A DNA stretch of 64,000 bases. Origin: Limnothrix sp. BL-A-16 (lineage in GTDB: Bacteria; Cyanobacteriota; Cyanobacteriia; CACIAM-69d). Every line of letters starts with the position of its first letter. Position 1 is the first letter of the stretch. The stretch covers positions 1,568,001 to 1,632,000 of the forward strand of contig CP166615.1 of NCBI GenBank assembly GCA_041937175.2, written 5' to 3'. Shown piece after piece: positions 1-64,000 of the stretch. Position numbers and translations under genes: made by a program. Under the pieces are notes generated by a model. That model was not told where the DNA came from and did no database searches. It saw nothing but the letters and a program-made list of their open reading frames with translations.

Positions 1-853
1 ATTGCTCATCACTAATGTTCGACTTAATCTCAATTTGGCTAAAGATTTTTCCTGTTGTCGGTGGTGCAAGGTCATGAGCTGATTTCAGAAATGCTTTTCG
101 ATAATCTTCTTGAGGAATAAGCTCTACTAACTCACCCTCAGGGTCTTGGGTTGCTGCACGAATAACAGTGAGGAATCGTTTTGTAATTTGTTCCACACGA
201 AGTTCAAGATCAGCAGCGGATATCCCAGGAATACTCAAGCTTAGCTGCTCATGAGTCTGAGGTTTGCGGACTTGAACTGAGAACTGATAACTACCTGGCA
301 CAGATTGGAAAAGCCAAGGATCGCAATATTTTTTGACATCTTGCGTCGGACCTCCACGCTTGCGAAGGGGAAGACCTAAGAGTTCTTCCGTTATTCTATA
401 AAGGTCTTTATTGATTTGATCAACTTTTCGAAGAACAAGATCTAAGGGAGCAGCACCATACAAGATATCACCCCCCTTTACAGAGACAAGCACCTCGCCT
501 TCAATAAATTCAATTCCCGATTGTAGGCGCGATTCTTCGAAACGGATAACCTGCAGTAGTTCTTCCAATTCGTCTACTGCAAAGTTAGGGAGGAGATCAG
601 TTGCCAGCCACTTGTGAGCCAGCTTTCTGGCTTGTGAAAATTCTTGAGCTTTGAGGTAAAGAGAAACAGCACTAATGGCTGTTATGCCAATTGTTCTGAT
701 TTTGCTAGAGTCGAGCTGATCCAGGGCGTTTACTTCTGCATTTGCAGCCAGACGATAAAATTCAGTAGCATGCTTACTCTCATGCTGTCTGCGCAATTCT
801 TCAGCTTGGCTTGCATACTCTTCACTTTGAGTATGGTGAACTAACCAACTCAT
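1..853 (-). CDS. Hypothetical protein, runs off the left edge of the window (MSWLVHHTQSEEYASQAEE...)
   Basis: Read by hand: ATG at 853 overlaps the TGA of the upstream ORF (ATGA, 850-853) and the frame is open to position 1. Absent from the ORF track because it has no stop in the window. Confidence 0.75.
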   Translation of the reverse strand, partial: MSWLVHHTQSEEYASQAEELRRQHESKHATEFYRLAANAEVNALDQLDSSKIRTIGITAISAVSLYLKAQEFSQARKLAHKWLATDLLPNFAVDELEELLQVIRFEESRLQSGIEFIEGEVLVSVKGGDILYGAAPLDLVLRKVDQINKDLYRITEELLGLPLRKRGGPTQDVKKYCDPWLFQSVPGSYQFSVQVRKPQTHEQLSLSIPGISAADLELRVEQITKRFLTVIRAATQDPEGELVELIPQEDYRKAFLKSAHDLAPPTTGKIFSQIEIKSNISDEQ

Positions 854-1413
854 GATTTTCCATCAACTGTTTGAAGTAGTATTAACTGCACCCGAAATCC
901 AACCACTGCTGCTAATGCAGGTAAATTACTGTTACCCTGCCTTGCTTGCTCAAGCTTAACTCGTAATCGCTTTTTGACTTCCGACTTATCTGAATGTGTC
1001 CCAGAAACTTCTAGTCGAAAACAACTCTCTAAGTCTTCTAGATCTTGGTCTGATGATGCGATATAGTAATCAGCGCCAGTACGTGTTTCTGCACGTCGCA
1101 CAGCAACCATCCCTCGTAAAAGCTCTGTAGCTGCGATTGCAACAGCATAAGCTCCATCCCTGGTCGCATCATCTACATTTGCCCAAGCTGCTTGAACTCT
1201 ACTATCTGTTACTTCCCATTCTACTTTCGCCACAGATTCTGCCTGATCGTCTCCCAAGGTAAATTCCTTAGGAGAAATATGATGTCGGTCAAGACACACC
1301 CTTGCAGCTTCAAGATAGCTGCCGGCTACCGAAGGGGTAAGAGCTTGATGGCGATCAGCCATATTTTGCAAGGGAAGAAGAGGTGGATTATTTTCAGTCA
1401 AGATGATTTCCAA
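850..1413 (-). CDS. Hypothetical protein, possible PD-(D/E)xK-type nuclease fold
   Basis: 187 aa; GADYY...RLEVSG motif spacing; AT-rich; translationally coupled to the next gene. Confidence 0.55.
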   Translation of the reverse strand: MEIILTENNPPLLPLQNMADRHQALTPSVAGSYLEAARVCLDRHHISPKEFTLGDDQAESVAKVEWEVTDSRVQAAWANVDDATRDGAYAVAIAATELLRGMVAVRRAETRTGADYYIASSDQDLEDLESCFRLEVSGTHSDKSEVKKRLRVKLEQARQGNSNLPALAAVVGFRVQLILLQTVDGKS

Positions 1414-1595
1414 AAAAATGGGGAGTGAATTCGCACTACCAAGTAGTCTAATATGCCTGACCTACTCAAAACATATTCAGAAGTATAGAAATTCGTGAAG
1501 TGATGTAATTGTTCCCACGTATAGAAAAATTTTCTTTGATCTGGCTTTTAAGTACGCAAGTCTAGCAATGATCGTCCACCATTAAACATCATCCT

Positions 1596-2126
1596 TTAAG
1601 GTTTGGCGGGTGAGGCGGGGTTGATCGCGAGTCGATCGCCCACTTTTAGACCTAACTGAGCCGATCGCCCTGCTGGTAATTCCAACACCGCATCCACCCA
1701 CAGATTCGGGCCATAACTCGGGCAGGGATCCTCGCGGCATGGCGGCACATTCGCCTCGATCGCCACCACACGCCCCTCCCGCAAAAACACCATATCCAAC
1801 GGGATCAGCGTGTTTTTCATCCAAAACCGCGCTAACCGAGCTTGCTCAAAGGGAAATAACATCCCTCGACCCGGAGCCAACGATCGCCGAAACATCAGCC
1901 CGATCGCCTGTTGCTCCGGCGTGCGAGCCACCTCCAACAAAATCTCCTGAGTCCCGATTGTGGTGCGCGCCTCGATCGGCAACTGCTGCCCGCCCGGCTC
2001 TGGTTGGCTCGCCTCCAACGGTGCACAGGCCATCAGCCCGATCGCCCCCAACACCAGGAGCGATCGCGCCAATTTGTGAGCCACCGCACCAAACAGACCA
2101 GGTTGATCGGGCGATCTCAGCGTCAT
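1596..2126 (-). CDS. DUF192 family protein, probable lipoprotein
   Basis: GLMFR, GMLF, FWMKNT and VLEL motifs; lipobox-like LMAC. Confidence 0.9.
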   Translation of the reverse strand: MTLRSPDQPGLFGAVAHKLARSLLVLGAIGLMACAPLEASQPEPGGQQLPIEARTTIGTQEILLEVARTPEQQAIGLMFRRSLAPGRGMLFPFEQARLARFWMKNTLIPLDMVFLREGRVVAIEANVPPCREDPCPSYGPNLWVDAVLELPAGRSAQLGLKVGDRLAINPASPAKP

Positions 2127-2152
2127 AACTTCAGAGCCAATCCTTGAGCGTC

Positions 2153-2824
2153 CTAGACACTCAATAATGCAGCCGTCATCGCTTGGAACAGCGCCAACCC
2201 GTCCGTATTGCCCAGCGCCGCATCGGCCGCCCGCTCCGGGTGGGGCATCATCCCCAGAACGTTGCCCCGATCGTTGCAGAGGCCCGCGATTTGGTTCAAC
2301 GAGCCATTCGGGTTGCTGCCCTCATAGCGGAACAGCACTTGGCCCTTGTCCTCAATCTCCTTCAGGGTGTCCGGATCGGCATAGTAGCGACCCTCCCCGT
2401 GGGCGATCGGTAGGTTCAGCACTTGCCCCGCCGCGTAGCTCTCCGTCCACAGGCGGGCGCTGCGTTCCACCTTCACAGCCACCCGATCGCACACAAAGTG
2501 CAAATTCTCGTTGCGAATCAGGGCCCCCGGCAGCAGCCCCGCTTCCGTGAGGATTTGGAACCCGTTGCACACGCCCAAAACCGGCTTGCCCTGATCCGCC
2601 GATTCAATCACCGATCGCATGGCCGGCGAGAACCGGGCGATCGCCCCGCAGCGCAAATAGTCGCCATAGCTGAAACCGCCGGGAATCACAATTGCATCAA
2701 GATCGCTCAGGTCGCTGTCTTGGTGCCAAACCATGCGCGTGGGCAGGCCCAATAGCCCCTGAAACACCCACTGCATATCCCGATCGCAATTGGAACCCGG
2801 AAAAACGATAACGCCAACTTTCAT
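2153..2824 (-). CDS. purQ: Phosphoribosylformylglycinamidine synthase subunit PurQ
   Basis: [25 protein letters not shown] and GMMPHPER motifs; ATG at 2824. Confidence 0.97.
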
Positions 2825-2887
2825 GGACTGGAGCAAACCCGCGACTTGCGCTCCTATCCTATCGTGCGATCGGTTAACTTTAGTTTC

Positions 2888-4384
2888 ATGCTCCTAACCG
2901 CTGACGATCTACTCTTTTTTCAGCGCTGCCCCCGGCGCGTCTTTTTGGATTTCTATGGCGATCCCAGTCGGCGCGCCCCCACCGCCGGTTTTATCCAAAA
3001 ACTCCATGACGAGAGCGATCGCCACAAGCGCGATGCGGCCCAGCAAGTTGCCGAAAAGCTGGAACTCGAACCCGTGCGGCCGCAGTTTCGCCGGGGCGAT
3101 CGGGAGGCGGGCGCGGCGGCCACCTTGGCGCTGATGGAAGCGGGGGCGGGGTTGATTGTGGGTGGCCTGTTGCGGGTCGAGGAAATCCCCGGCGTGGAGC
3201 TGGTGGGCCATCCCGATTTATTGGTGAAACGGCCGGGCCAGTCGGCCTTTGGCGATTGGATCTATGAGCCGGTGGATATTCGATTGGGCAAGAAGCCGAA
3301 GCTGGAATATCAACTGGTGGCGGCGCTCCATGCGGACTTGTTGACGATGATTCAGGGGGCGGCTCCGGCCAAGGCGGGCGTGATTTTGCGCGGGCGATCG
3401 CCCCATTGGGTGGACTTGCGGACGCGGCTGAAACAGGTGCAAGATTTGCTGGCGAACTTGATCGACCAACTGATGGAGGACGATCGGGAGCCGGAGCTGT
3501 TCATTTCCCGCAACCGCTGTTCCCTCTGCCATTGGGTGGGGGACTGCACCGATCGGGCACGGCAAACCAAGCACCTGTCGCTGATCCCCGGTGTGACTCC
3601 CGCCCGCTACCGGGTGTTGGAGCGACTGAAGATCCAGACGATCGAGCAGTTGGCGGCCACACCGGTCGATCGGCTCCAAGCATTTCCCGAGTTCGACGGT
3701 GCGGCGGAGGCGGTGTTGCTGCAAACCCGCGCCACCTTGACCCAGCAACCGATCGCCCTGGCCGTTCGTGAGGCTTGGTCGCCCGATCGCCTACCCGTTG
3801 CCCCGGTGGAACTCTATTTCGACATCGAAGCGGAGCCGGATATTTCTCTGGATTATTTGTTAGGGGTGTTGGTGGTGGATCGATCGCAACCGGAGCCGAC
3901 CTTTCACCGATTTCTAGCAGAAACTCCCGAGGATGAGCAGCGAATTTGGGGGGAATTTTTGGCGCTGGTCGATCGCTACCCGACCGCACCAATTTTCCAC
4001 TTTTGTGAGTATGAGCGGGATGCGAGCAAGCGCCTGGCCAAGCTCTACGGGTTAAGTGCTCAGCGGCTGGAATCCCTGCTCGATCGGTTTGTGGATGTCC
4101 ATGCTTGGGTGACGCAAACGGTGGTGTTGCCGGTGGAAGGCTATGCCCTGAAGCAAATCGCGGGCTATTTGGGGTTTGAGTGGCGCGATCGCACGGCCAA
4201 TGGCTCCCAAGCGGTCTATTGGTACGATAAGTGGCTGAAAACGGGCGATCGTTCCTATTTAGAGGCGATCGTCACTTACAACGAGGACGATTGTTTGGCC
4301 ACCTATCGGGTCAAACATTGGCTCGAACAATTCCATCAACAGCAATTAGAACTGCGATCAGAACTCGTTGATCTAGCGGTGTAG
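2888..4384 (+). CDS. TM0106 family RecB-like nuclease with C-terminal RNase H-like domain
   Basis: CPRR, GHPDLL, CSLCHW, YFDIE and YNEDDC motifs. Confidence 0.88.
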
Positions 4385-4416
4385 AAACTATCGCAGTGAG
4401 CCAGTGATGACCATGC

Positions 4417-7400
4417 CTATCTTGACTGAAAAGAGTTAGGCCACGAGTAGGTCTCTTGCTTCACGGCCTCATAATTAACATTCAATTGGGGTTCCAAGAA
4501 CAACAGGGCTGCAATCCGCCGAGCCATGTTGCTAACTTCCTGAACTTCTTCTCGTTTCAAGGGACGGCCAAGCAACGGCTCTTCTCGATAACTCAGCCAT
4601 TTTTTAATGACTTGATATCCCCCGATCGTATAATTCCACACGCGATCGGGAATATTTTTCCAGTAAGCAACATCATTCAAATAAATGTCATAGGTCATGG
4701 ATCCCAGGACAGATTGATCAGAGTCATTCAGCCGCTCCTGAAATTTGCCCTCTCCAGGCATAATTGCTCCCTTTTTCAAATATCCCCACCCACCCAATAG
4801 GGCTAAATCAGTCTCCGGATTCAATTGACCACCACCCACCTTAGAGATCACGGCAATGCTGCGTAAATGAGGATCAAGCTTCCCAGTTGTTATGCCATCA
4901 ACCTTTGTTTCTGTATCCAAATAACTGGCGATTTGCCGACCTAGGCTTGCAGAAGCCAGCAATAGTTCTCGGCTCTTAGGGAGCGGAATTCTTGGCCAGT
5001 TTTGTTGAATTCCATCAGCATTCTCTTGTAAATAAGTCGATGAGTATCCGATCGCCAAGGTGTGCATCCAAATCAACTGAGAAGTTTCAGCATCATGGTC
5101 AGGGTTTGGCAATCCTAAATCGGCTAAGTATTGACGAGCAGGATCAGAAAGATTTGCAAAGGGCTGATCAACTTCGGGTTTTTCGTCCAAAAAATTTAAG
5201 ATGCTTAACTGCTGTTGACGACGCAGCCTCGCTCCATTCATTAATTGCAACGGGAAATAGTAGGCATGACCTTTTAGAGAATCATTATCTCCAAGCAAGC
5301 GAGTAAAAAAGAATGGGTAACCTTCTGGACTGGCTACTCCGGCAGGTCGAGTCACTAAAAAGGAGTTGCCAGGCCAACATTGTTTCCAAAGAAAAGGACG
5401 CGGCTCATTCCAAATTGGTCGAGTTCCTGTGTAATAGCACCATCGAACTTCAAAAGGGCGAATAGAGTAACGAATTAAGTGACGTGACCGAAATCGTTCG
5501 ATTAATAACACTTTTTTCCTGGTTACTTTAGGATTAAACCGAGATTGTGGCTTGACAAGCCCATAGTTGAGTGACTTGTAAGCTTCCCAATCTAAATCGG
5601 GATTGAAATAGGCTTGCATCCGTTGTTCTAAAGCATCCTGATCAATATCAATCAATGCACCACTCCGCTTCTCCATCAATCCATTACTGGGGGAAACGGC
5701 ACAAAAATCACGAACTTTCGCCCACTCTAGATAATGCGGCTCAATTTTAGCAGGATAGAACGAGAACCGAGTTTCACGAATCGGATGGGTGATAGTGTAT
5801 TGTTTAGCGAAATTCTTCGCCTGCAAACTCTTCAGCAGATCTTCCCGCTTATTAACACCCCAAAAATGTCGGAAGCGCGTCACAGGTTTTGGGCTTTGCA
5901 AGCCTGTTTGGATCATCAGGGCGATCGCAGTACCTTTTTTGATACCTTCACGGTTGTAATGTGTTGAAAAAATGGAAGGATCAGGTTCGCCTTCTGGTGT
6001 AAGCTTTTTAGTTTCACGGCTATCACCATTCAAACAATCAATCCATAGCTGATCAAACGTTTGGAGAAATTGCTGGCGCATCACCACATAGGATGGATAT
6101 CTCAAATAGGAGAAATTTGAGATAAAACAAACTACACCCCTAGGGATTGCTTGCTTAGAAATACAACACTCAGCGACTCGAAAAAATCGGACATAAAGAT
6201 CATCTAAGTTGAATTTCTTGATGCCCCACTGATCAATCAGTCCTTTTTTATAAACTTCAACCAGCCCTTCTTCTTCCTTAGGACTCACACCGGCATAGGC
6301 ATTGTAGGGAGGATTTCCCAACACAACTAAAATGGGTTTACCTCGTTTAATTTCATCAGCCGCTTCTCGTTCTGCTTGCAATTCAGGATAGTTGATCGTT
6401 AATTGCTGAAATTTTTGTTTTGTTACATCATTCGGCGGCTCCCAGCCTGTCAGTGCATTGGTTAGATATACACCCACCCGTTCGCGATCGCCCTGCAACG
6501 ATGCACCCATGCTTTGCAATACGAGTCCCAGTTGCAAATGAGCCACAACGAATGGAGCCGTTAGGATTTCAAATCCAAAGACGCGATTTTTAGCCGCTTC
6601 TTTGAGATCAATCCCCACCAGAGCATTATCTCCTTTCTCGATTAAGGTTTGATGAATTCGCTTCAAAACCTCAACTAAAAATGCTCCAGTTCCACAGCAA
6701 GGATCAAGAATATAAACATTCTCATCAGCCAACCCATCTACAATGCCAAGTTCTTCCCTGAGAGCCGTATCAACCCTCGCCACCATGTATTGCACAATTT
6801 CTGGTGGCGTATACCAAACGCCCAGATCCTTGCGTAATTTCGGATCAAAAGCCTTCAAAAAGGGTTCATAGAAATATTGAACGGCTTGCCCTTCATCAAA
6901 TTGAGTAAAGAAAGCGGCACGATCGACTCGGTTCAGCACCTCTCCAGCCCAATCCAGCACTTCAACCAAATCTAAGCGGCCCAAGTTCGTGGGTGTCGCT
7001 ACTTTTTCAAACAAAGCTTTAACCATTGGGACATGGAGCGACCAAGCGGCTGTTTGCCAATCAAAGTAACCGCGCCTTGCCCCCTGCTTATGCCACAAAA
7101 CCCAAGCCGAAAAAATTCCGTAAAACAGTGTCTGAATCAGTGTTGATTTAAAAAAGTGATCCCCTTTTTGATCTTGAAACTGAATCCCTAAAGCATCTTC
7201 TAAAGCAGTACGAACTGCTTTTAACGCAGGAAGATCAGACTTGCCAATTCTCGCCCTTGCATCCTTAGCATAGGATGCTAAAAACCAGGCTAAGTCTTGA
7301 GGAGAGGTGATTACTGCTTTTTGCAGCATCACGCGCTTTAAATATTCATTAATTTGCTCTTCATGCTCTTGAGCAAATGCGCGAGGATTTTGTGCTTTTT

Positions 7401-7854
7401 GCCAAAATTCTTTTTCATTGGCAGCTAGCCGATAGGTTTCCAATGTAATAGGTTGACCGTTACTATCCTGTCCAATCAAAACAAAATCACGATAGTTGGT
7501 CACTAAAACTTGTCGATACTTATCCCAATATTTGGCTACTTGCTGAGTGGCTGATGTCACCCAGGCATCATCTCCGGTGCTCTTAACCTCGATCACCCCT
7601 CGCTCTGGATTTTGTGGATCGCTTGGTTGTTCACCCAGTTGGCGCTGATATTGCCGTGCCGTGAACAGACCACCATCGGGCATCCCCGCTCCCAGATTTT
7701 TGAGCTGCATGAAACAGCGAACTTTAGGTTTTAGTGTTCCCCCGATCGCATTGAGTAAGTTGACTAATGGAGTGTAATAGGAGGTTTCTTTGACAGTCGC
7801 TCCTGTTGCACGAATATCTCTTAACTCTTGGATATATTGTTCAAAGTGTCCCAT
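4417..7854 (-). CDS. Single-polypeptide restriction-modification enzyme (N6-adenine MTase plus type ISP-like C-terminal specificity region; type IIG/ISP-like)
   Basis: N-terminal PD...IEVK nuclease motif; GVWYTP, LDPCCGTG and GNPPY; C-terminal YTIGGYQVIKKWLSYR. Confidence 0.85.
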   Translation of the reverse strand: MGHFEQYIQELRDIRATGATVKETSYYTPLVNLLNAIGGTLKPKVRCFMQLKNLGAGMPDGGLFTARQYQRQLGEQPSDPQNPERGVIEVKSTGDDAWVTSATQQVAKYWDKYRQVLVTNYRDFVLIGQDSNGQPITLETYRLAANEKEFWQKAQNPRAFAQEHEEQINEYLKRVMLQKAVITSPQDLAWFLASYAKDARARIGKSDLPALKAVRTALEDALGIQFQDQKGDHFFKSTLIQTLFYGIFSAWVLWHKQGARRGYFDWQTAAWSLHVPMVKALFEKVATPTNLGRLDLVEVLDWAGEVLNRVDRAAFFTQFDEGQAVQYFYEPFLKAFDPKLRKDLGVWYTPPEIVQYMVARVDTALREELGIVDGLADENVYILDPCCGTGAFLVEVLKRIHQTLIEKGDNALVGIDLKEAAKNRVFGFEILTAPFVVAHLQLGLVLQSMGASLQGDRERVGVYLTNALTGWEPPNDVTKQKFQQLTINYPELQAEREAADEIKRGKPILVVLGNPPYNAYAGVSPKEEEGLVEVYKKGLIDQWGIKKFNLDDLYVRFFRVAECCISKQAIPRGVVCFISNFSYLRYPSYVVMRQQFLQTFDQLWIDCLNGDSRETKKLTPEGEPDPSIFSTHYNREGIKKGTAIALMIQTGLQSPKPVTRFRHFWGVNKREDLLKSLQAKNFAKQYTITHPIRETRFSFYPAKIEPHYLEWAKVRDFCAVSPSNGLMEKRSGALIDIDQDALEQRMQAYFNPDLDWEAYKSLNYGLVKPQSRFNPKVTRKKVLLIERFRSRHLIRYSIRPFEVRWCYYTGTRPIWNEPRPFLWKQCWPGNSFLVTRPAGVASPEGYPFFFTRLLGDNDSLKGHAYYFPLQLMNGARLRRQQQLSILNFLDEKPEVDQPFANLSDPARQYLADLGLPNPDHDAETSQLIWMHTLAIGYSSTYLQENADGIQQNWPRIPLPKSRELLLASASLGRQIASYLDTETKVDGITTGKLDPHLRSIAVISKVGGGQLNPETDLALLGGWGYLKKGAIMPGEGKFQERLNDSDQSVLGSMTYDIYLNDVAYWKNIPDRVWNYTIGGYQVIKKWLSYREEPLLGRPLKREEVQEVSNMARRIAALLFLEPQLNVNYEAVKQETYSWPNSFQSR

Positions 7855-7894
7855 GTCGATCAAGTTTCCGTAGTTAAAGTTGATGATTTGATAT

Positions 7895-8011
7895 TAAAGC
7901 CCTTACCTCACTTAATAAGTACAGCGGACTGTAGGGTGAGCAATGTCCACCGACTAACAGCTTCGTATCATCTGCGATCTGACGTACCAATCGTTTGAGG
8001 TAAAGCCTGTA
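7895..8011. mobile_element. MITE-like element family A, copy 1 (117 bp)
   Basis: Near-identical to 45980-46096; imperfect terminal IRs (AGCCCTTACCTC...GAGGTAAAGCCT); internal GTAGGGTGAGCAATGTCCACC REP-like hairpin. Confidence 0.75.
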
Positions 8012-8103
8012 ATTAGAGTTGATATTGATTTTTAAAGGTTAAGAATTCCGAGGATATTCAACACAAAACAAAATGAGAAGATACCAAAGTCTTTCTGTCC
8101 AAG

Positions 8104-8715
8104 CTAATTCATTTTAGAACACTGAAGACTCGTGGCGAAAATCCAGTCGATCGCCCCCATCAGCTCAGACAATCGATCGAGTGTGTAGCCCGTCGGGTGT
8201 TTTGTGAAGGTTTCCCCGTACAGCCGCCCAAATTCCCATAACTTCCCGTTGGACACCATGCCAAACAACGGGCGATCGCCCTCTTGGTTCAACCGTTGCG
8301 CCGCCCACAGCTCCGCCAAACATTGACCCCAGCCCGCCTCAAAATCATCCCGCTTGGCCTCAACCACAATCAAATAGGGCTGCTCAAACACTACCTTTCC
8401 TCGGGGCGATCGCCTAGCCACCACATAATCCGGCGTACCCGATAGCTCATCGCTGTAGCGCAGCGGTTGATGACTCCAAATCAGCAACTCACCCACATAC
8501 GATCGCCACACTTCCGTCAAAATGGGCGAGATAATATTTTCGCAAATTGCATATTCCGAATTGAAAACCATCCCTTCGGTCAAAACCAGTTGCAAGCGAT
8601 CTATAAAGCTGGGATCGATCGCTAGGGCATGATGTTCAAGGAAAGATGCTTCCTGATAAGTCATCGGGAACTCTGCCAAAACATCCGCGACGGTTTTGTA
8701 CTGTGTGAATGACAT
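8104..8715 (-). CDS. Conserved cyanobacterial hypothetical protein, HsdR-N/PD-(D/E)xK-like
   Basis: GTPDY...VVEAKRDDFEAGWGQCLAEL; VSNGKLWEF. Confidence 0.7.
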   Translation of the reverse strand: MSFTQYKTVADVLAEFPMTYQEASFLEHHALAIDPSFIDRLQLVLTEGMVFNSEYAICENIISPILTEVWRSYVGELLIWSHQPLRYSDELSGTPDYVVARRSPRGKVVFEQPYLIVVEAKRDDFEAGWGQCLAELWAAQRLNQEGDRPLFGMVSNGKLWEFGRLYGETFTKHPTGYTLDRLSELMGAIDWIFATSLQCSKMN

Positions 8716-8877
8716 GATTAGGATTGAAATTGGATGGAATTTTAGAATCAGGAAAGTGCTTTTAGAATTTTGGTTTAATACAATAAATTTCCCGATCGAT
8801 GATTGAGAACTCAACCACCGTATCGGGAATTATCTGGAGCTGAATGATCACTGGGGCAACCCGCTTGACGGATTTTG

Positions 8878-9567
8878 TTAGCTTGAGCGTGCCTGATCCA
8901 ACAAAGCAACCAAATCGTTTTTCTTGGGATTCGGCTTGCTCGCCAGACCATGCAACCGCACCAGATCCTTGAGTTCTTTGACCTTCAAAGACTTCAATAC
9001 TGATAATTCTGGAATGGGTGGCAATGGCGGCGGCGTAATGTAAAAAACGCGCTCTAAATAGTCCAGCTTTGGCCCCTTGGTGATGCCGCACTTCAGCTTT
9101 GTGATTGGCTCCAAGTCTGACCAAGTTTCTCGGGGGGCTTCGCTGATCCGGGGAGCTGCGAGCTGTACTTTCAAGGTTTTGAGCGGTGTGTCTGGCTGAC
9201 TCACCACATATTCCAGTGCTTCAACAATTTGGTCATAGGATGCAGAGCTAAGGTTAATGCGGGGTGCAATTTCTTGCGACAAAACCCGCGCCACCTCGAT
9301 CGCGAGTTCGCTATCTTCCGCCACCACGCACCAAATGCGATCGAGTCCGGCTTCTGCGGCTGCTGAATAAACAAAAGAGTTGCCGATCACTTCATAGTCA
9401 TATTCAGGGTCTTGAATTTCTCGAACCACCACGGGCAACCAGTTTGATCCGCCCGATCGCGTCAGAATGTCTGCTGCTCCTTGCACCAAAAAGCTAGGCG
9501 CGGCTGTGGGCAACCCAGACCGAACTTTGTGCATCCAAAGATGCATCAGATTCCCAACATTGCTCAT
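8878..9567 (-). CDS. ParB-N-like protein with C-terminal Rho_N/SAP-like helical domain
   Basis: NWLPVVVR...YEVIGN resembles ParB/Srx; C-terminal LKVKELKDL...KKNDLV; ATGA overlap with the upstream ParA gene. Confidence 0.65.
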   Translation of the reverse strand: MSNVGNLMHLWMHKVRSGLPTAAPSFLVQGAADILTRSGGSNWLPVVVREIQDPEYDYEVIGNSFVYSAAAEAGLDRIWCVVAEDSELAIEVARVLSQEIAPRINLSSASYDQIVEALEYVVSQPDTPLKTLKVQLAAPRISEAPRETWSDLEPITKLKCGITKGPKLDYLERVFYITPPPLPPIPELSVLKSLKVKELKDLVRLHGLASKPNPKKNDLVALLDQARSS

Positions 9568-10940
9568 TGGATGAAGTACTCCTTGGCAAGATTCAGGTAA
9601 TAGTCACGAGCGGTTTTGTGGGCGTAGACTGCTGGCAAGCGCGAGAAGCTGGCTCCAGAAATTTCGGCATGATTTTCCAGCTCAAAAACCCGATAGTCTT
9701 TTCGAGCATTGGTCAATCGTGGAAAAAAGTAGGGTGTAAGGTCAAATTTATAGTCTTTCTTATGGCGTGCAATTAACTCTTCTAGGTAAACTCGCACGCG
9801 CTGGTGCTGAGAATTGGAGAGTTTTTCGCCATTGAAGAAAATCGGAAGGGCGATCGGGCCGCCATCTTGTCGCTTGGCCTGAATGGCTGGAAAGAATTCG
9901 CGAATGGCTTCGGCGGCGTTGTCGATCGAGTAGACATTGTTGGGCTTGACTGGCATCAAGATCACATCGGACGCATAAACCGCCTCTTGGCTGAAATATT
10001 GCCAGTTGGGTGGTGAATCAATAAAGATATAGTCATACTCAGAACGCAGGGAGTCGATGGCTTTCTTGAGCTTGTGATAGCCAATTTTACGAATCAAATC
10101 GTTGATGTCAATGCCCTTGCTATTCGGGTCATCGGTTTTGAGATCTTCAACTTTTGGGGCGGGTAGGATGTCAATGCCATACTCTTTGTTGGCTTTCTTA
10201 TCGAGCTTGCGATAGGTCGCGATCGCCTCATGAATATCAAGTCGATCGTCATCTAAGCAATCAAACAGGGTTGGCGATTGACTGGTCACCTCCAGGGTTT
10301 CTGTTAAGTCCCGTTGGTTTGGGTCAAAATCAATCACCAAGGTTGAATAGCCAATGAAGTTGAGAAGGCTGGCTAGGTTAATGGTGGTGGTGGTTTTGCC
10401 TACGCCGCCTTTGTTGTTGTAAACCGCAACCACCAAGGCGCGGGAAGGTTGGCGCAACAGGGGAGCAATCTGGTCATGAACCACTTGATCGATCGTTTCG
10501 GGTTTGATTTCCAAGCAGGGAGTTGCTGGAAAAATCACCTTATGGTGCTTCCGAAAAAGTTGCATGTGGACTGAATTGATGATCAATCCCCATTGAGCGT
10601 TTTTGCATTTGGGTGCTAGCAGATAGCGCCGCAATTGATTGAAAGTCGATCGATATTGCGGCGTGCCATAGCTTAAATTGCTATCGGTTCCCTTCGCTTC
10701 CACCAGAAAGTAGGGATCCACGGGAGATTGAATAAACGATCGCCCTTCTGAGTCGTCATAGCGTGCGGCAAAGTCAACGTGATCTGCACCCTGGCCCGTG
10801 GCGAATTGGGGAATTCGTTTTTGCTTGTCGAACCCCAAGACATCCATCAGAGCGTCAACAAAGTTCTGGATGACAATTGCCTCAGGAGCGGGAGCGGGCA
10901 CAGTGCGGAGTGCTTGAGCTAGGACTGGTTCATTTGCCAT
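9564..10940 (-). CDS. ParA family ATPase fused to an N-terminal HsdR-N-like nuclease domain
   Basis: KGGVGKTT deviant Walker A, DFDPNQ, IDSPP; N-terminal VDFA...VEAK...QLRRYL. Confidence 0.8.
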   Translation of the reverse strand: MANEPVLAQALRTVPAPAPEAIVIQNFVDALMDVLGFDKQKRIPQFATGQGADHVDFAARYDDSEGRSFIQSPVDPYFLVEAKGTDSNLSYGTPQYRSTFNQLRRYLLAPKCKNAQWGLIINSVHMQLFRKHHKVIFPATPCLEIKPETIDQVVHDQIAPLLRQPSRALVVAVYNNKGGVGKTTTTINLASLLNFIGYSTLVIDFDPNQRDLTETLEVTSQSPTLFDCLDDDRLDIHEAIATYRKLDKKANKEYGIDILPAPKVEDLKTDDPNSKGIDINDLIRKIGYHKLKKAIDSLRSEYDYIFIDSPPNWQYFSQEAVYASDVILMPVKPNNVYSIDNAAEAIREFFPAIQAKRQDGGPIALPIFFNGEKLSNSQHQRVRVYLEELIARHKKDYKFDLTPYFFPRLTNARKDYRVFELENHAEISGASFSRLPAVYAHKTARDYYLNLAKEYFIQ

Positions 10941-10975
10941 AGGACAGTCAAGGAAGTTCGATCGCCCATATCATC

Positions 10976-12370
10976 TTAACGGCGCTCACTCAAAAAGGCG
11001 ACACATTCCACATGGGGCGTTTGGGGGAAAAAGTCCGCTGGCTGCACCCGATCGAGCTGATATTGTCCCTGTTCACAGAGCAGCTTCAAATCTCGGGCCA
11101 GGGTGGCCGGTTTGCAGCTCATGTAAACAATCCGTGCCGGGGCGATCGCCCGCAAGGCTTCAATCACGCCCGGCTCACAACCTTTTCGAGGCGGATCCAG
11201 CAACACCACATCCGGTTGCAGTCCCAATTGGGGCAGCAGATCCGCCACTTTCCCCACCTGAAATTCAACATTGGTGAGCTGGTTGCGTTCGGCGTTGTGG
11301 CGGGCTTGGGTGACGGCTTCCGCTTGGGCTTCCATCCCGATCGCCCGGCCGGCCCGCTGGGCCAAGGGCAGGGTCAGGGTTCCCACGCCGCAATAGGCAT
11401 CCACCAAAATTTCCCGGCCGGTCAGGGCCAGTTGTTGGTGCATGGTTTTCAGCAGCTCTTCGGTTTGGTCGGTGTTCACCTGAAAGAAGGTTTCCGGGCG
11501 AATTTCAAACACCAATCCATTCAGGTGTTCCTCCAGGGCCGGCCGCCCCAGAACGCAGCGGGTTTCGGGCCCAAAAATCACGTTGTTGCGCTGGGGCTGC
11601 TGGTTCACACAGACCCCCACTAATTGCGGAAATTGCTCGCGCCACAGTTCCGCCTGGGTGACCAAACCGGGCAGCGCTTCCCAGTCGCGCACCACCAGGG
11701 TGAGGAGCATTTCGCCCGTGCGCCGCCCAATCCGTAGGGCCAGATGACGCACCGTGCCCGTGTGGGTGGTTTCGTCGTAGGGTTCCCAACCGCTGGCGGT
11801 CAAGTCCTGTTTCACCTGTCGCAGCAGGGGATCGAGTCGATCGTCCTGCACGGGACATTGGTTCAGGTTCACGATTTTGTGGCTGCCCTTTTGGTAATAG
11901 CCCGCACGGATTTGATCATCGGGGCCGGGAGCCACGGGATAGGTGGCTTTGTTGCGGTAGGCCAAGGGGGCCGCGGCGGCCAAAATGGGCAAAACGGGCG
12001 GTTCTTCAAAGCCGCCAAGCCGAGTGAGGGCCTGTTCCACCTGTCGCTGTTTGGCCAGCAGTTGGGATCCATAGGCCACATGCTGCCATTGGCAACCGCC
12101 GCACTTGTCCGCCACGATGCAGCCGGGTCGGACGCGATCGGGCGAAGGATCCAGAATCGACAAAATTTTGGCCCGGGCAAAGGTGGGCTTTACCTGCAAG
12201 AGCCGCACCGATAGGTAGTCACCCGGGACGGTTTCCGGCACAAACACCACCCGATCGGCCCAACGGCCCACGCCATCCCCCGAGTCGGCCAGGTCGGTAA
12301 TTTCCAGCTCGATCGCCGCCCCCTGTTTCCATTCCGGTTGGCTCATCTGATTGTCAAGGGTGGTGGTCAT
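10976..12370 (-). CDS. rlmD: 23S rRNA (uracil-1939-C5)-methyltransferase
   Basis: TRAM domain, CGGCQWQ Fe-S motif, FFQVN, DPPRKG, DFFPQTPHVE. Confidence 0.93.
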   Translation of the reverse strand: MTTTLDNQMSQPEWKQGAAIELEITDLADSGDGVGRWADRVVFVPETVPGDYLSVRLLQVKPTFARAKILSILDPSPDRVRPGCIVADKCGGCQWQHVAYGSQLLAKQRQVEQALTRLGGFEEPPVLPILAAAAPLAYRNKATYPVAPGPDDQIRAGYYQKGSHKIVNLNQCPVQDDRLDPLLRQVKQDLTASGWEPYDETTHTGTVRHLALRIGRRTGEMLLTLVVRDWEALPGLVTQAELWREQFPQLVGVCVNQQPQRNNVIFGPETRCVLGRPALEEHLNGLVFEIRPETFFQVNTDQTEELLKTMHQQLALTGREILVDAYCGVGTLTLPLAQRAGRAIGMEAQAEAVTQARHNAERNQLTNVEFQVGKVADLLPQLGLQPDVVLLDPPRKGCEPGVIEALRAIAPARIVYMSCKPATLARDLKLLCEQGQYQLDRVQPADFFPQTPHVECVAFLSERR

Positions 12371-12628
12371 GGCTCGATCGGCCTCAATCTCAATAGCGTG
12401 CAACGGCGGGCCAATGCGGTTGAGTGGCGTTGTGGGCCCTGGGCCTCCGGTCGATCGTGCCCTTGTACCTTGGCGACGGGAAACCGAACCGGCCCGGCGC
12501 AAAGGTGCGGTGATACGATGGAGGCGCGCCACAGCTCGATCGCGTCATGACGCTCGATCGGGCGATCGCCACCGGCCAACTGCATTGGCCCCCATTATCT
12601 CGCCTAGTACGCCACCCGATCGCCTGCC

Positions 12629-15433
12629 ATGTTGAAAGCTCTGCTGGGAGACCCCAACGCCCGCAAACTCAAGCGGTTCCAACCCGACGTGGTGGAAGTC
12701 AACCTCCTTGAAGAGGACATCGCGAAGCTGTCGGACGACGAACTCAGGGGCAAAACCGCCGAATTTCGCCAAAAACTGGCCCAAGCCCGCAACGACAGCG
12801 AACGCAAGGAACTGCTAGACGACATCCTGCCCGAAGCCTTCGCTGTGGTTCGCGAAGCGGGCAAGCGGGTGTTGGGAATGCGCCACTTTGATGTGCAACT
12901 CCTGGGCGGCATTGTGCTGCACAACGGGCAAATTGCAGAAATGAAAACCGGGGAAGGGAAAACCCTGGTGGCCACCCTGCCGTCCTATCTGAATGCCCTC
13001 ACGGGCCGCGGGGTGCATGTGGTGACGGTAAACGATTACTTGGCCCGCCGGGATGCGGAGTGGATGGGCCAGGTGCATCGGTTCCTGGGCCTGTCCGTGG
13101 GGCTGATTCAGCAGGGCATGAGTCCCGAAGAGCGCCGCCGGAACTATGCCTGCGACATCACCTACGCCACCAACAGTGAGCTAGGGTTTGATTATCTGCG
13201 CGACAACATGGCCACCACCATCAACGAAGTGGTGCAGCGGCCCTTTAACTATTGCGTGATTGACGAAGTGGATTCGGTGCTGGTTGATGAGGCCCGCACC
13301 CCGTTGATCATTTCTGGCCAGGTCGATCGCCCCACCGAAAAATATCTGACCGCCGATGAGCTGGTGCGGCAACTGGTGCGCGATGACCACTACGAAGTGG
13401 ACGAAAAAGCCCGCAACGTGATCATGAGCGATGAGGGGTTCATCGCCGCCGAGCAAATGTTGGGGGTTACGGATCTGTTTGATTCGGAAGATCCCTGGGC
13501 CCACTACATCTTCAACGCCCTGAAGGCCAAAGAACTCTACCTGCGGGATGTGAACTACATCGTGCGGGCCGGGGAAGTGGTGATTGTGGATGAATTCACC
13601 GGGCGGGTGATGCCGGGTCGCCGCTGGAGCGACGGCTTGCACCAGGCGATCGAAGCCAAGGAGCGGGTGGAAATCCAAAACGAAACCCAAACCCTCGCTT
13701 CCATCACCTACCAAAACTTCTTCCTGCTCTATCCCAAACTGGCGGGCATGACCGGCACGGCCAAAACCGAAGAGGCCGAGTTTGAGAAGATCTACAACCT
13801 GGAAGTGACGATCATTCCCACCAACCGCACCAACTCGCGGAAGAACTACTCGGATGTGGTTTACAAAACCGAGGTGGCCAAGTGGAAGGCCGTGGCCGAA
13901 GAGTGCTTGGAAATGCACGAAATGGGTCGTCCCGTGTTGGTGGGAACCACGAGCGTTGAAAAGTCGGAATTGCTGTCGGAATTGCTGGCAGAGCGCAATA
14001 TTCCCCACAACCTGCTGAACGCCAAGCCGGAAAACGTGGAGCGGGAGTCGGAAATCGTGGCCCAGGCGGGGCGGCGCGGAGCCGTGACGATCGCCACGAA
14101 CATGGCCGGTCGCGGCACGGACATCATCTTGGGCGGGAACGCGGACTACATGGCCCGGCTGAAGGTGCGGGAATATCTGATGCCCAAGTTGGTGCGCCTG
14201 GAAGAAGAGGATGAGTTTGAAGTGATGCAGGTGGCGGGCCTGAGCGGCCGGCAAAAGGCCCAGGGCTTTGGCAACTCGGGCAAGAAGCGCAAAACCTGGC
14301 AAGCGGCTCCGGAAATTTTCCCCACCCCGATTACGGCCGAGGCGGAAAAGATGCTGAAGGATGCGGTGACCTTCGCGGTCAAGACCTATGGCGAGCGATC
14401 GCTCCCGGAGCTAGAAGCCGAAGAACTGTTGGCGATCGCCTCGGAAAAGGCCCCCACCGATAATGAGGTGGTGCAAGGCCTGCGGGAAGCCTACAACCAA
14501 ATTCGCCGGGAATATGAGGCTTTCACCGACAGCGAGCATGAAGAGGTGATCCAACTGGGTGGCCTGCATGTGATCGGGACGGAGCGCCACGAATCGCGCC
14601 GGATTGATAACCAGTTGCGCGGGCGGGCCGGTCGCCAGGGTGACCCCGGTTCCACTCGGTTTTTCCTGAGCTTGGAAGATAACCTGCTGCGGATCTTTGG
14701 GGGCGATCGGGTGGCTGGCCTGATGCAAATGTTCCGTGTGGAAGAGGACATGCCGATCGAGTCGGGAATGCTGACCCGATCGCTCGAAGGGGCCCAACGA
14801 AAGGTCGAAACCTATTACTACGACATCCGGAAGCAGGTTTTTGAATACGACGAGGTGATGAATAACCAACGTCGCGCCATCTATGCCGAGCGTCGCCGCG
14901 TCCTCGAAGGGGAAGACCTGAAAGAGCGGGTGATTGAATATGCCGAGCGGACAATGTTCGACATTGTGGATGCCTATGTGAACCCCGATTTGCCAGCGGA
15001 GGAATGGAATCTGGAGAAGATGGTGGACAAGGTAAAAGAATTTGTCAGCACCATCCAAGACCTGACTCCCCAACAGATTGAGGATTTCAACCCCACGGAA
15101 ATCAAGACCTTCTTGGCCGAGCAGGTGCGGATTGCCTACGACATCAAGGAAGGGCAAATCGACAGCCTGCGCCCCGGCTTGATGCGGGACGCGGAACGCT
15201 ATTTCATCCTTCAGCAAATTGACACCCTCTGGCGCGAGCACCTGCAACAGATGGATGCGCTGCGGGAAACAGTGGGTCTGCGCGGCTACGGCCAGAAGGA
15301 TCCGCTGGTGGAATACAAGAGCGAAGGCTATGAACTCTTCTTGGACATGATGACCAACATGCGCCGGAACGTGGTTTATTCCCTGTTCCAATTCCAACCG
15401 CAAGTCCAGGAGCGCGAACCGGAAACGGTTTAG
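12629..15433 (+). CDS. secA: Preprotein translocase subunit SecA
   Basis: [23 protein letters not shown] and [10 protein letters not shown] motifs. Confidence 0.99.
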
Positions 15434-15452
15434 GGCAGATTTCGACAGCCCC

Positions 15453-15603
15453 AGAGGATATCTGAGGAGTCGCTTGGGGCGCTTGCAAAACACCAGTCGT
15501 CGTTTAGGCAAGGGGCTTAAGCCCCTTGTCTGTGTTGACCGCTTGTCTGTGTTGATCAATCGAGATTCACAAGGTTGCCGTTTTGGCTGTGCAGATATCC
15601 TCT
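15453..15603. mobile_element. MITE-like element family B, diverged copy
   Basis: Terminal IR AGAGGATATCTG...CAGATATCCTCT enclosing the palindrome CAAGGGGCTTAAGCCCCTTG at 15509-15528. Confidence 0.65.
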
Positions 15604-16883
15604 CAAGGCGACTGCTTAAGGTCGATCGAGAGCTGCGCGATCTCGGGTGGGGGCGGAACCACCTTCACCTCCAACCAACCATCGGCCAACTGAATTCGGA
15701 GCCGATCGCCCGGTTGGGTTTGGGCCGCCCGCCGGACGATCGCCCCTTGATCATCACGCACCAAGCTATAGCCCCGTTGCAACACTTGGTGTGGATCCAG
15801 CGATCGGAGGGTCTGGTTCAGGGCCCGTTGCCGCTGCTGTTCCCGATCGAGTCGGTGTTGCATGGCCATGCAACACCGCCGCCGAAGATCAGTCAACCGC
15901 TCCGTTTCCCGCTGCCATTGACGATCGGGGCGCAGCCGTCCCAACCGTTGCTGGAGCAGATCCACCCGATCGAGTCGCCCTTGCAAGTAGCGATCCATGG
16001 CTAACTTCAGGCCCAAGGCCTGTTCCGCCCAGCGGTTACGCAACTCCACCAGGCTCGGCACGGCCCGTTCCGCTGCGGCCGTGGGCGTGTGGGCACACCA
16101 GTCCGCCACCTGATCGCAAAGGGACTGATCCCGTTGGTGACCAATGCCGGTGATCACTGGAATCGGACAGTCTGCCAGGGTTCGCACCAGTTGCTCATCG
16201 TTGAAGCAGGACAAATCCTCCGTGGCCCCGCCGCCCCGGGCCAAAATCAGCAGATCGGCTCGACCATCCACCACCACTTGCGCGATCGCCCGGATCAGAC
16301 TGATCGGGGCCCGATCGCCCTGCACCAAAGCGGGCACAAACAACACCTGCAAACCGGGATGGCGCTGAAGCAAGGTGCGCTGGATGTCTCCCCAGGCCGC
16401 CGCCCGGGGAGACGTGATCACCGCCACGGTTTGGGGAAAAGCGGGCAGGGGCCGACGGCGATCGGGATCAAACAACCCTTCGGCGGCTAGGCGATCGTGC
16501 AGTTGTTGCATTCGCAGGGCCTGCAAACCTGCCCCGGCCGGCAACAGTTGCCAGGTCACTAGTTTCAGCTCGCCCCGTTTGGGCCAAAGCTGCAATTCTC
16601 CCAAGGCGATCACCTGCTGACCCGGTTCGGGCAAGCTCGCCAGTCGATCGACCTGACCTCGCCACACCACACAGCCGATCGCGGCCGTTGCCTCCCGATC
16701 GGTCAAGGTGAAATAGATGCCGCTGGGAAACGGCTTGGCACTGGACACCTCCCCAATCACCCAAACCCGATGAAACGCCGGTTCCGCCTCCACGCAATCC
16801 TTCAACCACTGGTTGAGGGTGGCCACTGACCAAGGTTCCGTGGCACTGCTGGGGGGCAACTCCGCAGCCCAATCTTCCGCCAT
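15603..16883 (-). CDS. xseA: Exodeoxyribonuclease VII large subunit
   Basis: OB fold (WVIGEVS), RGGG, GIGHQRD, TPTAAAE, LQRGYSLV. Confidence 0.95.
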   Translation of the reverse strand: MAEDWAAELPPSSATEPWSVATLNQWLKDCVEAEPAFHRVWVIGEVSSAKPFPSGIYFTLTDREATAAIGCVVWRGQVDRLASLPEPGQQVIALGELQLWPKRGELKLVTWQLLPAGAGLQALRMQQLHDRLAAEGLFDPDRRRPLPAFPQTVAVITSPRAAAWGDIQRTLLQRHPGLQVLFVPALVQGDRAPISLIRAIAQVVVDGRADLLILARGGGATEDLSCFNDEQLVRTLADCPIPVITGIGHQRDQSLCDQVADWCAHTPTAAAERAVPSLVELRNRWAEQALGLKLAMDRYLQGRLDRVDLLQQRLGRLRPDRQWQRETERLTDLRRRCCMAMQHRLDREQQRQRALNQTLRSLDPHQVLQRGYSLVRDDQGAIVRRAAQTQPGDRLRIQLADGWLEVKVVPPPPEIAQLSIDLKQSP

Positions 16884-16886
16884 GGC

Positions 16887-17468
16887 CTATGGCTCCTGGG
16901 GACGGGCCGCCAAAATCCGTTCCACCAAACCGCTGGTGCTGCTAGGCACTTCAATTTGCACCAGCTCAATGCGGCCACCTCCGGCAAAGACGGCCGGCGC
17001 TTCCGGCAAGGTTTCCACCCGATAATCGCCCCCTTTGGCATAGATGTCGGGTTGCAACGCTTCGATCAGCGCCGTGGCCGTGGGTTGCTCAAAAATCACC
17101 ACCGCCGCCACCGCCCGCAGCGCCAACAACACCTCCGCCCGCTGGGCTTGGGGCACGATCGGGCGAGGAGGGAAACCGGGCCGCGCTGGTTTCAAGCCCG
17201 CCACCGATTGATCGCTGTTCAATCCCACCACCAACGATCGCCCCAGTGCGCGCGCCGCGTTCAGGTAGCGCACATGGCCCGCATGGAGCAAATCAAAACA
17301 GCCATTGGTGAACACCAACGGTCGCCAGCGATCGGGATTCTGGGCGATCGCCCGTTGCAGTCCTGCCAAATCGCTCACCATTGAGGGCAACTCGGATTCT
17401 TCCATCAGGCTCGGAGCTACCAGGGCGATCGACTGAGCGGCATCTTCAACGGCTAAGGGGGCGGTCAT
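16887..17468 (-). CDS. RfaE domain II-like adenylyl/cytidylyltransferase
   Basis: FTNGCFDLLHAGHVRYL, GLNSDQS, KGGDY. Confidence 0.88.
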   Translation of the reverse strand: MTAPLAVEDAAQSIALVAPSLMEESELPSMVSDLAGLQRAIAQNPDRWRPLVFTNGCFDLLHAGHVRYLNAARALGRSLVVGLNSDQSVAGLKPARPGFPPRPIVPQAQRAEVLLALRAVAAVVIFEQPTATALIEALQPDIYAKGGDYRVETLPEAPAVFAGGGRIELVQIEVPSSTSGLVERILAARPQEP

Positions 17469-17507
17469 GGGGAGAATTTCGGGGCTTAATTTCAGGATTT
17501 GATCGTT

Positions 17508-17653
17508 AGAGGATGTCTGAGAAGTATCTTTTGGCCTGTGCCAAACACCAATAGTTGTGGGCAATAGTTGTGGGGGCAAGGGGCTTAAGCCCCTTGTCTA
17601 CGTCGATCACTGGAGCGTACAGAGTAGCAATTTTGGCTTTTCAGACATCTTCT
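17508..17653. mobile_element. MITE-like element family B
   Basis: AGAGGATGTCTGAGAA...TTTTCAGACATCTTCT terminal IRs; palindrome at 17577-17596; closely matches 56566-56703. Confidence 0.75.
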
Positions 17654-17714
17654 TAGGAGATTGGTTGCAAATCAGTGGTTGGAAGTCAGTCGCTTTCAAG
17701 CACTTGCAAGCCAC

Positions 17715-18548
17715 CTAACTTTCCTGCTTCACGGCACTTTCATGCCAATCTTTGAGAAGGGCATCGGACAGGGCCGAAAGACCCACAAAAATCACAATCC
17801 CCAAGCCCGTCACCAATAACAATGCTGCAAACATTTTCGGAATTTGCAGATTGTAACTGGCAATCAGAATTTGATAGGCAATTCCCGATTTTGCGCCACC
17901 GGTTCCGGCCACAAATTCCGCCACCACGGCCCCAATGAGTGACAGGCCACCGCTGATTCGTAAGCCCCCTAAAAAGTAGGGCAACGCGCTGGGTAACCGG
18001 AGATAAATCAATCGTTGCCAGGGATTGGTGTTATAGAGCTTGAAGAGATTAGTTAGGTTGCGATCGACGCTGTTTAGCCCCAAGGTGGTGTTAGCGACAA
18101 CTGGAAAAAAGGCCGCAATCCAGGCACAAAGTACCAATGCGCCTAGAGTATTATCCTTGAGCCAAATCACAATCAGCGGCGCGATCGCCACCAAGGGTGT
18201 GGTTTGCAAAATCACCGCATAGGGAAACAGGCTTCGTTCAATCCACTTGTTCACCGTAAACAGCACGGAAATCCCTAGGCCAGAAACCGCCGCCGCAAAA
18301 AATGCAATGACCGTAATTTGCAACGTCACCATCAAGGAAGAAAACAGCTCATTCCAGTTTTCAAAGAGGGTTTGCAACACCAAACCAGGCCGAGGGAGTA
18401 GATAGGGTGGCAGTCCGGTGATTTGGACAAATAAATCCCAAGCCAACAGAAAAGCCAATCCCACCCCCAAGGGGGCCAACACGTCGGCGGAAAAAACACG
18501 TTGAATGAGCGATCGCTTGGGAACGAGGGAAGAACGACTGCGATTCAT
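17715..18548 (-). CDS. NitT/TauT family ABC transporter permease
   Basis: Multiple TM segments; LRLPSALPY and GAVVAEF motifs. Confidence 0.9.
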   Translation of the reverse strand: MNRSRSSLVPKRSLIQRVFSADVLAPLGVGLAFLLAWDLFVQITGLPPYLLPRPGLVLQTLFENWNELFSSLMVTLQITVIAFFAAAVSGLGISVLFTVNKWIERSLFPYAVILQTTPLVAIAPLIVIWLKDNTLGALVLCAWIAAFFPVVANTTLGLNSVDRNLTNLFKLYNTNPWQRLIYLRLPSALPYFLGGLRISGGLSLIGAVVAEFVAGTGGAKSGIAYQILIASYNLQIPKMFAALLLVTGLGIVIFVGLSALSDALLKDWHESAVKQES

Positions 18549-18814
18549 AGGCCTTAAATTGCGGGAATAATTCAGAAGATTCAGGATCAGGAAGGAATGC
18601 TCAAAACCGATCTTTCAGCGGTTTTTCAGCAGTTCTCAAGCAGTTTTTAAGGGGTCGCTGGGCGGTTCTGGAATAATTTTAGGGAGTTTTCCAGCCATTC
18701 AAAACCGGAATTTTGCAATCCAAGCTCAGTCAATGCTCAGTTGATTTTGAGTAAATTTGGGTAAATTGGGGCAAATTCGCAAAATTGACATTTGCACCAT
18801 TCCCATTGACACCC

Positions 18815-19630
18815 TTACAAAGGAACCGTCGCACCCATTCCGAGGGCCAACGCTTCCGCCAATTGATAGCGATATTGACCAAAAGTTGGAGATTGACGAA
18901 ACGTTTCCGATCGGGGATAGGGTTCGGGAATATCCAGCTCCGTGACGATCCGCCCGGGATTAACCCCCATTACTGCCACCCGCGTTGATAGATAAACCGC
19001 TTCATAGATGTTGTGGGTGACAAAAGCGATCGTCCAGCGCTTTTGATGCCACAGGTTCATCACGTCTTCGTTCAGTTTGTTGCGGGTAATTTCATCCAGG
19101 GCCCCAAAGGGTTCATCCATCAACAACACCTTGGGTTGGGTGACGATCGCCCGGGCAATCGAAACCCGCATTTTCATCCCGCCGGATAGTTGCCGGGGAA
19201 AGGATTTTTCAAACCCCTGTAGCCCCACCAGCTCGATCGCCTCCGCCACACGGTCTTCGCTGGCCGATCGGGAAATTCCCGCCAACTTCAACGGCAACCG
19301 AATATTTTCTTGCACTGTCGCCCAAGGCAACAAGGCAGCATCTTGGAACACAAAGGCCAAATTCCGGCGAGCGTCTGGCATCTGCCAAGTCAAATCACCT
19401 TGGGTGGGGCTGCTCAGACCCGCAATCAAGCTCAAAATGGTGCTTTTCCCACAACCGGAGGGCCCCACCAAGCTCAAAAACTCACCCTCGTGGATCGTGA
19501 GGGATACGTCTTGCAGGGCAACGGTTCCCGTGGAAAAAGCCTTGGTGACGTTGCTCAGGGAAATGGCGGGTTGCAAGGTCGATCGCGCTGGAGGAAGGGT
19601 GGAACTCACGGGGCAGGCACTCAAAAACAA
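18815..19630 (-). CDS. NitT/TauT family ABC transporter ATP-binding protein (start uncertain)
   Basis: GPSGCGKS, LSGGMKMR, DEPFGALD. Confidence 0.93.
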   Translation of the reverse strand: MFLSACPVSSTLPPARSTLQPAISLSNVTKAFSTGTVALQDVSLTIHEGEFLSLVGPSGCGKSTILSLIAGLSSPTQGDLTWQMPDARRNLAFVFQDAALLPWATVQENIRLPLKLAGISRSASEDRVAEAIELVGLQGFEKSFPRQLSGGMKMRVSIARAIVTQPKVLLMDEPFGALDEITRNKLNEDVMNLWHQKRWTIAFVTHNIYEAVYLSTRVAVMGVNPGRIVTELDIPEPYPRSETFRQSPTFGQYRYQLAEALALGMGATVPL

Positions 19631-19789
19631 ACTTCAGCGCTGTTAACCAGCATGGTTGGCTCCTGCTGTTCACCGGAACGCGGCCAACGACCGTTCAGCA
19701 CGGCTGTTAACCATTGTAGCGGCTTGCTTTGACCCGTCTGGGAAGCGAAGGGGCGCGAATCGGTTCCTCCCGAACCACCCAAACTCCCC

Positions 19790-20782
19790 TTACCCGGCCG
19801 GTGGACGACGGGGCCGCGGTGGGCGCGGGGGCAACTCTTCGTAATCCACCACCACTTCATCGGGCAAATTAGCCCCGTCGAGTTTGACCGTGCGCGAGGG
19901 GGTGGGTCTGGGTCTGGGTGTCCTGGGGGCGATCGGTGCTGAATTGTCCGGCTTTGTGGCAGCGGGCGACGGTGAATCCGCCGCTGCATTGGCGGGAGCT
20001 ACGGGATCCTCACTGGGGGTGGGGGCAGAGGATGGGTTTTCCAGGGCCTGACGATATTTTTTGCGCACGTAAACGGGTTTGGAACCCTCAGCGGCAGGCT
20101 CGGGCAAGGGAGCGGGCGATGGTGCAGCTTGGTTCGGGGGCACACCGTCCGGCGGTTGACGATATTTTTTGCGCACATAAACCGGTTGCCCTGCACTTTG
20201 CCCCTCACTGCCTGTGGTGGTGCTCACCGGAGCGGGCGGCGCGGGAGCGGCGTTGGTCGGGGGTGGCGTTGAGCTGGGCGTTGGTTTGGAGGCTGGGTTG
20301 GGTGCTGGGTTGGGTGTTGGGGCCGGACTGCCGCCGGGCGATCGAGAAGCTCGCAGGTTGGCCAATTGGCCCTGGATCTGGATCCAAAGCACAATCCCAA
20401 AGCTGGTTAGGGATTGGCGGAAGGCTTGCCAACCGGTCAGGTTAGGCTGGCTGGGGCGAAAGAGATTCAGCAACCCGGCCCAGCGATCGAATTGAGGCAA
20501 CGCGGCAACGAGCACTTCATCGAGGGTCGATCGCGCCACTTGTTCGCGCAACACTAAGGTTTGCCACCCTTGCCAGGCCATCAGCCCCACCACCACCCCT
20601 TGGCTGAGCAGCACGGCCCCATGCAGTTGACCACTGCAAACCCACAAGACGAGGGCATAAAACAGGCCAAAGCTGCTCCAAATCACGTCACTACGCCGTG
20701 ACAGGATCGGAAACCGCAGGGCGATCGCGTAGAGCAACAGGCTCCCGATCGCCACTAAAATCGCCAATCCATACGCCAACAT
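19790..20782 (-). CDS. Ycf66 family protein with long Pro-rich tail
   Basis: N-terminal membrane domain (P.LSRRSD...GLFYALVLW); tail with duplicated PVYVRKKYRQ. Confidence 0.8.
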   Translation of the reverse strand: MLAYGLAILVAIGSLLLYAIALRFPILSRRSDVIWSSFGLFYALVLWVCSGQLHGAVLLSQGVVVGLMAWQGWQTLVLREQVARSTLDEVLVAALPQFDRWAGLLNLFRPSQPNLTGWQAFRQSLTSFGIVLWIQIQGQLANLRASRSPGGSPAPTPNPAPNPASKPTPSSTPPPTNAAPAPPAPVSTTTGSEGQSAGQPVYVRKKYRQPPDGVPPNQAAPSPAPLPEPAAEGSKPVYVRKKYRQALENPSSAPTPSEDPVAPANAAADSPSPAATKPDNSAPIAPRTPRPRPTPSRTVKLDGANLPDEVVVDYEELPPRPPRPRRPPAG

Positions 20783-20809
20783 CCCGTCTTTATTCCCCCG
20801 TGGATCACG

Positions 20810-21439
20810 CTAGAAACGATCGCTTTCTTGGGCCGGAACCACGCCGGGCTGATTCAAGAACAGGTTCCCCGCCGAATCGTTTTGATAAACACAGTCCACT
20901 CGGGGCTTGCTGTCAATGCTGCCGGTGAACGCAAAGGTGTTCATCCGGTTTTTGCATTCGGAAACCTGCTTATCTGTCACCACGCCCCGTTGTTGCAGCA
21001 CGGCCCAGTTGTTGCTGCGCATGACGCAACCGGGTTGCATTTCCGGCTGGGACACGTAAACACTGAAGGGGCTGAGGGTCACGAAAATGCGCGCATTCAT
21101 GGAAATGGCGCTGGCTCCAAATTGGGCGCAGAGTTCCGGATTGGGAGCCGCCCGATCGATAAATTCCCGCGAAGCCACGTTTTGCGGATCAACACTGGCC
21201 GAAGAGCTGAACCCAATGCCCACGCCCATCCCCAGGATGAACACGCCGGCCAAAATCGCCACCACCGTGTAGTTAAAGCCTTTTTTCTTGGGTGGTTCGG
21301 GCGATCGCCCTTCCGATCGCGGTTCGCGTTCCACGTCGCGCCCGGCTGACTCGCGAGCGCTTCCCCGATAATCACTGCGATAACTGTCGCGATCGCGGTA
21401 GGGATCGCGGGCGGGTTGCCGTTTGCGGTTCATAGCCAA
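20810..21439 (-). CDS. DUF3172 family protein
   Basis: NVASREFID...PNPELC.QFGASA...PGCV.R.NNW pattern. Confidence 0.8.
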   Translation of the reverse strand: MAMNRKRQPARDPYRDRDSYRSDYRGSARESAGRDVEREPRSEGRSPEPPKKKGFNYTVVAILAGVFILGMGVGIGFSSSASVDPQNVASREFIDRAAPNPELCAQFGASAISMNARIFVTLSPFSVYVSQPEMQPGCVMRSNNWAVLQQRGVVTDKQVSECKNRMNTFAFTGSIDSKPRVDCVYQNDSAGNLFLNQPGVVPAQESDRF

Positions 21440-21570
21440 TGGTTAATCACCGATAGGAATTTACTGATAATCAATCTGAATCTCAGTCTAGATTGATCCA
21501 GTCTGGATTGATGCATGGTTTGTCTATTTCATGGGGCCCCGATCGGGATCCCCAACCCTAAAATTTCAAT

Positions 21571-22474
21571 AGACCTCTTGCACGAATCAAATTGGATGCA
21601 TTGCCTGGTAGTTGAGCAACCCAGCTAACAGATGGAGCCTCAAGCCAAAACGGCGACGACGATTGCGATAGCGTCCTGAGAAAATCCGAAATCGCTTCAA
21701 GCGACGAATGGCATGCTCAATCCGAATGCGCACCGCAGCCAACGCCTGATTGCAAGCTTTTTCCACCTCCGGCAGAGACTTTCGAGGTGGTTTCCGTTTC
21801 GGGAGGATCGTGGCCTCATGGTGACGAGCTAGCCCTTGATACCCACTATCCGCTAGACACAGCCGGTCTGGAGCTAAACGAAAAGCACTCTCACGCCAAA
21901 GCCGCAGGTCATGGGTGCGACCTCGACCCATCGCCGCGGCCAGGAATTGACCGGAGCGCCAATCAATCACCAATTGCCCTTTCAGCGTATGTTGCTTCTG
22001 CTTGCCGCTGTAGTAAGCACGCTGTTTTTTTTGGGTCGTTCAATGGCGACTTCGGTCACATCAATCACCACTACTGACTCATCAGCCTCGGGGTCTAAGA
22101 GGCGGCGTTTGCCGGGCAACGCAAACCGACCACTTTTGACCAAGACAGTCTCAACGCGGTTGATGATCCGACAGACGGTCGCTTCTGAGACCCCGAAATC
22201 AAGACCGATATGGAATTGGGTGCGATACTCGCGCCAGTATTGCAGGGTCAGCAGGAGTTGATTCTCCACGCTGAGGCTATTTTGTCCACCGCGTTTGCCG
22301 CTACGGTCGAGGGCGGGACGGAGGACATCGAGCATGGCTTGGAAGGTAGAGCGACTGAAGCCACAAGCGCGGCGAAATTGCGATGGGGGAAGTGATGCAA
22401 GGTTTTCGTAGAGCATCTCCCAGGGATGGTGACGACGACTTTCTACATTACTCCTTTATTCGTGCAAGAGGTCT
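21571..22474 (-). mobile_element. IS5-family insertion sequence (ISL2-group-like), 904 bp
   Basis: Perfect IRs AGACCTCTTGCACGAAT / ATTCGTGCAAGAGGTCT; AAT repeated on both flanks (21568-70, 22475-77); two-frame transposase. Confidence 0.92.
21587..22416 (-). CDS. IS5-family transposase, OrfA/OrfB joined by frameshift at an A8 run (22025-22032)
   Basis: HTH plus IDVTE.AIERPKK in OrfA; LADSGYQG and RIRIEH in OrfB. Confidence 0.88.
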
Positions 22475-22653
22475 AATGAGTCTGGTATCTTGCAATCGAT
22501 CGCTTGCCTACGAAAAAGCGCCCCACCGATGGGACGCTCGTGTGCAGAGGAGCGATAGTCGATCGTTTTGATGAGTCACATGCGAGTCTAACATGGGAGC
22601 CAGACCCCTCTGGGCCGGGATGGTTAACCGGTTTGGGGGTTGGGTTAGGTTGC

Positions 22654-23745
22654 CTATTTGGTGATCGTCATCAGATGGGATCGCAGATCCAAAAGCTTTT
22701 GCCAGGCCAATCCTTGATCCAAAATTGTGGCCGCTTGGGCCAAGCCATCCTTCAATGGCGTTGAATCCATGAAGTCAGTGGGGCGATCGGAGCCAGCGCT
22801 GTTCAGTCGCCAAAGATAAAAACCCGCATTCCAAATCACACTGGTGCGCCAGGGGTGATCTTGACCATGACTCCCTTGGAACAGGGAACTCAAGTTTTCA
22901 GCCCATTCAGCGGCCGTCCCCAGGGGCAGATTGCCTTGGCTATATCCCAAATCCCAGGGATTGAGACAGAGGCGATCGAACCGGCCCGGCTGCCCCAACC
23001 CCGTGATCACCGTCCGATCGTGCGGTAAATCGGGACTGCCTTCGAGGCCCTTGACCGTGGTGAAAGACTCAATTTGATGCAGCGCCAAGGCATCACGCAT
23101 CATCTGTTCCGTGGGCGGATGCACAAACCCCATCACCCGATGTTGGGGCCCTTGGTAGGGCGACCAAAGCAGCTCCAGGGTGGCCAGGGGCGGCCGTTTG
23201 CCAATTTCATCGCGGTAGGCCGCCAGGGGCACGGTTTCGGGAAAATGCTTCGGCACATAGCAGTAGGTTAAACCCTGCTCTGCCAAGCACCGTTCCACCT
23301 GCTCCCAACTGGCCCGAGTCCAATCCAAACCCAAGGCCTGCCATAGTTCCGTGAGGGTGATGCCATACTTCGTGGCCATGCGATCGCCCCCATGGAACAG
23401 CAAGGGAAACCCCGCCGCCGCCAGGATCAGCCCCGTGGCAATCCCCAAAGGAGCCGTGCGCGATCGCCCGTCGTAGGGAATTCCAAAGCTGACCAAGGGC
23501 CGATCGCCCTTGATCGGCCCGAAGCGCGGCCCCAACTCAGCGTAAGCATCCAACATGCCCGCCAACTCTTCCCCCGTGGGCCGCTTAATCCGATGGGCAA
23601 TCAGAAATGCACCAATTTGGGCTGGGGTGGCCGCCTGGGTCAACATCAGTCGCATGGCTTCGGCGGCCTGCGATCGATCCAAATTTTTGCCTGTGTGGGG
23701 CCCGCTGCCGATGGTTTTCAGCAGCTCGCGGAAGACTTTGCTCAT
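22654..23745 (-). CDS. Anthranilate phosphoribosyltransferase-like (TrpD2/YbiB-like) protein
   Basis: AQIGAFLIAHRIKR, PYDGRSR, GFVHPP. Confidence 0.85.
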   Translation of the reverse strand: MSKVFRELLKTIGSGPHTGKNLDRSQAAEAMRLMLTQAATPAQIGAFLIAHRIKRPTGEELAGMLDAYAELGPRFGPIKGDRPLVSFGIPYDGRSRTAPLGIATGLILAAAGFPLLFHGGDRMATKYGITLTELWQALGLDWTRASWEQVERCLAEQGLTYCYVPKHFPETVPLAAYRDEIGKRPPLATLELLWSPYQGPQHRVMGFVHPPTEQMMRDALALHQIESFTTVKGLEGSPDLPHDRTVITGLGQPGRFDRLCLNPWDLGYSQGNLPLGTAAEWAENLSSLFQGSHGQDHPWRTSVIWNAGFYLWRLNSAGSDRPTDFMDSTPLKDGLAQAATILDQGLAWQKLLDLRSHLMTITK

Positions 23746-24103
23746 GGGAAACGGCGGGTTACTTGCGGGTTATTGAGGACGAGACTCAGGATGATTCGGT
23801 GGAGTTTTGCGGGAGAGGCGGTCGGGGCAATCCGGGGCGTATTATCAAGGGCGATCGAGAGATTAGCAAACTCCTTTGGTGGCCGATGTAGCCTGTTGCG
23901 TGCTTTTGGCTTAAACCGGATTTGCCCAAACCGGGCCCATCAGCCGCCACCGTCGCCAAAACTGTCCCGATCGGCCCCTTTGTCCCGGAGCCAGGCGCAA
24001 CCTCACTGTCAGCATGATTAGGGATGGGTGATTGCCTCAAGCGTCTCAGCAGTGATACATTCCGGCTCAATTCCTTTCTCGATCGCGTTCCACGCCGCAG
24101 CCT

Positions 24104-24838
24104 ATGCAAGCCCCGATCGCGTCTCCTGTCATGCGCCATAACGCCGTGGTGACTCCATTTCGGCCCAAGCAACCGCAACCCCTCCGCATCATTGCCATGG
24201 GCGACAGTGTGATTTATGGCTACGGCGATCTCAGTGGCGGCGGTTGGGTTGAACGGTTGCGCCGCCAGTGGATGGCTCCCGACTCAGCCGGCCATGTGAT
24301 TTATAACTTGGGTGTTCGGGGCGACAAAGTGGCCCAAGTGAGCGATCGACTGGAGTTGGAATTTCGGAGCCGGGGCGAGTTGCGCAATCGCCTGCCCGAT
24401 CGCCTGATTCTTTCCGTGGGCACCAATGATTCGCCGCGAGTGGGCCGGGCCGACGGCAAAACCATGACTCCCATTGAAATTTTTGGGCCCCAAGTGGAAG
24501 CCTTGCTCGATCGGGCCCAGGGTCTCTGCCCCGTTTTGTTTGTGGGTATGATTCCCGTCAACCCCAGCAAAATGCCTTTTTTAGAGTGTTTGTATTACAA
24601 CCACGCCGATCAGTACCAACATAAAGAAGTGATCCGTCGGGCCTGTGAGGCGCGGCGGATTCCATTTTTAGACTGTTTTGAATTGTGGCTTGCGCGTGGA
24701 GCATCCTGGGTTGAACAGCGCCTCGGTTCCGATGGCTTGCATCCTAATGATTTGGGCTATGAAAGTCTCCTGGCTGATGTGACCGCATGGCAACCGATCG
24801 CCCAACTTGCCGCCATGGACACCAAGCCGATCGCCTAA
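24104..24838 (+). CDS. GDSL/SGNH family hydrolase
   Basis: GDSV, NLGVRG, GTND and DGLHPN blocks. Confidence 0.9.
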   Translation: MQAPIASPVMRHNAVVTPFRPKQPQPLRIIAMGDSVIYGYGDLSGGGWVERLRRQWMAPDSAGHVIYNLGVRGDKVAQVSDRLELEFRSRGELRNRLPDRLILSVGTNDSPRVGRADGKTMTPIEIFGPQVEALLDRAQGLCPVLFVGMIPVNPSKMPFLECLYYNHADQYQHKEVIRRACEARRIPFLDCFELWLARGASWVEQRLGSDGLHPNDLGYESLLADVTAWQPIAQLAAMDTKPIA

Positions 24839-24894
24839 AACCAGTTTTGGTTTAATCCATCCCCAACCACTCGATCGCCCTTTCCTTCAGTCCC

Positions 24895-24929
24895 ATCCTC
24901 CAATCTAGCCATCGGTTGGAGGATTTTTA
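24895..24929 (+). terminator. Probable intrinsic terminator
   Basis: ATCCTCCAATC...GGTTGGAGGAT stem followed by a T run, downstream of the GDSL gene. Confidence 0.55.
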
Positions 24930-25219
24930 TGAGGTGATCAGCACAATCAGCCATGATTGAGCCTTCCAGCGCAAACAATCGCGTTCTGCTTAGAAAACAG
25001 CCGAAAACCTCTCTTATTTGCTTCCTGAGAGGTTGATTTCATTCTCTAGTAATAGATTCATCACAGGTTTAATTTTTGTTTCGCCTTTAAAGCAAATCTC
25101 AAAAAATCATTTTCAAAATTCACTTTTTCTAGATTTCTCCAACCGCAATCAGTAAAATCGTTTACCATGATTTGCGTGATCCATTCATCCATGCACGGGT
25201 CACAAAGGAGTAAGGCGAG

Positions 25220-25882
25220 ATGCAATCAACTCTGCTGTTGCTGGTCTTGTGGGATCTGGAACGCATGACGGGGGCGGGTGTGCCTCGCAAGGGCAAAGTG
25301 GGCGGCAAGGGTAAGGATGACACGGCGCGATCGCGCTGTGGCAGCAAGGTCAAGGTTTCGGATTTTGAAGAAGCGGTGGACGCGCTGCTCCAAGCGGGAG
25401 CTGTGAGCGAGAACGGGGGACGGTTATCCCTGACGGCGGCGGGTAAGGCGCGGCTGGATCAAGAATTGCGGGCGGGCAAACTGGCGTTTTGGACGAAGGG
25501 ACAGAAGGGCACGGTGGTGAGTGCCAAAAATGCTCAGGCGGCGTTGAATTGGTTGCAACAGGCTCCCGCTCCGGCGGCTGGGGCTATTTCGGCGGGCGAA
25601 AAAATTACGTCCTACGACGAATTTAAGACGGTGGTTTTGGACACCCACAAGTTCTTGAATGAGGAACATCGATGCGAAAACTTTGTGCCGATCTACCAAA
25701 TTCGTCGGCAACTGGGCGATCGAATTTCGCGCACACAATTCGATGAATGGCTACTGGAAATGCAGGGCGATGACATTTTTCAATTGGAAAAGGGCAATGC
25801 ATCCGATGCGTCTAAGGATCAGCTCAAAGATTCAATTGAAACAAAAACTAGTGGTTTACGGTTCTATGCCAAGTTGCTGTAA
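25220..25882 (+). CDS. Hypothetical protein, probable winged-helix DNA-binding
   Basis: 220 aa; C-terminal VPIYQIRRQLGDRISR.QFDEWL; RBS-like AAGGAG upstream. Confidence 0.6.
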   Translation: MQSTLLLLVLWDLERMTGAGVPRKGKVGGKGKDDTARSRCGSKVKVSDFEEAVDALLQAGAVSENGGRLSLTAAGKARLDQELRAGKLAFWTKGQKGTVVSAKNAQAALNWLQQAPAPAAGAISAGEKITSYDEFKTVVLDTHKFLNEEHRCENFVPIYQIRRQLGDRISRTQFDEWLLEMQGDDIFQLEKGNASDASKDQLKDSIETKTSGLRFYAKLL

Positions 25883-25944
25883 AGCGGCTTGATTGTTTCT
25901 GTTTTGTTCCTTGCACACCAGATCGCAAAGTTGAGTTTTGGGTT

Positions 25945-28347
25945 ATGACGAATGCTTCCCCTTTGCATGAAATTCATCAAGCCATTCAGGAATATAACCC
26001 GTTCAACTTGCGATCTGTTGTCAAGCATCAGGATGTTTGGAATACAGACTTTATTGATTTTGAGTTTTTGCACGCTTCTGCATCGGACTTGATTTTAAAA
26101 AGACTGAAGGAAGTTCAAGAAAATTCTGACCGAGAAAAAAAGATTTCATCTTTCGTAATCACTGCCGAGCAGGGGATGGGAAAAAGTCACTTGGTTCGAC
26201 GGCTTCACAGGCGGATCTATGAAGCTCAAGATGCTTTTTTCCTCTACATGAGTTTTTCTCTATGTGGAAATATTGATCTGATCAATTATGAGCTACGTCA
26301 AGCTATTTCCCGAAGCTTGTCGCAACTTACTGTGCTAGGTATTTCTCAGTGGCAAGCATTGGCAACTTCTATTATCGAGAAAAGAATACTGACCTCCAAA
26401 AGTAATCAGAGTCTCGATTCAGTACGCTTTGTCAAGCAGTTTGATGAAAACTGCCGTAGCTATCAAGCAAAGGGGAAAAGCTTAATTGAGACGCTGTTTG
26501 CTAAGTGCCAGCCTTACTTTCCAGAAGTTGATCCTGACATTCTCAAGGCCTTGATTTGGACTCTATCAGAATCTTACGCTCCTTATGCCATTAAATGGCT
26601 GAGCGGCGATGAGCTATCAACAGCCTATCTTGAGAAAATGGGTTTACCCAGTATTCCAACTTCTGATTCATCTAGGGAGTCGGAATCTTTAAAGGCGAAC
26701 CTGGCAATTTTGAAGCTTTTGGTTGCTCATCGTCCTGTTTTACTTTGTTTTGATGAGACTGAAATTTCACAATTGAATAATCAGGGCTTGACCTCAACGC
26801 AAGTTTTAGCTTATTTGATCAAGTATATCTTTGATTCACTACATCTTTCCGAGGAAGATTGTGGATTAATTCTAACCTCCTTCCTGTTTCCTAATTCATG
26901 GCAATCTGAGATACCGTCTCTGGCTGGTGCTACTGATCGAATGACAGCGGGTACTGGTCAGCCTATTAGCCTGAAGCAACTAGATAGTCAGTTACTCCTC
27001 AAACTAGTTAGATTCTTACTAGAGAAGAAATTTTATGAGCCACGCAATTTAACGCCGCCTCATCCGCTCTATCCCTTCGATGAAAATGAGCTGAGGGAAC
27101 TTGGTAAAAAAGAACGCCCACCGATTCGTTACGCCCTGCGTTGGTGTGCTGAAAACTTTGTGGTAACAGCGCCGCCGATTCCGCCTGAGGAGCGTTTTCA
27201 AAAGGGATTTGAAGAGAAACTCCAAGATGATTATCGCGAAGCAATGGCCGACGGCACTACTGTTGCTGAAACCCTGCGCTATTGCTTTGAGTTGGTTGTC
27301 AATCAAACCATCAGCGGTGAAACAAAATCCGGCGAGAGAATTGAAGGGGCTACGATTACCGCGATCGCCAATATTGAACCCAAAGCCAAAAATGCTGGCT
27401 ACATCAACTTCAAGATTGTCGGAACCGAACAGGACAAACCCTTCGCGATCGGGGTAGCCGTCCTGCAACAATCGGGCCTCTCCTTTGCCGCCGGTTTGAA
27501 TCGCCTAGTGGACTACAAAACCTATGGGCTGACGCGCGGCTGTCTGATTCGTGGCGCAGACTTCAAGATCAAGACCTTCTGGGATTCCTACAAAACCTAC
27601 CAGAACTTTATCCAGCGCCAAGGTGGCGAGCACATTGAACCCGACCCGGAACAATTGAAAGTCTTGATGGCTCTGAAAGCCGTCTTTGAAAGCGCTTCAA
27701 TTTATGGTTTGACGGAAGCAGAAGTACAAGAATTTTCTCGCGAAATTGCACTGAATAATGAGATTCTGTTGGAGATTCTCAGTGATCCATCGGGCTTGAT
27801 TGATCCCAGCATTATCGATGACGAAACCCTCGTCAGCATCATTATTGGCGACGATGATTTGATCGATACCAGCGCGATCGAGGACAATGAAGAAGACCTG
27901 ATCGATTTGTTGGTGGGCAGCGGCGATGATGATTTAGAACCAGACGATGCGAGCCAGCCAGCAACTCCACCCGCTGATACATCGACAATCCAGTCACTCA
28001 CCCTCAAGTCTGACTACAAAGGTAAGAAACTTTGTGCTTTTACCCTGCGTGGCGAAAATTATTCGGTCAAGAGCTGGCGCGAGTTCTTTATCACTATTAA
28101 CCAAGTACTAGCAGAGAAACACGCCGAGAAATTTGTCAAGGTTGCGCTAGAGTCCAATGGACGAAAGGCTCGGTTTTCTCAAAAAACTGAGGGGATGTTT
28201 AAGCCTATCTTCCTAGAAAAGGTAGGGCTATACATTGAAACAGATTTGGGAATTTCTAGCGTTCTAACTCTCACGGAAAAACTGCTAGCTCCTCTGGGGT
28301 ATTTGGAGGACGAATTGACTTTGCAAGTGGTTGACAAAATTAATTAG
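25945..28347 (+). CDS. P-loop NTPase with acidic linker and small C-terminal domain
   Basis: Walker A AEQGMGKS, Walker B LLCFDE, HPLYPF motif. Confidence 0.75.
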   Translation: MTNASPLHEIHQAIQEYNPFNLRSVVKHQDVWNTDFIDFEFLHASASDLILKRLKEVQENSDREKKISSFVITAEQGMGKSHLVRRLHRRIYEAQDAFFLYMSFSLCGNIDLINYELRQAISRSLSQLTVLGISQWQALATSIIEKRILTSKSNQSLDSVRFVKQFDENCRSYQAKGKSLIETLFAKCQPYFPEVDPDILKALIWTLSESYAPYAIKWLSGDELSTAYLEKMGLPSIPTSDSSRESESLKANLAILKLLVAHRPVLLCFDETEISQLNNQGLTSTQVLAYLIKYIFDSLHLSEEDCGLILTSFLFPNSWQSEIPSLAGATDRMTAGTGQPISLKQLDSQLLLKLVRFLLEKKFYEPRNLTPPHPLYPFDENELRELGKKERPPIRYALRWCAENFVVTAPPIPPEERFQKGFEEKLQDDYREAMADGTTVAETLRYCFELVVNQTISGETKSGERIEGATITAIANIEPKAKNAGYINFKIVGTEQDKPFAIGVAVLQQSGLSFAAGLNRLVDYKTYGLTRGCLIRGADFKIKTFWDSYKTYQNFIQRQGGEHIEPDPEQLKVLMALKAVFESASIYGLTEAEVQEFSREIALNNEILLEILSDPSGLIDPSIIDDETLVSIIIGDDDLIDTSAIEDNEEDLIDLLVGSGDDDLEPDDASQPATPPADTSTIQSLTLKSDYKGKKLCAFTLRGENYSVKSWREFFITINQVLAEKHAEKFVKVALESNGRKARFSQKTEGMFKPIFLEKVGLYIETDLGISSVLTLTEKLLAPLGYLEDELTLQVVDKIN

Positions 28348-28359
28348 TAATCCAGCCAC

Positions 28360-29814
28360 ATGGAACTACAACCCAAACCTACCGCCGCCCTCTGCTTGCC
28401 AGAATCTGAGATTTCAGCACTGTTGCAAGGGCGAATGCTGGCGATGTTGTCCGCCACGTTCATCAAGCCCCAGCGCATGTTGGCGCTTCAGCCGATTCCC
28501 GATCGCCTCAATCCCCGATCGCACGATCGCCCCTACCGATTCGCAGATTTGGGTTCCGAGAGCCTTCCCCCCGCCATCCGGGCGATCGTCACCTGTGTGG
28601 AATGCCAAATTATTGACGACTTGGCGGCCGTCGATGCGATCGCCGCCCTCACCATTTGGTCTGAGGATTTCCTCGCCCGTTCGATCGCCACCAAAGGACA
28701 CTTATTCCTAGCCACCGTCCGTGCTTTTCGACTGGTCACCCCCCACCCCCTAGAGCACGATTTTGAAGACCTCAGCGCGATCGGAAAATGCGTGGTGATG
28801 CCCCGTCCCTTCACGGGCGAAAATCCTGAGCCGGTGCTGCCGGAAGCGGTGTTTAAACGGCGATCGCAACAACTGCGCGATCAACAACCGCCCGAACATT
28901 CAGAACTTGAAGCTCTGCAATCCGCCCTTGCTGATTTAGCCAACACACTGCCCAGCGCCACACAATTAGACAACCGCATCCAAGCCTTTTTGGGGTGGCG
29001 CGTGCCAGGGCGATCGTCCCGTCTCAGTCCCTGGATGAGCAAAATTTCTAAAGTCGGTGCATCCAGCGAAGGCAACGAATTCGAGCGGCTGGTGCGCCAA
29101 GCCATGATTTCCTTAGGATTTTCTAACCGCAATCAAAATCCCAAAGCTAGCCTTGATCCCGATAGTGTCGGCGGCGCAGGCGGTCTAGATTTTGTTTGTG
29201 AATCGCCCTATTTAATCATCGGTGAGTGTAAATCAAGCAGCCGCGATACGCTACCCGATGGGGTGTTTTCGCAGCTTATGAAACTTGGTAACAAATATCT
29301 CAATCCTGAAGACTATGAACAAGCCATAAAATTAGTTATTTCTGTTGGCAAACCCAACCACCATGCTCAAAAAACAGCCCAAGGCAACCGTATGAATTTG
29401 ATTAAGCCCACCACCCTAGAACGCTTGGTTAAGCTCAATGTTTCCTATCCTGGTTCGTTGAATTTATGGGAGCTAGAAAATTGCCTAAAAAATCCGCCCT
29501 ATGCTCAAGAAGCTGATGACCAAATCAATGATTTTATAGATGAAAAAATTGAACAATTGCGAATCCGTGCATTTTTGATTGATTGCCTAAAACGACTAAC
29601 AAGTAACAATCAAAATAAAGGAGCTAGCACAGTCGAGCTTCACGCAGTCTATATCACCTCCCAGCCCCCCAAATTGCTGGAAATGGAAGACCTGCACAGC
29701 GTGGCGATCGAACTGGCTTCCCCACTCACCGGTTATCTAAGTCGCGAAAAGGGTCGTGAGTGGCGGGACGATCGCTTCTTTTGGTTGCGCGACTTGGCGA
29801 TCGAGAAAATCTAG
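28360..29814 (+). CDS. DUF1802-like N-terminal domain fused to a PD-(D/E)xK restriction-endonuclease-like domain
   Basis: ALLQGR...LTIWS.DFL N-terminus; FERLVR..M.SLGF...GGLDF...IGECK. Confidence 0.7.
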   Translation: MELQPKPTAALCLPESEISALLQGRMLAMLSATFIKPQRMLALQPIPDRLNPRSHDRPYRFADLGSESLPPAIRAIVTCVECQIIDDLAAVDAIAALTIWSEDFLARSIATKGHLFLATVRAFRLVTPHPLEHDFEDLSAIGKCVVMPRPFTGENPEPVLPEAVFKRRSQQLRDQQPPEHSELEALQSALADLANTLPSATQLDNRIQAFLGWRVPGRSSRLSPWMSKISKVGASSEGNEFERLVRQAMISLGFSNRNQNPKASLDPDSVGGAGGLDFVCESPYLIIGECKSSSRDTLPDGVFSQLMKLGNKYLNPEDYEQAIKLVISVGKPNHHAQKTAQGNRMNLIKPTTLERLVKLNVSYPGSLNLWELENCLKNPPYAQEADDQINDFIDEKIEQLRIRAFLIDCLKRLTSNNQNKGASTVELHAVYITSQPPKLLEMEDLHSVAIELASPLTGYLSREKGREWRDDRFFWLRDLAIEKI

Positions 29815-29832
29815 GCGATTCCTTTTCAGTCC

Positions 29833-31899
29833 TCATTCTCGGGCTGCTTCAATGCAGGTTTCCCGATCTTTCTGTAAATTGGGCTTGCCTTCCCGTTCTC
29901 GCCCAACAGAAAATCGCGTTTCAATATAGGGCAACTCGATCGTAAAACAACTGCCCACAGTCACCTCACTGGTCACCCCCACACGACCACCGTGAAGTTC
30001 AACAATCCGCTTCACCAGAGCCAAGCCCAGACCCGTCCCCTCATATTTACGATTGAGGGCACTGTCAATTTGCACAAACGGCTGAAAAAGACGCTTAATA
30101 TCCTCTGGTGCAATCCCAATACCCGTATCAGTGATTGAAATTCGCACAAAATATTTTTGTAATTCTCCATTTTTTTCCGCCTCATTCTCGCCCTCTTTCT
30201 TTTGGCAAGTCACTTCTAGGGTGATGCGTCCGCCTTCCGGCGTAAATTTAAAGGCATTATTGAGCAAATTCAACAAAACTTGGCGGATACGACGTTCATC
30301 GATATATAAATCTGGCAAATTAGGCGATAGATTAACTTCCAGTTGAATATTTTTTTGCTCGGCTTGGGGCTGAATGAATGTCAAGCTTGATGTGCAAAGC
30401 GGCCCGATCGCAACGGTCGTGCAATTTAGCTCCAAAAACTCCGATTCGATCTTGGCAATATCCAAAATATCGTTAATTAAATCCAGAAGATGTGCGCCGC
30501 TTTTTTCAATATTCTCTAGTGCTTTGTATTGCTGCTTATTAACACTGCCAAAGATACCCTCTTGCAAAATCTCCGCCACTCCCAAAATTGTGTTTAAGGG
30601 AGTGCGGAGTTCGTGGCTCATGGTTGCCAAAAAATTGTCTTTCAGTCGATTTGACTGCGTGAGTTGACTATTGGCTTTTTGTAACCTTTGCAGAAGGCTC
30701 TGTTGTTGATTTACCATGCTGAAAAAGACATCGGATAAATGGCTAATTTCATCCTGTGAATGGTTGGCGTTTTCATGATTCCCGATCATGCGATCGCAAA
30801 CATCTAAAATGGGTTGCAAACGGCGATTTAAAAATCGAATGAATAACCAAACAACCAGCAACAACAGAAATGCTGCAATGATCGTGGCGCTGATAGCTCC
30901 CAATAGGGCAGGTTTGGCAATAGCCTCGTAAGGAATAGCCTCCAGCATCACCCATTGAGTTCTGGGAACTGTTTGATAAACCCAATAAATCGAATCAGAT
31001 TCAAAATGTGATTTTTCAATGCCTTGATTGATTCGGTAAAGAATTTGTTCCCAAACAGGTTTTAGGGACGGAATGGATGAAACATTAGCCAATTGGGCAG
31101 CCTTACGAGGATCAAGAGAATAGCTCAAGAGTTGCCCATTTTTTGTGATTAGAGCATAATAGCCATTGTTATTGAACGAAAGATCATCTTGACTTAAATT
31201 AAGATCGCCAGCATCAATGTCTTTATTAAGATCATCAATATTAATATCTCCGTTCATTACAGCAATTAGCTGACCTTTTTGATTGCGAATCGTTCCTGAA
31301 AAGGTCATGAGTGGAATGGGATAATTATCATTCATATAAGGCTTTGACCAAAGGTAGCGATCAGCCTTAACCGCGTCTCTGAAGTATTGCAGTTTTGGAT
31401 ACTGATCGACTTCCCATAGATCAACCAATGTAAATCTAGGATCTTGAGTAAGAGTAACCCCGCGATCGGGAATAGATTCTTCAACATAGGGGCCAAACCA
31501 CTCGCGATCGACCAAGCCCTTGGGGAACTGCATCACCCCAAATCCGGTGATCAGTTTAGGACGAGCTGACATAAATGAAAGCACTAATTTCTCGTAGGCC
31601 TCGGGCGATCGCACACCACTATCGTGTAAGAAAATCGTTGCGGAAACCAAACTTTTTAAAAAAGTTTCACCACTGAGCAGCTCCGCATCGAGATGCCGAA
31701 CCTTATTATCCGTTTCCGAAGTTAGTTGCAAAATCCGAACGGATTTCAGCTCACTATAAAATAAATACCCTAAGCTGCCGAGACCAATGGAGGCGGCAGA
31801 AATCACCGCCACAAACAAGCGAGTGCCGATCGAACGAAGTCCAAATTTCATTGATTTAGCCGGAACAGTTAGACCGTTTTGGGTTGAATGGCTTGTCAT
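29833..31899 (-). CDS. Membrane sensor histidine kinase with Cache-like periplasmic domain
   Basis: Two TM segments, MSHELRTPLN, NLLNNAFKFT, DTGIGI, GTGLGL. Confidence 0.92.
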   Translation of the reverse strand: MTSHSTQNGLTVPAKSMKFGLRSIGTRLFVAVISAASIGLGSLGYLFYSELKSVRILQLTSETDNKVRHLDAELLSGETFLKSLVSATIFLHDSGVRSPEAYEKLVLSFMSARPKLITGFGVMQFPKGLVDREWFGPYVEESIPDRGVTLTQDPRFTLVDLWEVDQYPKLQYFRDAVKADRYLWSKPYMNDNYPIPLMTFSGTIRNQKGQLIAVMNGDINIDDLNKDIDAGDLNLSQDDLSFNNNGYYALITKNGQLLSYSLDPRKAAQLANVSSIPSLKPVWEQILYRINQGIEKSHFESDSIYWVYQTVPRTQWVMLEAIPYEAIAKPALLGAISATIIAAFLLLLVVWLFIRFLNRRLQPILDVCDRMIGNHENANHSQDEISHLSDVFFSMVNQQQSLLQRLQKANSQLTQSNRLKDNFLATMSHELRTPLNTILGVAEILQEGIFGSVNKQQYKALENIEKSGAHLLDLINDILDIAKIESEFLELNCTTVAIGPLCTSSLTFIQPQAEQKNIQLEVNLSPNLPDLYIDERRIRQVLLNLLNNAFKFTPEGGRITLEVTCQKKEGENEAEKNGELQKYFVRISITDTGIGIAPEDIKRLFQPFVQIDSALNRKYEGTGLGLALVKRIVELHGGRVGVTSEVTVGSCFTIELPYIETRFSVGREREGKPNLQKDRETCIEAARE

Positions 31900-32261
31900 T
31901 GCTTAGCCCAGTAGCCTCAGTGGCGGACTGTTCAAAGTATAAAGAAGCACCTCTTTAACTAAAGAAAACCTAGTCTGAAACGCTGGCTCAAGCATGTGGC
32001 AAAATCACGAGGTATAAAAACATAATTGAATCCTAAATTTATGGATGCCAAATTTTTAAATTCGACTGAGAAAGATACAACAAATCTAACAGGAGTTAAT
32101 ATTTTTGCCCACGATCAATTAACTGTTGAATGACCTAATCAACAGCTCATCGGCAGCCCGCCCTTGGTCGCCCGACCAATACCCACAGCCCTCGTCCGCT
32201 GACGCTGGACAGCGGATTCATTCTGGGGTGTTTCGTGTCATGCTTTTCCGACCGTTCCCGC

Positions 32262-32501
32262 TCAGCCCTCGTCCTCAGCGTCTTTAGGAGCCAGCTCCCC
32301 GATCGCCCGGCCCAAATAGGCCTCAACAAAAGCCCGCGCCGCCTTTGGGTTCAACTGCTCTAGGGCATCCACGATCGATGGAATCGATTCCGCTGTTGGG
32401 TCGCGCGTTTCTGCGAACCAATGGCTAATAGTGGCGCGATTGATGCCCATCGCCACCGCTAAGCGATTTTGGGCGATGTTGTATTGCTGCAACCGAATCA
32501 T
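32262..32501 (-). CDS. XRE-family HTH protein, possibly 5'-truncated
   Basis: IAQNRLAVAMGINRATISHW HTH; abuts the island edge. Confidence 0.6.
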   Translation of the reverse strand: MIRLQQYNIAQNRLAVAMGINRATISHWFAETRDPTAESIPSIVDALEQLNPKAARAFVEAYLGRAIGELAPKDAEDEG

Positions 32502-32609
32502 CCTCGTGGGTCAAAGCGAGTGGGTCGATCGCTTGGTCAAGAGCCGCTACGTAACTGGTGTTTAGCATTATTGTTTTGAAGCTCTCGATTTTTGTACTGC
32601 TGGTGCTTA

Positions 32610-33059
32610 TCAATTAGCTTGCTCTTCTTGAAATGGGCTTGCATACCACTGTAAGTACCATTGTTCTGGATCCTCATCACTGGAACAGTCTTCATACTTT
32701 GGAATATGAATCTGGTAAGAATCATGAAAAGACAAGTGAAGACTGTTGTCTTCCAAAAATTCGTACCCTGTAAATATGCTTTGATTTAACGGATGAAATA
32801 GATTGCACCACTCTTGAAATCTTAGTCTGTAGTCAATATCTTCATAATGTGGGCACAAGTAGGCATCTGCAATCAGTTCTCCATTCTGCATAAATGACCA
32901 AGGTGGGTCAATCCAAATGTAACCTTGCCTTTTTAATTTGTCTTTTTTTTCAAATCTGATTTTGATGGAATTACACGCAATTGAATGGTGACAAGTCTTT
33001 CCAATAAAACCTCTCAAAATCGGTTCATACTTTTGTCGATCACTAGTGATATGGCCCAA
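32610..33059 (-). CDS. Hypothetical protein (cassette E cargo)
   Basis: 149 aa, AT-rich, TTG start with GAGGTGG upstream, follows attI-like copy 3. Confidence 0.6.
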   Translation of the reverse strand: MGHITSDRQKYEPILRGFIGKTCHHSIACNSIKIRFEKKDKLKRQGYIWIDPPWSFMQNGELIADAYLCPHYEDIDYRLRFQEWCNLFHPLNQSIFTGYEFLEDNSLHLSFHDSYQIHIPKYEDCSSDEDPEQWYLQWYASPFQEEQAN

Positions 33060-33175
33060 TTTTCCACCTCATTCTCAATACTACAGATGTGCTTTCAACC
33101 TTTAAGCTGAAAGCTATTAACCTTGATCGCTGACAAAGAGTCTATCAAACAAGTTTATAACCTCTTTCTGAAGCA

Positions 33176-33310
33176 GGACAACTATTGATTAAATGATTAG
33201 ATTGCAGTTGCTTGAAAACTCTTTCAGCAGAGTGTTGTTCAGCAGTGGCAAAACAATGTCATCAATTATCATACTTTTGTTGTAACGATCGCCCTGGAAG
33301 CGTCACAGCC
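33176..33310 (-). other. attI-like platform copy 3 (diverged)
   Basis: + strand GGACAAC-TATTGATTAAATGATTAGATTGCAGTTGC...CTCTTTCAGCAGAGTGTT aligns with 33696 and 40307; identity ends at AAC. Confidence 0.65.
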
Positions 33311-33375
33311 CTAACCCAACAGCGCGATCGCCTGTTTCACCAGGTTCTCCGCCGTCAGACCGTTGAGGCCCATCA
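33311..33375 (-). pseudogene. Phosphoketolase 3'-end fragment 3 (65 bp, includes stop)
   Basis: Encodes MGLNGLTAENLVKQAIALLG*, matching the end of 40473..42680. Confidence 0.9.
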
Positions 33376-33678
33376 AACGTCTTCATCGTAGGCTCTCGCA
33401 ATCGCGGTGTCGAAACGGCTGGCAAACTCGCAGAACTCCTGCCCCCAACCACTGCTCACACTGACCTCCTGGATTGGGCCGGTGGGAAGAAACAAAAGCT
33501 CAATGTCGGAACGCTTGGGTATGTCGCCAGACTCAATGCGAGAAACAATGCTGTCAATCTCTCGAAGTGCTGCCGGTGCATCCTTCCATGAAGACCAATC
33601 AAAGTTGTTGTCGGGCCGCGAGAGGAACTGGCGCGCCTCTCGGAGAACCTCAACCAACTGTTGGTGCTTGGAATTCAT
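33373..33678 (-). CDS. Hypothetical protein (cassette D cargo)
   Basis: 101 aa; ATG about 20 bp after the GTTAGGT core; its TGA overlaps phosphoketolase fragment 3. Confidence 0.7.
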   Translation of the reverse strand: MNSKHQQLVEVLREARQFLSRPDNNFDWSSWKDAPAALREIDSIVSRIESGDIPKRSDIELLFLPTGPIQEVSVSSGWGQEFCEFASRFDTAIARAYDEDV

Positions 33679-33695
33679 AGAGACGTGCGGATGAC

Positions 33696-33861
33696 ACCTA
33701 ACTATTTATTAGATCGCAGCTGCGGGATGACTCTTTCAGCAGAGCGTTGTCAAGCAGTTGCAGTGTAACTTCAGTATGAAGGGTATTATCCCGCAGTTGC
33801 GAGATAATACCCCCACTTATAGAACTTCTATCGCAACGATCGCCCTGGAAGCGTCACAGCC
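33696..33861 (-). other. attI-like platform copy 2
   Basis: Minus strand ...TCTAATAAATAGTTAGGT; collinear with 40307-40472; includes palindrome 33781-33812 and TTGACA at 33748-33753. Confidence 0.8.
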
Positions 33862-34014
33862 CTAGCCCAATGGCGCGATCGCCCGTTTCACCAGATTCTC
33901 CGCCGTCAGACCATTGAGGCCCATCAGTTGGCCAGCGGTGGCCGTCGTTTCGCCGCGCTTCCAGGCGAACAGATCGCGCGGGGCCGTGCTACGGAGGGCG
34001 ATCGGCTCCAGCAT
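33862..34014 (-). pseudogene. Phosphoketolase 3'-end fragment 2 (about 153 bp, includes stop)
   Basis: Encodes MLEPIALRSTAPRDLFAWKRGETT...RAIAPLG*. Confidence 0.92.
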
Positions 34015-34018
34015 GGTG

Positions 34019-34753
34019 TTAGTCGTCGCCATCACGTTCAATCTCACGCTCAATAATCTCTTTGACAAACTCAGGCAGTTCCTTCTCAACACTGACAGCC
34101 CTTTGCTTGAGCCTTTCATAAATCTCAGTGTCATCTCCTTCCCAAAGCAGATCTATTCTTCTGATCTGCCGCATTGCAATATGCTCATAGCTTTCTGGAT
34201 AAGCCCAGTAGCAAGATAGACAAATAGATTTATCCTTAATGCTGTTCCAGTTTTCGCAATGTTCGCATGACCACGACTTGGCCCGGTTAGCTGAGCCACA
34301 AAGTAACATGAAATTTTCTGGGACTAGATCCGGCTCACCAGCAACTTCAAAAGGGACACGATGATCAATTTGTAATTCGCGTTGATTAACCTCTTCAAGA
34401 TAAATAAAGCACCTACATCCATATCTGCTAATCAGTGCCTCTTTAATCTGCTTGGATAAACCTGTTCTGCCAGAAAGGCGAGTGAATCTTGTCTTGCTAA
34501 TATCTCCAAGTCGATATGCAGCTATTTTTCTGCCATCGCTTCCAGTAACACGAAAAGTTTCTAATGGGATACCACTTTCTCTAACATCTCTAGCTGCTCT
34601 TGGAGGATGGTTATAACCGTAAGTTTCTTTTAATTCCTCAGTTGTAATAAATCCGTGTTGCAAGATGTGGTCAATGACTGCTTTCGGTCTCTTTGCTGTT
34701 ACAGAACGGCAAAGTTCCAGGAAGTCATCGGGTAGCTGCTGTGAATTCTCCAT
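34019..34753 (-). CDS. HNH endonuclease, probable restriction enzyme (cassette C)
   Basis: LQIDHRVP...NFMLL...NRAK, CEHC and CLSC; TAA lies within the inverse core GACTAAC. Confidence 0.82.
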   Translation of the reverse strand: MENSQQLPDDFLELCRSVTAKRPKAVIDHILQHGFITTEELKETYGYNHPPRAARDVRESGIPLETFRVTGSDGRKIAAYRLGDISKTRFTRLSGRTGLSKQIKEALISRYGCRCFIYLEEVNQRELQIDHRVPFEVAGEPDLVPENFMLLCGSANRAKSWSCEHCENWNSIKDKSICLSCYWAYPESYEHIAMRQIRRIDLLWEGDDTEIYERLKQRAVSVEKELPEFVKEIIEREIERDGDD

Positions 34754-35672
34754 GTGTTTCCAAAAGGGTTAGCTGCTTTGGTTGTTGGTCAATATAGCTA
34801 AAATCATAAATTTTAGTGTTCATTAATTTTTTGGATAAACTTGGCGACAAGTACAGCGACTCAATTGTATTTTCCGATTTGCCTAGTAAGGTAGACTGTG
34901 AAGATCTGCCAACTTCGATTTCGATTCTTTCAAGATTTAAGCTATTAGGGAGAAATTTGCCAAACGCCTTATCACCTAATTTTCCGTCATAACTGATAGC
35001 AAATACAGATCCTTTTTGATTTAAGCATTCAAGCGCTAACACAAATTCATCGAAGTCTATCCCAGACAAATATCTTGAATCTCTATTGCCGCATACACCT
35101 TGATATGGAGGATCCATATAGATAAAATCACCTTCTTGAATTTGCTCTAATACCTCTCGGTAATCCAAATTAGTAAATTTACATTTGCTTTTGAGCAAAC
35201 TAGAAACACCGATTATATTTTTTCTCATTGTTTCGGGTCGTGTTCCTTTGCGTCTTTTGTCCGGACTTTGGTTAAACAATCCTTCAGAATTGTAGCGAAC
35301 CGAACCTTTAACGCACCTTGCTAGTAGATAAAGAAGTAGTTTTGGATCGTTGGTCTCATTGAATTTTGATCTGACTTCAAAGTAATGGTCTACAGAATTG
35401 GGGTGTTGTTTATTCCATAGCTCTAAGTAAAAATCGGCTATTTCGTCTGGTTTTTCTACAGCTAGTTCTAGGAGCTTGATGAGCGGATGGTTCAGATCGT
35501 TTAACCAAAAACTCTGGGTGATTTGACTTGCGGACGTAGCAACACTAATTGCAGCAGTTCCAGCAAAAGGCTCTACTAGCCTCTTGAATTTTTTTGGAAA
35601 GAACTGGAGGATGTGCTTTGCTAGCTTCCTTTTGCTGCCTTGATATTGAATGAAGTGGGGTAGGTTTGCCAT
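34725..35672 (-). CDS. D12-class (Dam-like) N6-adenine DNA methyltransferase (cassette C)
   Basis: YQGSK, EPFAGTAA, YMDPPY. Confidence 0.9.
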   Translation of the reverse strand: MANLPHFIQYQGSKRKLAKHILQFFPKKFKRLVEPFAGTAAISVATSASQITQSFWLNDLNHPLIKLLELAVEKPDEIADFYLELWNKQHPNSVDHYFEVRSKFNETNDPKLLLYLLARCVKGSVRYNSEGLFNQSPDKRRKGTRPETMRKNIIGVSSLLKSKCKFTNLDYREVLEQIQEGDFIYMDPPYQGVCGNRDSRYLSGIDFDEFVLALECLNQKGSVFAISYDGKLGDKAFGKFLPNSLNLERIEIEVGRSSQSTLLGKSENTIESLYLSPSLSKKLMNTKIYDFSYIDQQPKQLTLLETHGEFTAATR

Positions 35673-35782
35673 CGTTATACAAGGACAAATGATCTTACAG
35701 CGGCTGATTAGGATAGTTCGAGCTTATCGCTTAATTCAAGCATTTTTTCAAGGGCGATCGAAGGGGTGAGGCTGGAGTCTAA

Positions 35783-35810
35783 GACGACTAACGATTCATT
35801 CGGCTGCAAT
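35783..35810 (-). other. Distal half of an attC site; start of cassette C
   Basis: Minus strand GCAGCCGAATGAATC-GTTAGTCGTC; the last 10 nt are the reverse complement of the cassette end at 34018-34027. Confidence 0.65.
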
Positions 35811-36019
35811 GATCGCCCGTTGAACCAGGTTCTCAGCCGTCAGACCGTTGAGGCCCATCAGTTGGCCAGTGGTGGCTGTCGTTTCGCCGCGCTTCCAGGC
35901 AAACACATCGCGTGGGGCCGTGCTGCGGAGAACGATCGGCTCCAGCATCGCACTCGTGCCGCCGGTCACGCCCAACAACGCATCACCGCCGAAGAGCCGA
36001 TCGAACGTTGTGCATCATC
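35811..36019 (-). pseudogene. Phosphoketolase 3'-end fragment 1 (about 209 bp, no stop)
   Basis: Encodes TFDRLFGGDALLGVTGGTSAMLEP...ENLVQRAI; ends within a HIP1 site (GCGATC). Confidence 0.92.
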
Positions 36020-36075
36020 CACAGCAAGATAACGGTGTTAGCCTGTCTCAACCAATAGTTTAGTAGAGCAATCCA

Positions 36076-36900
36076 TTAATCTCTTTCCTCATCCTGAAGC
36101 TCTTTTTCGTCTATCTCAACTAGCTCATCAACTACCGAATCTAAAGAAGGTTGATCATCTTCTGAAGGCAATCTGTATTTAGATAAAAAACTCTGAAGCT
36201 TAGGATGCGGTATCCTTTTTAGCTTTCCAAAATTTGTATCCTCGTTAAAATCCTTACCTTCAGATTCCTTGCGACCATATGAATTTGTGTCTAAAGGTAA
36301 ACCTTTTCTGAGTTTTTCTTTCCCGATTTTGCTTAAAACCGTTGGCGTTTCATAATTTCCAAACCATCTTCCACCACGATCAGTCATACGTTTATCTCGT
36401 GCTTCAACAAGCTCAATCATAGAAAAAAGTTCGAGATCAATAATTTGGGGAACTGCTGCATCTGAGTTCAGATCATCTACCTCCATTCGATATGCTATGA
36501 GCAGCATTGCGTCTAACTCCGGATCGACATTTTTGACAGTTACTTTCTGAGTAAGTCGGGCTGATGGCTCTCGTGGTGTAGGCGGCTTTTTCATTTTAAG
36601 ACCAGGATTATCTACATAAAGAAGCTTTAGCTCCAACCTCTTGCCAGATTCATGTTTGTAATCTGGATATCCTTCTCTTTCTCCCAAAATACCTTCATGC
36701 TTTTCAAGCCCAAGTCCTTTTATATCCAAATGAGGAATGAGTGCATCCATCAAGGCACCTACAATTGTGCCTACTTGAGATGGTTCAAATGCGGTAATTG
36801 CTACTATCGGCAGACTTAAGCTCCGAAATTGTTGTCCTATCAAAGGCTTAAGTTGCTCTTTTAGCTTATCCAAGTCATGGTTCGATATGCGACCACTCAT
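36076..36900 (-). CDS. Putative PD-(D/E)xK restriction endonuclease (cassette B)
   Basis: GYPDY...RLELK; ATGA-coupled to the upstream HTH gene; next to an MTase. Confidence 0.62.
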   Translation of the reverse strand: MSGRISNHDLDKLKEQLKPLIGQQFRSLSLPIVAITAFEPSQVGTIVGALMDALIPHLDIKGLGLEKHEGILGEREGYPDYKHESGKRLELKLLYVDNPGLKMKKPPTPREPSARLTQKVTVKNVDPELDAMLLIAYRMEVDDLNSDAAVPQIIDLELFSMIELVEARDKRMTDRGGRWFGNYETPTVLSKIGKEKLRKGLPLDTNSYGRKESEGKDFNEDTNFGKLKRIPHPKLQSFLSKYRLPSEDDQPSLDSVVDELVEIDEKELQDEERD

Positions 36901-37157
36901 GTCTCTTTCTCTTCCTTCTGAATTTTTTGTTTTATTTCAGAAGGGAGGACATCTTCTAGATAAAGACCTAAGGCAGCACACCATTTAGCTGCTTCAATTA
37001 CATCAAGCCGTCTTTCACAGGTTTCTACCTTGGAGACCAAGGTTTGCTCTTTACCCAATCTTTCCCCCAACTGTTGCTGAGAAAGATTTTGTCTCTTACG
37101 AGCACGACGAAGGCGAGCAATAAACTCAATGTAGAGAGGGTCACGAGCACCCGACAT
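36897..37157 (-). CDS. XRE-family HTH regulator, controller-protein-like (cassette B)
   Basis: LRRAR...LSQQQLGERLGKEQTLVSKVETCERRLDV. Confidence 0.85.
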   Translation of the reverse strand: MSGARDPLYIEFIARLRRARKRQNLSQQQLGERLGKEQTLVSKVETCERRLDVIEAAKWCAALGLYLEDVLPSEIKQKIQKEEKET

Positions 37158-37330
37158 AAGGCAGCAAGTATGCGAATTTAGGGTACAAGTTGAAGGTAGA
37201 GGATGCCATCCATTCCTGACCTAAATCGTGCATCTCCTTAGCAAATACCCCAAAAACGCATATTTATAGTTTCCCGACCATCGTCTTGACAAATGATCAA
37301 CCCTGCGCGATACTTCGGTTGACTAAAGGA

Positions 37331-38629
37331 ATGAGTATGGCTAAACGACATCAAAATCAACAAGGCAACCTCGAATCGCTGTTTCTTCGCATGGAAGAAC
37401 TTGTTCTTGCAAATTCTGGTGAGGACGAGTTTGAGGAGGTGTTTAAGTTGCTTGTAGCAAAGCTTTGGGATGAACGAAGCCAACAATCTAAATTTTATCG
37501 ATATAGCACTGATGAAGCTACCTTTGAAGCAATAGCCAAACTCATGAGAGAAGCGGAAAAAAAATGGTCGGGAGTTCTCAATGAAGTCACATCCAAACTT
37601 ACGCCTGAGCATCTTTCAATCTGTGTAGATGCTCTTTCAAAACATAACATCTCTAATGAAAGTCTTGATGTTATTGATAGTTTCTTTGAATTTATAGTAT
37701 CCAAGTCGGCAAAGGGAGCTAAAGGTCAATACTTTACTCCAAGGCATGTAGTTGAACTATGTGTAAGAATTTTAAAACCTTCTTCAGGTGAGACAATTCT
37801 TGATCCGGCTTGCGGATCGGGCGGATTTCTCCTCCACGCATTGAAATTTATTAAACAACATGAAAAGTTAGATAGTGGAGGAGAAATTCAAGGCTTTTGT
37901 AGTGAAAAATTATGGGGTTTTGATATTGATGCCAAAGCCACACGAGTTGCTAAGGCTTTAATGATACTTGCAGGAGATGGGAGTAGTAACATTGTCAGGC
38001 TTAATAGCTTATTGAAGCCTGAAATGATTGGGCTTTTTAGAAACACAGAAGAGCCGAATCTTACTATAGAGGATGTATGTCGAAGTCGAATTAAACGTCA
38101 CAAAGGTTTCGACGTTATCCTTACAAATCCTCCCTTTGCTGGTGAGATTAGAGAAAATAGCTTTCTCAATTGTTATAACCTTGCAAATAAAAAATCTCGA
38201 ATTGAAAGGGATATATTATTTGTTGAGAGATGCCTTGAGCTATTAAGACCTGGAGGGCGATTAGCTATAGTCTTGCCTCATAATAAGTTTGCCGGAAAAT
38301 CATTTGAGTTTCTACGACAATGGATTTTGAGGAAAGCAAGAATTCTTGCTGTCATAGGTTTAGGAAGAAATACTTTTATGCCTCATACTCATCAAAAAGC
38401 CAGTATTCTAATATTGAAAAAGCAATCTCCTGGGAAGAGTATCCCGTCAGATTATAATATCTTTTTTGCGATTAGTGAAAAAGATGGCAAGAACTCTAAG
38501 GGGCAGTTTGTTCTGCATGAATCTGTTGCGAGATTAGAAAATACTTGGGAAGATATAGATCATGACTTCTCAGAAATAGTTGAAGGCTTTGAGACATTCT
38601 TAAAACAGGAAAATATTGATTTCGAGTAA
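37331..38629 (+). CDS. HsdM-like N6-adenine DNA methyltransferase (cassette B)
   Basis: GQYFTPR, DPACGSGGFL, TNPPF. Confidence 0.9.
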   Translation: MSMAKRHQNQQGNLESLFLRMEELVLANSGEDEFEEVFKLLVAKLWDERSQQSKFYRYSTDEATFEAIAKLMREAEKKWSGVLNEVTSKLTPEHLSICVDALSKHNISNESLDVIDSFFEFIVSKSAKGAKGQYFTPRHVVELCVRILKPSSGETILDPACGSGGFLLHALKFIKQHEKLDSGGEIQGFCSEKLWGFDIDAKATRVAKALMILAGDGSSNIVRLNSLLKPEMIGLFRNTEEPNLTIEDVCRSRIKRHKGFDVILTNPPFAGEIRENSFLNCYNLANKKSRIERDILFVERCLELLRPGGRLAIVLPHNKFAGKSFEFLRQWILRKARILAVIGLGRNTFMPHTHQKASILILKKQSPGKSIPSDYNIFFAISEKDGKNSKGQFVLHESVARLENTWEDIDHDFSEIVEGFETFLKQENIDFE

Positions 38630-38634
38630 CAAAT

Positions 38635-39294
38635 ATGGCTTTGATTTCGATTCAGTCAAAAACTCGTCTTGTGTCACCAGTAATTCTTGCTCCCGAAAGA
38701 TACGATCCAAGACGGAAAATCAAGACGCAAGAAAACGAAGTAGTTGAGCTAGGTGAAATCGTTATTTCCGTAAAGAAGATGGTTAAATCCTCTGTTAATC
38801 TTGGAAAATGTTTTGTTCTTGATACTTCTGACGCTCGAGAAGGCATTGTAATTGCCAGAAAGCAATCGCTGCAAGGCACTGAAATTGGTAGCACCAAGAA
38901 GGAGGTCAAATCTGGGGATGTTATTATCTCACGTCTTAGACCATATCTACGACAAGTAGCATTTATTGATGAAGAGATACCTAATGCTAATGGTACTCAG
39001 ATTCTTTGCTCTACGGAATTCTTTGTCTTACGCTCAATTGATAATCTATCGATAGCATTTTTGGTACCTTTTTTACTTTCAAACGCAATTCAGGAAGTAC
39101 TCGCAGCATCCCAAGAAGGTGGGCATTATCCTAGATTTATCGAATCGGCTCTTCTAACACTTCCTATACCCAAAAGCCTCTTATCCCAACGCTCACTGAT
39201 CTCTGAAGTTGTCAGAAATAGTGTTCAAATGTACAGAGCTTCTGAGAAATCGATGTCAAACATGGTCGAAAAGATTAACGCTACGCTGTCTTAA
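38635..39294 (+). CDS. HsdS-like half-size specificity subunit, single TRD (cassette B)
   Basis: GDVIISRLRPYL, CSTEFFVLR, YPR...LPIP. Confidence 0.75.
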   Translation: MALISIQSKTRLVSPVILAPERYDPRRKIKTQENEVVELGEIVISVKKMVKSSVNLGKCFVLDTSDAREGIVIARKQSLQGTEIGSTKKEVKSGDVIISRLRPYLRQVAFIDEEIPNANGTQILCSTEFFVLRSIDNLSIAFLVPFLLSNAIQEVLAASQEGGHYPRFIESALLTLPIPKSLLSQRSLISEVVRNSVQMYRASEKSMSNMVEKINATLS

Positions 39295-39350
39295 GATTTT
39301 TCTCATGAAATTTTAGATTTGCGGAGGGCAGCAAGACCTAGACTTTTGCA

Positions 39351-39436
39351 GGCTAACGTTCCTGGTCAGCGGTTGCCGATACCTTGTCCACTCCACAAGC
39401 AACTTGGGGCAATCCGCTGCACCAGGGTTGTTGTGC
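39351..39436 (-). other. Integron attC recombination site (86 bp)
   Basis: Minus strand GCACAAC-AACCCT-GGT(G)CAGC-GG(A)TTGCC...GGCAACC-GCTGACC-AGGAAC-GTTAGCC: R''/L''/L'/R' layout with two unpaired bases, 11 bp after an ORF stop. Confidence 0.88.
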
Positions 39437-39447
39437 TGCGTGCTGAA

Positions 39448-40212
39448 CTATTCATTATTTACTTTAGGTTCTGAAGGTTTTGGTTCTCGCAACTTATTCT
39501 TAACTTGATTGTTAGAATTATTTAGAAAATCAGATTCTATACCAGCAGAACTCCTTTCAATCAGGTTTGTAATAAGCTTATCCATAAGTTGTAGGTTTTT
39601 CTCTGGATCTTTAACTTGCTTACAAAGCTCAACAGCTAGCATTGTGTCTTGAATTCTAGTCAGTTGCTTATAGAATCGATTAGATTGCTCAACTGTCCGG
39701 TTATAAAGAACAAAGTTAGCACCTCCTATGAATTGAAGAATTATTCCAGAAATGCCAGATATAATCGACAACTCAAGCTTTTGTCCTTCTTTAATAAAAG
39801 GTAGCAATATTGCTATAACTACAGTAATAAATCCTAAAAATATGACTAATGCGCTGAAGCTAAAGCTACGTCTTGCTTGATTTTTGTTAATTGTATAGTA
39901 CTCGGTAATCTGATTTAAATTTAACCTTATAACATCTACAACACTATCTTCTCTTTCAATTCTTTCAATAATCTTTTCTCTTTCTTGCTTTATTGCTTTT
40001 ACTTCGATTGTTTCTGAGATTGCTGATTTGGATAAACTAAAAGGATTATTGGACAGGAGAAAAAACACAACAATTACAGTAAGAGGCAGTGTAGGAATAC
40101 CCAGGAAATTCCCAACCCACGCGACTAGAGCCGCCGTTATGAAATTAGCGGGGATCTCAGTCATCATTACTTGTGTCCATGCTTCTTTAAAGCTACTGGC
40201 TCTTTTTCTCAT
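39448..40212 (-). CDS. Membrane protein resembling the cyanobacterial TRADD-N-associated 2TM domain (cassette A)
   Basis: EYY...NQARRSF followed by two TM helices; AT-rich. Confidence 0.6.
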   Translation of the reverse strand: MRKRASSFKEAWTQVMMTEIPANFITAALVAWVGNFLGIPTLPLTVIVVFFLLSNNPFSLSKSAISETIEVKAIKQEREKIIERIEREDSVVDVIRLNLNQITEYYTINKNQARRSFSFSALVIFLGFITVVIAILLPFIKEGQKLELSIISGISGIILQFIGGANFVLYNRTVEQSNRFYKQLTRIQDTMLAVELCKQVKDPEKNLQLMDKLITNLIERSSAGIESDFLNNSNNQVKNKLREPKPSEPKVNNE

Positions 40213-40306
40213 AATGAATTTCCGTAGGCGTTGTATTTGGGAAAAGTTGCTAATACCTTAGCAAAAGAGCATAGCTTTTGATACTCCCCCAACCAATAAC
40301 TCAGCA

Positions 40307-40472
40307 GCACAACTATGTATTAGACCGCAAGTGCAGGATAACTCCTTCAGCAGAGTGTTATCAAGCAGCTACAGTCTAACTCCAGTCCAAAGGGTACTAC
40401 CCCGCAGTTGCAGGATAATACCCCCACCTATAGAACTTCTACCGCAACGATCGCCCTGGAATCGTCACAGCC
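40307..40472 (-). other. attI-like platform copy 1
   Basis: Minus strand TCTAATACATAGTTGTGC, compared with attI1 CCTAAAACAAAGTT; GTTGTGCTGC is the reverse complement of the attC R'' region at 39430-39439. Confidence 0.8.
40335..40364 (-). promoter_or_regulatory. Candidate Pc-like cassette promoter
   Basis: TTGATA-18 bp-TATCCT pointing at the crossover; copy 2 has TTGACA at the same place but a poor -10. Confidence 0.35.
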
Positions 40473-42680
40473 CTAACCCAACAGCGCGATCGCCCGTTTC
40501 ACCAGGTTCTCCGCCGTCAGACCGTTCAGGCCCATCAGTTGGCCAGCGGTCGCCGTCGTTTCGCCGCGCTTCCAGGCAAACACATCGCGCGGAGCCGTGC
40601 TGCGCAGGACGATCGGCTCCAGCATCGCACTCGTACCGCCGGTCACACCCAACAATGCATCACCACCAAAGAGCCGATCGAACGTCGCATCATCAATAAA
40701 GTGAGCATCCGGCTCCGAGCACATCTCCACCGCCACATCGGTCGATCGGTAGAGGCGACGGGGGCTAATCACCGACACGATCCGCGAACCGATCCCCTGG
40801 GCCGCCAACTGTTCGGCGGCCGCCAGCGCCGGGGTCAAGGTCATGTCACCAATCACCGCCAAGACCACGGTTTTTTCGCCGGGCGTTTCTTGCAACACAA
40901 AGCCGCCGTCCTGCAAGGCTTGGCGCGTTTGCTCAAAGGTCGAGACGATCGGCAGCGGCGACTTGCTGACCGTAATCGTGATCCCCTTGTTCACTTGCGC
41001 CAGCGCCCAGTCATAGCAAGCCTGGGTGCTGTTCGCATCGCAGGGGAACAGCGGGAAGATGTTGCCGTTGCGCATCATCGCCGCGAAGTAGTTTTCGATT
41101 TCCGGGCGTTGGTGCGTCCAGCCGTTGCGGCCCTGCTCCAGCGCACCCGCCGTGAACAGGCAGACCGTGGCGGGCGTGGGGCGGCGCAACTCGGCCATGG
41201 CTTGGGTGACGGTTTGCCAAATCGGCAGACCGTTGATCGCGAACGACTCGTAGGAACACCAGAGCGATCGCGCCCCAAACAGGGCTTGCCCCACCGCCAA
41301 CCCGGCGCAGGCATCCTCGTTCAGGGGTTCATACACCTGACCATCGGGCTGTTGGAAATAGATGGGGTCGGTGGTCGGGTGAACGATTTTCAGGCCCACA
41401 TTGATGTTGTTGATCCCCGAGGCGGCGTTGCCGTCGGCGTTGGTGACGATGAAGTCGCGATCGGCTTGACCCACTTGCACCACCACATCGCCCATGGCCG
41501 TGGTCGAAACCTTCTTTTCGCCGGCCGGGAATTCCACCAGGTTCAGCTTGCCCAAATCCGCTAGGGGCCGCACCTTTTCGGTCACGGCCACCTGAGCCGC
41601 CGGGCCACCGCCCGATCGCTCAAAGTTCGTCCGCACCAGTTGCCAAGCCTCCGGCGACAGGGCCCGCTCCTTCAGGGCCGCCACAATGTAGTCCCGCTCC
41701 AGGTTGTCGCCGGGATAGAGGTTGTGGGACTGAGCACCGCGCTTGTGTACGCCCGCGCCCTTCAGTTGCTTGATGATCAACACCGTCAGCTTGCCGCCCA
41801 AGGCCAGTTTCGCCGCCTGGTCGGTGGCTTCCAGCACTGCCTGGGCAAACACCAATCGCTGGGCAAAGGAAAACTGGGTGCTATCGACGTAATCGCCCGG
41901 TTGGTTGGCATCGTCGAAGTCCTTGGCATCCAGCAGCACCACTTCTTCAAAGCCATTGCCGCGCCAGTAGGCTTCCATGGCGGCGTTGGATTTGGTGGAG
42001 ACCATGCTGTGGTGCTCTTGGCTGTAGCCGTTCCAAATCAGAATCGGCAGGAAGTTGGTGGCCTGCGGATAGGCGGTGTTGAAGTGGCCAAAGCTGCTCA
42101 TGATGTAGGGTTCGCCCAGGCCGCCATCCCCGATCGTCACGGGGAAGAGGGTTCCGGGGAACAGCTTGGCCCCGGCCATGGCAAAGTGCTGACCCTGGCC
42201 GAGGGGGCCGGCGGGGGCCAGCAGGCCGGGAATTTGCCCCGACAGGTGGCCGAGCAGGCCGTGGGTTTCGCGGAATCGATCGCGCAATTGCTGCACCGTC
42301 GTGATGCCCATGGCTTCGAGCGATCGATCCAAGAACACCTGGGAATAGAAACCGGGGGCGTGGTGGCCCACTTCGGTGGTGAAGTTCTTGTAACCGAGCA
42401 TGATCAGCGCCGCCATCACATCGGCAGAGCTGGCATAGCCGCCGGGGTGGCCCGATTCCTTGCTGGCGGTCATCTGCACGATCAGGTAACGCAGGGCATC
42501 GGCCGCCAGGAGAGTTTGGAAGGCCGCCGCTCGATCGCTCGGGCTGGCGATCGCCCCTGTGGTCGCATCCACGGCTGGCGCAGCACCCAGGATGTCAAAT
42601 TCGGGCCAAGGCGCACCGAAGTATTGAATGCCGTCGCAAAACGCAGGCGTGGTCGTGGGTGCGGGGGTTGTGGCGGTCAT
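40473..42680 (-). CDS. Phosphoketolase family protein (ThDP-dependent)
   Basis: SGHPGG, GHHAPG, GPLGQG, GDG...N ThDP motif, GRNGWTHQRP. Confidence 0.88.
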   Translation of the reverse strand: MTATTPAPTTTPAFCDGIQYFGAPWPEFDILGAAPAVDATTGAIASPSDRAAAFQTLLAADALRYLIVQMTASKESGHPGGYASSADVMAALIMLGYKNFTTEVGHHAPGFYSQVFLDRSLEAMGITTVQQLRDRFRETHGLLGHLSGQIPGLLAPAGPLGQGQHFAMAGAKLFPGTLFPVTIGDGGLGEPYIMSSFGHFNTAYPQATNFLPILIWNGYSQEHHSMVSTKSNAAMEAYWRGNGFEEVVLLDAKDFDDANQPGDYVDSTQFSFAQRLVFAQAVLEATDQAAKLALGGKLTVLIIKQLKGAGVHKRGAQSHNLYPGDNLERDYIVAALKERALSPEAWQLVRTNFERSGGGPAAQVAVTEKVRPLADLGKLNLVEFPAGEKKVSTTAMGDVVVQVGQADRDFIVTNADGNAASGINNINVGLKIVHPTTDPIYFQQPDGQVYEPLNEDACAGLAVGQALFGARSLWCSYESFAINGLPIWQTVTQAMAELRRPTPATVCLFTAGALEQGRNGWTHQRPEIENYFAAMMRNGNIFPLFPCDANSTQACYDWALAQVNKGITITVSKSPLPIVSTFEQTRQALQDGGFVLQETPGEKTVVLAVIGDMTLTPALAAAEQLAAQGIGSRIVSVISPRRLYRSTDVAVEMCSEPDAHFIDDATFDRLFGGDALLGVTGGTSAMLEPIVLRSTAPRDVFAWKRGETTATAGQLMGLNGLTAENLVKRAIALLG

Positions 42681-42962
42681 GGGCAATTCACCTAGTGGTT
42701 CGACTCTCTCGACTGTAAGGCCAGTCTTGAGGCGATATTTTACAACCTTGATGTTGCTAAAGTCTCAGGACGATCAACTCAGGACGATCGAAACCGGCCC
42801 CTTAACGACCCGTTGTACTGGGGGCTGGACGATCAGCAGGCGATCGATTGTGGCAGTCTCTCGCTAAATTTGCCGCCCTAGTCCAGACCCAAAACGCCAC
42901 GCCCTAACCCATCAACCCTGTTGATAGACTGGGGGCAATTCCCCGATCGAAACTGGTCGCCT

Positions 42963-43508
42963 ATGTTGACCCTGGCGCAATGGACCGTGGCGGAATATCA
43001 CCAAATGATCGCGGCGGGCCTGCTGGTCGATCGCCGCGTGGAACTGTTGAACGGGCAAATTATTGAAATGTCACCGGAAGGGCCGGAGCATACCTATCGC
43101 GGCGAAACCCTGGCGGAGTGGCTGCGCGATCGCCTGCGGGGGCGAGCCTATGTGCGGGAAGCGCGACCGATTACCCTAGACCATTCGGAACCGGAGCCAG
43201 ATATTGCCGTGGTGCGGGGCGATCGATCCCAATTTGTCCAACGACATCCCGGCGCGGCGGATCTGTTTTGGGTGGTGGAAATTGCCCGATCGACCCTAGC
43301 CACAGACCTGACCCACAAGCGGGATCTCTACGCGCGGGTGGGAATTCCGGAATATTGGGTGGTGGATTTGGTGAATCGGCGGGTGGTGGTGTTTCGGCAA
43401 CCGGAAGCGGGCCGCTACAGCCAAGCGGAAACGGTGAGCGATCGCCCGATCGCGCCGCTGGCTTTCCCGGACTGTGCGATCGACCTGACCCAGCTCTTTC
43501 AACCGTAG
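42963..43508 (+). CDS. Uma2 family endonuclease, copy 1
   Basis: RVELLNG.I.EMSP, PEPD, VEIA, YAR.GIPEYW. Confidence 0.92.
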   Translation: MLTLAQWTVAEYHQMIAAGLLVDRRVELLNGQIIEMSPEGPEHTYRGETLAEWLRDRLRGRAYVREARPITLDHSEPEPDIAVVRGDRSQFVQRHPGAADLFWVVEIARSTLATDLTHKRDLYARVGIPEYWVVDLVNRRVVVFRQPEAGRYSQAETVSDRPIAPLAFPDCAIDLTQLFQP

Positions 43509-43540
43509 AGTCTGCCGCGTGACGACGCGACAACGCAATT

Positions 43541-44086
43541 ATGTTGACCCTGGCGCAATGGACTGTGGCGGAATATCACCAAATGATTGCGGCGGGCCTG
43601 TTGGTCGATCGCCGCGTGGAACTGTTGAACGGGCAAATTATTGAAATGTCACCGGAAGGGCCAGAACACCGCTACCAATGCAGCAGTTTGGGCGATCGGC
43701 TGCGGGTGCTGTTGCGCGATCAGGCTTGGATTAGTGAGGCACACCCGATTACGCTGGATGACTCGGAACCGGAGCCGGATTTGGCCATTGTTCGGTTGCC
43801 TCGATCGGCCTTTCGCGATCGCCACCCGGGGCCAGCGGATCTGTTTTGGGTGATTGAAATTGCTCGATCGACCCTCACCACAGACCTGACCCACAAGCGG
43901 GATCTCTACGCGCGGGTGGGAATTCCGGAATATTGGGTGGTGGATTTGGTGAACCGGCGGGTGGTGGTGTTTCGGCAACCGGAAGCGGGCCGCTACAGCC
44001 AAGCGGAAACGGTGAGCGATCGCCCGATCGCGCCGCTGGCCTTCCCGGACTGTGCGATCGACCTGGCCCAGCTCTTTCAACCGTAG
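43541..44086 (+). CDS. Uma2 family endonuclease, copy 2
   Basis: Same motifs and the same 546-nt length as copy 1. Confidence 0.92.
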   Translation: MLTLAQWTVAEYHQMIAAGLLVDRRVELLNGQIIEMSPEGPEHRYQCSSLGDRLRVLLRDQAWISEAHPITLDDSEPEPDLAIVRLPRSAFRDRHPGPADLFWVIEIARSTLTTDLTHKRDLYARVGIPEYWVVDLVNRRVVVFRQPEAGRYSQAETVSDRPIAPLAFPDCAIDLAQLFQP

Positions 44087-44107
44087 GAAAATCGGGAGTT
44101 TCCTGCG

Positions 44108-45688
44108 CTATGGGCCGGTGCGAAACGAGGGCAAGGCTTCAAATTGGGCAAACTCAGACTCCAGTTTCCACTGCACCCGGGCGCGATCGCTCTGGGCCAA
44201 AAAGCCCTGACACCCGGCCGAAATGGCGGCAACGTTGGGCGAATCTTGGGCACAAGCGGCAGTCACTGCGTCAAAATTTGACGAATTCCAAAGACTAGCT
44301 CCCGAGAGGAAACTATATTCCAAACTATTGCGCGCCAACCGTTTGAGATCGGCATAGCTCAACTGATAGCGCAGGATTGCCAATCCATACTCGTTGCTCA
44401 AATCAATGCGAGCAATGCCCTCATCATCGGAAGCCAACGTCATGGGCACACCGGCCGCGAGATATTCGCGGAAGGGATGTTGGTTGCCAGCCACATTCAA
44501 AATCACCTCATTGCTGGTGAGGCAAATTTCGACTAACACCCCTCGTTTGCGCATTTCTGCCATCAGTTGAAAGGGGTTGTTTTCATAGAGAATGCTCACC
44601 CCATGGCCAATGCGACTGGCCTGAGCCACTTCCACCGCTTGCCGAATATGAAAACGCAGATCATTGGGTGGCACTAAGCCCAGGGTTAGTTCCCCCGCAT
44701 GAAGGGAAATTTTGACTTCCGGAAACTGCGTTTTTAGAAATTGCAACATCTGCATTTGTTGCTGGTAGTCGCGCAGGGCCACCGGGTTATCTTCTGGGGC
44801 AACTAAGTTGATACCCACAACGCGGGAGTTCGCTTTGGCCAACTCAAAGGCATAGACAAATTGGGCAAACACTTCCTCAGGTGCTTTGGTGCGTGTGGTT
44901 TGTTGCAAATAGCGCACCGTCACTTCACAGCCCGGTTGGGCCATGGGCGTATCGCAGCGTAAAGTGCTGGCGACCTGGCGTTCAAGATTCGCCACCTCTT
45001 GGCTGCCTCGGGTGACCAGCTCCATTAGGCCGCGATCGAGCAACGCGCGCCGCATCTGGGCAAAGTCGCCACTCCAGCCCACGGCCCGCCCCAGTTGACG
45101 CACTTCAGCGCCTTGAACGGTCATCAACAGCTCTAAATAGAAAATATGCTGATCAGCGGCGCGATTGGCCACTTCGGCCACCATGTCGTCCTGGCGCGAC
45201 GGAGTAGAAGAAATCTCCGAAAAGCCGCCAAACGCCTGGAAAAATTGGTCATGGCCCGATCGATTGGCAAAGGGCAGATTGCGGGTTGACCACAAATTAA
45301 TCAGGGCATCGTAGGTGTCAGGACGATTGGGCAACTGCGAAGCGGGAAAATAGCGGCTGTTTTGGCCACAGGCACTCGGTTGAATCAGGGTCAGGGCCTG
45401 GGGATCAATGCAGTAGCCATCGGCGGCGGCCCACTCCAGATAACGCTCCGCATAAACGGCCCCGCTCAGGTGCGTATGAATGTCGCCCCCTTTCGGCATT
45501 CGCTGCACAAAGGCCCGAATCGCAGGAGGACTGGCGCGGTGCTGCTCCAACCATTGGCTCACTTGGGCTTCGGCATCACGGCGCGATCGCGGGTTTACGG
45601 GAGCTTCTTGGGCGGCAACGCTGGAAACAACCAGGCCAGAGCCAAGCAACAGTCCCCATAAAACAGCGAAGGAGGAAAGTTTGGGCAT
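44108..45688 (-). CDS. Secreted adenosine deaminase family protein
   Basis: Signal peptide, MPKGGDIHTHLSG, LHAGE, RIGHG, SDDEG. Confidence 0.88.
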   Translation of the reverse strand: MPKLSSFAVLWGLLLGSGLVVSSVAAQEAPVNPRSRRDAEAQVSQWLEQHRASPPAIRAFVQRMPKGGDIHTHLSGAVYAERYLEWAAADGYCIDPQALTLIQPSACGQNSRYFPASQLPNRPDTYDALINLWSTRNLPFANRSGHDQFFQAFGGFSEISSTPSRQDDMVAEVANRAADQHIFYLELLMTVQGAEVRQLGRAVGWSGDFAQMRRALLDRGLMELVTRGSQEVANLERQVASTLRCDTPMAQPGCEVTVRYLQQTTRTKAPEEVFAQFVYAFELAKANSRVVGINLVAPEDNPVALRDYQQQMQMLQFLKTQFPEVKISLHAGELTLGLVPPNDLRFHIRQAVEVAQASRIGHGVSILYENNPFQLMAEMRKRGVLVEICLTSNEVILNVAGNQHPFREYLAAGVPMTLASDDEGIARIDLSNEYGLAILRYQLSYADLKRLARNSLEYSFLSGASLWNSSNFDAVTAACAQDSPNVAAISAGCQGFLAQSDRARVQWKLESEFAQFEALPSFRTGP

Positions 45689-45872
45689 GGAAAACCGGGG
45701 GGCGGTGGGAGAATTGTGGTGAACTGTACCGCTAATTTTTGCTCAATCATTCAACCGGATTCAGATTCTAAATAAATTTAAATTTTTGTTTTCAATATCC
45801 ATCTGAAAATCAACCAAGATTTGCAATATCTTTCTGGAAATTATTCATTATTTACATCGTTTATCTCGCCAA

Positions 45873-45892
45873 CAAGGGGCTTAAGCCCCTTG
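45873..45892. repeat. REP-like 20-bp palindrome
   Basis: CAAGGGGCTTAAGCCCCTTG; other copies at 15509, 17577, 56320, 56457 and 56623; variants at 49185 and 63754. Confidence 0.85.
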
Positions 45893-45979
45893 TTCCACGT
45901 GATTTCATGGCGGCAATCTCAAGATTTTGGGTGATTTGATTAATAGCCTGAAGCCCTTTTTTGTTGATTAATGGAGTGA

Positions 45980-46096
45980 TACAGCCCTTACCTCGCTTAA
46001 TAAGTACAGCAGACTGTAGGGTGAGCAATGCCCACCGACTAACAGCTTCGTATCATCTGCGATCTGACGTACCAATCGTTTGAGGTAAAGGCTGTA
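45980..46096. mobile_element. MITE-like element family A, copy 2 (117 bp)
   Basis: TACAGCCCTTACCTC / GAGGTAAAGGCTGTA IR (14/15); near-identical to 7895-8011. Confidence 0.78.
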
Positions 46097-46138
46097 AGCA
46101 GATCGGTATTTGGCATGATTTGGCTTTTTAAACATCCT

Positions 46139-48376
46139 CTAGGGGCTGTTTTTGGGTTTGGAATCAGCTTGAAACGGTTGCAAAATTGCTTGGGTTTCCG
46201 GATTGTAGAGCCGTAGATAATTCCAATAATTGCCCAACACGTTTTCCACGTAACCGCGCGTTTCCGAAAAGGGAATTTGCTCCACAAATCGATCGAGATC
46301 TGCCGTGCCAAATTGCTTCACCCAGCGGTTTACATTCCCCGGCCCAGCGTTGTAGGCGGCCACGGCTAGCAAACTGTTGTTGTCATATTCCCGGTGTGTG
46401 TAGTCCAAAAACCAAGTGCCAAGTTTGATGTTGTCCGGGGGATTTTCCAGGCTGTAATCCTTGAAGCCGATTTTGTTGGCCACCCATTCGCCCGTGGAAG
46501 GCAACACCTGCATTAAGCCCACGGCATTGGCGATCGAGCGGATATCACGTTCAAAGTGGGACTCTTGGCGAATTAGCCCCAACACGAGGGCCGGATTCAG
46601 GTTTTGGGCCCGGGCCCCGGCGGCGATCGGATCCCAATAGGGACGGGGATAGAGCCGCCGCCAATAGTTCAAGTCTCGGCGGGCGGCCGCAAACTGTTCC
46701 CGATCGCCCGGTTCCTCGCGCCACCGCAAATTAGCCAGGGCAAAAAGACCGGCTAAATAATCGCCATTGCCCAGTCGCAACGTGCCGTCTGTGTATTGCT
46801 CTGCAAAGGTGGGCTGGTTGCGGTTTTGGAATTCCGTTTGCCAATAGTCAAAGGCGGCGCGGTCTTGCTCCAGTTGATAGAGCGCTTGCAGGGTAGGCGA
46901 TCCGGCGGGTAGGGGGGCGCGCGGGGGCGGCGGTTGCAGGGTGGGTTGCCCCGATCGAATGGTGGTGAAATCTCCGACCGGTAACCCCAACTTCACGGCC
47001 GATCGCCAGGCGTAGTAAGACTCGGGATACTGTTGCAGGGTGTGGCGGTAGGCCGCTTGGGCGGCGGCTTGGTCTCCCAACTGGGCGGCCCATTGTCCGG
47101 CCCAAAAGCTGGCCCGGGGGGCATCTTCATGCTCAGGGTTCTGTTGCACCAGGGCGATCGCCCATTGGCGGGCCGCTTGGGGGCTGGTGGCGGCAGCTTC
47201 CTCGGCCAGTTGCCAGCGCAAATCGCCGGCCGCGTCGCTGTTGCTGAAGGTTTTGAAGAGTCGATCGCGATCGGCCGTGGCGGGCTGTTGCTGATTTTTC
47301 AGGATCCGCACTCGCTCCAACAGGGCCCGAGGGGCATGGGTGGGGTTGGCTAGGGCGCGATCGAGCAGGGCCAAGCCTTCGGCCGGCGGCACTAACCGGG
47401 CCAAACGGGTCATGCCAAAGGCCGCTTCCGGAGCTTGGGGAAATTGCTGAATCAGCCGACGATAGCGGGCGATCGCCTCGGGCCGTTTGCCGCCCAGTTG
47501 GGCCCCCCGCCCGGCCCGATAGGCATGGAGGGGGCTGGGGGTGGCTTTGGCGTAGGCATCGCCGGCCTTGGCGTATTGACGACGATCCCAATAAATCCGC
47601 CCGATCGTGGCCCAATCGGCGGGGGTGATGGCGGTGGCGAACTGACTTTCTAGGGGCCCCAGATAGTTACCCACATCCCGCGCATCGGGGGCATGGCGCA
47701 ATAGATATAGGAACCAATCGGGGCGATCGGGCGTTTGGGCTAACCGTTGCTTGGCCACCGCGATCGCCCGGGGATGCGATTTCCAGGGGGAATCGGCCGC
47801 CACCAGGCGATCAAGCCATTTGGGATCCTGTTGACCCAATCCATAGAGCGCTTCCGCCGTGGCCGGATCCTGGGGAAATTGCTTCAGCAGGGCTTGCCAG
47901 GTTTGGCTGGCCCCCGCCCGATCGCCCCCTTGGAGTTGCGCCTTGGCCCGCAGGGCCAACACCGGAGCCAACAGCACCGGATCATCGGCCTTTTCCAGCC
48001 ACTTCAGGGCCGTTGCATGGTCTTTGACGCTCAGGGCCTCCGTGGCCAGCACATAGCGTGCGCCCGATCGAGTCAAAGGGGTGGCCGATTCCGCCAGTTC
48101 CGTCAGGGGAGGCACTTTGGGCGCTTTGGGATCCGTGGCCTCGGGATTTGGCGTTTCTTGGTGAATTCGGGCCGCGGCCACTTCGGTTAAACCCGTTGCG
48201 GGAGATTGGTTAGCCTGACGATTGGCCAACCAATCCCCCATGGGCGACAGGGCCGCACCGACCCCCAAGGCCACGGCTCCCGCAGCGCCCAAACCCACCA
48301 CCCAAGGGCGATCGCGCCACAGGTGACGTAAACCCATTGTCCAAGTTGCAAACTTCACGGCCGGCCTCGATCGCAA
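46139..48376 (-). CDS. Soluble lytic transglycosylase (Slt70-like with TPRs); ATG start may be 48337
   Basis: IRQES, AVGLMQV, AAYNAGPG, ETRGYV. Confidence 0.92.
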   Translation of the reverse strand: MRSRPAVKFATWTMGLRHLWRDRPWVVGLGAAGAVALGVGAALSPMGDWLANRQANQSPATGLTEVAAARIHQETPNPEATDPKAPKVPPLTELAESATPLTRSGARYVLATEALSVKDHATALKWLEKADDPVLLAPVLALRAKAQLQGGDRAGASQTWQALLKQFPQDPATAEALYGLGQQDPKWLDRLVAADSPWKSHPRAIAVAKQRLAQTPDRPDWFLYLLRHAPDARDVGNYLGPLESQFATAITPADWATIGRIYWDRRQYAKAGDAYAKATPSPLHAYRAGRGAQLGGKRPEAIARYRRLIQQFPQAPEAAFGMTRLARLVPPAEGLALLDRALANPTHAPRALLERVRILKNQQQPATADRDRLFKTFSNSDAAGDLRWQLAEEAAATSPQAARQWAIALVQQNPEHEDAPRASFWAGQWAAQLGDQAAAQAAYRHTLQQYPESYYAWRSAVKLGLPVGDFTTIRSGQPTLQPPPPRAPLPAGSPTLQALYQLEQDRAAFDYWQTEFQNRNQPTFAEQYTDGTLRLGNGDYLAGLFALANLRWREEPGDREQFAAARRDLNYWRRLYPRPYWDPIAAGARAQNLNPALVLGLIRQESHFERDIRSIANAVGLMQVLPSTGEWVANKIGFKDYSLENPPDNIKLGTWFLDYTHREYDNNSLLAVAAYNAGPGNVNRWVKQFGTADLDRFVEQIPFSETRGYVENVLGNYWNYLRLYNPETQAILQPFQADSKPKNSP

Positions 48377-48403
48377 GACACTCTAGCCATTGTGCCGCAG
48401 TCC

Positions 48404-48904
48404 CTAGGCCGATGTGGGTTGGGCCACCACCTCCGCCACCGACACCACCTCGGCCCCTTGGCAAGTCGGCAAGGGTTCAATCAAGGGTTGATTCAACAAC
48501 ACCATGGTGGTGCTTTGGTTTTCCTGGAAACCAATCCGCTCATAAAACGCCTGTTGATTGGTGGTCATTAAATAGACTCGCTCCACCCGGCAGAGTTGCG
48601 GGTGCGCCAAAACCGTTTGCACCAATTTGCGCCCAATGCCAGCCCCTTGATAGGTGGGATGAACCACCACATCCCAAATCGTGGCCCGATAGATGCCATC
48701 GGAGGTGGCCCGGGCAAACCCAATCAACCGATCGCCATCCCAAGCGCTAATGACCGGCAAACTGTTGGCCACGGCCAATTCCACGTCCTCTCGGCGGCGA
48801 TCGCGCGCCCAAAATGCCGTGTCCTGAAACAGTTGATGGAGTTGGTCAAAATCAATCTCTTCGGCGCGATCGCGAAACTGAATATGGCTGCAATCGAGAG
48901 GCAT
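48404..48904 (-). CDS. GNAT family N-acetyltransferase
   Basis: IGFARATSDG, DVVVHP.YQG.GIG, FYERIGF. Confidence 0.9.
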   Translation of the reverse strand: MPLDCSHIQFRDRAEEIDFDQLHQLFQDTAFWARDRRREDVELAVANSLPVISAWDGDRLIGFARATSDGIYRATIWDVVVHPTYQGAGIGRKLVQTVLAHPQLCRVERVYLMTTNQQAFYERIGFQENQSTTMVLLNQPLIEPLPTCQGAEVVSVAEVVAQPTSA

Positions 48905-50890
48905 GGCAGTCGCAGGCAAACAACGACAATTGCAGTTGATGGTAAACGACCCATCCCAACTTTGGCAGCGTCCTGGCACACGGAAATGCAGCCAGGTTCG
49001 ATCGGCCCAAAATTCCTTCCAAAATTATTTCCAACATCCCTTGCTCCAAAACCTGTCCCTAATCAGTCTCTAACCTGTCCCTAATCGATCCCTAATTTGT
49101 CTCTGGTAGGGTGTTGGGCAATGGCTGCCGGGAATGTATCGCCCCCCTGCCAGCGCCCGATCGCGCTCTTGATCCCGATCGGGGCAAGGAGTTAAAACCC
49201 CTTGTCTGGAATCTGGATCGGTCTTTGTCTGCACTCAATCCGAACGCCGGGATCAGCCAGCCGGGATCAGCCAGCCGGGATCAGTCCTTGCCGGAATGCC
49301 TGACATATGGAGGGCGATCAGGGAAGTTTTCCCCAACTCGCCAGCAAGCACTATTGGGTTCATCACTATTTGTAAGTAAATCGCAACTAAAAAGTCCCAT
49401 TTCCGACCCCTTTATTGCTATAGATCGCGTTTTCTAACAGTTGCGAATTATTTGAACCTATGGGGATCAAACCCATTAGAATCAGATCAGTTAGCGCTAG
49501 ACAACCTAGTTAGTTAACTCCCTTAACCATCGTTTCAAGTTATTTCCTTGTTTCGTAGAGGGCTACATAGATTGTGTGGCTCTGTTCGTTAACCAAAACC
49601 CTAGTGGTTTTGCTGGGCTTGTAACATGCAGCATTGTCATTGATTCTGAATCAGAATCCCCTCGGAAGTCTTAGTTGGCTAAAACAGTAATTAGCCAATT
49701 CGTTAGCCAATTAGTTAGCTCAGCTAAAGCGCAGTTGGTTATCCGTCTTTCGCAGTTGGCTTTTCACGATTTTGCGGTTCGCTGTTTCTCATTGATCGTT
49801 TGATCAGTCAGTTCTTGCTTGTTTTTTGGAACTGCTGGCAACTGAAGACAGGTTTTTTCGGCTTTTCGATCTTGATGATGTTGATGGCTGGCTTGAGTTC
49901 TAATTAACTCGCTGGCTCCGCTGAACATTACGGGTCACCCTTTCGATATCTCAAAGTCTCAAACATTTCGCCTCAAACATTTCTGACGACTTAGGAGGCT
50001 CCCTAATTCCTCTCTGATTGCTGTTTGATTTGGATTTGACTTGCATTTGACGACGATTGATGATGTTGGATTTTGGTTGGGCTTGGTTTGACGAGAACTG
50101 AATTCAGTAATTTTCAGTCTCAAAGATTCAGTCGGTCTGAATTCGCCTAATACCAAGCCCCCATTCCACCATCCAATTCTCAAGTATCGGCCATGAGCAT
50201 GGTGATCTGAGGCTCAAAACAAGACCGGAAACGGCCATGTCGGCAACCGCTGGAGCACTGTCCTAGCAATCGCCAGCCCAAGCATTGGCCTCGATTTGGT
50301 CAAAGGATTTGGGTCGCCTGTGTCGGTTGCAAGCCTGCCCATGGCAACGTTTATTGCTGATGTTTCTGAGGTTTTTGAACGTTTCTTGCCAGAAGCTTTC
50401 TTGTCGAAGGCTTGCTGTTGAATTCCGAACTGTTTCCATTGTCGAATTGCGTCCAATTATTTCAATTGAATTTTCAATTGAATTCTGAAGGTTCATTCCA
50501 TTAGCTGAATTGGCCGAGTAAGTCGGTTGAACATTGGCGAGTTTGCTAGATCAAATCTCGAACGTCAAATCTCTAGCTTTGGTGAAAAACTGAATCCCGA
50601 TCGAAGAATCCTGATCGAAATGGGATCGATATTGATCGAGTTCGGGTTGGGCCCTTGAGTCCTGCCCGAACACTAACCGGATGCTGATTGAACATTAGCT
50701 GATCAAATCGGGGCTTTAAGTCCTGAAGAATTGCTAATTGTACATTGGCTAATTGAACACTGATCGAACGCTGATCAAACATTGCTTGGATAATGGATCA
50801 AAGAGCCACCCCCATGGGGTGGTTTCTTTTTGGGATGATTTGCTGGGAGATGATTTTTGGGGAATTGGCCACAGCTTAATAAAGGAGAAA

Positions 50891-52495
50891 TTAGGAGTTA
50901 AGAGAGGTGCGATCGGGCGGCTTTGGTTGCGGCGAAATGTCTTGGGCGATCGGTTGCACCACTTTTGCGATCGCCTGTTGCACAAACCGTTTCACAAACT
51001 GATCGCGTTGCTCTAGCTGAAACTGTTTTTTGACCACTTCGCTAATACCGCCATCGCCCCAATCTTGATCGTGGCGAAAATATTCAATGAAACTGCGGCC
51101 GGCAATGCGGGTTAAATAGGCCGCCGTCACCGCTTGAATGGCTCGGCTGATGATTGCGGTGGCGATGTTCACCTGGAGCGCGGCCGTCAAAATTCCCATG
51201 GCTCCTTTGACGATGCCCAAGCCGGTCATGGTTTTGGCGAGGGACAGGGCCAACTCCTGCGCCCGATCGCCACTTAAGTTGCAGCCATAGACCTTGCCCA
51301 ACTCCAAAATCATCTGGGCATTGACCGCCGCCGTGGCCAACAAATCCACTACCGGAATCGGTGTGACGGCCACGGCCCCCGCCCCCAGCCACTGGTAACG
51401 ATCGACCACGGCTTCGGCCTGTCGTCGCCGCTGGGCATCAATCAGTTGGCGGGCCCGATCGCTCAATCGCTGGGCTTGCAGCAACATATTGTCTGCGATC
51501 AGTTCTTCCCCTTCGGCCCGCAACACCGCCACGATCCGCCGAATCAGGGGCATAATTTCCGGGTCGGGGGTCAGGGTTTCCCCGTTGGGCAACTGCACCG
51601 CCGCCGGCCGCGCCGCGATCGGGACAATATCCGCCGTGGGGAGCTGTTCTGCCAACCGTTCCCGCAACTTGGCCAAAATTGCCGTGCGATCGGCCTCGGG
51701 GTAGCGATCGGTTTTGTTGAAGGCCAGCAGCGATCGCTTCCCGATCGCCAATAACTGTTGCAGTGGCTCCAATTCCGACTGCTGCAAGTCGCCTTCCACC
51801 ACAAAAATCAGCAAGTCTGCTTCCGCCGCCAGCCGCCGAGCTAGGCGATCGCGCTGGGTTCCCGCCACCCCTGCTTCCAAAATGCCCGGCGTGTCGGTAA
51901 TCAACACGGCGCGATCGATCTCGGACAGTGCCAGGCGATAGGTTTCGCCCTCTTCTGTTGTGCCCATGGTGGGGCCGACGGTTCCGGCCACCCGTCCCAG
52001 CAGGGCATTCACCAAGGAGGTTTTGCCCGCTGACCCCGTGCCAAACACCACCAACAGCAACTCGCCCCGGGCCAAGCTGCTTTCAATTTCGCGCGATCGA
52101 TCCAATAGGGCCTGCCGTGCCACCCGATCGCGAATTAAATCCACCTGGGCCCGCACGGCTTCCAGCGCCGCGCCGGCCGCTTCGGTTTTCACTTCGGAAA
52201 CAGTGGGGCTGGGTTCCGGCGGAGTGGGGGGCGTTTGTCCGGTGATCGATCGCTGGGTCACCTGCCAGAGCGATCGCCAATCTTGGGGCCAATCCAGAGG
52301 CCGCACATACCGAAAAAACGCCACCAGCAGGGCCCCCAACAGGGCCAAGGTCAGCACCACGACCACCGGCCCCAAAAACGGAGCCGTCCAACTCACCTGC
52401 CAGTAGAGTTGTTGCAGGGCACTGACGAGCCACAGCACTAGCGCCAAGATGACGCAAAGCCCCGTCAGGACAACAATAAAGCGAGTTAGGGTCAT
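50891..52495 (-). CDS. Membrane-anchored GTP-binding protein with DUF697 (YcjF-like) domain
   Basis: GTGSAGKTS, DTPG, NKTD, TPIPVVD. Confidence 0.88.
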   Translation of the reverse strand: MTLTRFIVVLTGLCVILALVLWLVSALQQLYWQVSWTAPFLGPVVVVLTLALLGALLVAFFRYVRPLDWPQDWRSLWQVTQRSITGQTPPTPPEPSPTVSEVKTEAAGAALEAVRAQVDLIRDRVARQALLDRSREIESSLARGELLLVVFGTGSAGKTSLVNALLGRVAGTVGPTMGTTEEGETYRLALSEIDRAVLITDTPGILEAGVAGTQRDRLARRLAAEADLLIFVVEGDLQQSELEPLQQLLAIGKRSLLAFNKTDRYPEADRTAILAKLRERLAEQLPTADIVPIAARPAAVQLPNGETLTPDPEIMPLIRRIVAVLRAEGEELIADNMLLQAQRLSDRARQLIDAQRRRQAEAVVDRYQWLGAGAVAVTPIPVVDLLATAAVNAQMILELGKVYGCNLSGDRAQELALSLAKTMTGLGIVKGAMGILTAALQVNIATAIISRAIQAVTAAYLTRIAGRSFIEYFRHDQDWGDGGISEVVKKQFQLEQRDQFVKRFVQQAIAKVVQPIAQDISPQPKPPDRTSLNS

Positions 52496-52650
52496 AAATA
52501 CTGAATCATGAATACTTGACGATATAGATGGATGCTGAATAAAGTGTGGAAAACTTAAGTTTGAATTCACACGTTAAGAAAAAATACCTTATTCAAGTAT
52601 CACATTCTATGTCAAGCTAATCAGTCGCAAGGTTAGGTGAAATCAATTCA

Positions 52651-53385
52651 ATGAATAAAATTACAGAGGCTTTGAATCTATTCAAGTCTAACATCAAATT
52701 ATTTAGCGCTATTGTCCTCACGGTCTGGCTACCGGGTTCGCTCATTTGCAGCTATTTTGACTTCTACGTTTTTCCAGAATGGGCTAATGGTGATGAGATG
52801 AGTTTTCTAAAATACTCAATGCGTCTCTCAAGCACCATTGAATTTATTGTCAGGCCCATCTACATTGGCGGATTATTCTATGGAGCATCTCAATTCCAAA
52901 AAGGCTTGGCAGTTAGCTACCAACAAGCGATGACCTATTCCTTTCGTAGGAGCTTTAAGATGCTTGCGACAAGTATGATGACAAATTTAATTATTTTGGG
53001 AGGAACAGTTTTATTGATTATTCCCGGCGTGATTTTAGCACTGCGCTTTGCACTAGTAGATCCAGTTGTTGTTTTGGAAGGAACCGCTGGCTCTCAGGCT
53101 AGGCAACGCAGCACCCAGTTAACTCAAGGAAGGCGATGGAGAATTGCTGGAACTATGGTATTGAGCGGTTTAGTTACAATTCTACTTATGGGCATTGTTT
53201 CTCTGGTAATTTACATTCCTTCTGGATTGATGGGACTGGGAGAAAGTTTCATCATCCATGTCATTATTACGGTGCTGACTAATATTATTGCTATTCTTCC
53301 TTATCTAGTGATTTTCTGTTTTTATTGGGAGAGTGCAGAACCCATCAATAAGGTCAACAAAATTAAAATCTCTCGCTATCTCTAG
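52651..53385 (+). CDS. Hypothetical multi-pass membrane protein (low GC)
   Basis: 244 aa; LLIIPGVI...VVLE...RS.QLT.GRRW pattern. Confidence 0.7.
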   Translation: MNKITEALNLFKSNIKLFSAIVLTVWLPGSLICSYFDFYVFPEWANGDEMSFLKYSMRLSSTIEFIVRPIYIGGLFYGASQFQKGLAVSYQQAMTYSFRRSFKMLATSMMTNLIILGGTVLLIIPGVILALRFALVDPVVVLEGTAGSQARQRSTQLTQGRRWRIAGTMVLSGLVTILLMGIVSLVIYIPSGLMGLGESFIIHVIITVLTNIIAILPYLVIFCFYWESAEPINKVNKIKISRYL

Positions 53386-53540
53386 TTTTCTAGCCTGAAT
53401 TCCTATTCAATCCTGGCGGCGATCGACCATGGCATTCAGCAGGCGATCGCCCAAACAGTCGAGCCGCTGCAAAGCCAGATTACCGGTTTACAAACCGAGA
53501 TGCAGCAGGTCATTGAAATGATTGAGGGGATGCAAAAAAG

Positions 53541-54053
53541 CTAGTCGCTCTGCTTGGGAATCAGATAAATTGCGCCAGAGATTATGGTTAGGGCCACAGA
53601 AACCCAAAAGAGACCGATCGCCCAAAGGGAGTAACCATCCATCACTGGGGCTAGTAGCAGGGCGATCGCGGCAATTTGGCTGACGGTTTTCAGTTTGCCC
53701 CAGAGGTTTGCGCCGGAAATGCTGGTTTGGTTCACGCGCCAACCCGCGATCGTCAGCTCCCGCGCCAAAATCACAAAAACGCCCCAAGCCGGAATCCGTC
53801 CCAGCTCCACCAACAGCAGCAAGGGAGCCAAAACCAGCAACTTATCCACCAACGGATCCAAAAATTTGCCCAAGTCCGTCACTTGGTTCAGCTTGCGGGC
53901 CAAATATCCATCCAGCCAGTCCGTGCCCGCAGCCAACAAAAACACACCCAATGCCCACCAGCGATCGGCTGTGGTGGGTTCGCCGCTGAGCCACCACAAC
54001 AATAGGGGCACTGCTGCCAACCGCGACACGGTGATCCAAGTGGGCAAATTCAC
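53541..54053 (-). CDS. pgsA: CDP-diacylglycerol--glycerol-3-phosphate 3-phosphatidyltransferase
   Basis: NLPTWITVSR, TDWLDGYLARK...GKFLDPLVDK; GTG start overlaps the nnr stop. Confidence 0.93.
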   Translation of the reverse strand: MNLPTWITVSRLAAVPLLLWWLSGEPTTADRWWALGVFLLAAGTDWLDGYLARKLNQVTDLGKFLDPLVDKLLVLAPLLLLVELGRIPAWGVFVILARELTIAGWRVNQTSISGANLWGKLKTVSQIAAIALLLAPVMDGYSLWAIGLFWVSVALTIISGAIYLIPKQSD

Positions 54054-55630
54054 GGCTGTTTCTCCAATGCTTGGGTTTGGTGACGAGCAACGGTGAGCAG
54101 ACCATCGGCCAGGCTGGCTCCATTCACTCCCAAAATCGATCGCTCCTGTACGGCTTGAATACCTGCTTGGGCGTGCCACCAGGCGGCCGTGGCGGCCCAG
54201 TAGCCCCAATCGGTGAGGCTGGTGGGGCGAGCTTGGGCGACCAAGCCCCCCAGTAATCCGGCCAAAACATCGCCGCTGCCACCCCGAGCTAAACCGGGGG
54301 TGCTTTCGGGTACCATCCAGCTTTGGCCGCCGGGTTCGGCCACCACGGTGCGGGCCCCTTTCAACAGGACGATCGCCCCGGTTTGTTGGGCCGCCCGTTG
54401 GGCCAGTTCCAGTCGATCGCTGGTTTGGGCAACCAAGTTGGGAAACAGCCGCTGAAATTCTCCCCAGTGGGGGGTGAGAACGACGGGGCCTTGACGATCG
54501 CGCCAACCCAGTTGGGCCAGGGCGTTCAAGCCGTCCGCATCCAACACCAAGGGCCGATCACTCTCCCAGACCGCTTGCACAATCGGGGTGGCTTCTCGGG
54601 TGAGGCCACAACCACAGGCGATCGCGTCGTAGCGGGCGAGATCTAGATCAACGCGGGCAATTTTGCCCATATCCGTTTCGGGACAGGCCACCACGAGGGC
54701 TTCGGGAATTTGGGCCACCAACCAAGGTTTGAGACTGGCGGGCACGGCAACGGTTAACATGCCCACGCCGCTCGATCGGGCCCCCAAGGCGGCCAGGAAC
54801 GCGGCTCCCATATAAACAGCGGAACCCGCCACCACTAGCAAGTGACCTTGCTCGTATTTGTGGGTGGCGGGCGATCGGTTCAGGGGTAATTGGACGAGGT
54901 GGGCGGTGATTCGGTTCAGTTGGGGGTCTGGGCCCAGGATGGCTTGAATGTCGGCTAGGGGCAGGTCAAAGTCAATCAGTTCCGCTTGGCCCACCCAATC
55001 CAGGGCCCGATCGAGCAGCAGTCCCCGTTTCCAGAGGCCCAAACAGAGGGTGAGGGTCGATCGAATCGCTTTACCCAAGACTGCGCCGCTGTCGGTGTGG
55101 AGGCCGGAGGGAAGGTCAATGCTAACGATCGGTTTGCCGCTGTTGTTCACTTGCTCGATCGCTTCGGCCAAGGCTCCCTCGATCGGCCGTTCCAACCCAA
55201 AGCCAAACAACCCATCCACCAGCCAATCGGCCGCCAAAACGGGGGCTAGATCAGGGCTGACCTCAATGCCTAAGCTGGCGGCGTATTGGGCATGGCGATC
55301 GGTCAGTTCCTTGCGTCGCTCAAAGGGCAAGTAAACGGAAACTTGATAGCCGCGCAGGTGCAACTCCCGGGCCACCACCAGAGCATCGCCGCCGTTGTGG
55401 CCAGGGCCGGCCAAAATTCCCACCCGGGGCCCTTGGGTGATCGAGCGCCAAGCCAGGACTCGCTGGGTAATGAGTCCGGCCACTTTTTCCATCAAGGCTG
55501 CGACGGGCATTCCCGCCGCAAACACCCGAGACTCGATCGCCTGCATTTGGGCCGCCGTGACGACGTAGCGATCGCGCATTTCCCCCATTGGCCCGTTTGA
55601 CGGTTGCACACCAAGCCTCCTCAAAACCAT
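54050..55630 (-). CDS. nnr: Bifunctional NAD(P)H-hydrate epimerase/dehydratase
   Basis: GPGHNGGD, IDLPSG, LDADGLN, TPHWGE, GGSGDVLAG. Confidence 0.92.
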   Translation of the reverse strand: MVLRRLGVQPSNGPMGEMRDRYVVTAAQMQAIESRVFAAGMPVAALMEKVAGLITQRVLAWRSITQGPRVGILAGPGHNGGDALVVARELHLRGYQVSVYLPFERRKELTDRHAQYAASLGIEVSPDLAPVLAADWLVDGLFGFGLERPIEGALAEAIEQVNNSGKPIVSIDLPSGLHTDSGAVLGKAIRSTLTLCLGLWKRGLLLDRALDWVGQAELIDFDLPLADIQAILGPDPQLNRITAHLVQLPLNRSPATHKYEQGHLLVVAGSAVYMGAAFLAALGARSSGVGMLTVAVPASLKPWLVAQIPEALVVACPETDMGKIARVDLDLARYDAIACGCGLTREATPIVQAVWESDRPLVLDADGLNALAQLGWRDRQGPVVLTPHWGEFQRLFPNLVAQTSDRLELAQRAAQQTGAIVLLKGARTVVAEPGGQSWMVPESTPGLARGGSGDVLAGLLGGLVAQARPTSLTDWGYWAATAAWWHAQAGIQAVQERSILGVNGASLADGLLTVARHQTQALEKQP

Positions 55631-55850
55631 GCCTTCTCAAAACCACGGAGCAGGGCCGGCCAACTCATGCCAGACCCGATCGTACAGGATCGAGCGGCTA
55701 GGGATAGCGCAGGCTCAATCCTGTTAATAAATGGCTTTGCTGCAAAAAATTAGCCCCATCGGGTATTTTGCGCCAAGAATCCCGGTTTTAGGGCAAATTT
55801 CGGGGCTGACGTTGGCGCTGGGTGTTTTGGGTCGGCTCTAGGGGCTGATG

Positions 55851-56180
55851 CTATTGACCATCGCCTGATGCGTCGTGGTTGGCCTGTTGCGCTTCTTTAA
55901 TCATGTCTACCAAAACATGATGGGCGGCCTTGGCATCGGCCAAAGGCGCTTTGAATTCGATGCGCAGGGGCTGGAGATGGCCGTCCACTTCCACAGCTAA
56001 GTCCATGCCCACTGAATCGATCGACCGCATTCGGGCGCTGGTGGCCGTCGTGATCTGGCCGAAATATTGGGCATAGACCAACACCGCGTCGGCGTGGTCA
56101 TCGTTCATATGCTTACAGATGCGATCGCTCACTTGGGTCGTGAACGGATTTTCGGGGGTTGTGGTTACCGAGTCGCTCAT
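55851..56180 (-). CDS. DUF2470 domain protein
   Basis: RICKHMNDDHADA, SID..GMDL. Confidence 0.88.
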   Translation of the reverse strand: MSDSVTTTPENPFTTQVSDRICKHMNDDHADAVLVYAQYFGQITTATSARMRSIDSVGMDLAVEVDGHLQPLRIEFKAPLADAKAAHHVLVDMIKEAQQANHDASGDGQ

Positions 56181-56232
56181 GGTTCTGATCTGAATGGTTT
56201 TAAATCGATTAGCCCGAAACCCACAATCTGCC

Positions 56233-56506
56233 GTTAGCAGATCGGAGGGGACAAGGGGCTTAGGGGCTGTCGTCAAATCGCCTGAAACCCTGATTTTGCC
56301 GTTAGCGGATCGTGGGGGGCAAGGGGCTTAAGCCCCTTGTTACGACAGTTGAGGTAGGGAAAATTAACTGTTAGCAGATCGGAGGGGACAAGGGGCTTGG
56401 GGGCTGTCGTCAAATCGCCTGAAACCCTGATTTTGCCGTTAGCGGATCGTGGGGGGCAAGGGGCTTAAGCCCCTTGTTACGACAGTTGAGGTAGGGAAAA
56501 TCAACT
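56233..56506. repeat. Tandem duplication, 2 x 137 bp, containing REP-like palindromes
   Basis: Units start at 56233 and 56370 and are nearly identical. Confidence 0.9.
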
Positions 56507-56565
56507 GCTTCAGCCTCGCATCGAGAGACATGCAGCTTGCCTCCAGGAAACAACGACGGGCCCTA

Positions 56566-56703
56566 AGAGGATGTCTGAGAAGTATCTTGCAGTACGGGCT
56601 AAAGGTTAATTGTCGTGGGGGGCAAGGGGCTTAAGCCCCTTGTCTACATCGATCGCTGGGGCGTACAGAGTAGCAATTTTGGTTTTTCAGACATCCATCC
56701 TCT
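56566..56703. mobile_element. MITE-like element family B
   Basis: AGAGGATGTCTGAGAA...TTTTCAGACATCC(ATCC)TCT; matches 17508-17653. Confidence 0.75.
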
Positions 56704-56736
56704 AAGCCCTTTGTCTTTGTCCTCGCCAGGCTTTTC

Positions 56737-57702
56737 CTATTCAACCATTTCTGCCACCACGTCTCGGAGGGTTTGGGTCAGCGATCGGGGTTGCCAGCCC
56801 AGCTCTTGACGGGCTTTGGTGGCATCCACTCGCACGCAGCGATCGTAGATGTAGCGCACTCGCTCGCGGCTGAGGGGCGGTTGCCAGCGAAATAGCCGCC
56901 CGATCGGGTCAAGAATCGTCCCCAAAATTCGCACCAACCAAGCGGGCACTTCTTTGGGGGGAGGGATTTCAGCCGTCTCGCCCACCATCCGAAACATTTC
57001 TCGGGTGGGACATTCTCCGGCTGAGAGGATATACCAGCCGCCCGCTGTGCCCCGTTCGGCTGCCAAAATCATGCCCGCCACCAGGTCATCCACATGCACA
57101 ATTCCGGTGGGGCGATCGCCCCCGACCCAGAAGGGCAGTTTCCCGCGCAAAAACTGGCGCAGGACGGGGCCAAAGTGTGGATCATCACCACCAAAAATGC
57201 CGGAGGGCATGACGCTGATGGCGGCCAGTCCGTTTTCGGCCGCGCGATCGACCAGCACTTGGGCTTCATATTTGGTGTGGTCGTAGGCGGAATCAAACTG
57301 AGCCTGCACCCGTTGGAATGTTTCGTCCACCACCTGGCCAAAGGTGTGGCCAAACACCCCGATCGTGCTGCAATAAACCAACCGTTTCACCCCAGCGGCC
57401 TGGGCCGCCGCCAGCACCTGGCGGGTTCCTTCCACGTTGGTTTGCCACATTTTTTCGCTGTCCACCAGGCCCAATTCCACATAGGCCGCCGTGTGAAACA
57501 CCCAGTCCGCTTCGGCCATTCCCTGGGCCAGGGCTGCGGGCTGCTGAAGGTCGCCTTCAATGATTTCAATGGGCAGGCCGGCCAGGCGCGATCGATCCGC
57601 CCGGGGCCGCACCAGGGCCACCACCCGATCGCCCCGTTGCACCAGGGCCCGCACCAAATGAGACCCGGTAAATCCCGTTGCACCGGTCACAAATACCCGC
57701 AC
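56737..57702 (-). CDS. NAD-dependent epimerase/dehydratase
   Basis: GATGFTG, FHTAA, YDHTK. Confidence 0.92.
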   Translation of the reverse strand: MRVFVTGATGFTGSHLVRALVQRGDRVVALVRPRADRSRLAGLPIEIIEGDLQQPAALAQGMAEADWVFHTAAYVELGLVDSEKMWQTNVEGTRQVLAAAQAAGVKRLVYCSTIGVFGHTFGQVVDETFQRVQAQFDSAYDHTKYEAQVLVDRAAENGLAAISVMPSGIFGGDDPHFGPVLRQFLRGKLPFWVGGDRPTGIVHVDDLVAGMILAAERGTAGGWYILSAGECPTREMFRMVGETAEIPPPKEVPAWLVRILGTILDPIGRLFRWQPPLSRERVRYIYDRCVRVDATKARQELGWQPRSLTQTLRDVVAEMVE

Positions 57703-57715
57703 GATCGCCCCCTTT

Positions 57716-58348
57716 CTAGCCCAATGGTGTGGATTTGCGATTTTCGAGCCACAGGGACACGGCCACCACCAGCCCGATCGCCAGCAGCGCCACCCAGGTG
57801 AACTGACTGGCCCAGCTCATCAGGGTTTCCAAGGACACCAACCGCCCGCAGAAGTAGGCCGCTGTGACCGTGACTCCGGCCCAAACGGCGGCCCCGGCTG
57901 CGTTATAGGCTAAAAATTTGCCATAGGGCATTTCCACCAAGCCCGCCATCGGGCCCGCAAAAATCCGCAGCAGGGCCACGAACCGGCCCCAAAACACAGC
58001 CTTACCGGCATTGTTGCTAAATTGCTCGCGAGCGCCTTCCAGCTTCTCTTCGCCAATCCGAAAGAGTTTGCCCAACCGCACCAACAGCGACCAACCGCCC
58101 CAGCGGCCCAGCCAGTAGCCCAGGTTATCGCCCAAAATTGCGCCGCCGATGGCTGTTCCCAGAACGCCGCCATAGCTCAGTTCGCCACTGCCCGCCAAAA
58201 AACCGCCCACAAGGGTGATGGTTTCGCCCGGCAGGGGGATACCGGCGTTTTCCAGGGCAATTCCCAGGAATACGGCCCAGTAGCCATATTCTTGCGCGAG
58301 CGCTTCGATAGTTTCGAGCGTGATCAGCTCGGGAATCAAAGCGAGCAT
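57716..58348 (-). CDS. DedA family protein
   Basis: LENAGIPLPGE, GDNLGYWLGR, GRFVALLR. Confidence 0.92.
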   Translation of the reverse strand: MLALIPELITLETIEALAQEYGYWAVFLGIALENAGIPLPGETITLVGGFLAGSGELSYGGVLGTAIGGAILGDNLGYWLGRWGGWSLLVRLGKLFRIGEEKLEGAREQFSNNAGKAVFWGRFVALLRIFAGPMAGLVEMPYGKFLAYNAAGAAVWAGVTVTAAYFCGRLVSLETLMSWASQFTWVALLAIGLVVAVSLWLENRKSTPLG

Positions 58349-58549
58349 GGAGGAGGATAGGGGTGGTGTAAAACTTTGTTAACTCATTCTAAACGGCGGG
58401 TTGGCGATCGCGGCCATGGGGTGACGAAGTTTTGGGTGGTTGGGGCGAATTGGCACCCGATCGCCCGGGGCCGGCAATTCAAAATAGCCAGTGATAGCCA
58501 AGTCAGGGCAGCCAGTTCAAGACAGCCAATTCAGGACAGCAACCAACGC

Positions 58550-59164
58550 ATGGAACCAGCGCATTACTCAGAACGGGATTCGGAGCCTCGGGGGACGCGA
58601 TCGCCCCGGTCCTATTTGGATGCGATCGCCTATGGCCAGGCCCTGAGCGCTTTGGTGATTACCTGTGTGGATTTGTTGTTCTGTGAGGGCGATCGACGGC
58701 TTTTGGGCTTTCGACGACGGCCGCCCCGGGTGGGCTGGTGGTTGGTGGGCGGGCGAATGTTTCCCGGCGAAAGTCCCCAAAGCACTGCCATCCGCAAGGC
58801 CAAGGAGGAAGCTGGCCTAGAAATTTTGCCCGGCCAGTTGCAGTGGATTGGAGCCTATTCCACGGAATTTGCGGAGCGATCGCAGCCACCGGCCGAGGAA
58901 GGGTTGCACAGTGTGAATCTAACCTTTGCCGTGAGGCTGACGGCGGCCCAGGCGGCCCAGGTACAACTCAGTGAGGATGAATATTCTGAATGGGCTTGGG
59001 TGCGATCGGGTGAGTTGCCCCAGTGGGTGACGGGCAATGGGCCGATGGATGAAGCCCTATTGGCGATCGGGCGGGCTTACGATCGGTTGGGCAGTAATTT
59101 AATGGGCAACGGTTCGATCGATCTTGATTCAGATCAAGATCGATCCGATGAAAGGCCTGATTGA
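58550..59164 (+). CDS. NUDIX hydrolase
   Basis: GGRMFPGES...AIRKAKEEAGL Nudix box. Confidence 0.85.
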   Translation: MEPAHYSERDSEPRGTRSPRSYLDAIAYGQALSALVITCVDLLFCEGDRRLLGFRRRPPRVGWWLVGGRMFPGESPQSTAIRKAKEEAGLEILPGQLQWIGAYSTEFAERSQPPAEEGLHSVNLTFAVRLTAAQAAQVQLSEDEYSEWAWVRSGELPQWVTGNGPMDEALLAIGRAYDRLGSNLMGNGSIDLDSDQDRSDERPD

Positions 59165-59241
59165 GATTTCGATTAACTTCTAATTTCGATCAATATATTG
59201 AAGTCCATTCCAATTGCCGACCTTGATTCGGAATCCCCAAC

Positions 59242-61331
59242 GTGATCCAGAGAGCCATCCAGCGAGCAATCCGAACCATCATCCAACGTCGCTCGAGGCG
59301 ATCGGCGGGACGACGCTGGCCATTGGGGGCGATCGTCCTGGGGCTGATCCTCTGGTTGGGGGCCAGCAGTCCTTTGAATGCTCAGGCTCCTGCTGCTGCG
59401 GCGGCCTCGACCCTGGAAACCAACTGGGCCAATAGCCTCATTCAGCCTTGGGCTGCTCCTTGGGTGGGCGCTGAGGCCGATCGCCCCCAGGCCGCATGGA
59501 TTGAATTTGATGGGCGGCCAGTGTTTCAGATTGCAGCCACGCCCAAAGAATTGGCCCGGCGCACCGCCACCATCACCACCCAGTTACAGGGCGCGGGCGA
59601 TCGGTTCCTCAGCGACCCTAAGGGGTCGTTAGCGGTCACCATTGAACTCAGCGCCCCCGCCACCCCGCCCCCAACGCGGCAGTTCCCGGCCCTGGGTCGG
59701 CTCCCGCCGTTGCTGCTCCTGCGGCCCCCGCTGCGACCTTGCCCGCGGCGGCTTTGGTTGATGCGCCTCGAATTTTGGTCAATGGTCGCTACATCATGAC
59801 GGTGACGGCCCTGGATGCAGGAACCCAGCTCACCCAGCCCCGAATCTATGCCACTTCCGTGAAAACGGCCATTGAGGAATCCTTGCAACAGGCTCGGGCC
59901 GATCGACAACCGGCGGCCTTGGGGCAACAGGTGCGATCGAGCTTGGCCATTTGGCTGGTGGCCTTGGGGGCCCATTTGATGTTGGGTTGGGGTCTGCAAC
60001 GGCTCGATCGACTCAGCCACAGCACCCCGCCCGTTGACCCGAAACCCAACGACAGTTTTCCCCTGGCCGCTTGGTTGCAACGCCAGCGCCGAGATCATTG
60101 GCTGGCGATCGGGCGGATCTTGATTCAAATTGCCCAGCCTTCCGTATGGGCCGCTGCCAGTTTGTGGGTGTTGGGCAACTTCCCCGCCACCCGCTGGCTC
60201 CAGGCCCGAATCTTTGATGCCCTTGAGGCCTATCTCAAGCTGGGTTTGGCCACCCTGGTCACCTACATTGCAATTTTGTTGAGCTACATCGCCGTTGATC
60301 GGGCAACGGCGATCCTCACGGCCGGAACCCAAATTGCTCCCCGCACTCGCCCCCGTTTGCAACAGCGCGTCCTCACCCTATCCAGCATTCTCAAAAGTTT
60401 CCTGACCGTGTTGCTGGTCATTTTGGGGGCGATCGTCGGCCTGGCTGGCATTGGCGTAGATGTGGGGCCACTGATTGCCGGGGCGGGGTTAATTGGGGTG
60501 GCCCTGTCGCTGGCTTCCCAAAACCTAATTAAGGATGCCATTAACGGGTTTTTGATTTTGGCGGAGGATCAATTTTCCGTGGGCGACGCGATCGCGGTGG
60601 GCAACCTGACCGGTCGGGTGGAGGCGCTCACCCTGCGGGTCACGAAGCTACGGGATGCAGAACAGCGGCTGATTGTGATTCCCAACAGCGAAATCCGCAC
60701 GGTGGCCAACCTGTCCAACCACTATTCCCAAGCGGATTTACGAATCCCGATCGCCTATGGAGCCGACTTGGATCAAGCCCTGGCAATTTTGAATCAGCTC
60801 AGTGATGATCTGGCGGCGGATCCGCAGTGGTCAGAAATTTTGCTCGATCGTCCCCAAGTGTTGGGGATTGATGAGTTTTCCGCCAGTGGTTCCATGGTGC
60901 GGGTTTGGATTCGCACCACTCCCTTGCAACAGTGGGGCGCGGCTCGAGAATTTCGGCGGCGCGTGGCGATCGCCTTTAATGCGGCCCAAATTGGCTTGAT
61001 GGGGCAAACCGATCCACCTGCTCCGATCGTGCCTTTGGAAATGGAGGACAACGGGGCGCGCGATCGAGCAGAGGAGCGCGACAATGCTGAGCGCGACACC
61101 CTGGCCCAACAGTCCCAGTCCCGAAACCCAGACCCCGCAACCAACACAACCACAACGACCAAATCACCGAAGTCCGACAGTAACGGCCAGGGCGCTCACC
61201 ATGCCCACGCTCCCCGCGATCGGGATGGCGGCGACTCGGCCCCGATCGCGGATGGAATGACCGCTTCTGCGCCCAATCCGGGGGCCGATCTGGAGGCGGG
61301 CCCGATCGACCCGTCGGCAAAACCCAGCTAG
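59242..61331 (+). pseudogene. MscS family mechanosensitive channel, split by a 1-nt frameshift near 59654-59672
   Basis: N-terminal exported domain in one frame; MscS core (LASQNLIKD.INGF.IL.EDQF.VGD, IPNSEI) in another; junction in C runs. Confidence 0.7.
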
Positions 61332-61676
61332 CTATCTTGCACCGGGTGACTTGTGCCAGTCTGGTTGAGACAGGTCTTGTCCGTATTGGTTGTGTTTGAA
61401 TAGGTTGCAATAATTACCCTTACCCCCGTGCGATCGTCTCTAATAGGCGATCGCTTCTTTTTTGCACCCACTTGCATCCAGCCAAGCAAGGTTCCCCCCG
61501 CCGCAATCCTATTGCGGGCCGGAGTTTGGGGCTGGCCACGAACTGCACCCTAAACGACCATAGAACTGTTAGGCAAGTGTGAAGCTTTCGTAATAGCCAA
61601 TTTAGGTGGCGAGAACCCAAATTTGACGAAACAGGGTTCATTTAGGAAGGAAAAGCTGTTTTCTGAAATAAAAAGA

Positions 61677-61702
61677 GGGAAGCTAATCTCGATTAGCTCC
61701 CC
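61677..61702. terminator. Possible terminator hairpin downstream of mntP
   Basis: GGGAAGCTAATC-TC-GATTAGCTCCC with an adjacent A run (T run on the minus strand). Confidence 0.45.
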
Positions 61703-61770
61703 AAACTACAGGTTCTTGATACCTGCTATACCATTTCAATTATTGACATAATGATGGCCACTTTGCCGAA

Positions 61771-62343
61771 TCACACCGCAGTTAGTAACATTTTGAAGCC
61801 AAGCAAAATCAGAATCACACCGCCCACAATCTCTACCTTGCCCACGTGGGAGTAGAGTCGGCAGCCAAAGGACTTCCCTAAAAAGACCCCCGCCAAGCAG
61901 ACTGCAAAGGTGATGAGGCCAATCACGCCGGCCACTTGCAGGATGGGCGTGTTTACCACCGTCAGCCCCACACCCGCCGCCAGGGCATCGATGCTTGTGG
62001 CGATCGCGAGGCCCGTGAGCATTCTGGTGTCAGCGGGGTTGCAGGCTTGCTCGCTGGGGTTGTCGTCGCCATCCCCCAGGGCTTCGCGAATTGTCTTGGC
62101 CCCGATCGCCACCAACAACAAGAAGGCAATCCACTGATCGTAGGCCTCAATGGTCGATCGCCAAGTCAGGCTCAGACCCCAACCCAGGATCGGCATCAAC
62201 ATTTGAAACCCACCAAAAAACAGCGCAATTTTGATGGCTTTGTGCCAGCGAGCATACTTCATGGATAAGCCGCTGGACACGGAGACTGCGAAGGCATCTG
62301 CTGATAGTCCTAGTCCTAGAGAAGCTGCCGTTAAAATGTCCAT
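61771..62343 (-). CDS. mntP: Manganese efflux pump MntP
   Basis: LSADAFAVS, FGGFQ..MP, AIATSIDALAAG. Confidence 0.9.
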   Translation of the reverse strand: MDILTAASLGLGLSADAFAVSVSSGLSMKYARWHKAIKIALFFGGFQMLMPILGWGLSLTWRSTIEAYDQWIAFLLLVAIGAKTIREALGDGDDNPSEQACNPADTRMLTGLAIATSIDALAAGVGLTVVNTPILQVAGVIGLITFAVCLAGVFLGKSFGCRLYSHVGKVEIVGGVILILLGFKMLLTAV

Positions 62344-63106
62344 AGTGGTTGTTGGGGAGCCTAGTTGAGTTGGGAATCAAGGATGTTTATAAAAATGCTT
62401 GATTTCTGATTGGGAACAATTCATCAAGCATAAAATCAGAAATTTTTATTTCAATTCTGAACAGTGTCATTATAGATAACTTTTTGATTTCTTTGTTTCA
62501 TATTCAATTCATCTTTTCAATTCATCTTTATTGTTTTATTTCTGATTCATTTTTGATTCATTTTTCTAATTCAAATTAATTTCAGCGAGTTGATCAAAAT
62601 TGGGTTGATCAGAAAAAATTGAGCAAGATAATCACACTTTTGGACTTTCTTCGGACTAATAATATCCCTTCATTCCAATAAGAAAATTTGCTTAGAATAT
62701 TTACTGACAGAGCATTTCGAGCGATTGTGACTTGGTTTAAATCTGTATTTAATCGATTATCGTAGTAATGTGGAAGCCTTCAAGATCAGTAGTAATAAAT
62801 TTATTTTGGCGAAAATGAAATGATAATGAATAGAAAATGAATTAAATTTGAATTTCAACTCAAAATCTTGGACTCAATCTCCTGTAATCCTTTGGAGAGT
62901 TGCGAGCACCCCAAAATACCATCCAGGTGTTCTCTTGACCCTTGATCTTGACTTTTGGTGAGTGATGATTTTCTGGCGCTGGGCAGCTCCTGCCGTAACT
63001 TATTTTTTCTGAAATTCCTTAAACTATTTAAACTATATTCAATCGATGAGATAGTCTTTCGCGACGATCTTTTTCAGTCAGTCAGGATGACTTGAGAGGA
63101 AAATTC

Positions 63107-63700
63107 ATGGCCAAGGCTCAGCCCTATCAACCTTCGTTATTGCGGTTTTTGCATGGCATCAGTGCCAGCTTGGGGATTGGGGCAATTGTGACGGCGGCCC
63201 TGACCTACAACACTTACGACGGCCGGTGGGGCCGGTTGCCGTTGCCCCCGATCGCGGACATTGAAGGCTTGCACGGCACATTCGGTCTGTTTTTCCTGGT
63301 GATGTTGTTGCCGCTGGCGCTATACAGCTTCTATTTGGGTTCCCATCGGTTGCTTTCGATCGCGGCGCTGCGGCAACTGGGCAATCAACAGGCGGGTCAA
63401 TCTTGGCGATCGCTCCATCGCCTGGCGAATACATTGATGTTGTTGGCGGCGGGGCTGGCGGTGGTTTCCGGCCGGCAAATTAAGGAGGAATGGCTGCCAG
63501 CCGGGGAGTTTCACCATGTTTGGTATTCCGTACATTTGGCGGCTTGGGTGGTGATGGTGCTGTGTTTGGGGCTGCATGTGGCGGCGGCGTTGCGATCGGG
63601 CGGTTGGCCTCTGATTCGATCGATGTTGAGCTGGCAGGTGCGATCGAGCGATCGGCCCCAAGCTTGGTGGTCGCAGGTTCAAGGCATTTGGCGACGTTAA
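63107..63700 (+). CDS. Cytochrome b/b6 domain membrane protein
   Basis: Four TM segments with heme-ligand-like His (RFLHG, GLHG, SVHL, GLHV). Confidence 0.8.
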   Translation: MAKAQPYQPSLLRFLHGISASLGIGAIVTAALTYNTYDGRWGRLPLPPIADIEGLHGTFGLFFLVMLLPLALYSFYLGSHRLLSIAALRQLGNQQAGQSWRSLHRLANTLMLLAAGLAVVSGRQIKEEWLPAGEFHHVWYSVHLAAWVVMVLCLGLHVAAALRSGGWPLIRSMLSWQVRSSDRPQAWWSQVQGIWRR

Positions 63701-64000
63701 GCCGCTGCTTTTGAGGCAAGGAAGCACTGAGAAATTTGGTATTGCACGGGGGACAAGGGGTTTAAACCCCTTGTCTGTTTGTTTTGTCTGTTTGTTTGTA
63801 TTTGTTTAAGCCCCTCGTCTGTTTGTACTTGGGGCATTGGCAATTTAAGGGCCGGATTTGAGATGGCATAGACCGCAGTTGAGGCATAGACCGCAATTTT
63901 GTATCGCAACTTCTAGTTTCTGGAGTGCCTTGGGACTAACTGGCGGCGAGGTCAGGCTCCGTTCGGAGGGTATGGGTCTGTTAGGGGACTGGTGCTGACG

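Follow-up and report, generated by a model that had tools for sequence, protein, structure and literature searches.

Integrons are thought to need their own integrase for gene acquisition. The cassette array downstream of a phosphoketolase-like gene (PK) in the cyanobacterium Limnothrix sp. BL-A-16 raises the question of how an array in a genome without an integron integrase came to hold several copies of its docking platform, and whether it can still change. The persistence of cassette clusters in integrase-less genomes is a question raised in the part of Cury et al. 2016 (PMC4889954) considered here. The original prediction, made on the 64,000-nucleotide stretch analyzed here (the window), was of an integrase-less integron-type array made of stacked modules of PK end, attI, and cassettes. 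The observation is real: each element it listed was found in place or a few bases off, and most parts had been correctly named (Table 1).

The attI and attC sites behind the phosphoketolase-like gene

The PK-like gene reads toward the attI site and is conserved across the class, with matches at E ≤ 0.001 in 40 of 41 genomes (the source genome, G000, counted) and full-length homologs at 67-97% identity in 30 other genomes (31 with G014, whose gene has one in-frame TAG). Its stop codon lies 25 nt from attI copy 1, with a GCGATCG site among them at the join of PK flank and attI. By homology, the ~140 nt after PK are an attI site. With 78% identity across 115 nt (E 7.7e-23 for this comparison), they match a site in the relative G404 that lies immediately upstream of a full-length intI (460.8 bits), whose start codon is 27 nt away, and it is this homology that bears out the attI label of the original prediction. 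Similar ends occur upstream of other cyanobacterial intI genes, and at 6 of 23 attI ends a divergent truncated intI N-terminus lies 130-170 nt upstream. The PK 3' flank in the family of Limnothrix meets attI approximately where the intact relative has the intI start codon. In attI copy 1 there is a pair of hairpin-forming repeats; the end of the site reads ...TCTAATACATAG|TT, which would place the crossover between 40313 and 40312; the sequences of the attI copies diverge right past the attI GTT.

Cassette A is a canonical integron cassette, and the site at its end is a canonical attC of R''/L''/L'/R' architecture, with R'' and R' boxes, a variable loop, and a stem in which extrahelical bases are conserved. 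As folded DNA it gives -20.7 kcal/mol (z -2.4). Eight of 26 pairs are compensatory among three sites; across the family, 17 of 26 pairs are changed on both sides with 87% of cells paired, and the covariation score was reached by 0 of 500 shuffles. The site is accepted at 91.9-98.5 bits by two covariance models (R1 and R2), which were built in this analysis from local sites and are not the IntegronFinder model. As a positive control, among 13 loci with a true intI the attC model gave five matches, at three of the loci and on the expected side. Structure, covariation, and the intI-adjacent control thus uphold the attC label. No second significant attC was found within the window with this model, the next best match scoring 13.5 bits (E 0.19).

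The absence of a tyrosine recombinase from the window, as originally noted, is borne out by Pfam scans of 47 of the 60 candidate ORFs, and Pfam scans of the window likewise revealed no mobility gene. When all six frames of the genome were searched with TIGR02249, the best score was 57 bits (cut-off 265), the only match being a Xer-like gene ~16 kb beyond the window. A Xer-like gene, at 26-35% identity, was all that tblastn with six cyanobacterial IntI proteins recovered, with no remnant of an integrase. The array is thus of the integron type without IntI or its remnant in a complete genome. Integron integrases were found in 127 of 401 genomes of the class but in 0 of 8 genomes of the family (the source genome and seven others), which leaves the proposed capture by IntI acting in trans without a candidate enzyme in any of the eight. 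Of the elements of a complete integron, the locus has an attI at the array head and at least one attC; the integrase is missing. It also has no integron integrase nearby, as in a CALIN, but the window locus lacks two or more attC sites within ~4 kb; with one passing attC, it therefore falls short of the CALIN definition. Elsewhere in this genome a second locus, with an attI, five attC sites, and a duplicated flank-plus-attI, does qualify as a CALIN.

Table 1. Features of the array and the adjoining gene, in window coordinates
Feature	Position	Strand	Basis or remark
PK-like gene (XFP/transketolase superfamily), 737 aa	40473-42686	-	XFP and phosphoketolase matches, weak, all under curated cut-offs
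attI copy 1 (native platform)	40311-40447	-	homology to site beside intact intI in G404
Cassette A	39357-40312	-	attI GTT at one end, attC R' GTT at the other
Cassette A ORF, two-TM SLATT-like / CyanoTRADDas_TM	39448-40212	-	Pfam PF20712 1.8e-16; NCBIfam SLATT_1 weak
attC of cassette A	39351-39436	-	model match 39339-39442; 98.5 bits (R1), 91.9 bits (R2)
RM system 1 ("cassette B")	36076-39294	both	parts listed separately
RM1 specificity subunit	38635-39294	+	PADLOC Specificity_I 1.7e-18
RM1 N6-adenine methyltransferase	37286-38629	+	Pfam N6_Mtase 5.2e-39; PADLOC MTase_I 7.9e-96
RM1 C-protein HTH	36897-37157	-	PADLOC Control_protein 2.5e-10
RM1 putative endonuclease	36076-36900	-	sole basis a weak REase_II match, 2.5e-4
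Collapsed attC	36015-36049	-	R2, filters off: 13.5 bits, E 0.19 (weak); 71 model positions missing
PK 3'-end fragment 1	~35811-36016	-	91-92% identity; corresponds to gene 40488-40694
Possible attC 3' half	35774-35810	-	9.9 bits, below significance (E 1.5)
RM system 2 ("cassette C")	34019-35672	-	parts listed separately
RM2 Dam-family methyltransferase	34725-35672	-	TIGR00571 127.9 bits, above cut-off 114.85; PADLOC MTase_II 1.1e-65
RM2 HNH-type type II endonuclease	34019-34753	-	PADLOC REase_II 3e-58
R''-like heptamer	34018-34024	-	overlaps RM2 endonuclease stop codon
PK fragment 2 + attI copy 2	33700-34014	-	88-89% identity over 300-315 nt to 40311-40625
orf101, cassette gene	33373-33678	-	no Pfam, PADLOC, or NCBIfam match
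PK fragment 3 + attI copy 3	33180-33375	-	fragment 3 proper is 33311-33375
orf149, last module	32610-33059	-	no family match (Pfam, PADLOC, NCBIfam)

Stacked gene ends and the cargo between them

Three further copies of the PK 3' end lie inside the array, two of them followed by attI. Read along the minus strand, the order is PK, attI copy 1, cassette A, attC, restriction-modification (RM) system 1, collapsed attC, fragment 1, possible attC 3' half, RM system 2, fragment 2 with attI copy 2, orf101, fragment 3 with attI copy 3, and orf149. The repeat copies are 82-92% identical across 147-300 nt and, in the 4.56 Mb genome, are restricted to the array except for a 76-82 nt attI copy at the second locus; they are not due to chance. 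Fragment 1 carries 206 nt of the gene and lacks both its last 15 nt and an attI. Fragment 2 (33862-34014) consists of the gene's final 152 nt plus the stop codon, and is followed by a complete attI (33700-33836). Fragment 3 carries only ~65 nt, at a position corresponding to fragment fC of the sister species (G002), and its attI is damaged, with an internal deletion of ~39 nt and an 8-nt insertion.

The cargo of the array comprises one SLATT-like cassette, two RM systems, and two small ORFs. Cassette A and RM1 lie between the native PK end and fragment 1, and RM2 lies between fragments 1 and 2. The prediction of a stacked platform of gene end and attI, with a cargo mainly of defense genes, is therefore borne out by the PK 3'-end copies and the two RM systems. 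The modules between the copies are unrelated in sequence, with 31-45% GC compared with 62% for PK. The orf101 cassette has lost its 3' end and attC here, whereas its homolog in the metagenome contig L121 is longer and lies behind the same attI type with a full attC. The last module, orf149, is 86% identical to positions 4251-4822 of L038. Similarity of the array to the sister species stops at 32592, and in that species a marginal attC (26.3 bits) is present past the orf149 homolog.

The collapsed attC has lost its entire stem to deletion and retains only an R'' box, a 3-nt spacer, and an R' box. G|TTATCTTGCTGTG comes next, and after that PK fragment 1. The same junction, R' plus 13 nt, is also seen in L038 and L121 behind complete attC sites (65 bits in L038). 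The attC stub and distal half of the original prediction thus have model matches at the predicted positions, but with scores below significance.

The repeats are 150-300 nt long. For an assembly artifact caused by them, nothing was found in favor, and we regard it as unlikely in the extreme. The copies are only 82-92% identical. Moreover, two contigs from independent runs, X5 (32464-35840) and X9 (32423-36034), between them cross fragments 3, 2, and 1, and the sister species has the same modules in identical order. Misassembly is thus unlikely, since independent contigs cross the fragment junctions and the module order is matched in the sister species.

Age of the platform copies and possible routes to stacking

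The distal platform copies are, on their divergence, old: they are common to the sister species and predate the split of the two species, because they are as diverged between the species as the native copies are. For fragment 2, the source genome and the sister species differ at 23 of 285 positions, and the native copies likewise at 23 of 285; fragment 2 differs from its own native copy at 33 of 285. Stacking would therefore be rare on the species time scale. Recent turnover is confined to the attI-proximal slot, which differs in a close strain: contig X5 joins 36034 to 40347, with 2,122 other nucleotides replacing 4,312. The locus is thus not invariant, differing both among relatives and in this strain. 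The idea that the platform is "repeatedly re-imported" accordingly puts the tempo too high, as the distal copies predate the species split.

The reading we favor, and hold to be fairly probable, is that the locus is the cassette array of a chromosomal integron whose integrase has been lost, stacked by gene-anchored recombination with illegitimate joining at the far end. While IntI was available, cassettes would have entered at attI and been shuffled at G|TT boundaries. At several times, DNA carrying PK, attI, and new cargo, either incoming or from a sister chromosome, would have recombined homologously within PK or attI. An illegitimate join at the far end of this DNA, using short microhomologies and in many cases CGATCG sites, would have linked it to a point upstream of the resident gene end and so pushed the gene end, attI, and cargo already in place downstream. 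Two platform copies would then act as portable homology arms, between which RecA-type recombination on its own could exchange or insert whole modules; array turnover would therefore continue without an integrase. PK transcription probably runs into the first cassettes.

Several features fit this scheme. Between close strains, PK in X1 differs from the window at 12 of 1,187, 31 of 843, and 22 of 325 positions toward its 3' end, a rise that, together with the slot difference, fits recombination anchored in the gene. The left junctions of the PK copies are of at least four kinds (gene positions ~307, 376, 386, 397, and 401 in probe coordinates), the fragment-1-type junction has a 4-nt TGTG microhomology overlap, and right junctions lie within CGATCG sites in at least three independent cases; that of fragment 1 falls inside a HIP1 site (GGGCGATC|AT). 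Homology-facilitated illegitimate recombination would use a homologous anchor at one end and a microhomology joint at the other; the divergence gradient may mark such an anchor, and the joints show the TGTG overlap and CGATCG sites. The proposed crossover in the gene with an illegitimate far join fits the left junctions, the TGTG overlap, and the gradient, although the mechanism itself is inferred from end products.

One observation runs against this scheme: every junction of the fragment-1 type comes right behind an attC, precisely at G|TT, which points to IntI-type events, not illegitimate joins, for part of the history. It is unlikely, though credible, that the array is wholly a fossil of such events, with all internal PK'-attI copies made by IntI before the integrase was lost, as composite or delta-attI-type cassettes arising from attC recombination with secondary sites upstream of attI and multiplied by shuffling, and with only deletions since. 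Fragment-1-type copies (five in two genomes, plus L121) do share one left end after the attC G|TT, behind different attC sites, and internal attI or delta-attI sequences of up to 244 nt, recombined by IntI1, are described within arrays of classes 1 and 2 in the part of PMC12901181 considered. However, the left junctions of fragment 2, of fragment fB and the C90 copy of G002, and of the G001 fragment are not at GTT, and even at the fragment-1 junction 9 nt of non-PK sequence separate G|TT from the PK homology. The close strain shows a replacement, not a simple deletion, and its divergence from the window is raised in the PK end and attI (15 of 171) and in fragment 1 (20 of 211) relative to the distal array (65 of 3,377). 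IntI itself was found in none of the eight family genomes.

Cyanobacteria are often polyploid, and unequal crossing-over between sister chromosomes at repeats could have duplicated the platform unit in situ, stacking it without foreign DNA, the copies then diverging by cassette loss, RM insertion, and deletions. Relatives too have stacked platforms, there of truncated intI and attI. In L108, two such platforms of 294 nt are 96% identical, with an identical left boundary and more shared segments past each attC; the common boundary is as expected from unit duplication and not from independent imports, and counts against the favored reading. Fragments fA and fC of G002 also share an internal 70-nt deletion. 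In the present array, however, the intervening modules are unrelated in sequence and GC, the left junctions vary among the copies, and PK'-attI modules are found at unrelated loci, C90 in G002 and C9 in G003, so that we judge tandem duplication rather improbable.

At tRNA genes, integrating islands bring a replacement gene end, and tandem site-specific integration of small genomic islands into the PK 3' end, with later loss of their integrase genes, would likewise leave gene-end fragments in direct orientation flanking low-GC cargo, as seen here. This explanation is contradicted by the variable junctions and is highly improbable: fragment lengths of ~65, 152, and 206 nt leave no single crossover site, neither a recombinase gene nor a remnant was found, and the conserved sequence past the gene is an integron attI.

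For the generality of the favored reading speak the second locus with its duplicated flank-plus-attI, the stacked platforms of L108, and L121, which has a PK end, attI, two cassettes with attC, and a PK fragment, in that order. Against the reading, G001 has a PK fragment and no attC; this fragment differs at 3 of 108 positions from G000 and G002 and at 7 of 108 from its own gene, a difference too weak to prove import. G003 offers a possible empty site, with PK-attI and no fragment behind it, but synteny with the window is lacking in the DNA that follows. Beyond this locus, we tentatively raise the possibility that in a filamentous cyanobacterial clade the platform, attI with 100-300 nt upstream (a truncated intI or a housekeeping gene end), is a portable homology arm. 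After DNA uptake, RecA-type recombination would insert and stack the cargo between two copies and exchange it among genomes and among loci, capture would continue after integrase loss and include multigene defense systems too large for ordinary cassettes, and CGATCG/HIP1 sites would be preferred illegitimate joints.

Relation to known systems

The locus and its relatives form a natural series in which a docking site has been duplicated together with its upstream DNA, and in which the attI-adjacent slot is still turning over in a close strain of a family with integrase found in 0 of 8 genomes. This suggests that integrase-less arrays can continue to change by ordinary recombination. If the homology-arm reading is true, cassette arrays and defense islands can grow integrase-free, and integrons are linked to RM mobility by "long target duplication." The series also provides a new attI family for cyanobacterial integrons, whose attI sites are mostly unknown.

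In the portion of Cury et al. 2016 (PMC4889954) considered, CALINs are clusters of attC without an integrase, defined by at least two attC sites, cyanobacteria are among the bacteria that encode integrons, and attI is not searchable for most integrons. As in chromosomal integrons and CALINs so described, our locus has an attI and cassettes ended by R''/R' attC sites with extrahelical bases, without an integrase in the genome. Unlike a CALIN, it has one passing attC and retains attI, in several copies, behind a housekeeping-type gene. The Xanthomonas integrons, as outlined by Colombi et al. 2025 (bioRxiv 10.1101/2025.06.18.660453), derive from an ancestral integron at a fixed site, with lineage-wide intI inactivation and vertically inherited arrays. 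The present locus resembles them in its ancestral nature, conserved gene neighborhood, whole-lineage integrase loss, and vertical inheritance; there, however, an intI gene or pseudogene lies beside ilvD, whereas here intI is gone, PK abuts attI, and platforms are stacked. The 2026 report PMC12901181 describes, in the sections considered, attI sequences of 14-244 nt, or the entire site, in place of attC inside cassette arrays. Our array shares the attI within a cassette array, but here the internal attI comes with 65-206 nt of the upstream gene (intI in relatives) and without an integrase, and the junctions are mostly off the crossover point.

In "long target duplication," inserts of R and M genes shorter than 20 kb are flanked by direct repeats of the target longer than 30 bp, without a mobility gene, mostly in naturally competent species, the exceptions including the cyanobacterium Microcystis. 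The RM1 and RM2 inserts agree with this in size, repeat length, and lack of a mobility gene. They differ in that the duplicated target is an integron platform, that several events are nested, and that the inserts contain integron cassettes. Finally, after natural transformation cassette arrays are replaced through homologous recombination, as described by Domingues et al. 2012 (PMC3410848), and transformation-driven cassette recruitment has been described (Debatisse et al. 2025, PMC12614218), each as far as the part of the paper considered goes. Our locus would share with such array replacement the use of conserved integron flanks as homology in a RecA-dependent, integrase-independent exchange. 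In those cases, two conserved flanks lead to replacement, whereas here the second arm is apparently an internal platform copy, leading to stacking.

Identity of the sequence following the phosphoketolase-like gene

For the 170 nt conserved after the phosphoketolase-like gene (PK) that heads the array, terminator and small RNA were both considered, as was a MITE- or PATE-like element for its dispersed copies. All of these readings were dropped because a homologous site was found adjoining an intact intI gene. The genome concerned, which bears locus L107, also encodes a full-length IntI (460.8 bits; cut-off 265). A site 27 nt from the start codon of its gene matches the post-PK sequence of the window at 78% over 115 nt, and this match takes in the two hairpin repeats as well as the end motif. 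The PK flank of the window joins attI at GCGATCG, about where the intI of the intact relative starts. Rfam gave no match at E ≤ 1 across 32000-41000, and with nine matches in the genome, five of them inside the window, the inner motif does not qualify as a genome-wide repeat. Further copies of the distal half are present at one other locus of this genome and, in relatives, at a small number of sites. Each has a sharp common end (...TCTAATAMATAGTT) followed by unrelated DNA. Closely resembling motifs also close the regions upstream of true intI genes in other cyanobacteria, ahead of the first cassette.

A pattern search with the end motif returned 15 genome loci, 4 of which repeat places identified above, and 7 metagenome loci; the titled ones are all cyanobacterial, and L112 and L120 are apparently the same sequence. 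Of 23 attI ends, 6 have a truncated, divergently oriented intI N-terminus (39-68 codons) 130-170 nt upstream, and at 3 loci a PK end occupies the upstream position; neither is found in 14 loci, 5 of which have less than 310 nt upstream. When the element was searched by BLAST against the 401 available class genomes, 11 had matches, 7 of them outside the family, and in the 5 of these 7 that were checked no full intI lies beside the element. A search of the present genome with the integron integrase profile TIGR02249 recovered only a Xer-like gene (57 bits; cut-off 265), and tblastn with six cyanobacterial IntI proteins found the same gene only and nothing near either of its two arrays. IntI scores above the cut-off in none of 8 family genomes, compared with 127 of the 401 class genomes.

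A crude regular-expression screen of the whole genome found the attC site of cassette A alone; covariance models were required for the remaining sites. In the sister species, a module on another contig (locus L041) has a PK fragment and attI followed by a GNAT gene and a methyltransferase gene, each with a hairpin after it; the outer boxes of the two hairpins are those of the cassette A site. The consensus fold from three sites has 8 compensatory pairs out of 26, with conserved unpaired bases. The cassette A attC, which the original prediction had claimed, was accepted by both models built here, R1 (98.5 bits) and R2 (91.9 bits), the latter from 14 sites. In the 14-site alignment, which was fitted to the model and is hence biased towards a good score, 87% of cells are paired and both sides have changed in 17 of 26 pairs; none of 500 shuffles approached the observed pairing, nor did slid registers. 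As a control, R2 finds five sites in 3 of 13 loci with true intI, on the expected cassette side and strand. The covariance model yielded no other significant attC in the window: the predicted attC stub is reduced to its outer boxes (13.5 bits, E 0.19), and the predicted distal half scores 9.9 bits, below significance. It is well supported that the locus is a chromosomal integron without an integrase, with a gene end at its head instead of intI and with stacked copies of the platform (PK 3′ end plus attI).

Stacked gene ends, cargo and age

The genome to which the window belongs is complete (4.56 Mb). Full-length PK matches, 67-97% identical, are listed in 30 other genomes (31 with one carrying an in-frame stop), and some PK match is present in 40 of the 41 genomes searched, this genome counted. 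Downstream, the PK 3′ end is repeated three times.

Features of the window (window positions)
Feature	Position	Strand	Remarks
PK-like gene	40473-42686	minus	737 aa; phosphoketolase/XFP matches only weak
Fragment 1	about 35811-36016		91-92% identity to 40488-40694
Fragment 2	33700-34014		88-89% identity to 40311-40625; takes in 162 nt beyond the stop codon
Fragment 3	33180-33375		65 nt of PK retained, with the downstream sequence copied in damaged form
attC of cassette A	39351-39436		
Predicted attC stub	36015-36049		
CGATCG/HIP1 sites	40486-40493, 40448-40454, 40610-40615		
Two neighboring Uma2-family genes	42921-44086	plus	putative restriction endonuclease-like; immediately upstream of PK
Synteny break	32545-32592		array edge
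AAA_16 (800-aa), DUF1802, histidine kinase and HTH proteins	23937-32493		counterpart shares a contig with PK in the sister species, ~270 kb away; on a different contig from PK in relative G001
Transposase, DDE_Tnp_4 type	21587-22416	minus	two ORFs (HTH_Tnp_4, DDE part); probably a frameshifted or programmed-frameshift IS
ParA-like ATPase	9564-10940		follows the 1148-aa protein, together with ORFs without matches
1148-aa protein	4417-7863	minus	N6_Mtase, MmeI_Mtase and Type_ISP_C domains; type ISP/IIG-like RM enzyme; another low-GC stretch

The cargo that separates the copies consists of a SLATT-like/CyanoTRADDas_TM ORF, a unit of methyltransferase, specificity subunit, C-protein and putative endonuclease, a Dam-family methyltransferase with an HNH endonuclease, and two small ORFs, orf101 and orf149, which have no match in PADLOC, Pfam or NCBIfam. 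The GC content is 62% in PK compared with 31-45% in the cargo. The Dam-family methyltransferase and HNH endonuclease pair adjoins one CGATCG/HIP1 junction.

The PK protein of the sister species (G002) is 97% identical to that of the present genome (G000), and three modules, 86-94.5% identical and identically ordered, are common to both: orf149; fragment 2 with attI and orf101; and fragment 1 with the Dam methyltransferase. Differences lie in the attI-proximal module and in the endonuclease region, and G002 has extra fragments. G001 has a single fragment, its other DNA being unrelated, while G003, from another genus, has PK-attI without a fragment there and a short PK-end and attI copy on another contig. 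All fragments resemble alleles of the genus of G000, not those of G003. Fragment 2 differs between G000 and G002 at 23 of 285 positions, exactly as do the native copies, and from its own native copy at 33 of 285; the equal divergence between the species indicates that the distal stacking is older than these species. The metagenome contig L121 carries attI, followed by two ORFs that each have an attC (an orf101 homologue, whose attC is full, and then a small membrane ORF) and by a fragment-1-type PK fragment. It represents a less decayed state; in the window, orf101 has evidently lost its 3′ end and attC through deletion.

Junctions, differences between strains and other loci

The left junctions vary between fragment types, and thus no single site-specific crossover made them all; site-specific island integration at the PK end was rejected because of these variable junctions. 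The fragment-1-type junction always lies directly after attC G|TT; next come 9 non-PK letters, and then TGTG, which overlaps PK. The PK/attI fusion lies in a CGATCG site, as do three right junctions independent of one another and one left junction. Among the fragments of G000, G001 and G002, illegitimate junctions appear to cluster at CGATCG/HIP1 sites, about 5-6 of 11 including the PK/attI fusion, a post hoc count made from the alignment of a 400-nt region that contains four of these sites. The octamer GCGATCGC has a density of 1.15 per kb, which gives the DNA a cyanobacterial appearance. HIP1-bordered deletions occur in Synechococcus.

Contigs from related isolates and a lake metagenome span 32000-36034 and 40347-43000; no single sequencing run contained above 0.29 of the sampled words, and none of the runs listed was of RNA. 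Zero cover over 36037-40073 in runs X1, X9 and X8 was not counted as absence, and the bridging contig of run X5 alone was used. This contig joins 36034 to 40347 through 2122 other letters, compared with 4312 in the window, and therefore the slot of cassette A and the first restriction-modification system has been replaced between close strains. X5 differs at 65 of 3377 positions in the distal array, 20 of 211 in fragment 1 and 15 of 171 in the PK end and attI, and X1 differs along PK, towards its 3′ end, at 12 of 1187, 31 of 843 and 22 of 325. Such a pattern would be expected if exchanged tracts start within PK and end in an internal PK copy. An X8 lake-metagenome contig joins 33713 to 40336, the ends of attI copies 2 and 1, with 11 other letters between, and may be either a variant array or a chimera between repeats.

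A second integrase-less array of G000 lies outside the window (C1:3430877-3436416; L061 6672-12417). Its attI, the distal half of which is well conserved, follows the intergenic region of a MacB-type permease gene, and its five attC sites (27-77 bits) accompany cassettes encoding SUKH, DUF6331, methyltransferase, dehydrogenase and GNAT proteins. After the third attC comes a 222-nt duplicate of the upstream flank with a truncated attI, the flank here being unrelated intergenic DNA, not PK. A contig from an uncultured Phormidium sp. MAG (L108) has two copies of truncated intI (58-68 codons) plus attI (oriented 1707-2000 and 4409-4702), 294 nt each, 96% identical and 2.7 kb apart, with a different cassette after each. 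By eye, the first copy seems to adjoin the start of an ORF cut at the junction. Because stacking is seen with truncated intI and with an unrelated flank, these comparisons show it, at the level of sequence, to be a property of the attI platform, not of PK.

The L041 module (G002:C90, 4893-7163) sits between genes syntenic with G000 C1:3326992-3338763, where G000 has 2.2 kb of other DNA, and platform-bearing modules are thus taken to move also between loci. G002:C30:862-3207 holds three attC sites ~1.1 kb apart (70-83 bits), starting near the contig end, and is possibly a continuation of the PK array, the contig of which also stops 780 nt past an attC.

A proposed mixed history and its relation to known systems

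We infer, and favor, a mixed history. In an integrase era, cassette dynamics would have been driven by the integrase, which is proposed as the reason for the G|TT boundaries. Imports anchored by homology and joined illegitimately at the far end would then, on rare occasions, have displaced the old platform, and afterwards whole modules would have been exchanged, with platform copies serving as homology arms.

Islands are known to stack at tRNA genes in marine cyanobacteria. A keyword search of the open-access literature, which is not proof of absence, found no description of stacked flank-plus-attI platforms in an integrase-free lineage. CALINs and the puzzle of cassettes in genomes without an integrase (PMC4889954), internal delta-attI sites (PMC12901181) and loss of intI across a lineage at a fixed locus (bioRxiv 10.1101/2025.06.18.660453) are already described, as are defense systems within chromosomal integrons (bioRxiv 10.1101/2024.07.02.601686) and RecA-dependent array replacement after transformation (PMC3410848).

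Follow-up and report, generated by a model that had tools for sequence, protein, structure and literature searches.

In this work we have investigated three related junctions in a 64,000-nt stretch of DNA from Limnothrix sp. BL-A-16 (the window). Judging by their sequences, they are probably the recombining ends of an integron attI platform that is present in three diverged copies, at whose crossover points restriction–modification and other accessory genes would have been placed. The junctions lie at 40307–40313|40314, 33696–33702|33703 and 33176–33182|33183 (copies 1, 2 and 3), where the three strings named in the initial annotation were found, and each is the outer end of an element of ~135 nt that we call D (40314–40448, 33703–33837 and 33183–33286). 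Rightwards from AAC, copy 1 is matched by copy 2 at 88% across 300 nt and by copy 3 for ~170 nt, in which 8 nt are inserted and ~39 nt deleted; to the left, the three flanks are unrelated except for a short motif. The initial annotation had described ~20 nt of homology, confined to the platform side. This homology is present but far longer, and although the flanks left of AAC are indeed unrelated, a short core-like motif continues there. Among 32 copies from several genomes, the information content is 1.7–1.9 bits at −1 to −3 (AAC), 0.6–1.0 bits at −4 to −7 and at −9/−10, and ~0 past −13; from this profile the core-site-like motif runs on for 7–12 nt, while strong homology ends at AAC. The junction consensus is GCCTAAC|TAT, in which the AC and +1 to +16 columns are inflated, since 20 of the 32 copies were retrieved with a pattern fixing them. 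On the variable side of the junction, the average GCCTAAC| is an integron core site (G|TTRRRY consensus). Copies 1 and 3 share AGCAG[C/G]ACAAC, and within the window array the extended core motif is found only at these two junctions; the cassette side of D2 reads GTTAGGT on the minus strand. At junction 1, the cassette-side core (AGCAGCACAAC; reverse complement GTTGTGCTGCT) occupies 40303–40313 (plus strand). Homology between genomes G000 and G001 begins at 40303 and contigs of other strains end at 40312, and we place the putative crossover at 40312/40313.

All three copies of D lie on the plus strand. D1 scores 154.5 bits with our covariance model R1 (E = 4.9e-29) and D2 145.3 bits (E = 4.2e-27), and the decayed D3, recognized also by alignment, scores 27 bits (E 0.016) and has lost one module of ~39 nt; with these scores the resemblance among the copies is not due to chance. 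D2 is 84% identical to D1 and 95% identical to its ortholog in G001. Read towards the cargo, D ends in a simple site, …GGTCTAA-N7-G|TTRRRY, with three more nnTAAC boxes spaced ~38–39 nt apart. In D1 these boxes end at +29, +67 and +106, the terminal simple site consists of TTAGAC inverted against the junction core, and there are two imperfect palindromes, of 61 and 32 nt. The D hairpins are paired in 86% of cells, compared with 33–45% in a slid alignment. Their covariation is weak and not above that of shuffles, as the observed values were reached in 22–26 of 500, and for this reason we claim no single-stranded folding. D1 also contains a cargo-facing, promoter-like TTGATA-18-TATCCT on the minus strand (40364–40335), whose first hexamer is TTGACA in other genera. 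It may be that this promoter reads into the cargo; promoter-like sites as such are not enriched in the region (17 vs 13.9 ± 3.7). The covariance model finds at least six matches to D at four loci of this genome and five copies each in G001 and G007; among 151 genomes sampled, from 81 genera, 7 genomes and 5 genera contain D. No match to the window was obtained in Rfam at the gathering threshold, and none to D in a blastn search of plasmids.

What is element D? The answer comes from other cyanobacteria, where intI genes, or 5′ fragments of them, have the same element directly upstream in divergent orientation. This supports the attI-like interpretation of the initial annotation, as do the G|TTRRRY consensus and the cargo, which changes at exactly this point in relatives and in contigs of other strains. 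A scan for the 17-nt terminal motif gave 46 loci, 31 of them of cyanobacterial type with D, and the adjacency of D and intI was examined in 31 D copies from 30 loci. The search near intI genes that the annotation had proposed was positive: in 13 of these 31 copies from public genomes an IntI frame lies at a fixed distance, with residue 1 at +103 or at +141 to +150 from the junction and pointing away from it. Among metagenome loci, D keeps a fixed distance to the start of IntI in 4 of 36. The canonical arrangement of intI and D rests on few intact examples, because intI is full length in only one of the 17 IntI-linked copies (13 genomic and 4 metagenomic) and the others retain 26–251 N-terminal residues. 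The full-length gene, at locus L084, matches TIGR02249 with 461 bits (cut-off 265; profile positions 1–315 of 315), and its product is 52% identical to IntI1 and IntI3. Two further loci show cassettes in place: in a Kovacikia plasmid integron the junction reads GAAGCCAGCTAAC| and an m5C methyltransferase is the first cassette, and at L057 a classical attC of 87 nt (GCCTAAC…GTTAGGC) follows the first gene past D. Going by these sequences, D is an attI-type site directly upstream of intI, ending at the G|TTRRRY where cassettes join.

The comparison with attI1 agrees with this. The initial annotation had matched copy 1 to attI1 at 11 of 13 positions, and the same number was obtained with a real class 1 integron, L101 (AAC|TTTGTTTTAG against AAC|TATGTATTAG in D1). 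In position, both platforms are upstream of intI and divergent from it; the L101 junction is 133 nt from the intI1 ATG and that of D 141–150 nt, and both have the terminal simple site CTAA-N7-TTAG around G|TT and repeated nnTAAC boxes on the intI side. The boxes, which in attI1 we take to be the IntI1 binding sites, are at +26 to +32, +45 to +51 and +70 to +76 in attI1 and at +23 to +29, +61 to +67 and +100 to +106 in D1. In contrast, the internal sequences are unrelated, D being made of ~39-nt palindromic modules, and in the window the platform occurs in several copies, without intI and with cargo in which no attC was detected.

In the window, D1 is located directly downstream of a conserved anchor gene, a phosphoketolase/transketolase-like (XFP-like) gene of 737 aa (40473–42686, minus strand; Pfam XFP 2.5e-11, XFP_N 3.6e-08), and the same order, XFP ortholog and then D, is found in G001, G002 and G007. 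The spacer that separates D1 from the stop codon of XFP (40449–40472) is collinear with the intI start of locus L043 at 26 of 37 positions and may be a relic of the first intI codons, although the similarity is not significant (score 9–11 vs 8 ± 1.4 in shuffles). D2 and D3 are each followed by the spacer and a 3′ fragment of the XFP-like gene on the minus strand: fragment 2 (with its spacer 33838–34014; 153 nt, equivalent to 40473–40625) is 91.5% identical to the gene, and fragment 3 (with its spacer 33287–33375; 65 nt, equivalent to 40473–40537) agrees with it at 52 of 54 positions. The sites are thus not allelic, as had been supposed, but tandem paralogues, 61–84% identical, each in a duplicated piece of the XFP 3′ end. 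The fragments are 89–96% identical to the XFP genes of this genus and 78–82% to those of the other genus. Their starts vary, at the equivalents of 40537, 40625 and 40697, and the D end is constant. We also considered secondary-site (GTT) crossovers at the fragment starts, but AAC is present at the break in fragment 3 only. A diversity-generating retroelement was likewise rejected: the scanned ORFs include no reverse transcriptase, and the substitutions fall at A in 6 of 18 and 5 of 13 cases. The initial account mentioned neither the further D copies elsewhere in the genome nor a fourth XFP 3′ fragment, which has no D (35808–36023, minus strand; equivalent to 40488–40697; 92% identity to the gene). 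This fragment is cut within a HIP1 site (GCGATCGC) and is adjoined by a short linker (36024–36035; minus strand ...CCG|TTATCTTGC) that is common to G000 and G001, with different cargo to its right.

Past each junction there is a minus-strand ORF, beginning 95, 24 and 123 nt from junctions 1, 2 and 3 (39448–40212, 33373–33678 and 32610–33059). The initial annotation had called all three AT-rich; the cargo does have 31–46% G+C, compared with ~62% for the XFP gene, but the stretch around the 101-aa ORF is not AT-rich. Cargo A (36036–40302, minus strand), annotated with Pfam and PADLOC, contains a CyanoTRADD-associated protein with two transmembrane segments (39448–40212, minus), a half-size specificity subunit (38635–39294, plus; PADLOC Specificity_I), an N6 DNA methylase (37286–38629, plus; PADLOC MTase_I 320 bits), a C-protein HTH (36897–37157, minus; PADLOC Control_protein) and a putative restriction endonuclease (36076–36900, minus; weak PADLOC REase_II match). 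Between the same two breakpoints G001 has a SMEK_N gene of 1.47 kb instead. Cargo C (33373–33702, minus) consists of the 101-aa ORF (33373–33678), which is without a family in Pfam and PADLOC searches, has its stop codon at the joint with fragment 3 and is 94.5% conserved in G001. The first gene past junction 3, an ORF of 149 aa (32610–33059, minus), likewise gave no family and is 86% conserved in G001.

Cargo B (34015–35807, minus strand) is a type II restriction–modification pair according to PADLOC, with a D12-class N6-adenine methyltransferase (34725–35672, minus; MTase_II 220 bits) and an HNH-type restriction endonuclease (34019–34753, minus; REase_II 195 bits, profile positions 22–227 of 235). 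The joint of cargo B lies not at G|TT but within a HIP1 site, at the position equivalent to 40488, and 138 nt of the target (equivalent to 40488–40625) are directly duplicated around the cargo. Its terminal inverted repeats of 10 bp (GTTAGTCGTC) were matched by 4 of 500 shuffles; no such repeats were found in cargo A or cargo C. Furuta, Kobayashi and colleagues reportedly described, about 2010, Helicobacter restriction–modification units inserted with long target duplication. Cargo B resembles these as a complete pair within a direct duplication, whereas the Helicobacter description has no link to an integron site.

The initial annotation had held that the breakpoint should be fixed in other strains, and the cargo does differ exactly at the junction in relatives and in contigs of other strains. 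In the four genomes with an XFP-linked D the first gene is different each time (TRADD-TM, SMEK_N, Roadblock and N6_N4 MTase), and where D is linked to MacB the first cargo differs between both genomes. In other strains, contig breaks fall at 40312, 33698 and 36034; a contig of X11 continues after its break at 36034 into a third, different sequence. One X13 contig joins 33958 to 35934, leaving a single XFP fragment and no cargo B. Contigs of four runs do not cover 36121–40241, except at depth 2 in one X13 bin, a gap which alone is not evidence. The joints 33979>40645 in X1 and 36034>40435 in X13 were left out as clean deletions, the sequence between not being given by the contigs.

No integron integrase passing the TIGR02249 cut-off is encoded in any of the eight genomes of the family, including this one, whose best match reaches 57 bits. 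Its sole PF00589 (tyrosine recombinase) gene is Xer-like, and the other recombinases, one weak resolvase-domain match and one Y1 transposase, are far from the locus; among the ORFs of 25–46 kb neither a recombinase nor an integrase or its relic was found. Likewise, a crude detector, which recovers the L057 attC and may miss weak sites, gave no attC in the window array, the cargo's far ends included, and the two or more attC sites that define a CALIN were not found there. In 65 kb of D-linked cargo from other cyanobacteria the detector gave 6 matches vs 3 in the shuffled control, so attC is not evidently enriched around D. The initial annotation had proposed three independent cassette insertions catalysed by IntI in this genome. 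This is not supported, because the family has no intI, no attC was found and cargo B is joined within HIP1.

As a whole, these observations are in our opinion best explained by an orphan attI platform which has lost intI, retains junctions of the IntI type and later grew into an array, and we regard this history as likely. That D is a relic attI platform we hold with still greater confidence. In related cyanobacterial integrons D is an intergenic module of ~135 nt between intI and the first cassette. This Limnothrix-like lineage would have lost the integrase gene by deletion, and its platform would have been fused to the conserved XFP-like gene at the 3′ end. Different accessory genes would have been put at one nucleotide by recombination of the IntI type at G|TT, either in ancestors or in donor strains, and we propose that homology stops at AAC because of this. 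The three tandem copies would have arisen later, when segments consisting of an XFP 3′ fragment, D and cargo from diverged congeners integrated beside the intact gene. Most simply, circularised DNA would have entered by homologous recombination of the Campbell type; older copies would have been pushed outward at each event, which would have left an XFP fragment of variable length. We give growth of the array by homologous recombination about an even chance. Today, cargo turnover would proceed by homologous exchange, as the sites themselves are probably inactive with no resident IntI.

Is it possible that the attI-bearing modules are themselves mobile cassettes, with circles of cargo, flank fragment and D moved by double-strand attI × attI recombination at G|TT, catalysed by IntI in trans and independent of attC? 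IntI1 is known to perform the attI × attI reaction (1.8e-4, in the available text of PMC7790495). Such movement would fit the common G|TT end of the three window copies and most others, the window cargo without detected attC, and the tandem D copies, again accompanied by flank fragments, which this genome has at a further locus and which also occur in a Phormidium contig. We nevertheless consider it unlikely, as IntI is missing from all eight family genomes, most D copies have no second copy within ±4 kb, and neither fragment 4 nor the second, truncated D copy at the MacB locus ends at G|TT. Moreover, the same architecture is expected from homologous recombination, and the first unit of cargo, fragment and D would still require an illegitimate join. 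It seems slightly less probable again that a group of filamentous cyanobacteria has accessory modules carrying a copy of the attI platform and a scrap of the neighbouring gene instead of attC, exchanged by attI × attI. If true, this exchange would show the 'ancestral' integron reaction still at work in living organisms, and such modules would explain the usual 5′ stump of intI beside D and the scarcity of attC around it.

Could D be a cassette-borne site, an attC equivalent carried by each cassette? Its palindromes and its many dispersed copies in this genome, G001 and G007 would suit such a role, but in 17 copies it lies at a set distance from the intI start codon and in a set orientation to it, the L057 array holds a classical attC of different sequence, and its core boxes are 'inside-out' (TTAGAC…GTCTAA vs RYYYAAC…GTTRRRY of attC), which makes this very unlikely. 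Somewhat less credible still is the idea that the copies are att repeats of genomic islands which entered the XFP 3′ end, brought replacement 3′ ends and have since lost their own integrase. In its favour are the tandem direct repeats of a gene 3′ end with foreign, low-G+C cargo between them; however, the 25–46 kb region has no integrase or relic, D also occurs away from XFP, beside MacB, intI fragments and other genes, and with a fixed core inside the gene one would expect the opposite of the variable fragment starts and the constant D end. We think it least probable that D is a non-autonomous transposable element (a MITE or IS end), a structured regulatory RNA or a terminator, and the edge simply its end. 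D is repeated, palindromic and of defined length, and the genome has its one Y1 transposase gene, but the ends (TATGTATTAGACC… and …TACCGCAAC) are not inverted copies and no target duplication flanks D; an RNA accords poorly with the lack of an Rfam match and the weak covariation, and all these variants leave the fixed intI adjacency and the core-site consensus of the variable side without explanation.

As a relic platform, D recalls the degenerate chromosomal integrons, in which an inactivated intI lies at a fixed chromosomal gene, as in the Xanthomonas integrons beside ilvD. In both cases the platform lies beside one conserved housekeeping gene across genera, the integrase is lost or broken and the cargo is strain-specific; in contrast, those arrays keep attC and a single attI, whereas our locus has repeated attI copies, together with pieces of the anchor gene, and gave no attC. 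Pseudogenes of intI are frequent, according to the available text of PMC2426708. IntegronFinder defines a CALIN by a minimum of two attC sites and an In0 by the presence of intI (PMC4889954, available text). Like these, our locus is a part of an integron without its partner components, but having neither an attC pair nor intI it is an 'attI-only' remnant. Only for a handful of integron classes is attI known; the same text states that it is unknown for most integrons, for which reason integron-finding software cannot search for it. Literature searches on integrons in cyanobacteria, attI, attC and attI × attI (main texts) gave no description of element D, and those pairing integrons with these genus names gave no paper containing the word 'integron'. 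With D, our results define an attI platform that is conserved in a set of cyanobacterial integrons. They also show that hotspots at which defence genes turn over can be marked by 'attI-only' remnants, in genomes that current tools would score as integron-free. Two features of this platform lie outside the cassette cycle of the textbooks, namely that attI copies stand in tandem and carry pieces of a neighbouring gene, and that intI is almost everywhere cut down to a 5′ stump.

Our sequence comparisons support well the view that each of the three junctions is a relic attI end, with a putative crossover, of a degenerate integron platform on the chromosome, and that a hotspot for defence-gene cargo is marked by this platform today. 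The short strings singled out in the initial annotation are present where it had placed them, each forming the left end of a far longer repeat. The repeat begins with a non-coding element of about 135 nt (D); after a short spacer comes part of the 3′ end of XFP, a phosphoketolase/transketolase-like gene. D1 (40314–40448) is adjoined by the intact gene (40473–42686, minus strand, encoding a 737-aa protein), and D2 (33703–33837) and D3 (33183–33286) have 153 nt and 65 nt of its 3′ end attached; a fourth XFP fragment, at 35808–36023, stands without D. Copy 2 (33700–33999) is 88% identical to copy 1 (40311–40610), and copy 3 is a decayed version of the same repeat. The locus reads XFP–D1, cargo A, fragment 4, cargo B, fragment 2–D2, cargo C, fragment 3–D3 and ORF149. 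The G+C content of the cargo between the repeats is 31–46%, against about 62% for the XFP gene. Cargo A holds a set of methylase, half-size specificity subunit, C-protein and putative REase together with a CyanoTRADD-associated membrane protein, cargo B a complete type II MTase/REase pair, and cargo C a 101-aa ORF with no family assigned; GGTGTTAGYC is common to the XFP-distal ends of A and B. Cargo B has perfect 10-bp terminal inverted repeats (GTTAGTCGTC at 34018–34027 and GACGACTAAC at 35780–35789), lying 3 nt from one joint and 18 nt from the other, and a 138-nt stretch of the XFP 3′ end is directly duplicated around it. No recombinase gene was found in the 25–46 kb part of the window. Just upstream of XFP lie two neighbouring Uma2-family (putative restriction endonuclease-like) genes, at 42921–43508 and 43541–44086, which are 75% identical in DNA.

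What follows D changes from genome to genome. The first gene at the XFP-linked D differs in all four genomes carrying that arrangement: it encodes a TRADD-TM protein in BL-A-16, an SMEK_N protein in its relative G001, Roadblock/LC7 in G002 and an N6_N4 methylase-like protein in G007, which belongs to another genus. Between 40303 and 36035 the cargo of BL-A-16 differs from that of G001 (4.27 kb vs 1.47 kb), whereas the rest is syntenic, with about 94% identity. Contigs of other strains and metagenomes break at 40312 and 33698; one (X11) spans 32423–36034 and there continues into a third, different sequence, and another (X13) joins 33958 to 35934, so that it has a single XFP fragment and lacks cargo B. 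The initial annotation had named scattered breakpoints in other strains as the observation that would refute its reading of the sites; given the breaks at 40312, 33698 and 36034 and the swaps of cargo, the breakpoints in contigs and relatives are not scattered. A further end recurs within XFP itself, whose last codons contain a HIP1 site, GCGATCGC, at 40485–40492. The fragment before cargo B in BL-A-16 and G001 (35808) and the fragment in G002 (locus L027, about 8896) end at the same base within this site (…GGGCGATC/, the slash marking the junction). The MTase/REase pair follows the former, a Gp49/HTH toxin-antitoxin-like pair the latter. This end resembles a second fixed junction, one without a G/TT site. 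The variable island extends well beyond the three D copies, since the approximately 15 kb left of D1 (about 25000–40300) has a G+C content of 37–50% vs about 60% and the syntenic G001 contig has no counterpart left of 32592; it also holds an AAA ATPase, a DUF1802 protein and a histidine kinase.

An alignment of 15 copies of D gave a common left terminus, …AAC/TAT.TATTAGACCGCA…, with flanks that are unrelated past a short motif. Over 32 copies the information content is 1.7–1.9 bits at AAC, 0.6–1.0 bits at −4 to −7 and −9/−10 and about 0 beyond −13, values inflated at AC and +1 to +16 because 20 of the 32 copies were retrieved by a pattern fixing those columns. On the variable side of the junction the consensus is GCCTAAC/, whose reverse complement, G/TTAGGC, is the canonical integron core site; in its extended form the core motif occurs, within the array of the window, at the D1 and D3 junctions only. 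The likeness to attI1 of a class 1 integron (L101) proposed in the initial annotation holds, AAC/TTTGTTTTAG being identical to D1 at 11 of 13 positions. The cassette junction of attI1 lies 133 nt from the intI1 start, and nnTAAC boxes, which in attI1 we take to be accessory IntI1 binding sites, are repeated on the intI side in both elements. The junction of a Kovacikia plasmid integron, GAAGCCAGCTAAC/, shares its cassette-side motif with several D copies, and this integron has a DNA methylase among its first cassettes. D itself contains two imperfect palindromes, of 61 and 32 nt, in which 86% of cells pair, against 33–45% with one arm slid, with covariation no higher than in shuffles. A promoter-like sequence, TTGA(C/T)A-18-TATCCT, points towards the cargo.

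The association of D with integron integrase genes is direct at other loci. A 17-base terminal motif matched 46 loci in 185,579 species genomes; 31 of these have full or shortened D and belong to Spirulina, Spirulinaceae, Geitlerinema, Phormidium, Microcoleus, Okeania and Limnothrix-type records; the remaining 15 were dismissed as chance matches in unrelated bacteria. The initial annotation had suggested looking next to cyanobacterial intI genes, and in 13 of 31 D copies (30 loci) a frame does open at IntI residue 1, starting 103 or 141–150 nt from the junction and oriented away from it. With four more from a further search, an IntI start adjoins D in 17 copies, one of them full length, one of 251 residues and the others of 26–148 N-terminal residues. 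The full-length integrase (L084) scores 461 bits against TIGR02249, the integron integrase profile (cut-off 265), covers positions 1–315 of 315, and is 59% identical to the annotated integrase of the Kovacikia integron and 52% to IntI1 and IntI3. At another locus (L057) a textbook attC of 87 nt (GCCTAAC…GTTAGGC) stands at the end of the first gene after D. Five D-bearing genomes queried directly gave N-terminal IntI pieces only, and the simplest reading is that intI was lost repeatedly by deletions sparing the platform, which may have been retained because it carries the predicted cargo promoter. In L084 (1600–1660, minus strand) the cassette-start motif occurs inverted, as CTGAAGCCAGAGAAC, between the small ORF that comes first after D and a transposase-like ORF; the arrangement may reflect insertion of an IS into an attC.

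How did the array arise if the integron parts are missing? No integrase above the TIGR02249 cut-off was found in any of the eight family genomes, and the single gene with a tyrosine recombinase domain (PF00589) in BL-A-16 is Xer-like. A crude detector, which recovers the L057 attC, found none in the window, and 65 kb of D-linked cargo elsewhere gave six matches vs three in a shuffled control. Recent duplication of the D copies is ruled out by their divergence: D1, D2 and D3 are 61–84% identical pairwise, D2 is 95% identical to its G001 ortholog but D1 only 88–89% to D1 of G001 and G002, and the XFP fragments are 89–96% identical to the genes of this genus and 78–82% to those of the other. The copies are therefore old or came from congeners. 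The observed order would result from successive single-crossover integrations next to the intact XFP gene, each bringing a circular [XFP fragment–D–cargo] or [XFP fragment–cargo]. Every event would place new cargo beside the intact gene and leave an XFP fragment whose starting point depends on that of the incoming DNA. Homologous recombination and IntI-mediated attI × attI recombination, the latter a known IntI1 reaction at 1.8e-4 (PMC7790495), predict the same map; as the family is without IntI, we favour the homologous route.

D is present in four of the eight family genomes and absent from the four of genus g2; its covariance model gave at least six matches at four loci in BL-A-16, and matched 7 of 151 sampled genomes of the class (5 of 81 genera). 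Next to a MacB/FtsX permease gene, 1.8 Mb from the first array, BL-A-16 has another one marked by D (L034; 3430811–3430966 and 3434375–3434495 of contig C1). There a truncated distal D, carrying a duplicated stretch from upstream of MacB, is found 3.4 kb from a full D, so that the pattern of the XFP locus recurs; the cargo comprises SUKH-1 immunity, DUF6331 and methyltransferase genes, and that of G001 at this site differs. In five metagenome contigs (L114, L122, L132, L137 and L142) the same terminus belongs to a different element, TCTAAC/TATATATTAGACCGCAAATT.CGATTTTTGTTAGATTATTTGTATAATCCG, a candidate for another family of attI-like platforms. Elsewhere in the window, a repeat of about 100–140 nt with the hairpin GGGGCAAGGGGCTTAAGCCCCTTGTCT occurs in three copies (15453–15543, 17508–17649 and 56566–56695), and a 137-nt unit stands in tandem at 56233–56506, its copies 99% identical.

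Follow-up and report, generated by a model that had tools for sequence, protein, structure and literature searches.

A probable integron cassette array with a putative attI and no integron integrase downstream of a phosphoketolase-like gene in Limnothrix sp. BL-A-16

The window, which is the whole 64-kb stretch of DNA that was analysed, features an array downstream of a phosphoketolase-like gene, termed gene X. The array contains cassettes A-E and three copies of the gene X 3' end, termed Xr2-Xr4. The features are given below in minus-strand order, with a slash marking the crossover point.

40473..42686, minus strand: gene X, 737 aa, distant phosphoketolase/transketolase-like protein
40313..40472, minus strand: putative attI region, copy 1, with two long imperfect hairpins, ending TTGCGGTCTAATACATA and then the G/TT crossover point
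39357..40312, minus strand: cassette A, starting (G)TTGTGCTGC, with R'' = GCAGCACAAC at 39439-39430
39448-40212: cassette A ORF, 254 aa, two-TM protein with a CyanoTRADDas_TM domain
39348..39439, minus strand: attC of cassette A, with R'' GCACAAC, an AAC spacer, a stem with an extrahelical base, an AAC spacer and R' GTTAGCC
36034..39356, minus strand: cassette B, a 3.3 kb restriction-modification module (Pfam, NCBIfam)
38635-39294, plus strand: cassette B ORF, 219 aa, weakly S-subunit-like
37286-38629, plus strand: cassette B ORF, 447 aa, N6 DNA methylase
36897-37157, minus strand: cassette B ORF, 86 aa, HTH
36076-36900, minus strand: cassette B ORF, 274 aa, no family, presumed nuclease
36034..36045, minus strand: collapsed attC of cassette B, CAGGCTAAC plus ACC, then at once GTTATCT
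35793..36033, minus strand: Xr2, gene X 3' end copy (alignment columns 67-273, 91% identical) plus an 18-nt attI-end remnant, beginning G/TTATCT
34015..35792, minus strand: cassette C, a restriction-modification module (Pfam)
34725-35672: cassette C ORF, 315 aa, Dam-type N6-adenine methylase
34019-34753: cassette C ORF, 244 aa, HNH endonuclease
33703..34014, minus strand: Xr3, gene X 3' end copy (columns 136-450, 89%) with a full attI copy ending CTAATAAATA, G/TT next at 33702
33376..33702, minus strand: cassette D, starting GTTAGGTGTC, with an ORF at 33373-33678 (101 aa, no family)
33183..33375, minus strand: Xr4, gene X 3' end copy (columns 224-315, 97%) with an attI that has an internal deletion and ends AATCAATA, G/TT next at 33182
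32592..33182, minus strand: cassette E, starting GTTGTCCTGC, with an ORF at 32610-33059 (149 aa, no family)

The gene X product is matched by Pfam XFP (2.5e-11) and XFP_N (3.6e-08) and scores 100 bits with the NCBIfam phosphoketolase models, far below their cut-off. Gene X and an identical type of downstream site are retained in three other genomes (G001, G002 and G007), and its 3' end is the sequence that is found copied within the array. Cassettes B and C have a low G+C content, 36-42% against 55% for the genome. Cassette B is large and has genes on both strands, which was counted against the integron reading. At the 3' end of cassette C, R'' is followed by ACC and the attC body is missing.

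The ~160 nt that precede cassette A are homologous to the attI region that adjoins intI in true cyanobacterial integrons. In two of these (genomes G171 and G110), the homologue is located ~260 nt upstream of a divergent intI and ends TTATCCAGCAGATCTGACGTTGAATATATA/GTT, and ATA/GTT, with variable DNA next, is the end of each of 15 related sites from four genomes. The homology and the common ATA/GTT end suggest that an attI is present at the head of the array. The site resembles that of the complete integrons in its attI end and upstream palindromes, and the Dam/HNH cassette is found there, too, as the first cassette after attI-like sites (loci L063, L067, L068, L092 and L127); it differs in that the place of intI is taken by the 3' end of gene X, in cassette orientation. 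An RNA or transposon end (a TnpB/IscB guide RNA scaffold, an IS200/IS605 end or a Xer/dif-type site) was also considered for this region, which turned out to be the attI homologue. Rfam gave no match in 32000-41000, and no transposase or tnpB was found nearby.

In integron cassettes, the attC features an R'' ending in AAC and an R' beginning with GTT, which close an imperfect hairpin with an unpaired spacer and one or more extrahelical bases. The attC of cassette A has this R''-spacer-stem-spacer-R' layout with a DNA fold of -18.6 kcal/mol, and an alignment of six related attC sites of the lineage revealed compensatory changes in 11 of 21 pairs. Covariance model R1, which was built for this analysis and is not that of IntegronFinder, matches the site with 83.4 bits (E 5.8e-21), the sole strong match in the window, and gives the collapsed site of cassette B a weak 11.2 bits (E 1). 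This model has three matches to attC sites of a second array, which begins at C1:3430877 of this genome. The hairpin with spacer and extrahelical base is absent from cassettes B and C in this genome and is present in their homologues. A search of 401 genomes of the class with the DNA of cassettes A and B returned only one attC look-alike, in G397, which is 88% identical to the attC of cassette A. Scans for attC by minimum-free-energy folding were dropped, as they overlooked known sites and produced many false matches in coding DNA rich in G+C.

The best TIGR02249 match in the complete genome scored 99 bits, where the cut-off is 265, and left model positions 182-232 unmatched. The genome has one tyrosine and one serine recombinase match, and its sole tyrosine recombinase is Xer-like and located 40 kb from the array. 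No intI relic was found by tblastn with three cyanobacterial IntI proteins. IntI was found in none of the eight genomes of the family (this one and seven others); 126 of the 401 sampled genomes of the class have an IntI over the cut-off. The locus is not a complete integron, as no intI is present next to attI.

The original prediction proposed that the cassette ends are self-complementary and that this is the signature of circular cassette intermediates. Read on the minus strand, the matches are located where it placed them: cassette A starts GTTGTGCTGC (40313-40304) and ends GCAGCACAAC (39439-39430), cassette B starts GTTAGCCTG (39357-39349) and ends CAGGCTAAC (36045-36037), and cassette C starts GTTAGTCGTC (35792-35783) and ends GACGACTAAC (34027-34018), with the TAA of the HNH ORF inside GACGACTAAC, as had been described. 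Start and end are complementary at 10/10 positions in A, 9/10 in B and 10/10 in C. Seven further cassettes from this genome and G001 show 7-10 of 10, including 10/10, 10/10 and 9/10 in the second array and 9/10, 8/10 and 9/10 in G001. No inverse match of at least 9 nt within 6 kb was found for the first cassettes of G001, G002 and G007 (0/3). No R'' was seen in cassettes D and E of the array in this genome, and the inverse-pair and attC covariance-model searches revealed no R'', attC, inverse match or model hit for cassette E.

Inverse pairs of this kind are common. GTT..AAC pairs of at least 9 nt and at most 6 kb apart occur 14 times in a 15-kb stretch, 11 of them besides those of A, B and C, and 30 shuffles gave a mean of 4.4 (1.2 for pairs of at least 10 nt); one inverse match alone is weak evidence. 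The placement of the three matches is not chance, however. The three pairs tile the region, they fall at independently defined boundaries, with each cassette starting directly after an attI end (A and C) or an attC R' (B), and cassette A carries an attC. The same boundaries are found in unrelated genomes, and the probability that the matches are chance inverted repeats is practically nil, since the homologues of cassettes B and C refute it. Along the minus strand of the window, the end words of A and C are each unique, and that of B, CAGGCTAAC, occurs twice; the second occurrence, at 48209, is located in high-GC coding DNA and was taken as chance.

It had been suggested that homologous blocks elsewhere should end at the same bases with full attC sites, and this was found for both B and C. 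Homology to cassette C reaches the cassette start in 9 of 80 related loci, from query base 101-109 (GTT is at 109), and ends at 1882-1885 in most of the 80 (AAC ends at 1883). The observation that was to speak against the boundaries, homology running past them with no attC, was not made for cassette C, as none of the 80 loci continues more than 26 nt beyond. Elsewhere, an attI-like or attC end comes before the block, which starts GTTAGCCGTC and ends GACGGCTAAC with a full attC; of the 52 loci searched with the attC model, 12 had a match at the end of the cassette. In this genome both sides of cassette C (GTTAGTCGTC and GACGACTAAC) are changed and the match is still 10/10. The homology to cassette B in L142 (98% identical) and L145 (78%) breaks off at query base 3415-3416, and the AAC of the cassette ends at 3414. 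L142, a metagenome copy, features CAGGCTAAC followed by ACTGCGTTGGTGCGGACGG...CTGCCGCCGCACAACTTCACC, a full attC, where the window has only AAC-ACC-GTT. The full attC sites of the B and C homologues, from other cyanobacteria and metagenomes, are ~70 nt long. Cassettes B and C, both restriction-modification systems in wide circulation among cyanobacteria, were very probably acquired from other members of this group.

The region is very probably an integron cassette array in which attI is kept and the integron integrase is absent. The circular-cassette reading is supported by the homologues that share boundaries and carry a full attC and by the canonical attC of cassette A, and the 9-10 bp matches do mark the boundaries despite attC loss, given that the B and C homologues end at identical positions. 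What the complementarity preserves is the trace of an earlier circular form. Without an integrase in the genome and without an attC of their own, B and C can no longer circularise by the attC route; cassette A could be excised, and B and C could not. Each cassette would once have been a circle carrying an attC, which the integrase would have cut at G/TT and inserted at attI; a cassette would begin with TT and the reverse complement of its own R'' because of this insertion. Cassettes B and C may have lost their attC bodies through deletions at the hairpin foot. Since attI and cassettes are present without an integrase, the array is probably a fossil or under the action of an integrase in trans; it may now be inert, or such an integrase or homologous recombination may still act on it.

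The copies of the gene X 3' end with attI sit between cassettes and, like cassettes, start at G/TT. Three further copies of the gene end are present, at 89-97% identity; their left limits vary (columns 67, 136 and 224), and on the right all of them stop at the attI G/TT. In G001 (three times) and in sequencing run X12, the repeat unit begins at G/TT right after an intact attC. Cassette D of G001 retains GACACCTAGT, a short attC and G/TTATCT, whereas in this genome, which is ~190 nt shorter there, its 3' end and attC are deleted. Cassette E is 86% identical to G001 across 572 nt. The first 10 nt of the unit (GTTATCTTGC) were not traced to gene X of this genome, G001, G002 or G007. The internal copies probably arose once as a cassette-like unit that then spread. 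Copies of a host gene end with attI within an array were not found described as an integron feature in the literature searched, and they are an unusual feature.

In tandem genomic islands, successive inserts can be separated by repeats of the target-gene 3' end, and the repeated gene X end resembles the pattern of islands at tRNA or gene 3' ends. A non-integron site-specific integrase would then have put tandem islands into the 3' end of gene X, the repeats would be attL/attR and the inverse matches incidental, and the low G+C content of the inserts is consistent with this. The inserts contain no integrase, however, and they are known integron cassettes that have attC elsewhere. The repeat carries attI and starts at the integron crossover point, and its differing left limits and constant right limit provide no common crossover inside the repeated gene end. 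An island origin, which was considered and dropped on the second-array attC sites, the attI homology and the B and C homologues with attC, is very improbable.

Contigs of ~97% identical relatives share 33000-36034 and 40347 onward; they match up to 36034 and diverge precisely there, and in place of A+B (4312 nt) they have 2122 nt (run X3) or 1088 nt (run X13). The sequencing runs compared are from relatives, with at most 0.26 of the sampled words present in any of them. Variation among the ~97% identical relatives is confined to the slot that separates gene X/attI from Xr2, and this slot differs also in G001. It is quite possible, if somewhat doubtful, that the locus is an integron remnant in which present module turnover occurs by homologous recombination between units of gene X end and attI together with natural transformation, with no integrase; this would complement the integron reading and does not exclude it. 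Xr2 and Xr3 overlap by ~138 nt, as expected from a single crossover of a circle (C plus a fragment) into one full-length unit. The restriction of variation to the one slot, the absence of an integrase from the family and an internal 222-nt copy (86%) in the second array of its own head flank and part of attI also argue for recombination. However, an integrase acting in trans at attI would account equally well for the variation in the first slot. Two joints that would mark a loss between repeats (X13, 33958-35934; X1, 33713-40336) are located in repeated sequence with short sides, may be alignment mosaics and were not counted. A more tentative proposal, which we consider unlikely, is a changed mode in this integrase-less family, in which the last 100-400 nt of gene X with attI would behave as a cassette with attI as its recombination site, and the multiplied unit would be portable homology for RecA-type recombination and transformation between strains.

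The decaying integron cassette array is an element of a known kind, not a new one. PMC4889954 describes integrons in Cyanobacteria and integrase-less attC clusters, and defines CALIN as at least two clustered attC sites with no intI nearby. The array shares with the sedentary chromosomal integrons and CALIN described there the G/TT bounds, attC R''/R', unpaired spacer, extrahelical base, starts complementary to their own R'' and accessory genes of foreign composition, and with CALIN the lack of a nearby intI. It differs from these in that attI is kept though neither the genome nor the family has an intI, in that the window has one canonical attC where two are required (the second array has three model matches), in two cassettes without an attC body and in attI copied inside the array. 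Cassettes B and C agree with defence systems as integron cassettes (bioRxiv 10.1101/2024.07.02.601686), a work that concerns large integrase-bearing arrays; here, in contrast, the cassettes are immobilised through attC loss.

Short start/end complementarity can delimit integron cassettes even once the attC is deleted, which is useful to annotate decayed arrays that are overlooked by attC-based tools. In this lineage, attI and a first cassette slot that still varies have persisted without any integrase, which bears on how integrase-less clusters arise and persist. If the tentative changed mode is true, modules would be gained, lost and swapped between strains even after attC decay.

The array in the window lies downstream of a phosphoketolase-like gene, gene X, and comprises five cassettes, A-E. 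Xr units, which are diverged duplicates of the 3' end of gene X, separate B from C, C from D, and D from E.

Features of the array in the window
40473-42686, minus strand: gene X, encoding a distant phosphoketolase/transketolase-like protein by domain models
Cassette A, minus strand: 254-aa membrane protein with a CyanoTRADDas_TM domain
Cassette B, genes on both strands: N6 methylase, S-like ORF, HTH protein and a 274-aa ORF without a family
Xr between B and C: columns 67-273, 91% identical to the gene X 3' end
Cassette C, minus strand: Dam-type methylase and HNH endonuclease
Xr between C and D: columns 136-450, 89% identical, plus a duplicate hairpinned region that ends ATA|GTT
Xr between D and E: columns 224-315 onward, 97% identical, plus a duplicate hairpinned region that ends ATA|GTT
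Cassettes D and E, minus strand: one small ORF each, without a family

The cassette blocks have a G+C content of 36-42% versus 55% for the genome. Just upstream of gene X, at 42921-44086 on the plus strand, two adjacent paralogous ORFs of 195 and 181 aa form a 578-nt tandem repeat with 75% identity.

The DNA 3' of the gene X stop codon is strongly hairpinned over ~160 nt and terminates TTGCGGTCTAATACATA, then G|TT. Four genomes of the family, including the organism's own (G000, G001, G002, and G007), contain 15 sites related to this region, both at and away from the gene X locus; each terminates ATA|GTT, with unrelated DNA after it. Two true cyanobacterial integrons, those of G171 and G110, match a profile of the 15 sites immediately upstream of their intI genes; the matching region there terminates TTATCCAGCAGATCTGACGTTGAATATATA|GTT, with ~260 nt separating it from the start of the divergently oriented intI. 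The palindrome GGGGTATTATCC...GGATAATACC is common to both regions, and the intI-side region in other integrons of the class ends GTCTAAATAAGA|GTT and similar. The ends and palindrome shared with intI-proximal DNA identify the hairpinned region downstream of gene X as the predicted attI, the core of which is dif-like. The attI also features a near-perfect palindrome with a 14-bp stem, GGGGGTATTATC..GATAATACCC (40392-40423 and 33781-33812), also found upstream of intI in G171, that is possibly a protein-binding site.

The original prediction held that cassettes A, B, and C have self-complementary ends, and the sequence carries these words on the minus strand as proposed: GTTGTGCTGC at 40313 and GCAGCACAAC at 39439-39430 for A, GTTAGCCTG at 39357 and CAGGCTAAC at 36045-36037 for B, and GTTAGTCGTC at 35792 and GACGACTAAC at 34027-34018 for C, with the HNH stop codon within GACGACTAAC. 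Such pairs by themselves are not rare, GTT..AAC inverse pairs of at least 9 nt and at most 6 kb apart numbering 14 in the surrounding 15 kb versus 4.4 in shuffles; the case is built on their placement and on comparison with other genomes.

R'', R', the unpaired spacer, and the extrahelical base are general integron terms. Cassette A is followed by 92 nt (39439-39348) that fold into R'' (GCACAAC), an AAC spacer, a stem with one extrahelical base, a second AAC spacer, and R' (GTTAGCC). Six attC sites from G000 and G001 were aligned; the alignment has 21 consensus pairs, and compensatory changes occur in 11 of these. The covariance model derived from it matches five times in the own genome (one in the window, three in a second array, and a weak fifth at 3694943), seven times in G001, four times in G007, and once, weakly, in G006; the search of G002-G005 gave no matches. 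With filters off, the only strong match in the window is the attC of cassette A (83 bits), and the stump after B matches weakly (11 bits, E 1). Among A, B, and C, only A still has both of its sites intact. A genome of another family (L141, G397:C626:2563-2650) has an attC that shares 88% identity with the cassette A site but differs in its R'' (GCAGGCTAAC).

Searching public genomes with the HNH protein gave 80 loci. In nine of these (L060-L063, L065, L067, L068, L078, and L127) DNA homology to the window starts at query base 101-109 (GTT = 109), and in most loci it stops at 1882-1885 (AAC ends at 1883), extending at the furthest to 1909. The start is preceded by an attC end in L060 and L065 and an attI-like end in L063, L067, L068, L092, and L127, adjoined in L068 by an intI fragment. 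Downstream the homologues carry GACGGCTAAC, then ACTGCGTTGGTGCGGACGG...CTGCCGCCGCACAACTTCACC and GTT; the attC model, which comes from another attC subtype, matches at this end in 12 of 52 loci searched. The usual ends are GTTAGCCGTC and GACGGCTAAC; in G000 both sides are altered (GTTAGTCGTC and GACGACTAAC) with complementarity still 10/10, and in L078 only the start is altered. In G000, R''-ACC is joined to gene-X-like DNA, in which 11 of 16 bases resemble the attC 5' arm by manual count. The Dam/HNH cassette of another cyanobacterium has a collapsed attC, AAC-TTCACC-GTT (L067, 4725-4760), and this independent collapse indicates that hairpin loss recurs. HNH homologues with 67-75% aa identity are found in L111-L139, records titled Chlorobium, Methylococcaceae, Nitrotoga, Verrucomicrobia, and others. 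The Dam/HNH system has crossed phyla.

The search with the 274-aa ORF of cassette B gave 58 metagenome loci. In L142 (98% identical) and L145 (78%) the match to B stops at query base 3415-3416 (AAC ends at 3414). L142 has CAGGCTAAC and a full attC of the ACTGCG...TTCACC type, versus CAGGCTAAC-ACC-GTT with no attC body in the window, which argues that the hairpin was cleanly deleted in G000. The attC model matches after B in three of the four B loci searched (58 found). Homologues of B and C thus stop at the bases predicted, with full attC sites elsewhere, so the boundaries can be read even where the attC body is lost, and the circular-cassette reading of the self-complementary ends is supported. 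Cassette D retains an R''-like GACACCTAGT and a short hairpin in G001, relative to which ~190 nt are missing in G000. Cassette E has no recognisable end by inverse-pair search or by the attC model with filters off.

A second cassette array in the own genome, outside the window (L046, C1:3430877-3437100), has at least four attC sites and begins with an attI-like site, the end of which reads CTAATACATA|GTG. Its small cassette-type genes (SUKH-1, DUF6331, methyltransferase, dehydrogenase, and GNAT) have similar hairpins between them. Inside this array, at 3434236-3434457, 222 nt duplicate its head flank and part of attI with 86% identity. Start/end complementarity is 7/10, 10/10, 10/10, and 9/10 in its cassettes and 9/10, 8/10, and 9/10 in those of G001; it is a historical mark.

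The intact left end of the Xr units, G|TTATCT (or G|TTCTCT, G|TTATCC), directly follows an attC three times in G001, and also follows the attC-B stump in G000 and an attC-like end in a contig of the public run X12. The right end is the attI crossover, which gives an Xr unit the bounds of a cassette with attI as its site. A search of gene X in G000, G001, G002, and G007 did not find the unit's first 10 nt. G001 also has, at a different locus beside an unrelated gene (L030, C90:46584-46897), the 3' end of gene X (duplicated from ~column 146) together with attI, at the head of a separate small array that contains two attC sites.

The integron-integrase model, run on the complete genome, scored at best 99 bits (cut-off 265), on the sole tyrosine recombinase. 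This 307-aa Xer-like protein (C1:1647928-1648851; L047 7928-8851, minus strand) lies 40 kb from the array, and is syntenic at ~40 kb in G001 too. It scores 182 bits with the XerC and XerD models, under their cut-offs, and has no match in the IntI-specific model region. No intI relic was found in the own genome by tblastn with three cyanobacterial IntI proteins. IntI occurs in none of the eight family genomes, which also make up the order, and in 126 of 401 sampled genomes of the class. Integrons in Cyanobacteria and integrase-less attC clusters have already been described (PMC4889954).

G000 and G001 have Xr-C, Xr-D, and Xr-E in common and differ in the DNA between attI and the first Xr. At ~97% identity, contigs from public sequencing runs match the window over 33000-36034 and from 40347 onward; A+B (4312 nt) is replaced by 2122 nt in run X3 and 1088 nt in run X13, and run X12 also diverges at 36034. 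The same flanks with a different A+B slot in relatives show that the variable slot is the one adjoining attI. An integrase acting in trans and inserting at attI would make the slot next to attI variable, and so would replacement of the slot through homologous recombination, with gene X/attI and the first Xr as the recombining sequences; both explanations fit the variable slot equally well. As an integron remnant, the array belongs to a known kind of element, and integrons are common in its phylum; only the attI-bearing repeat units and the integrase-less yet variable first slot go beyond the textbook.
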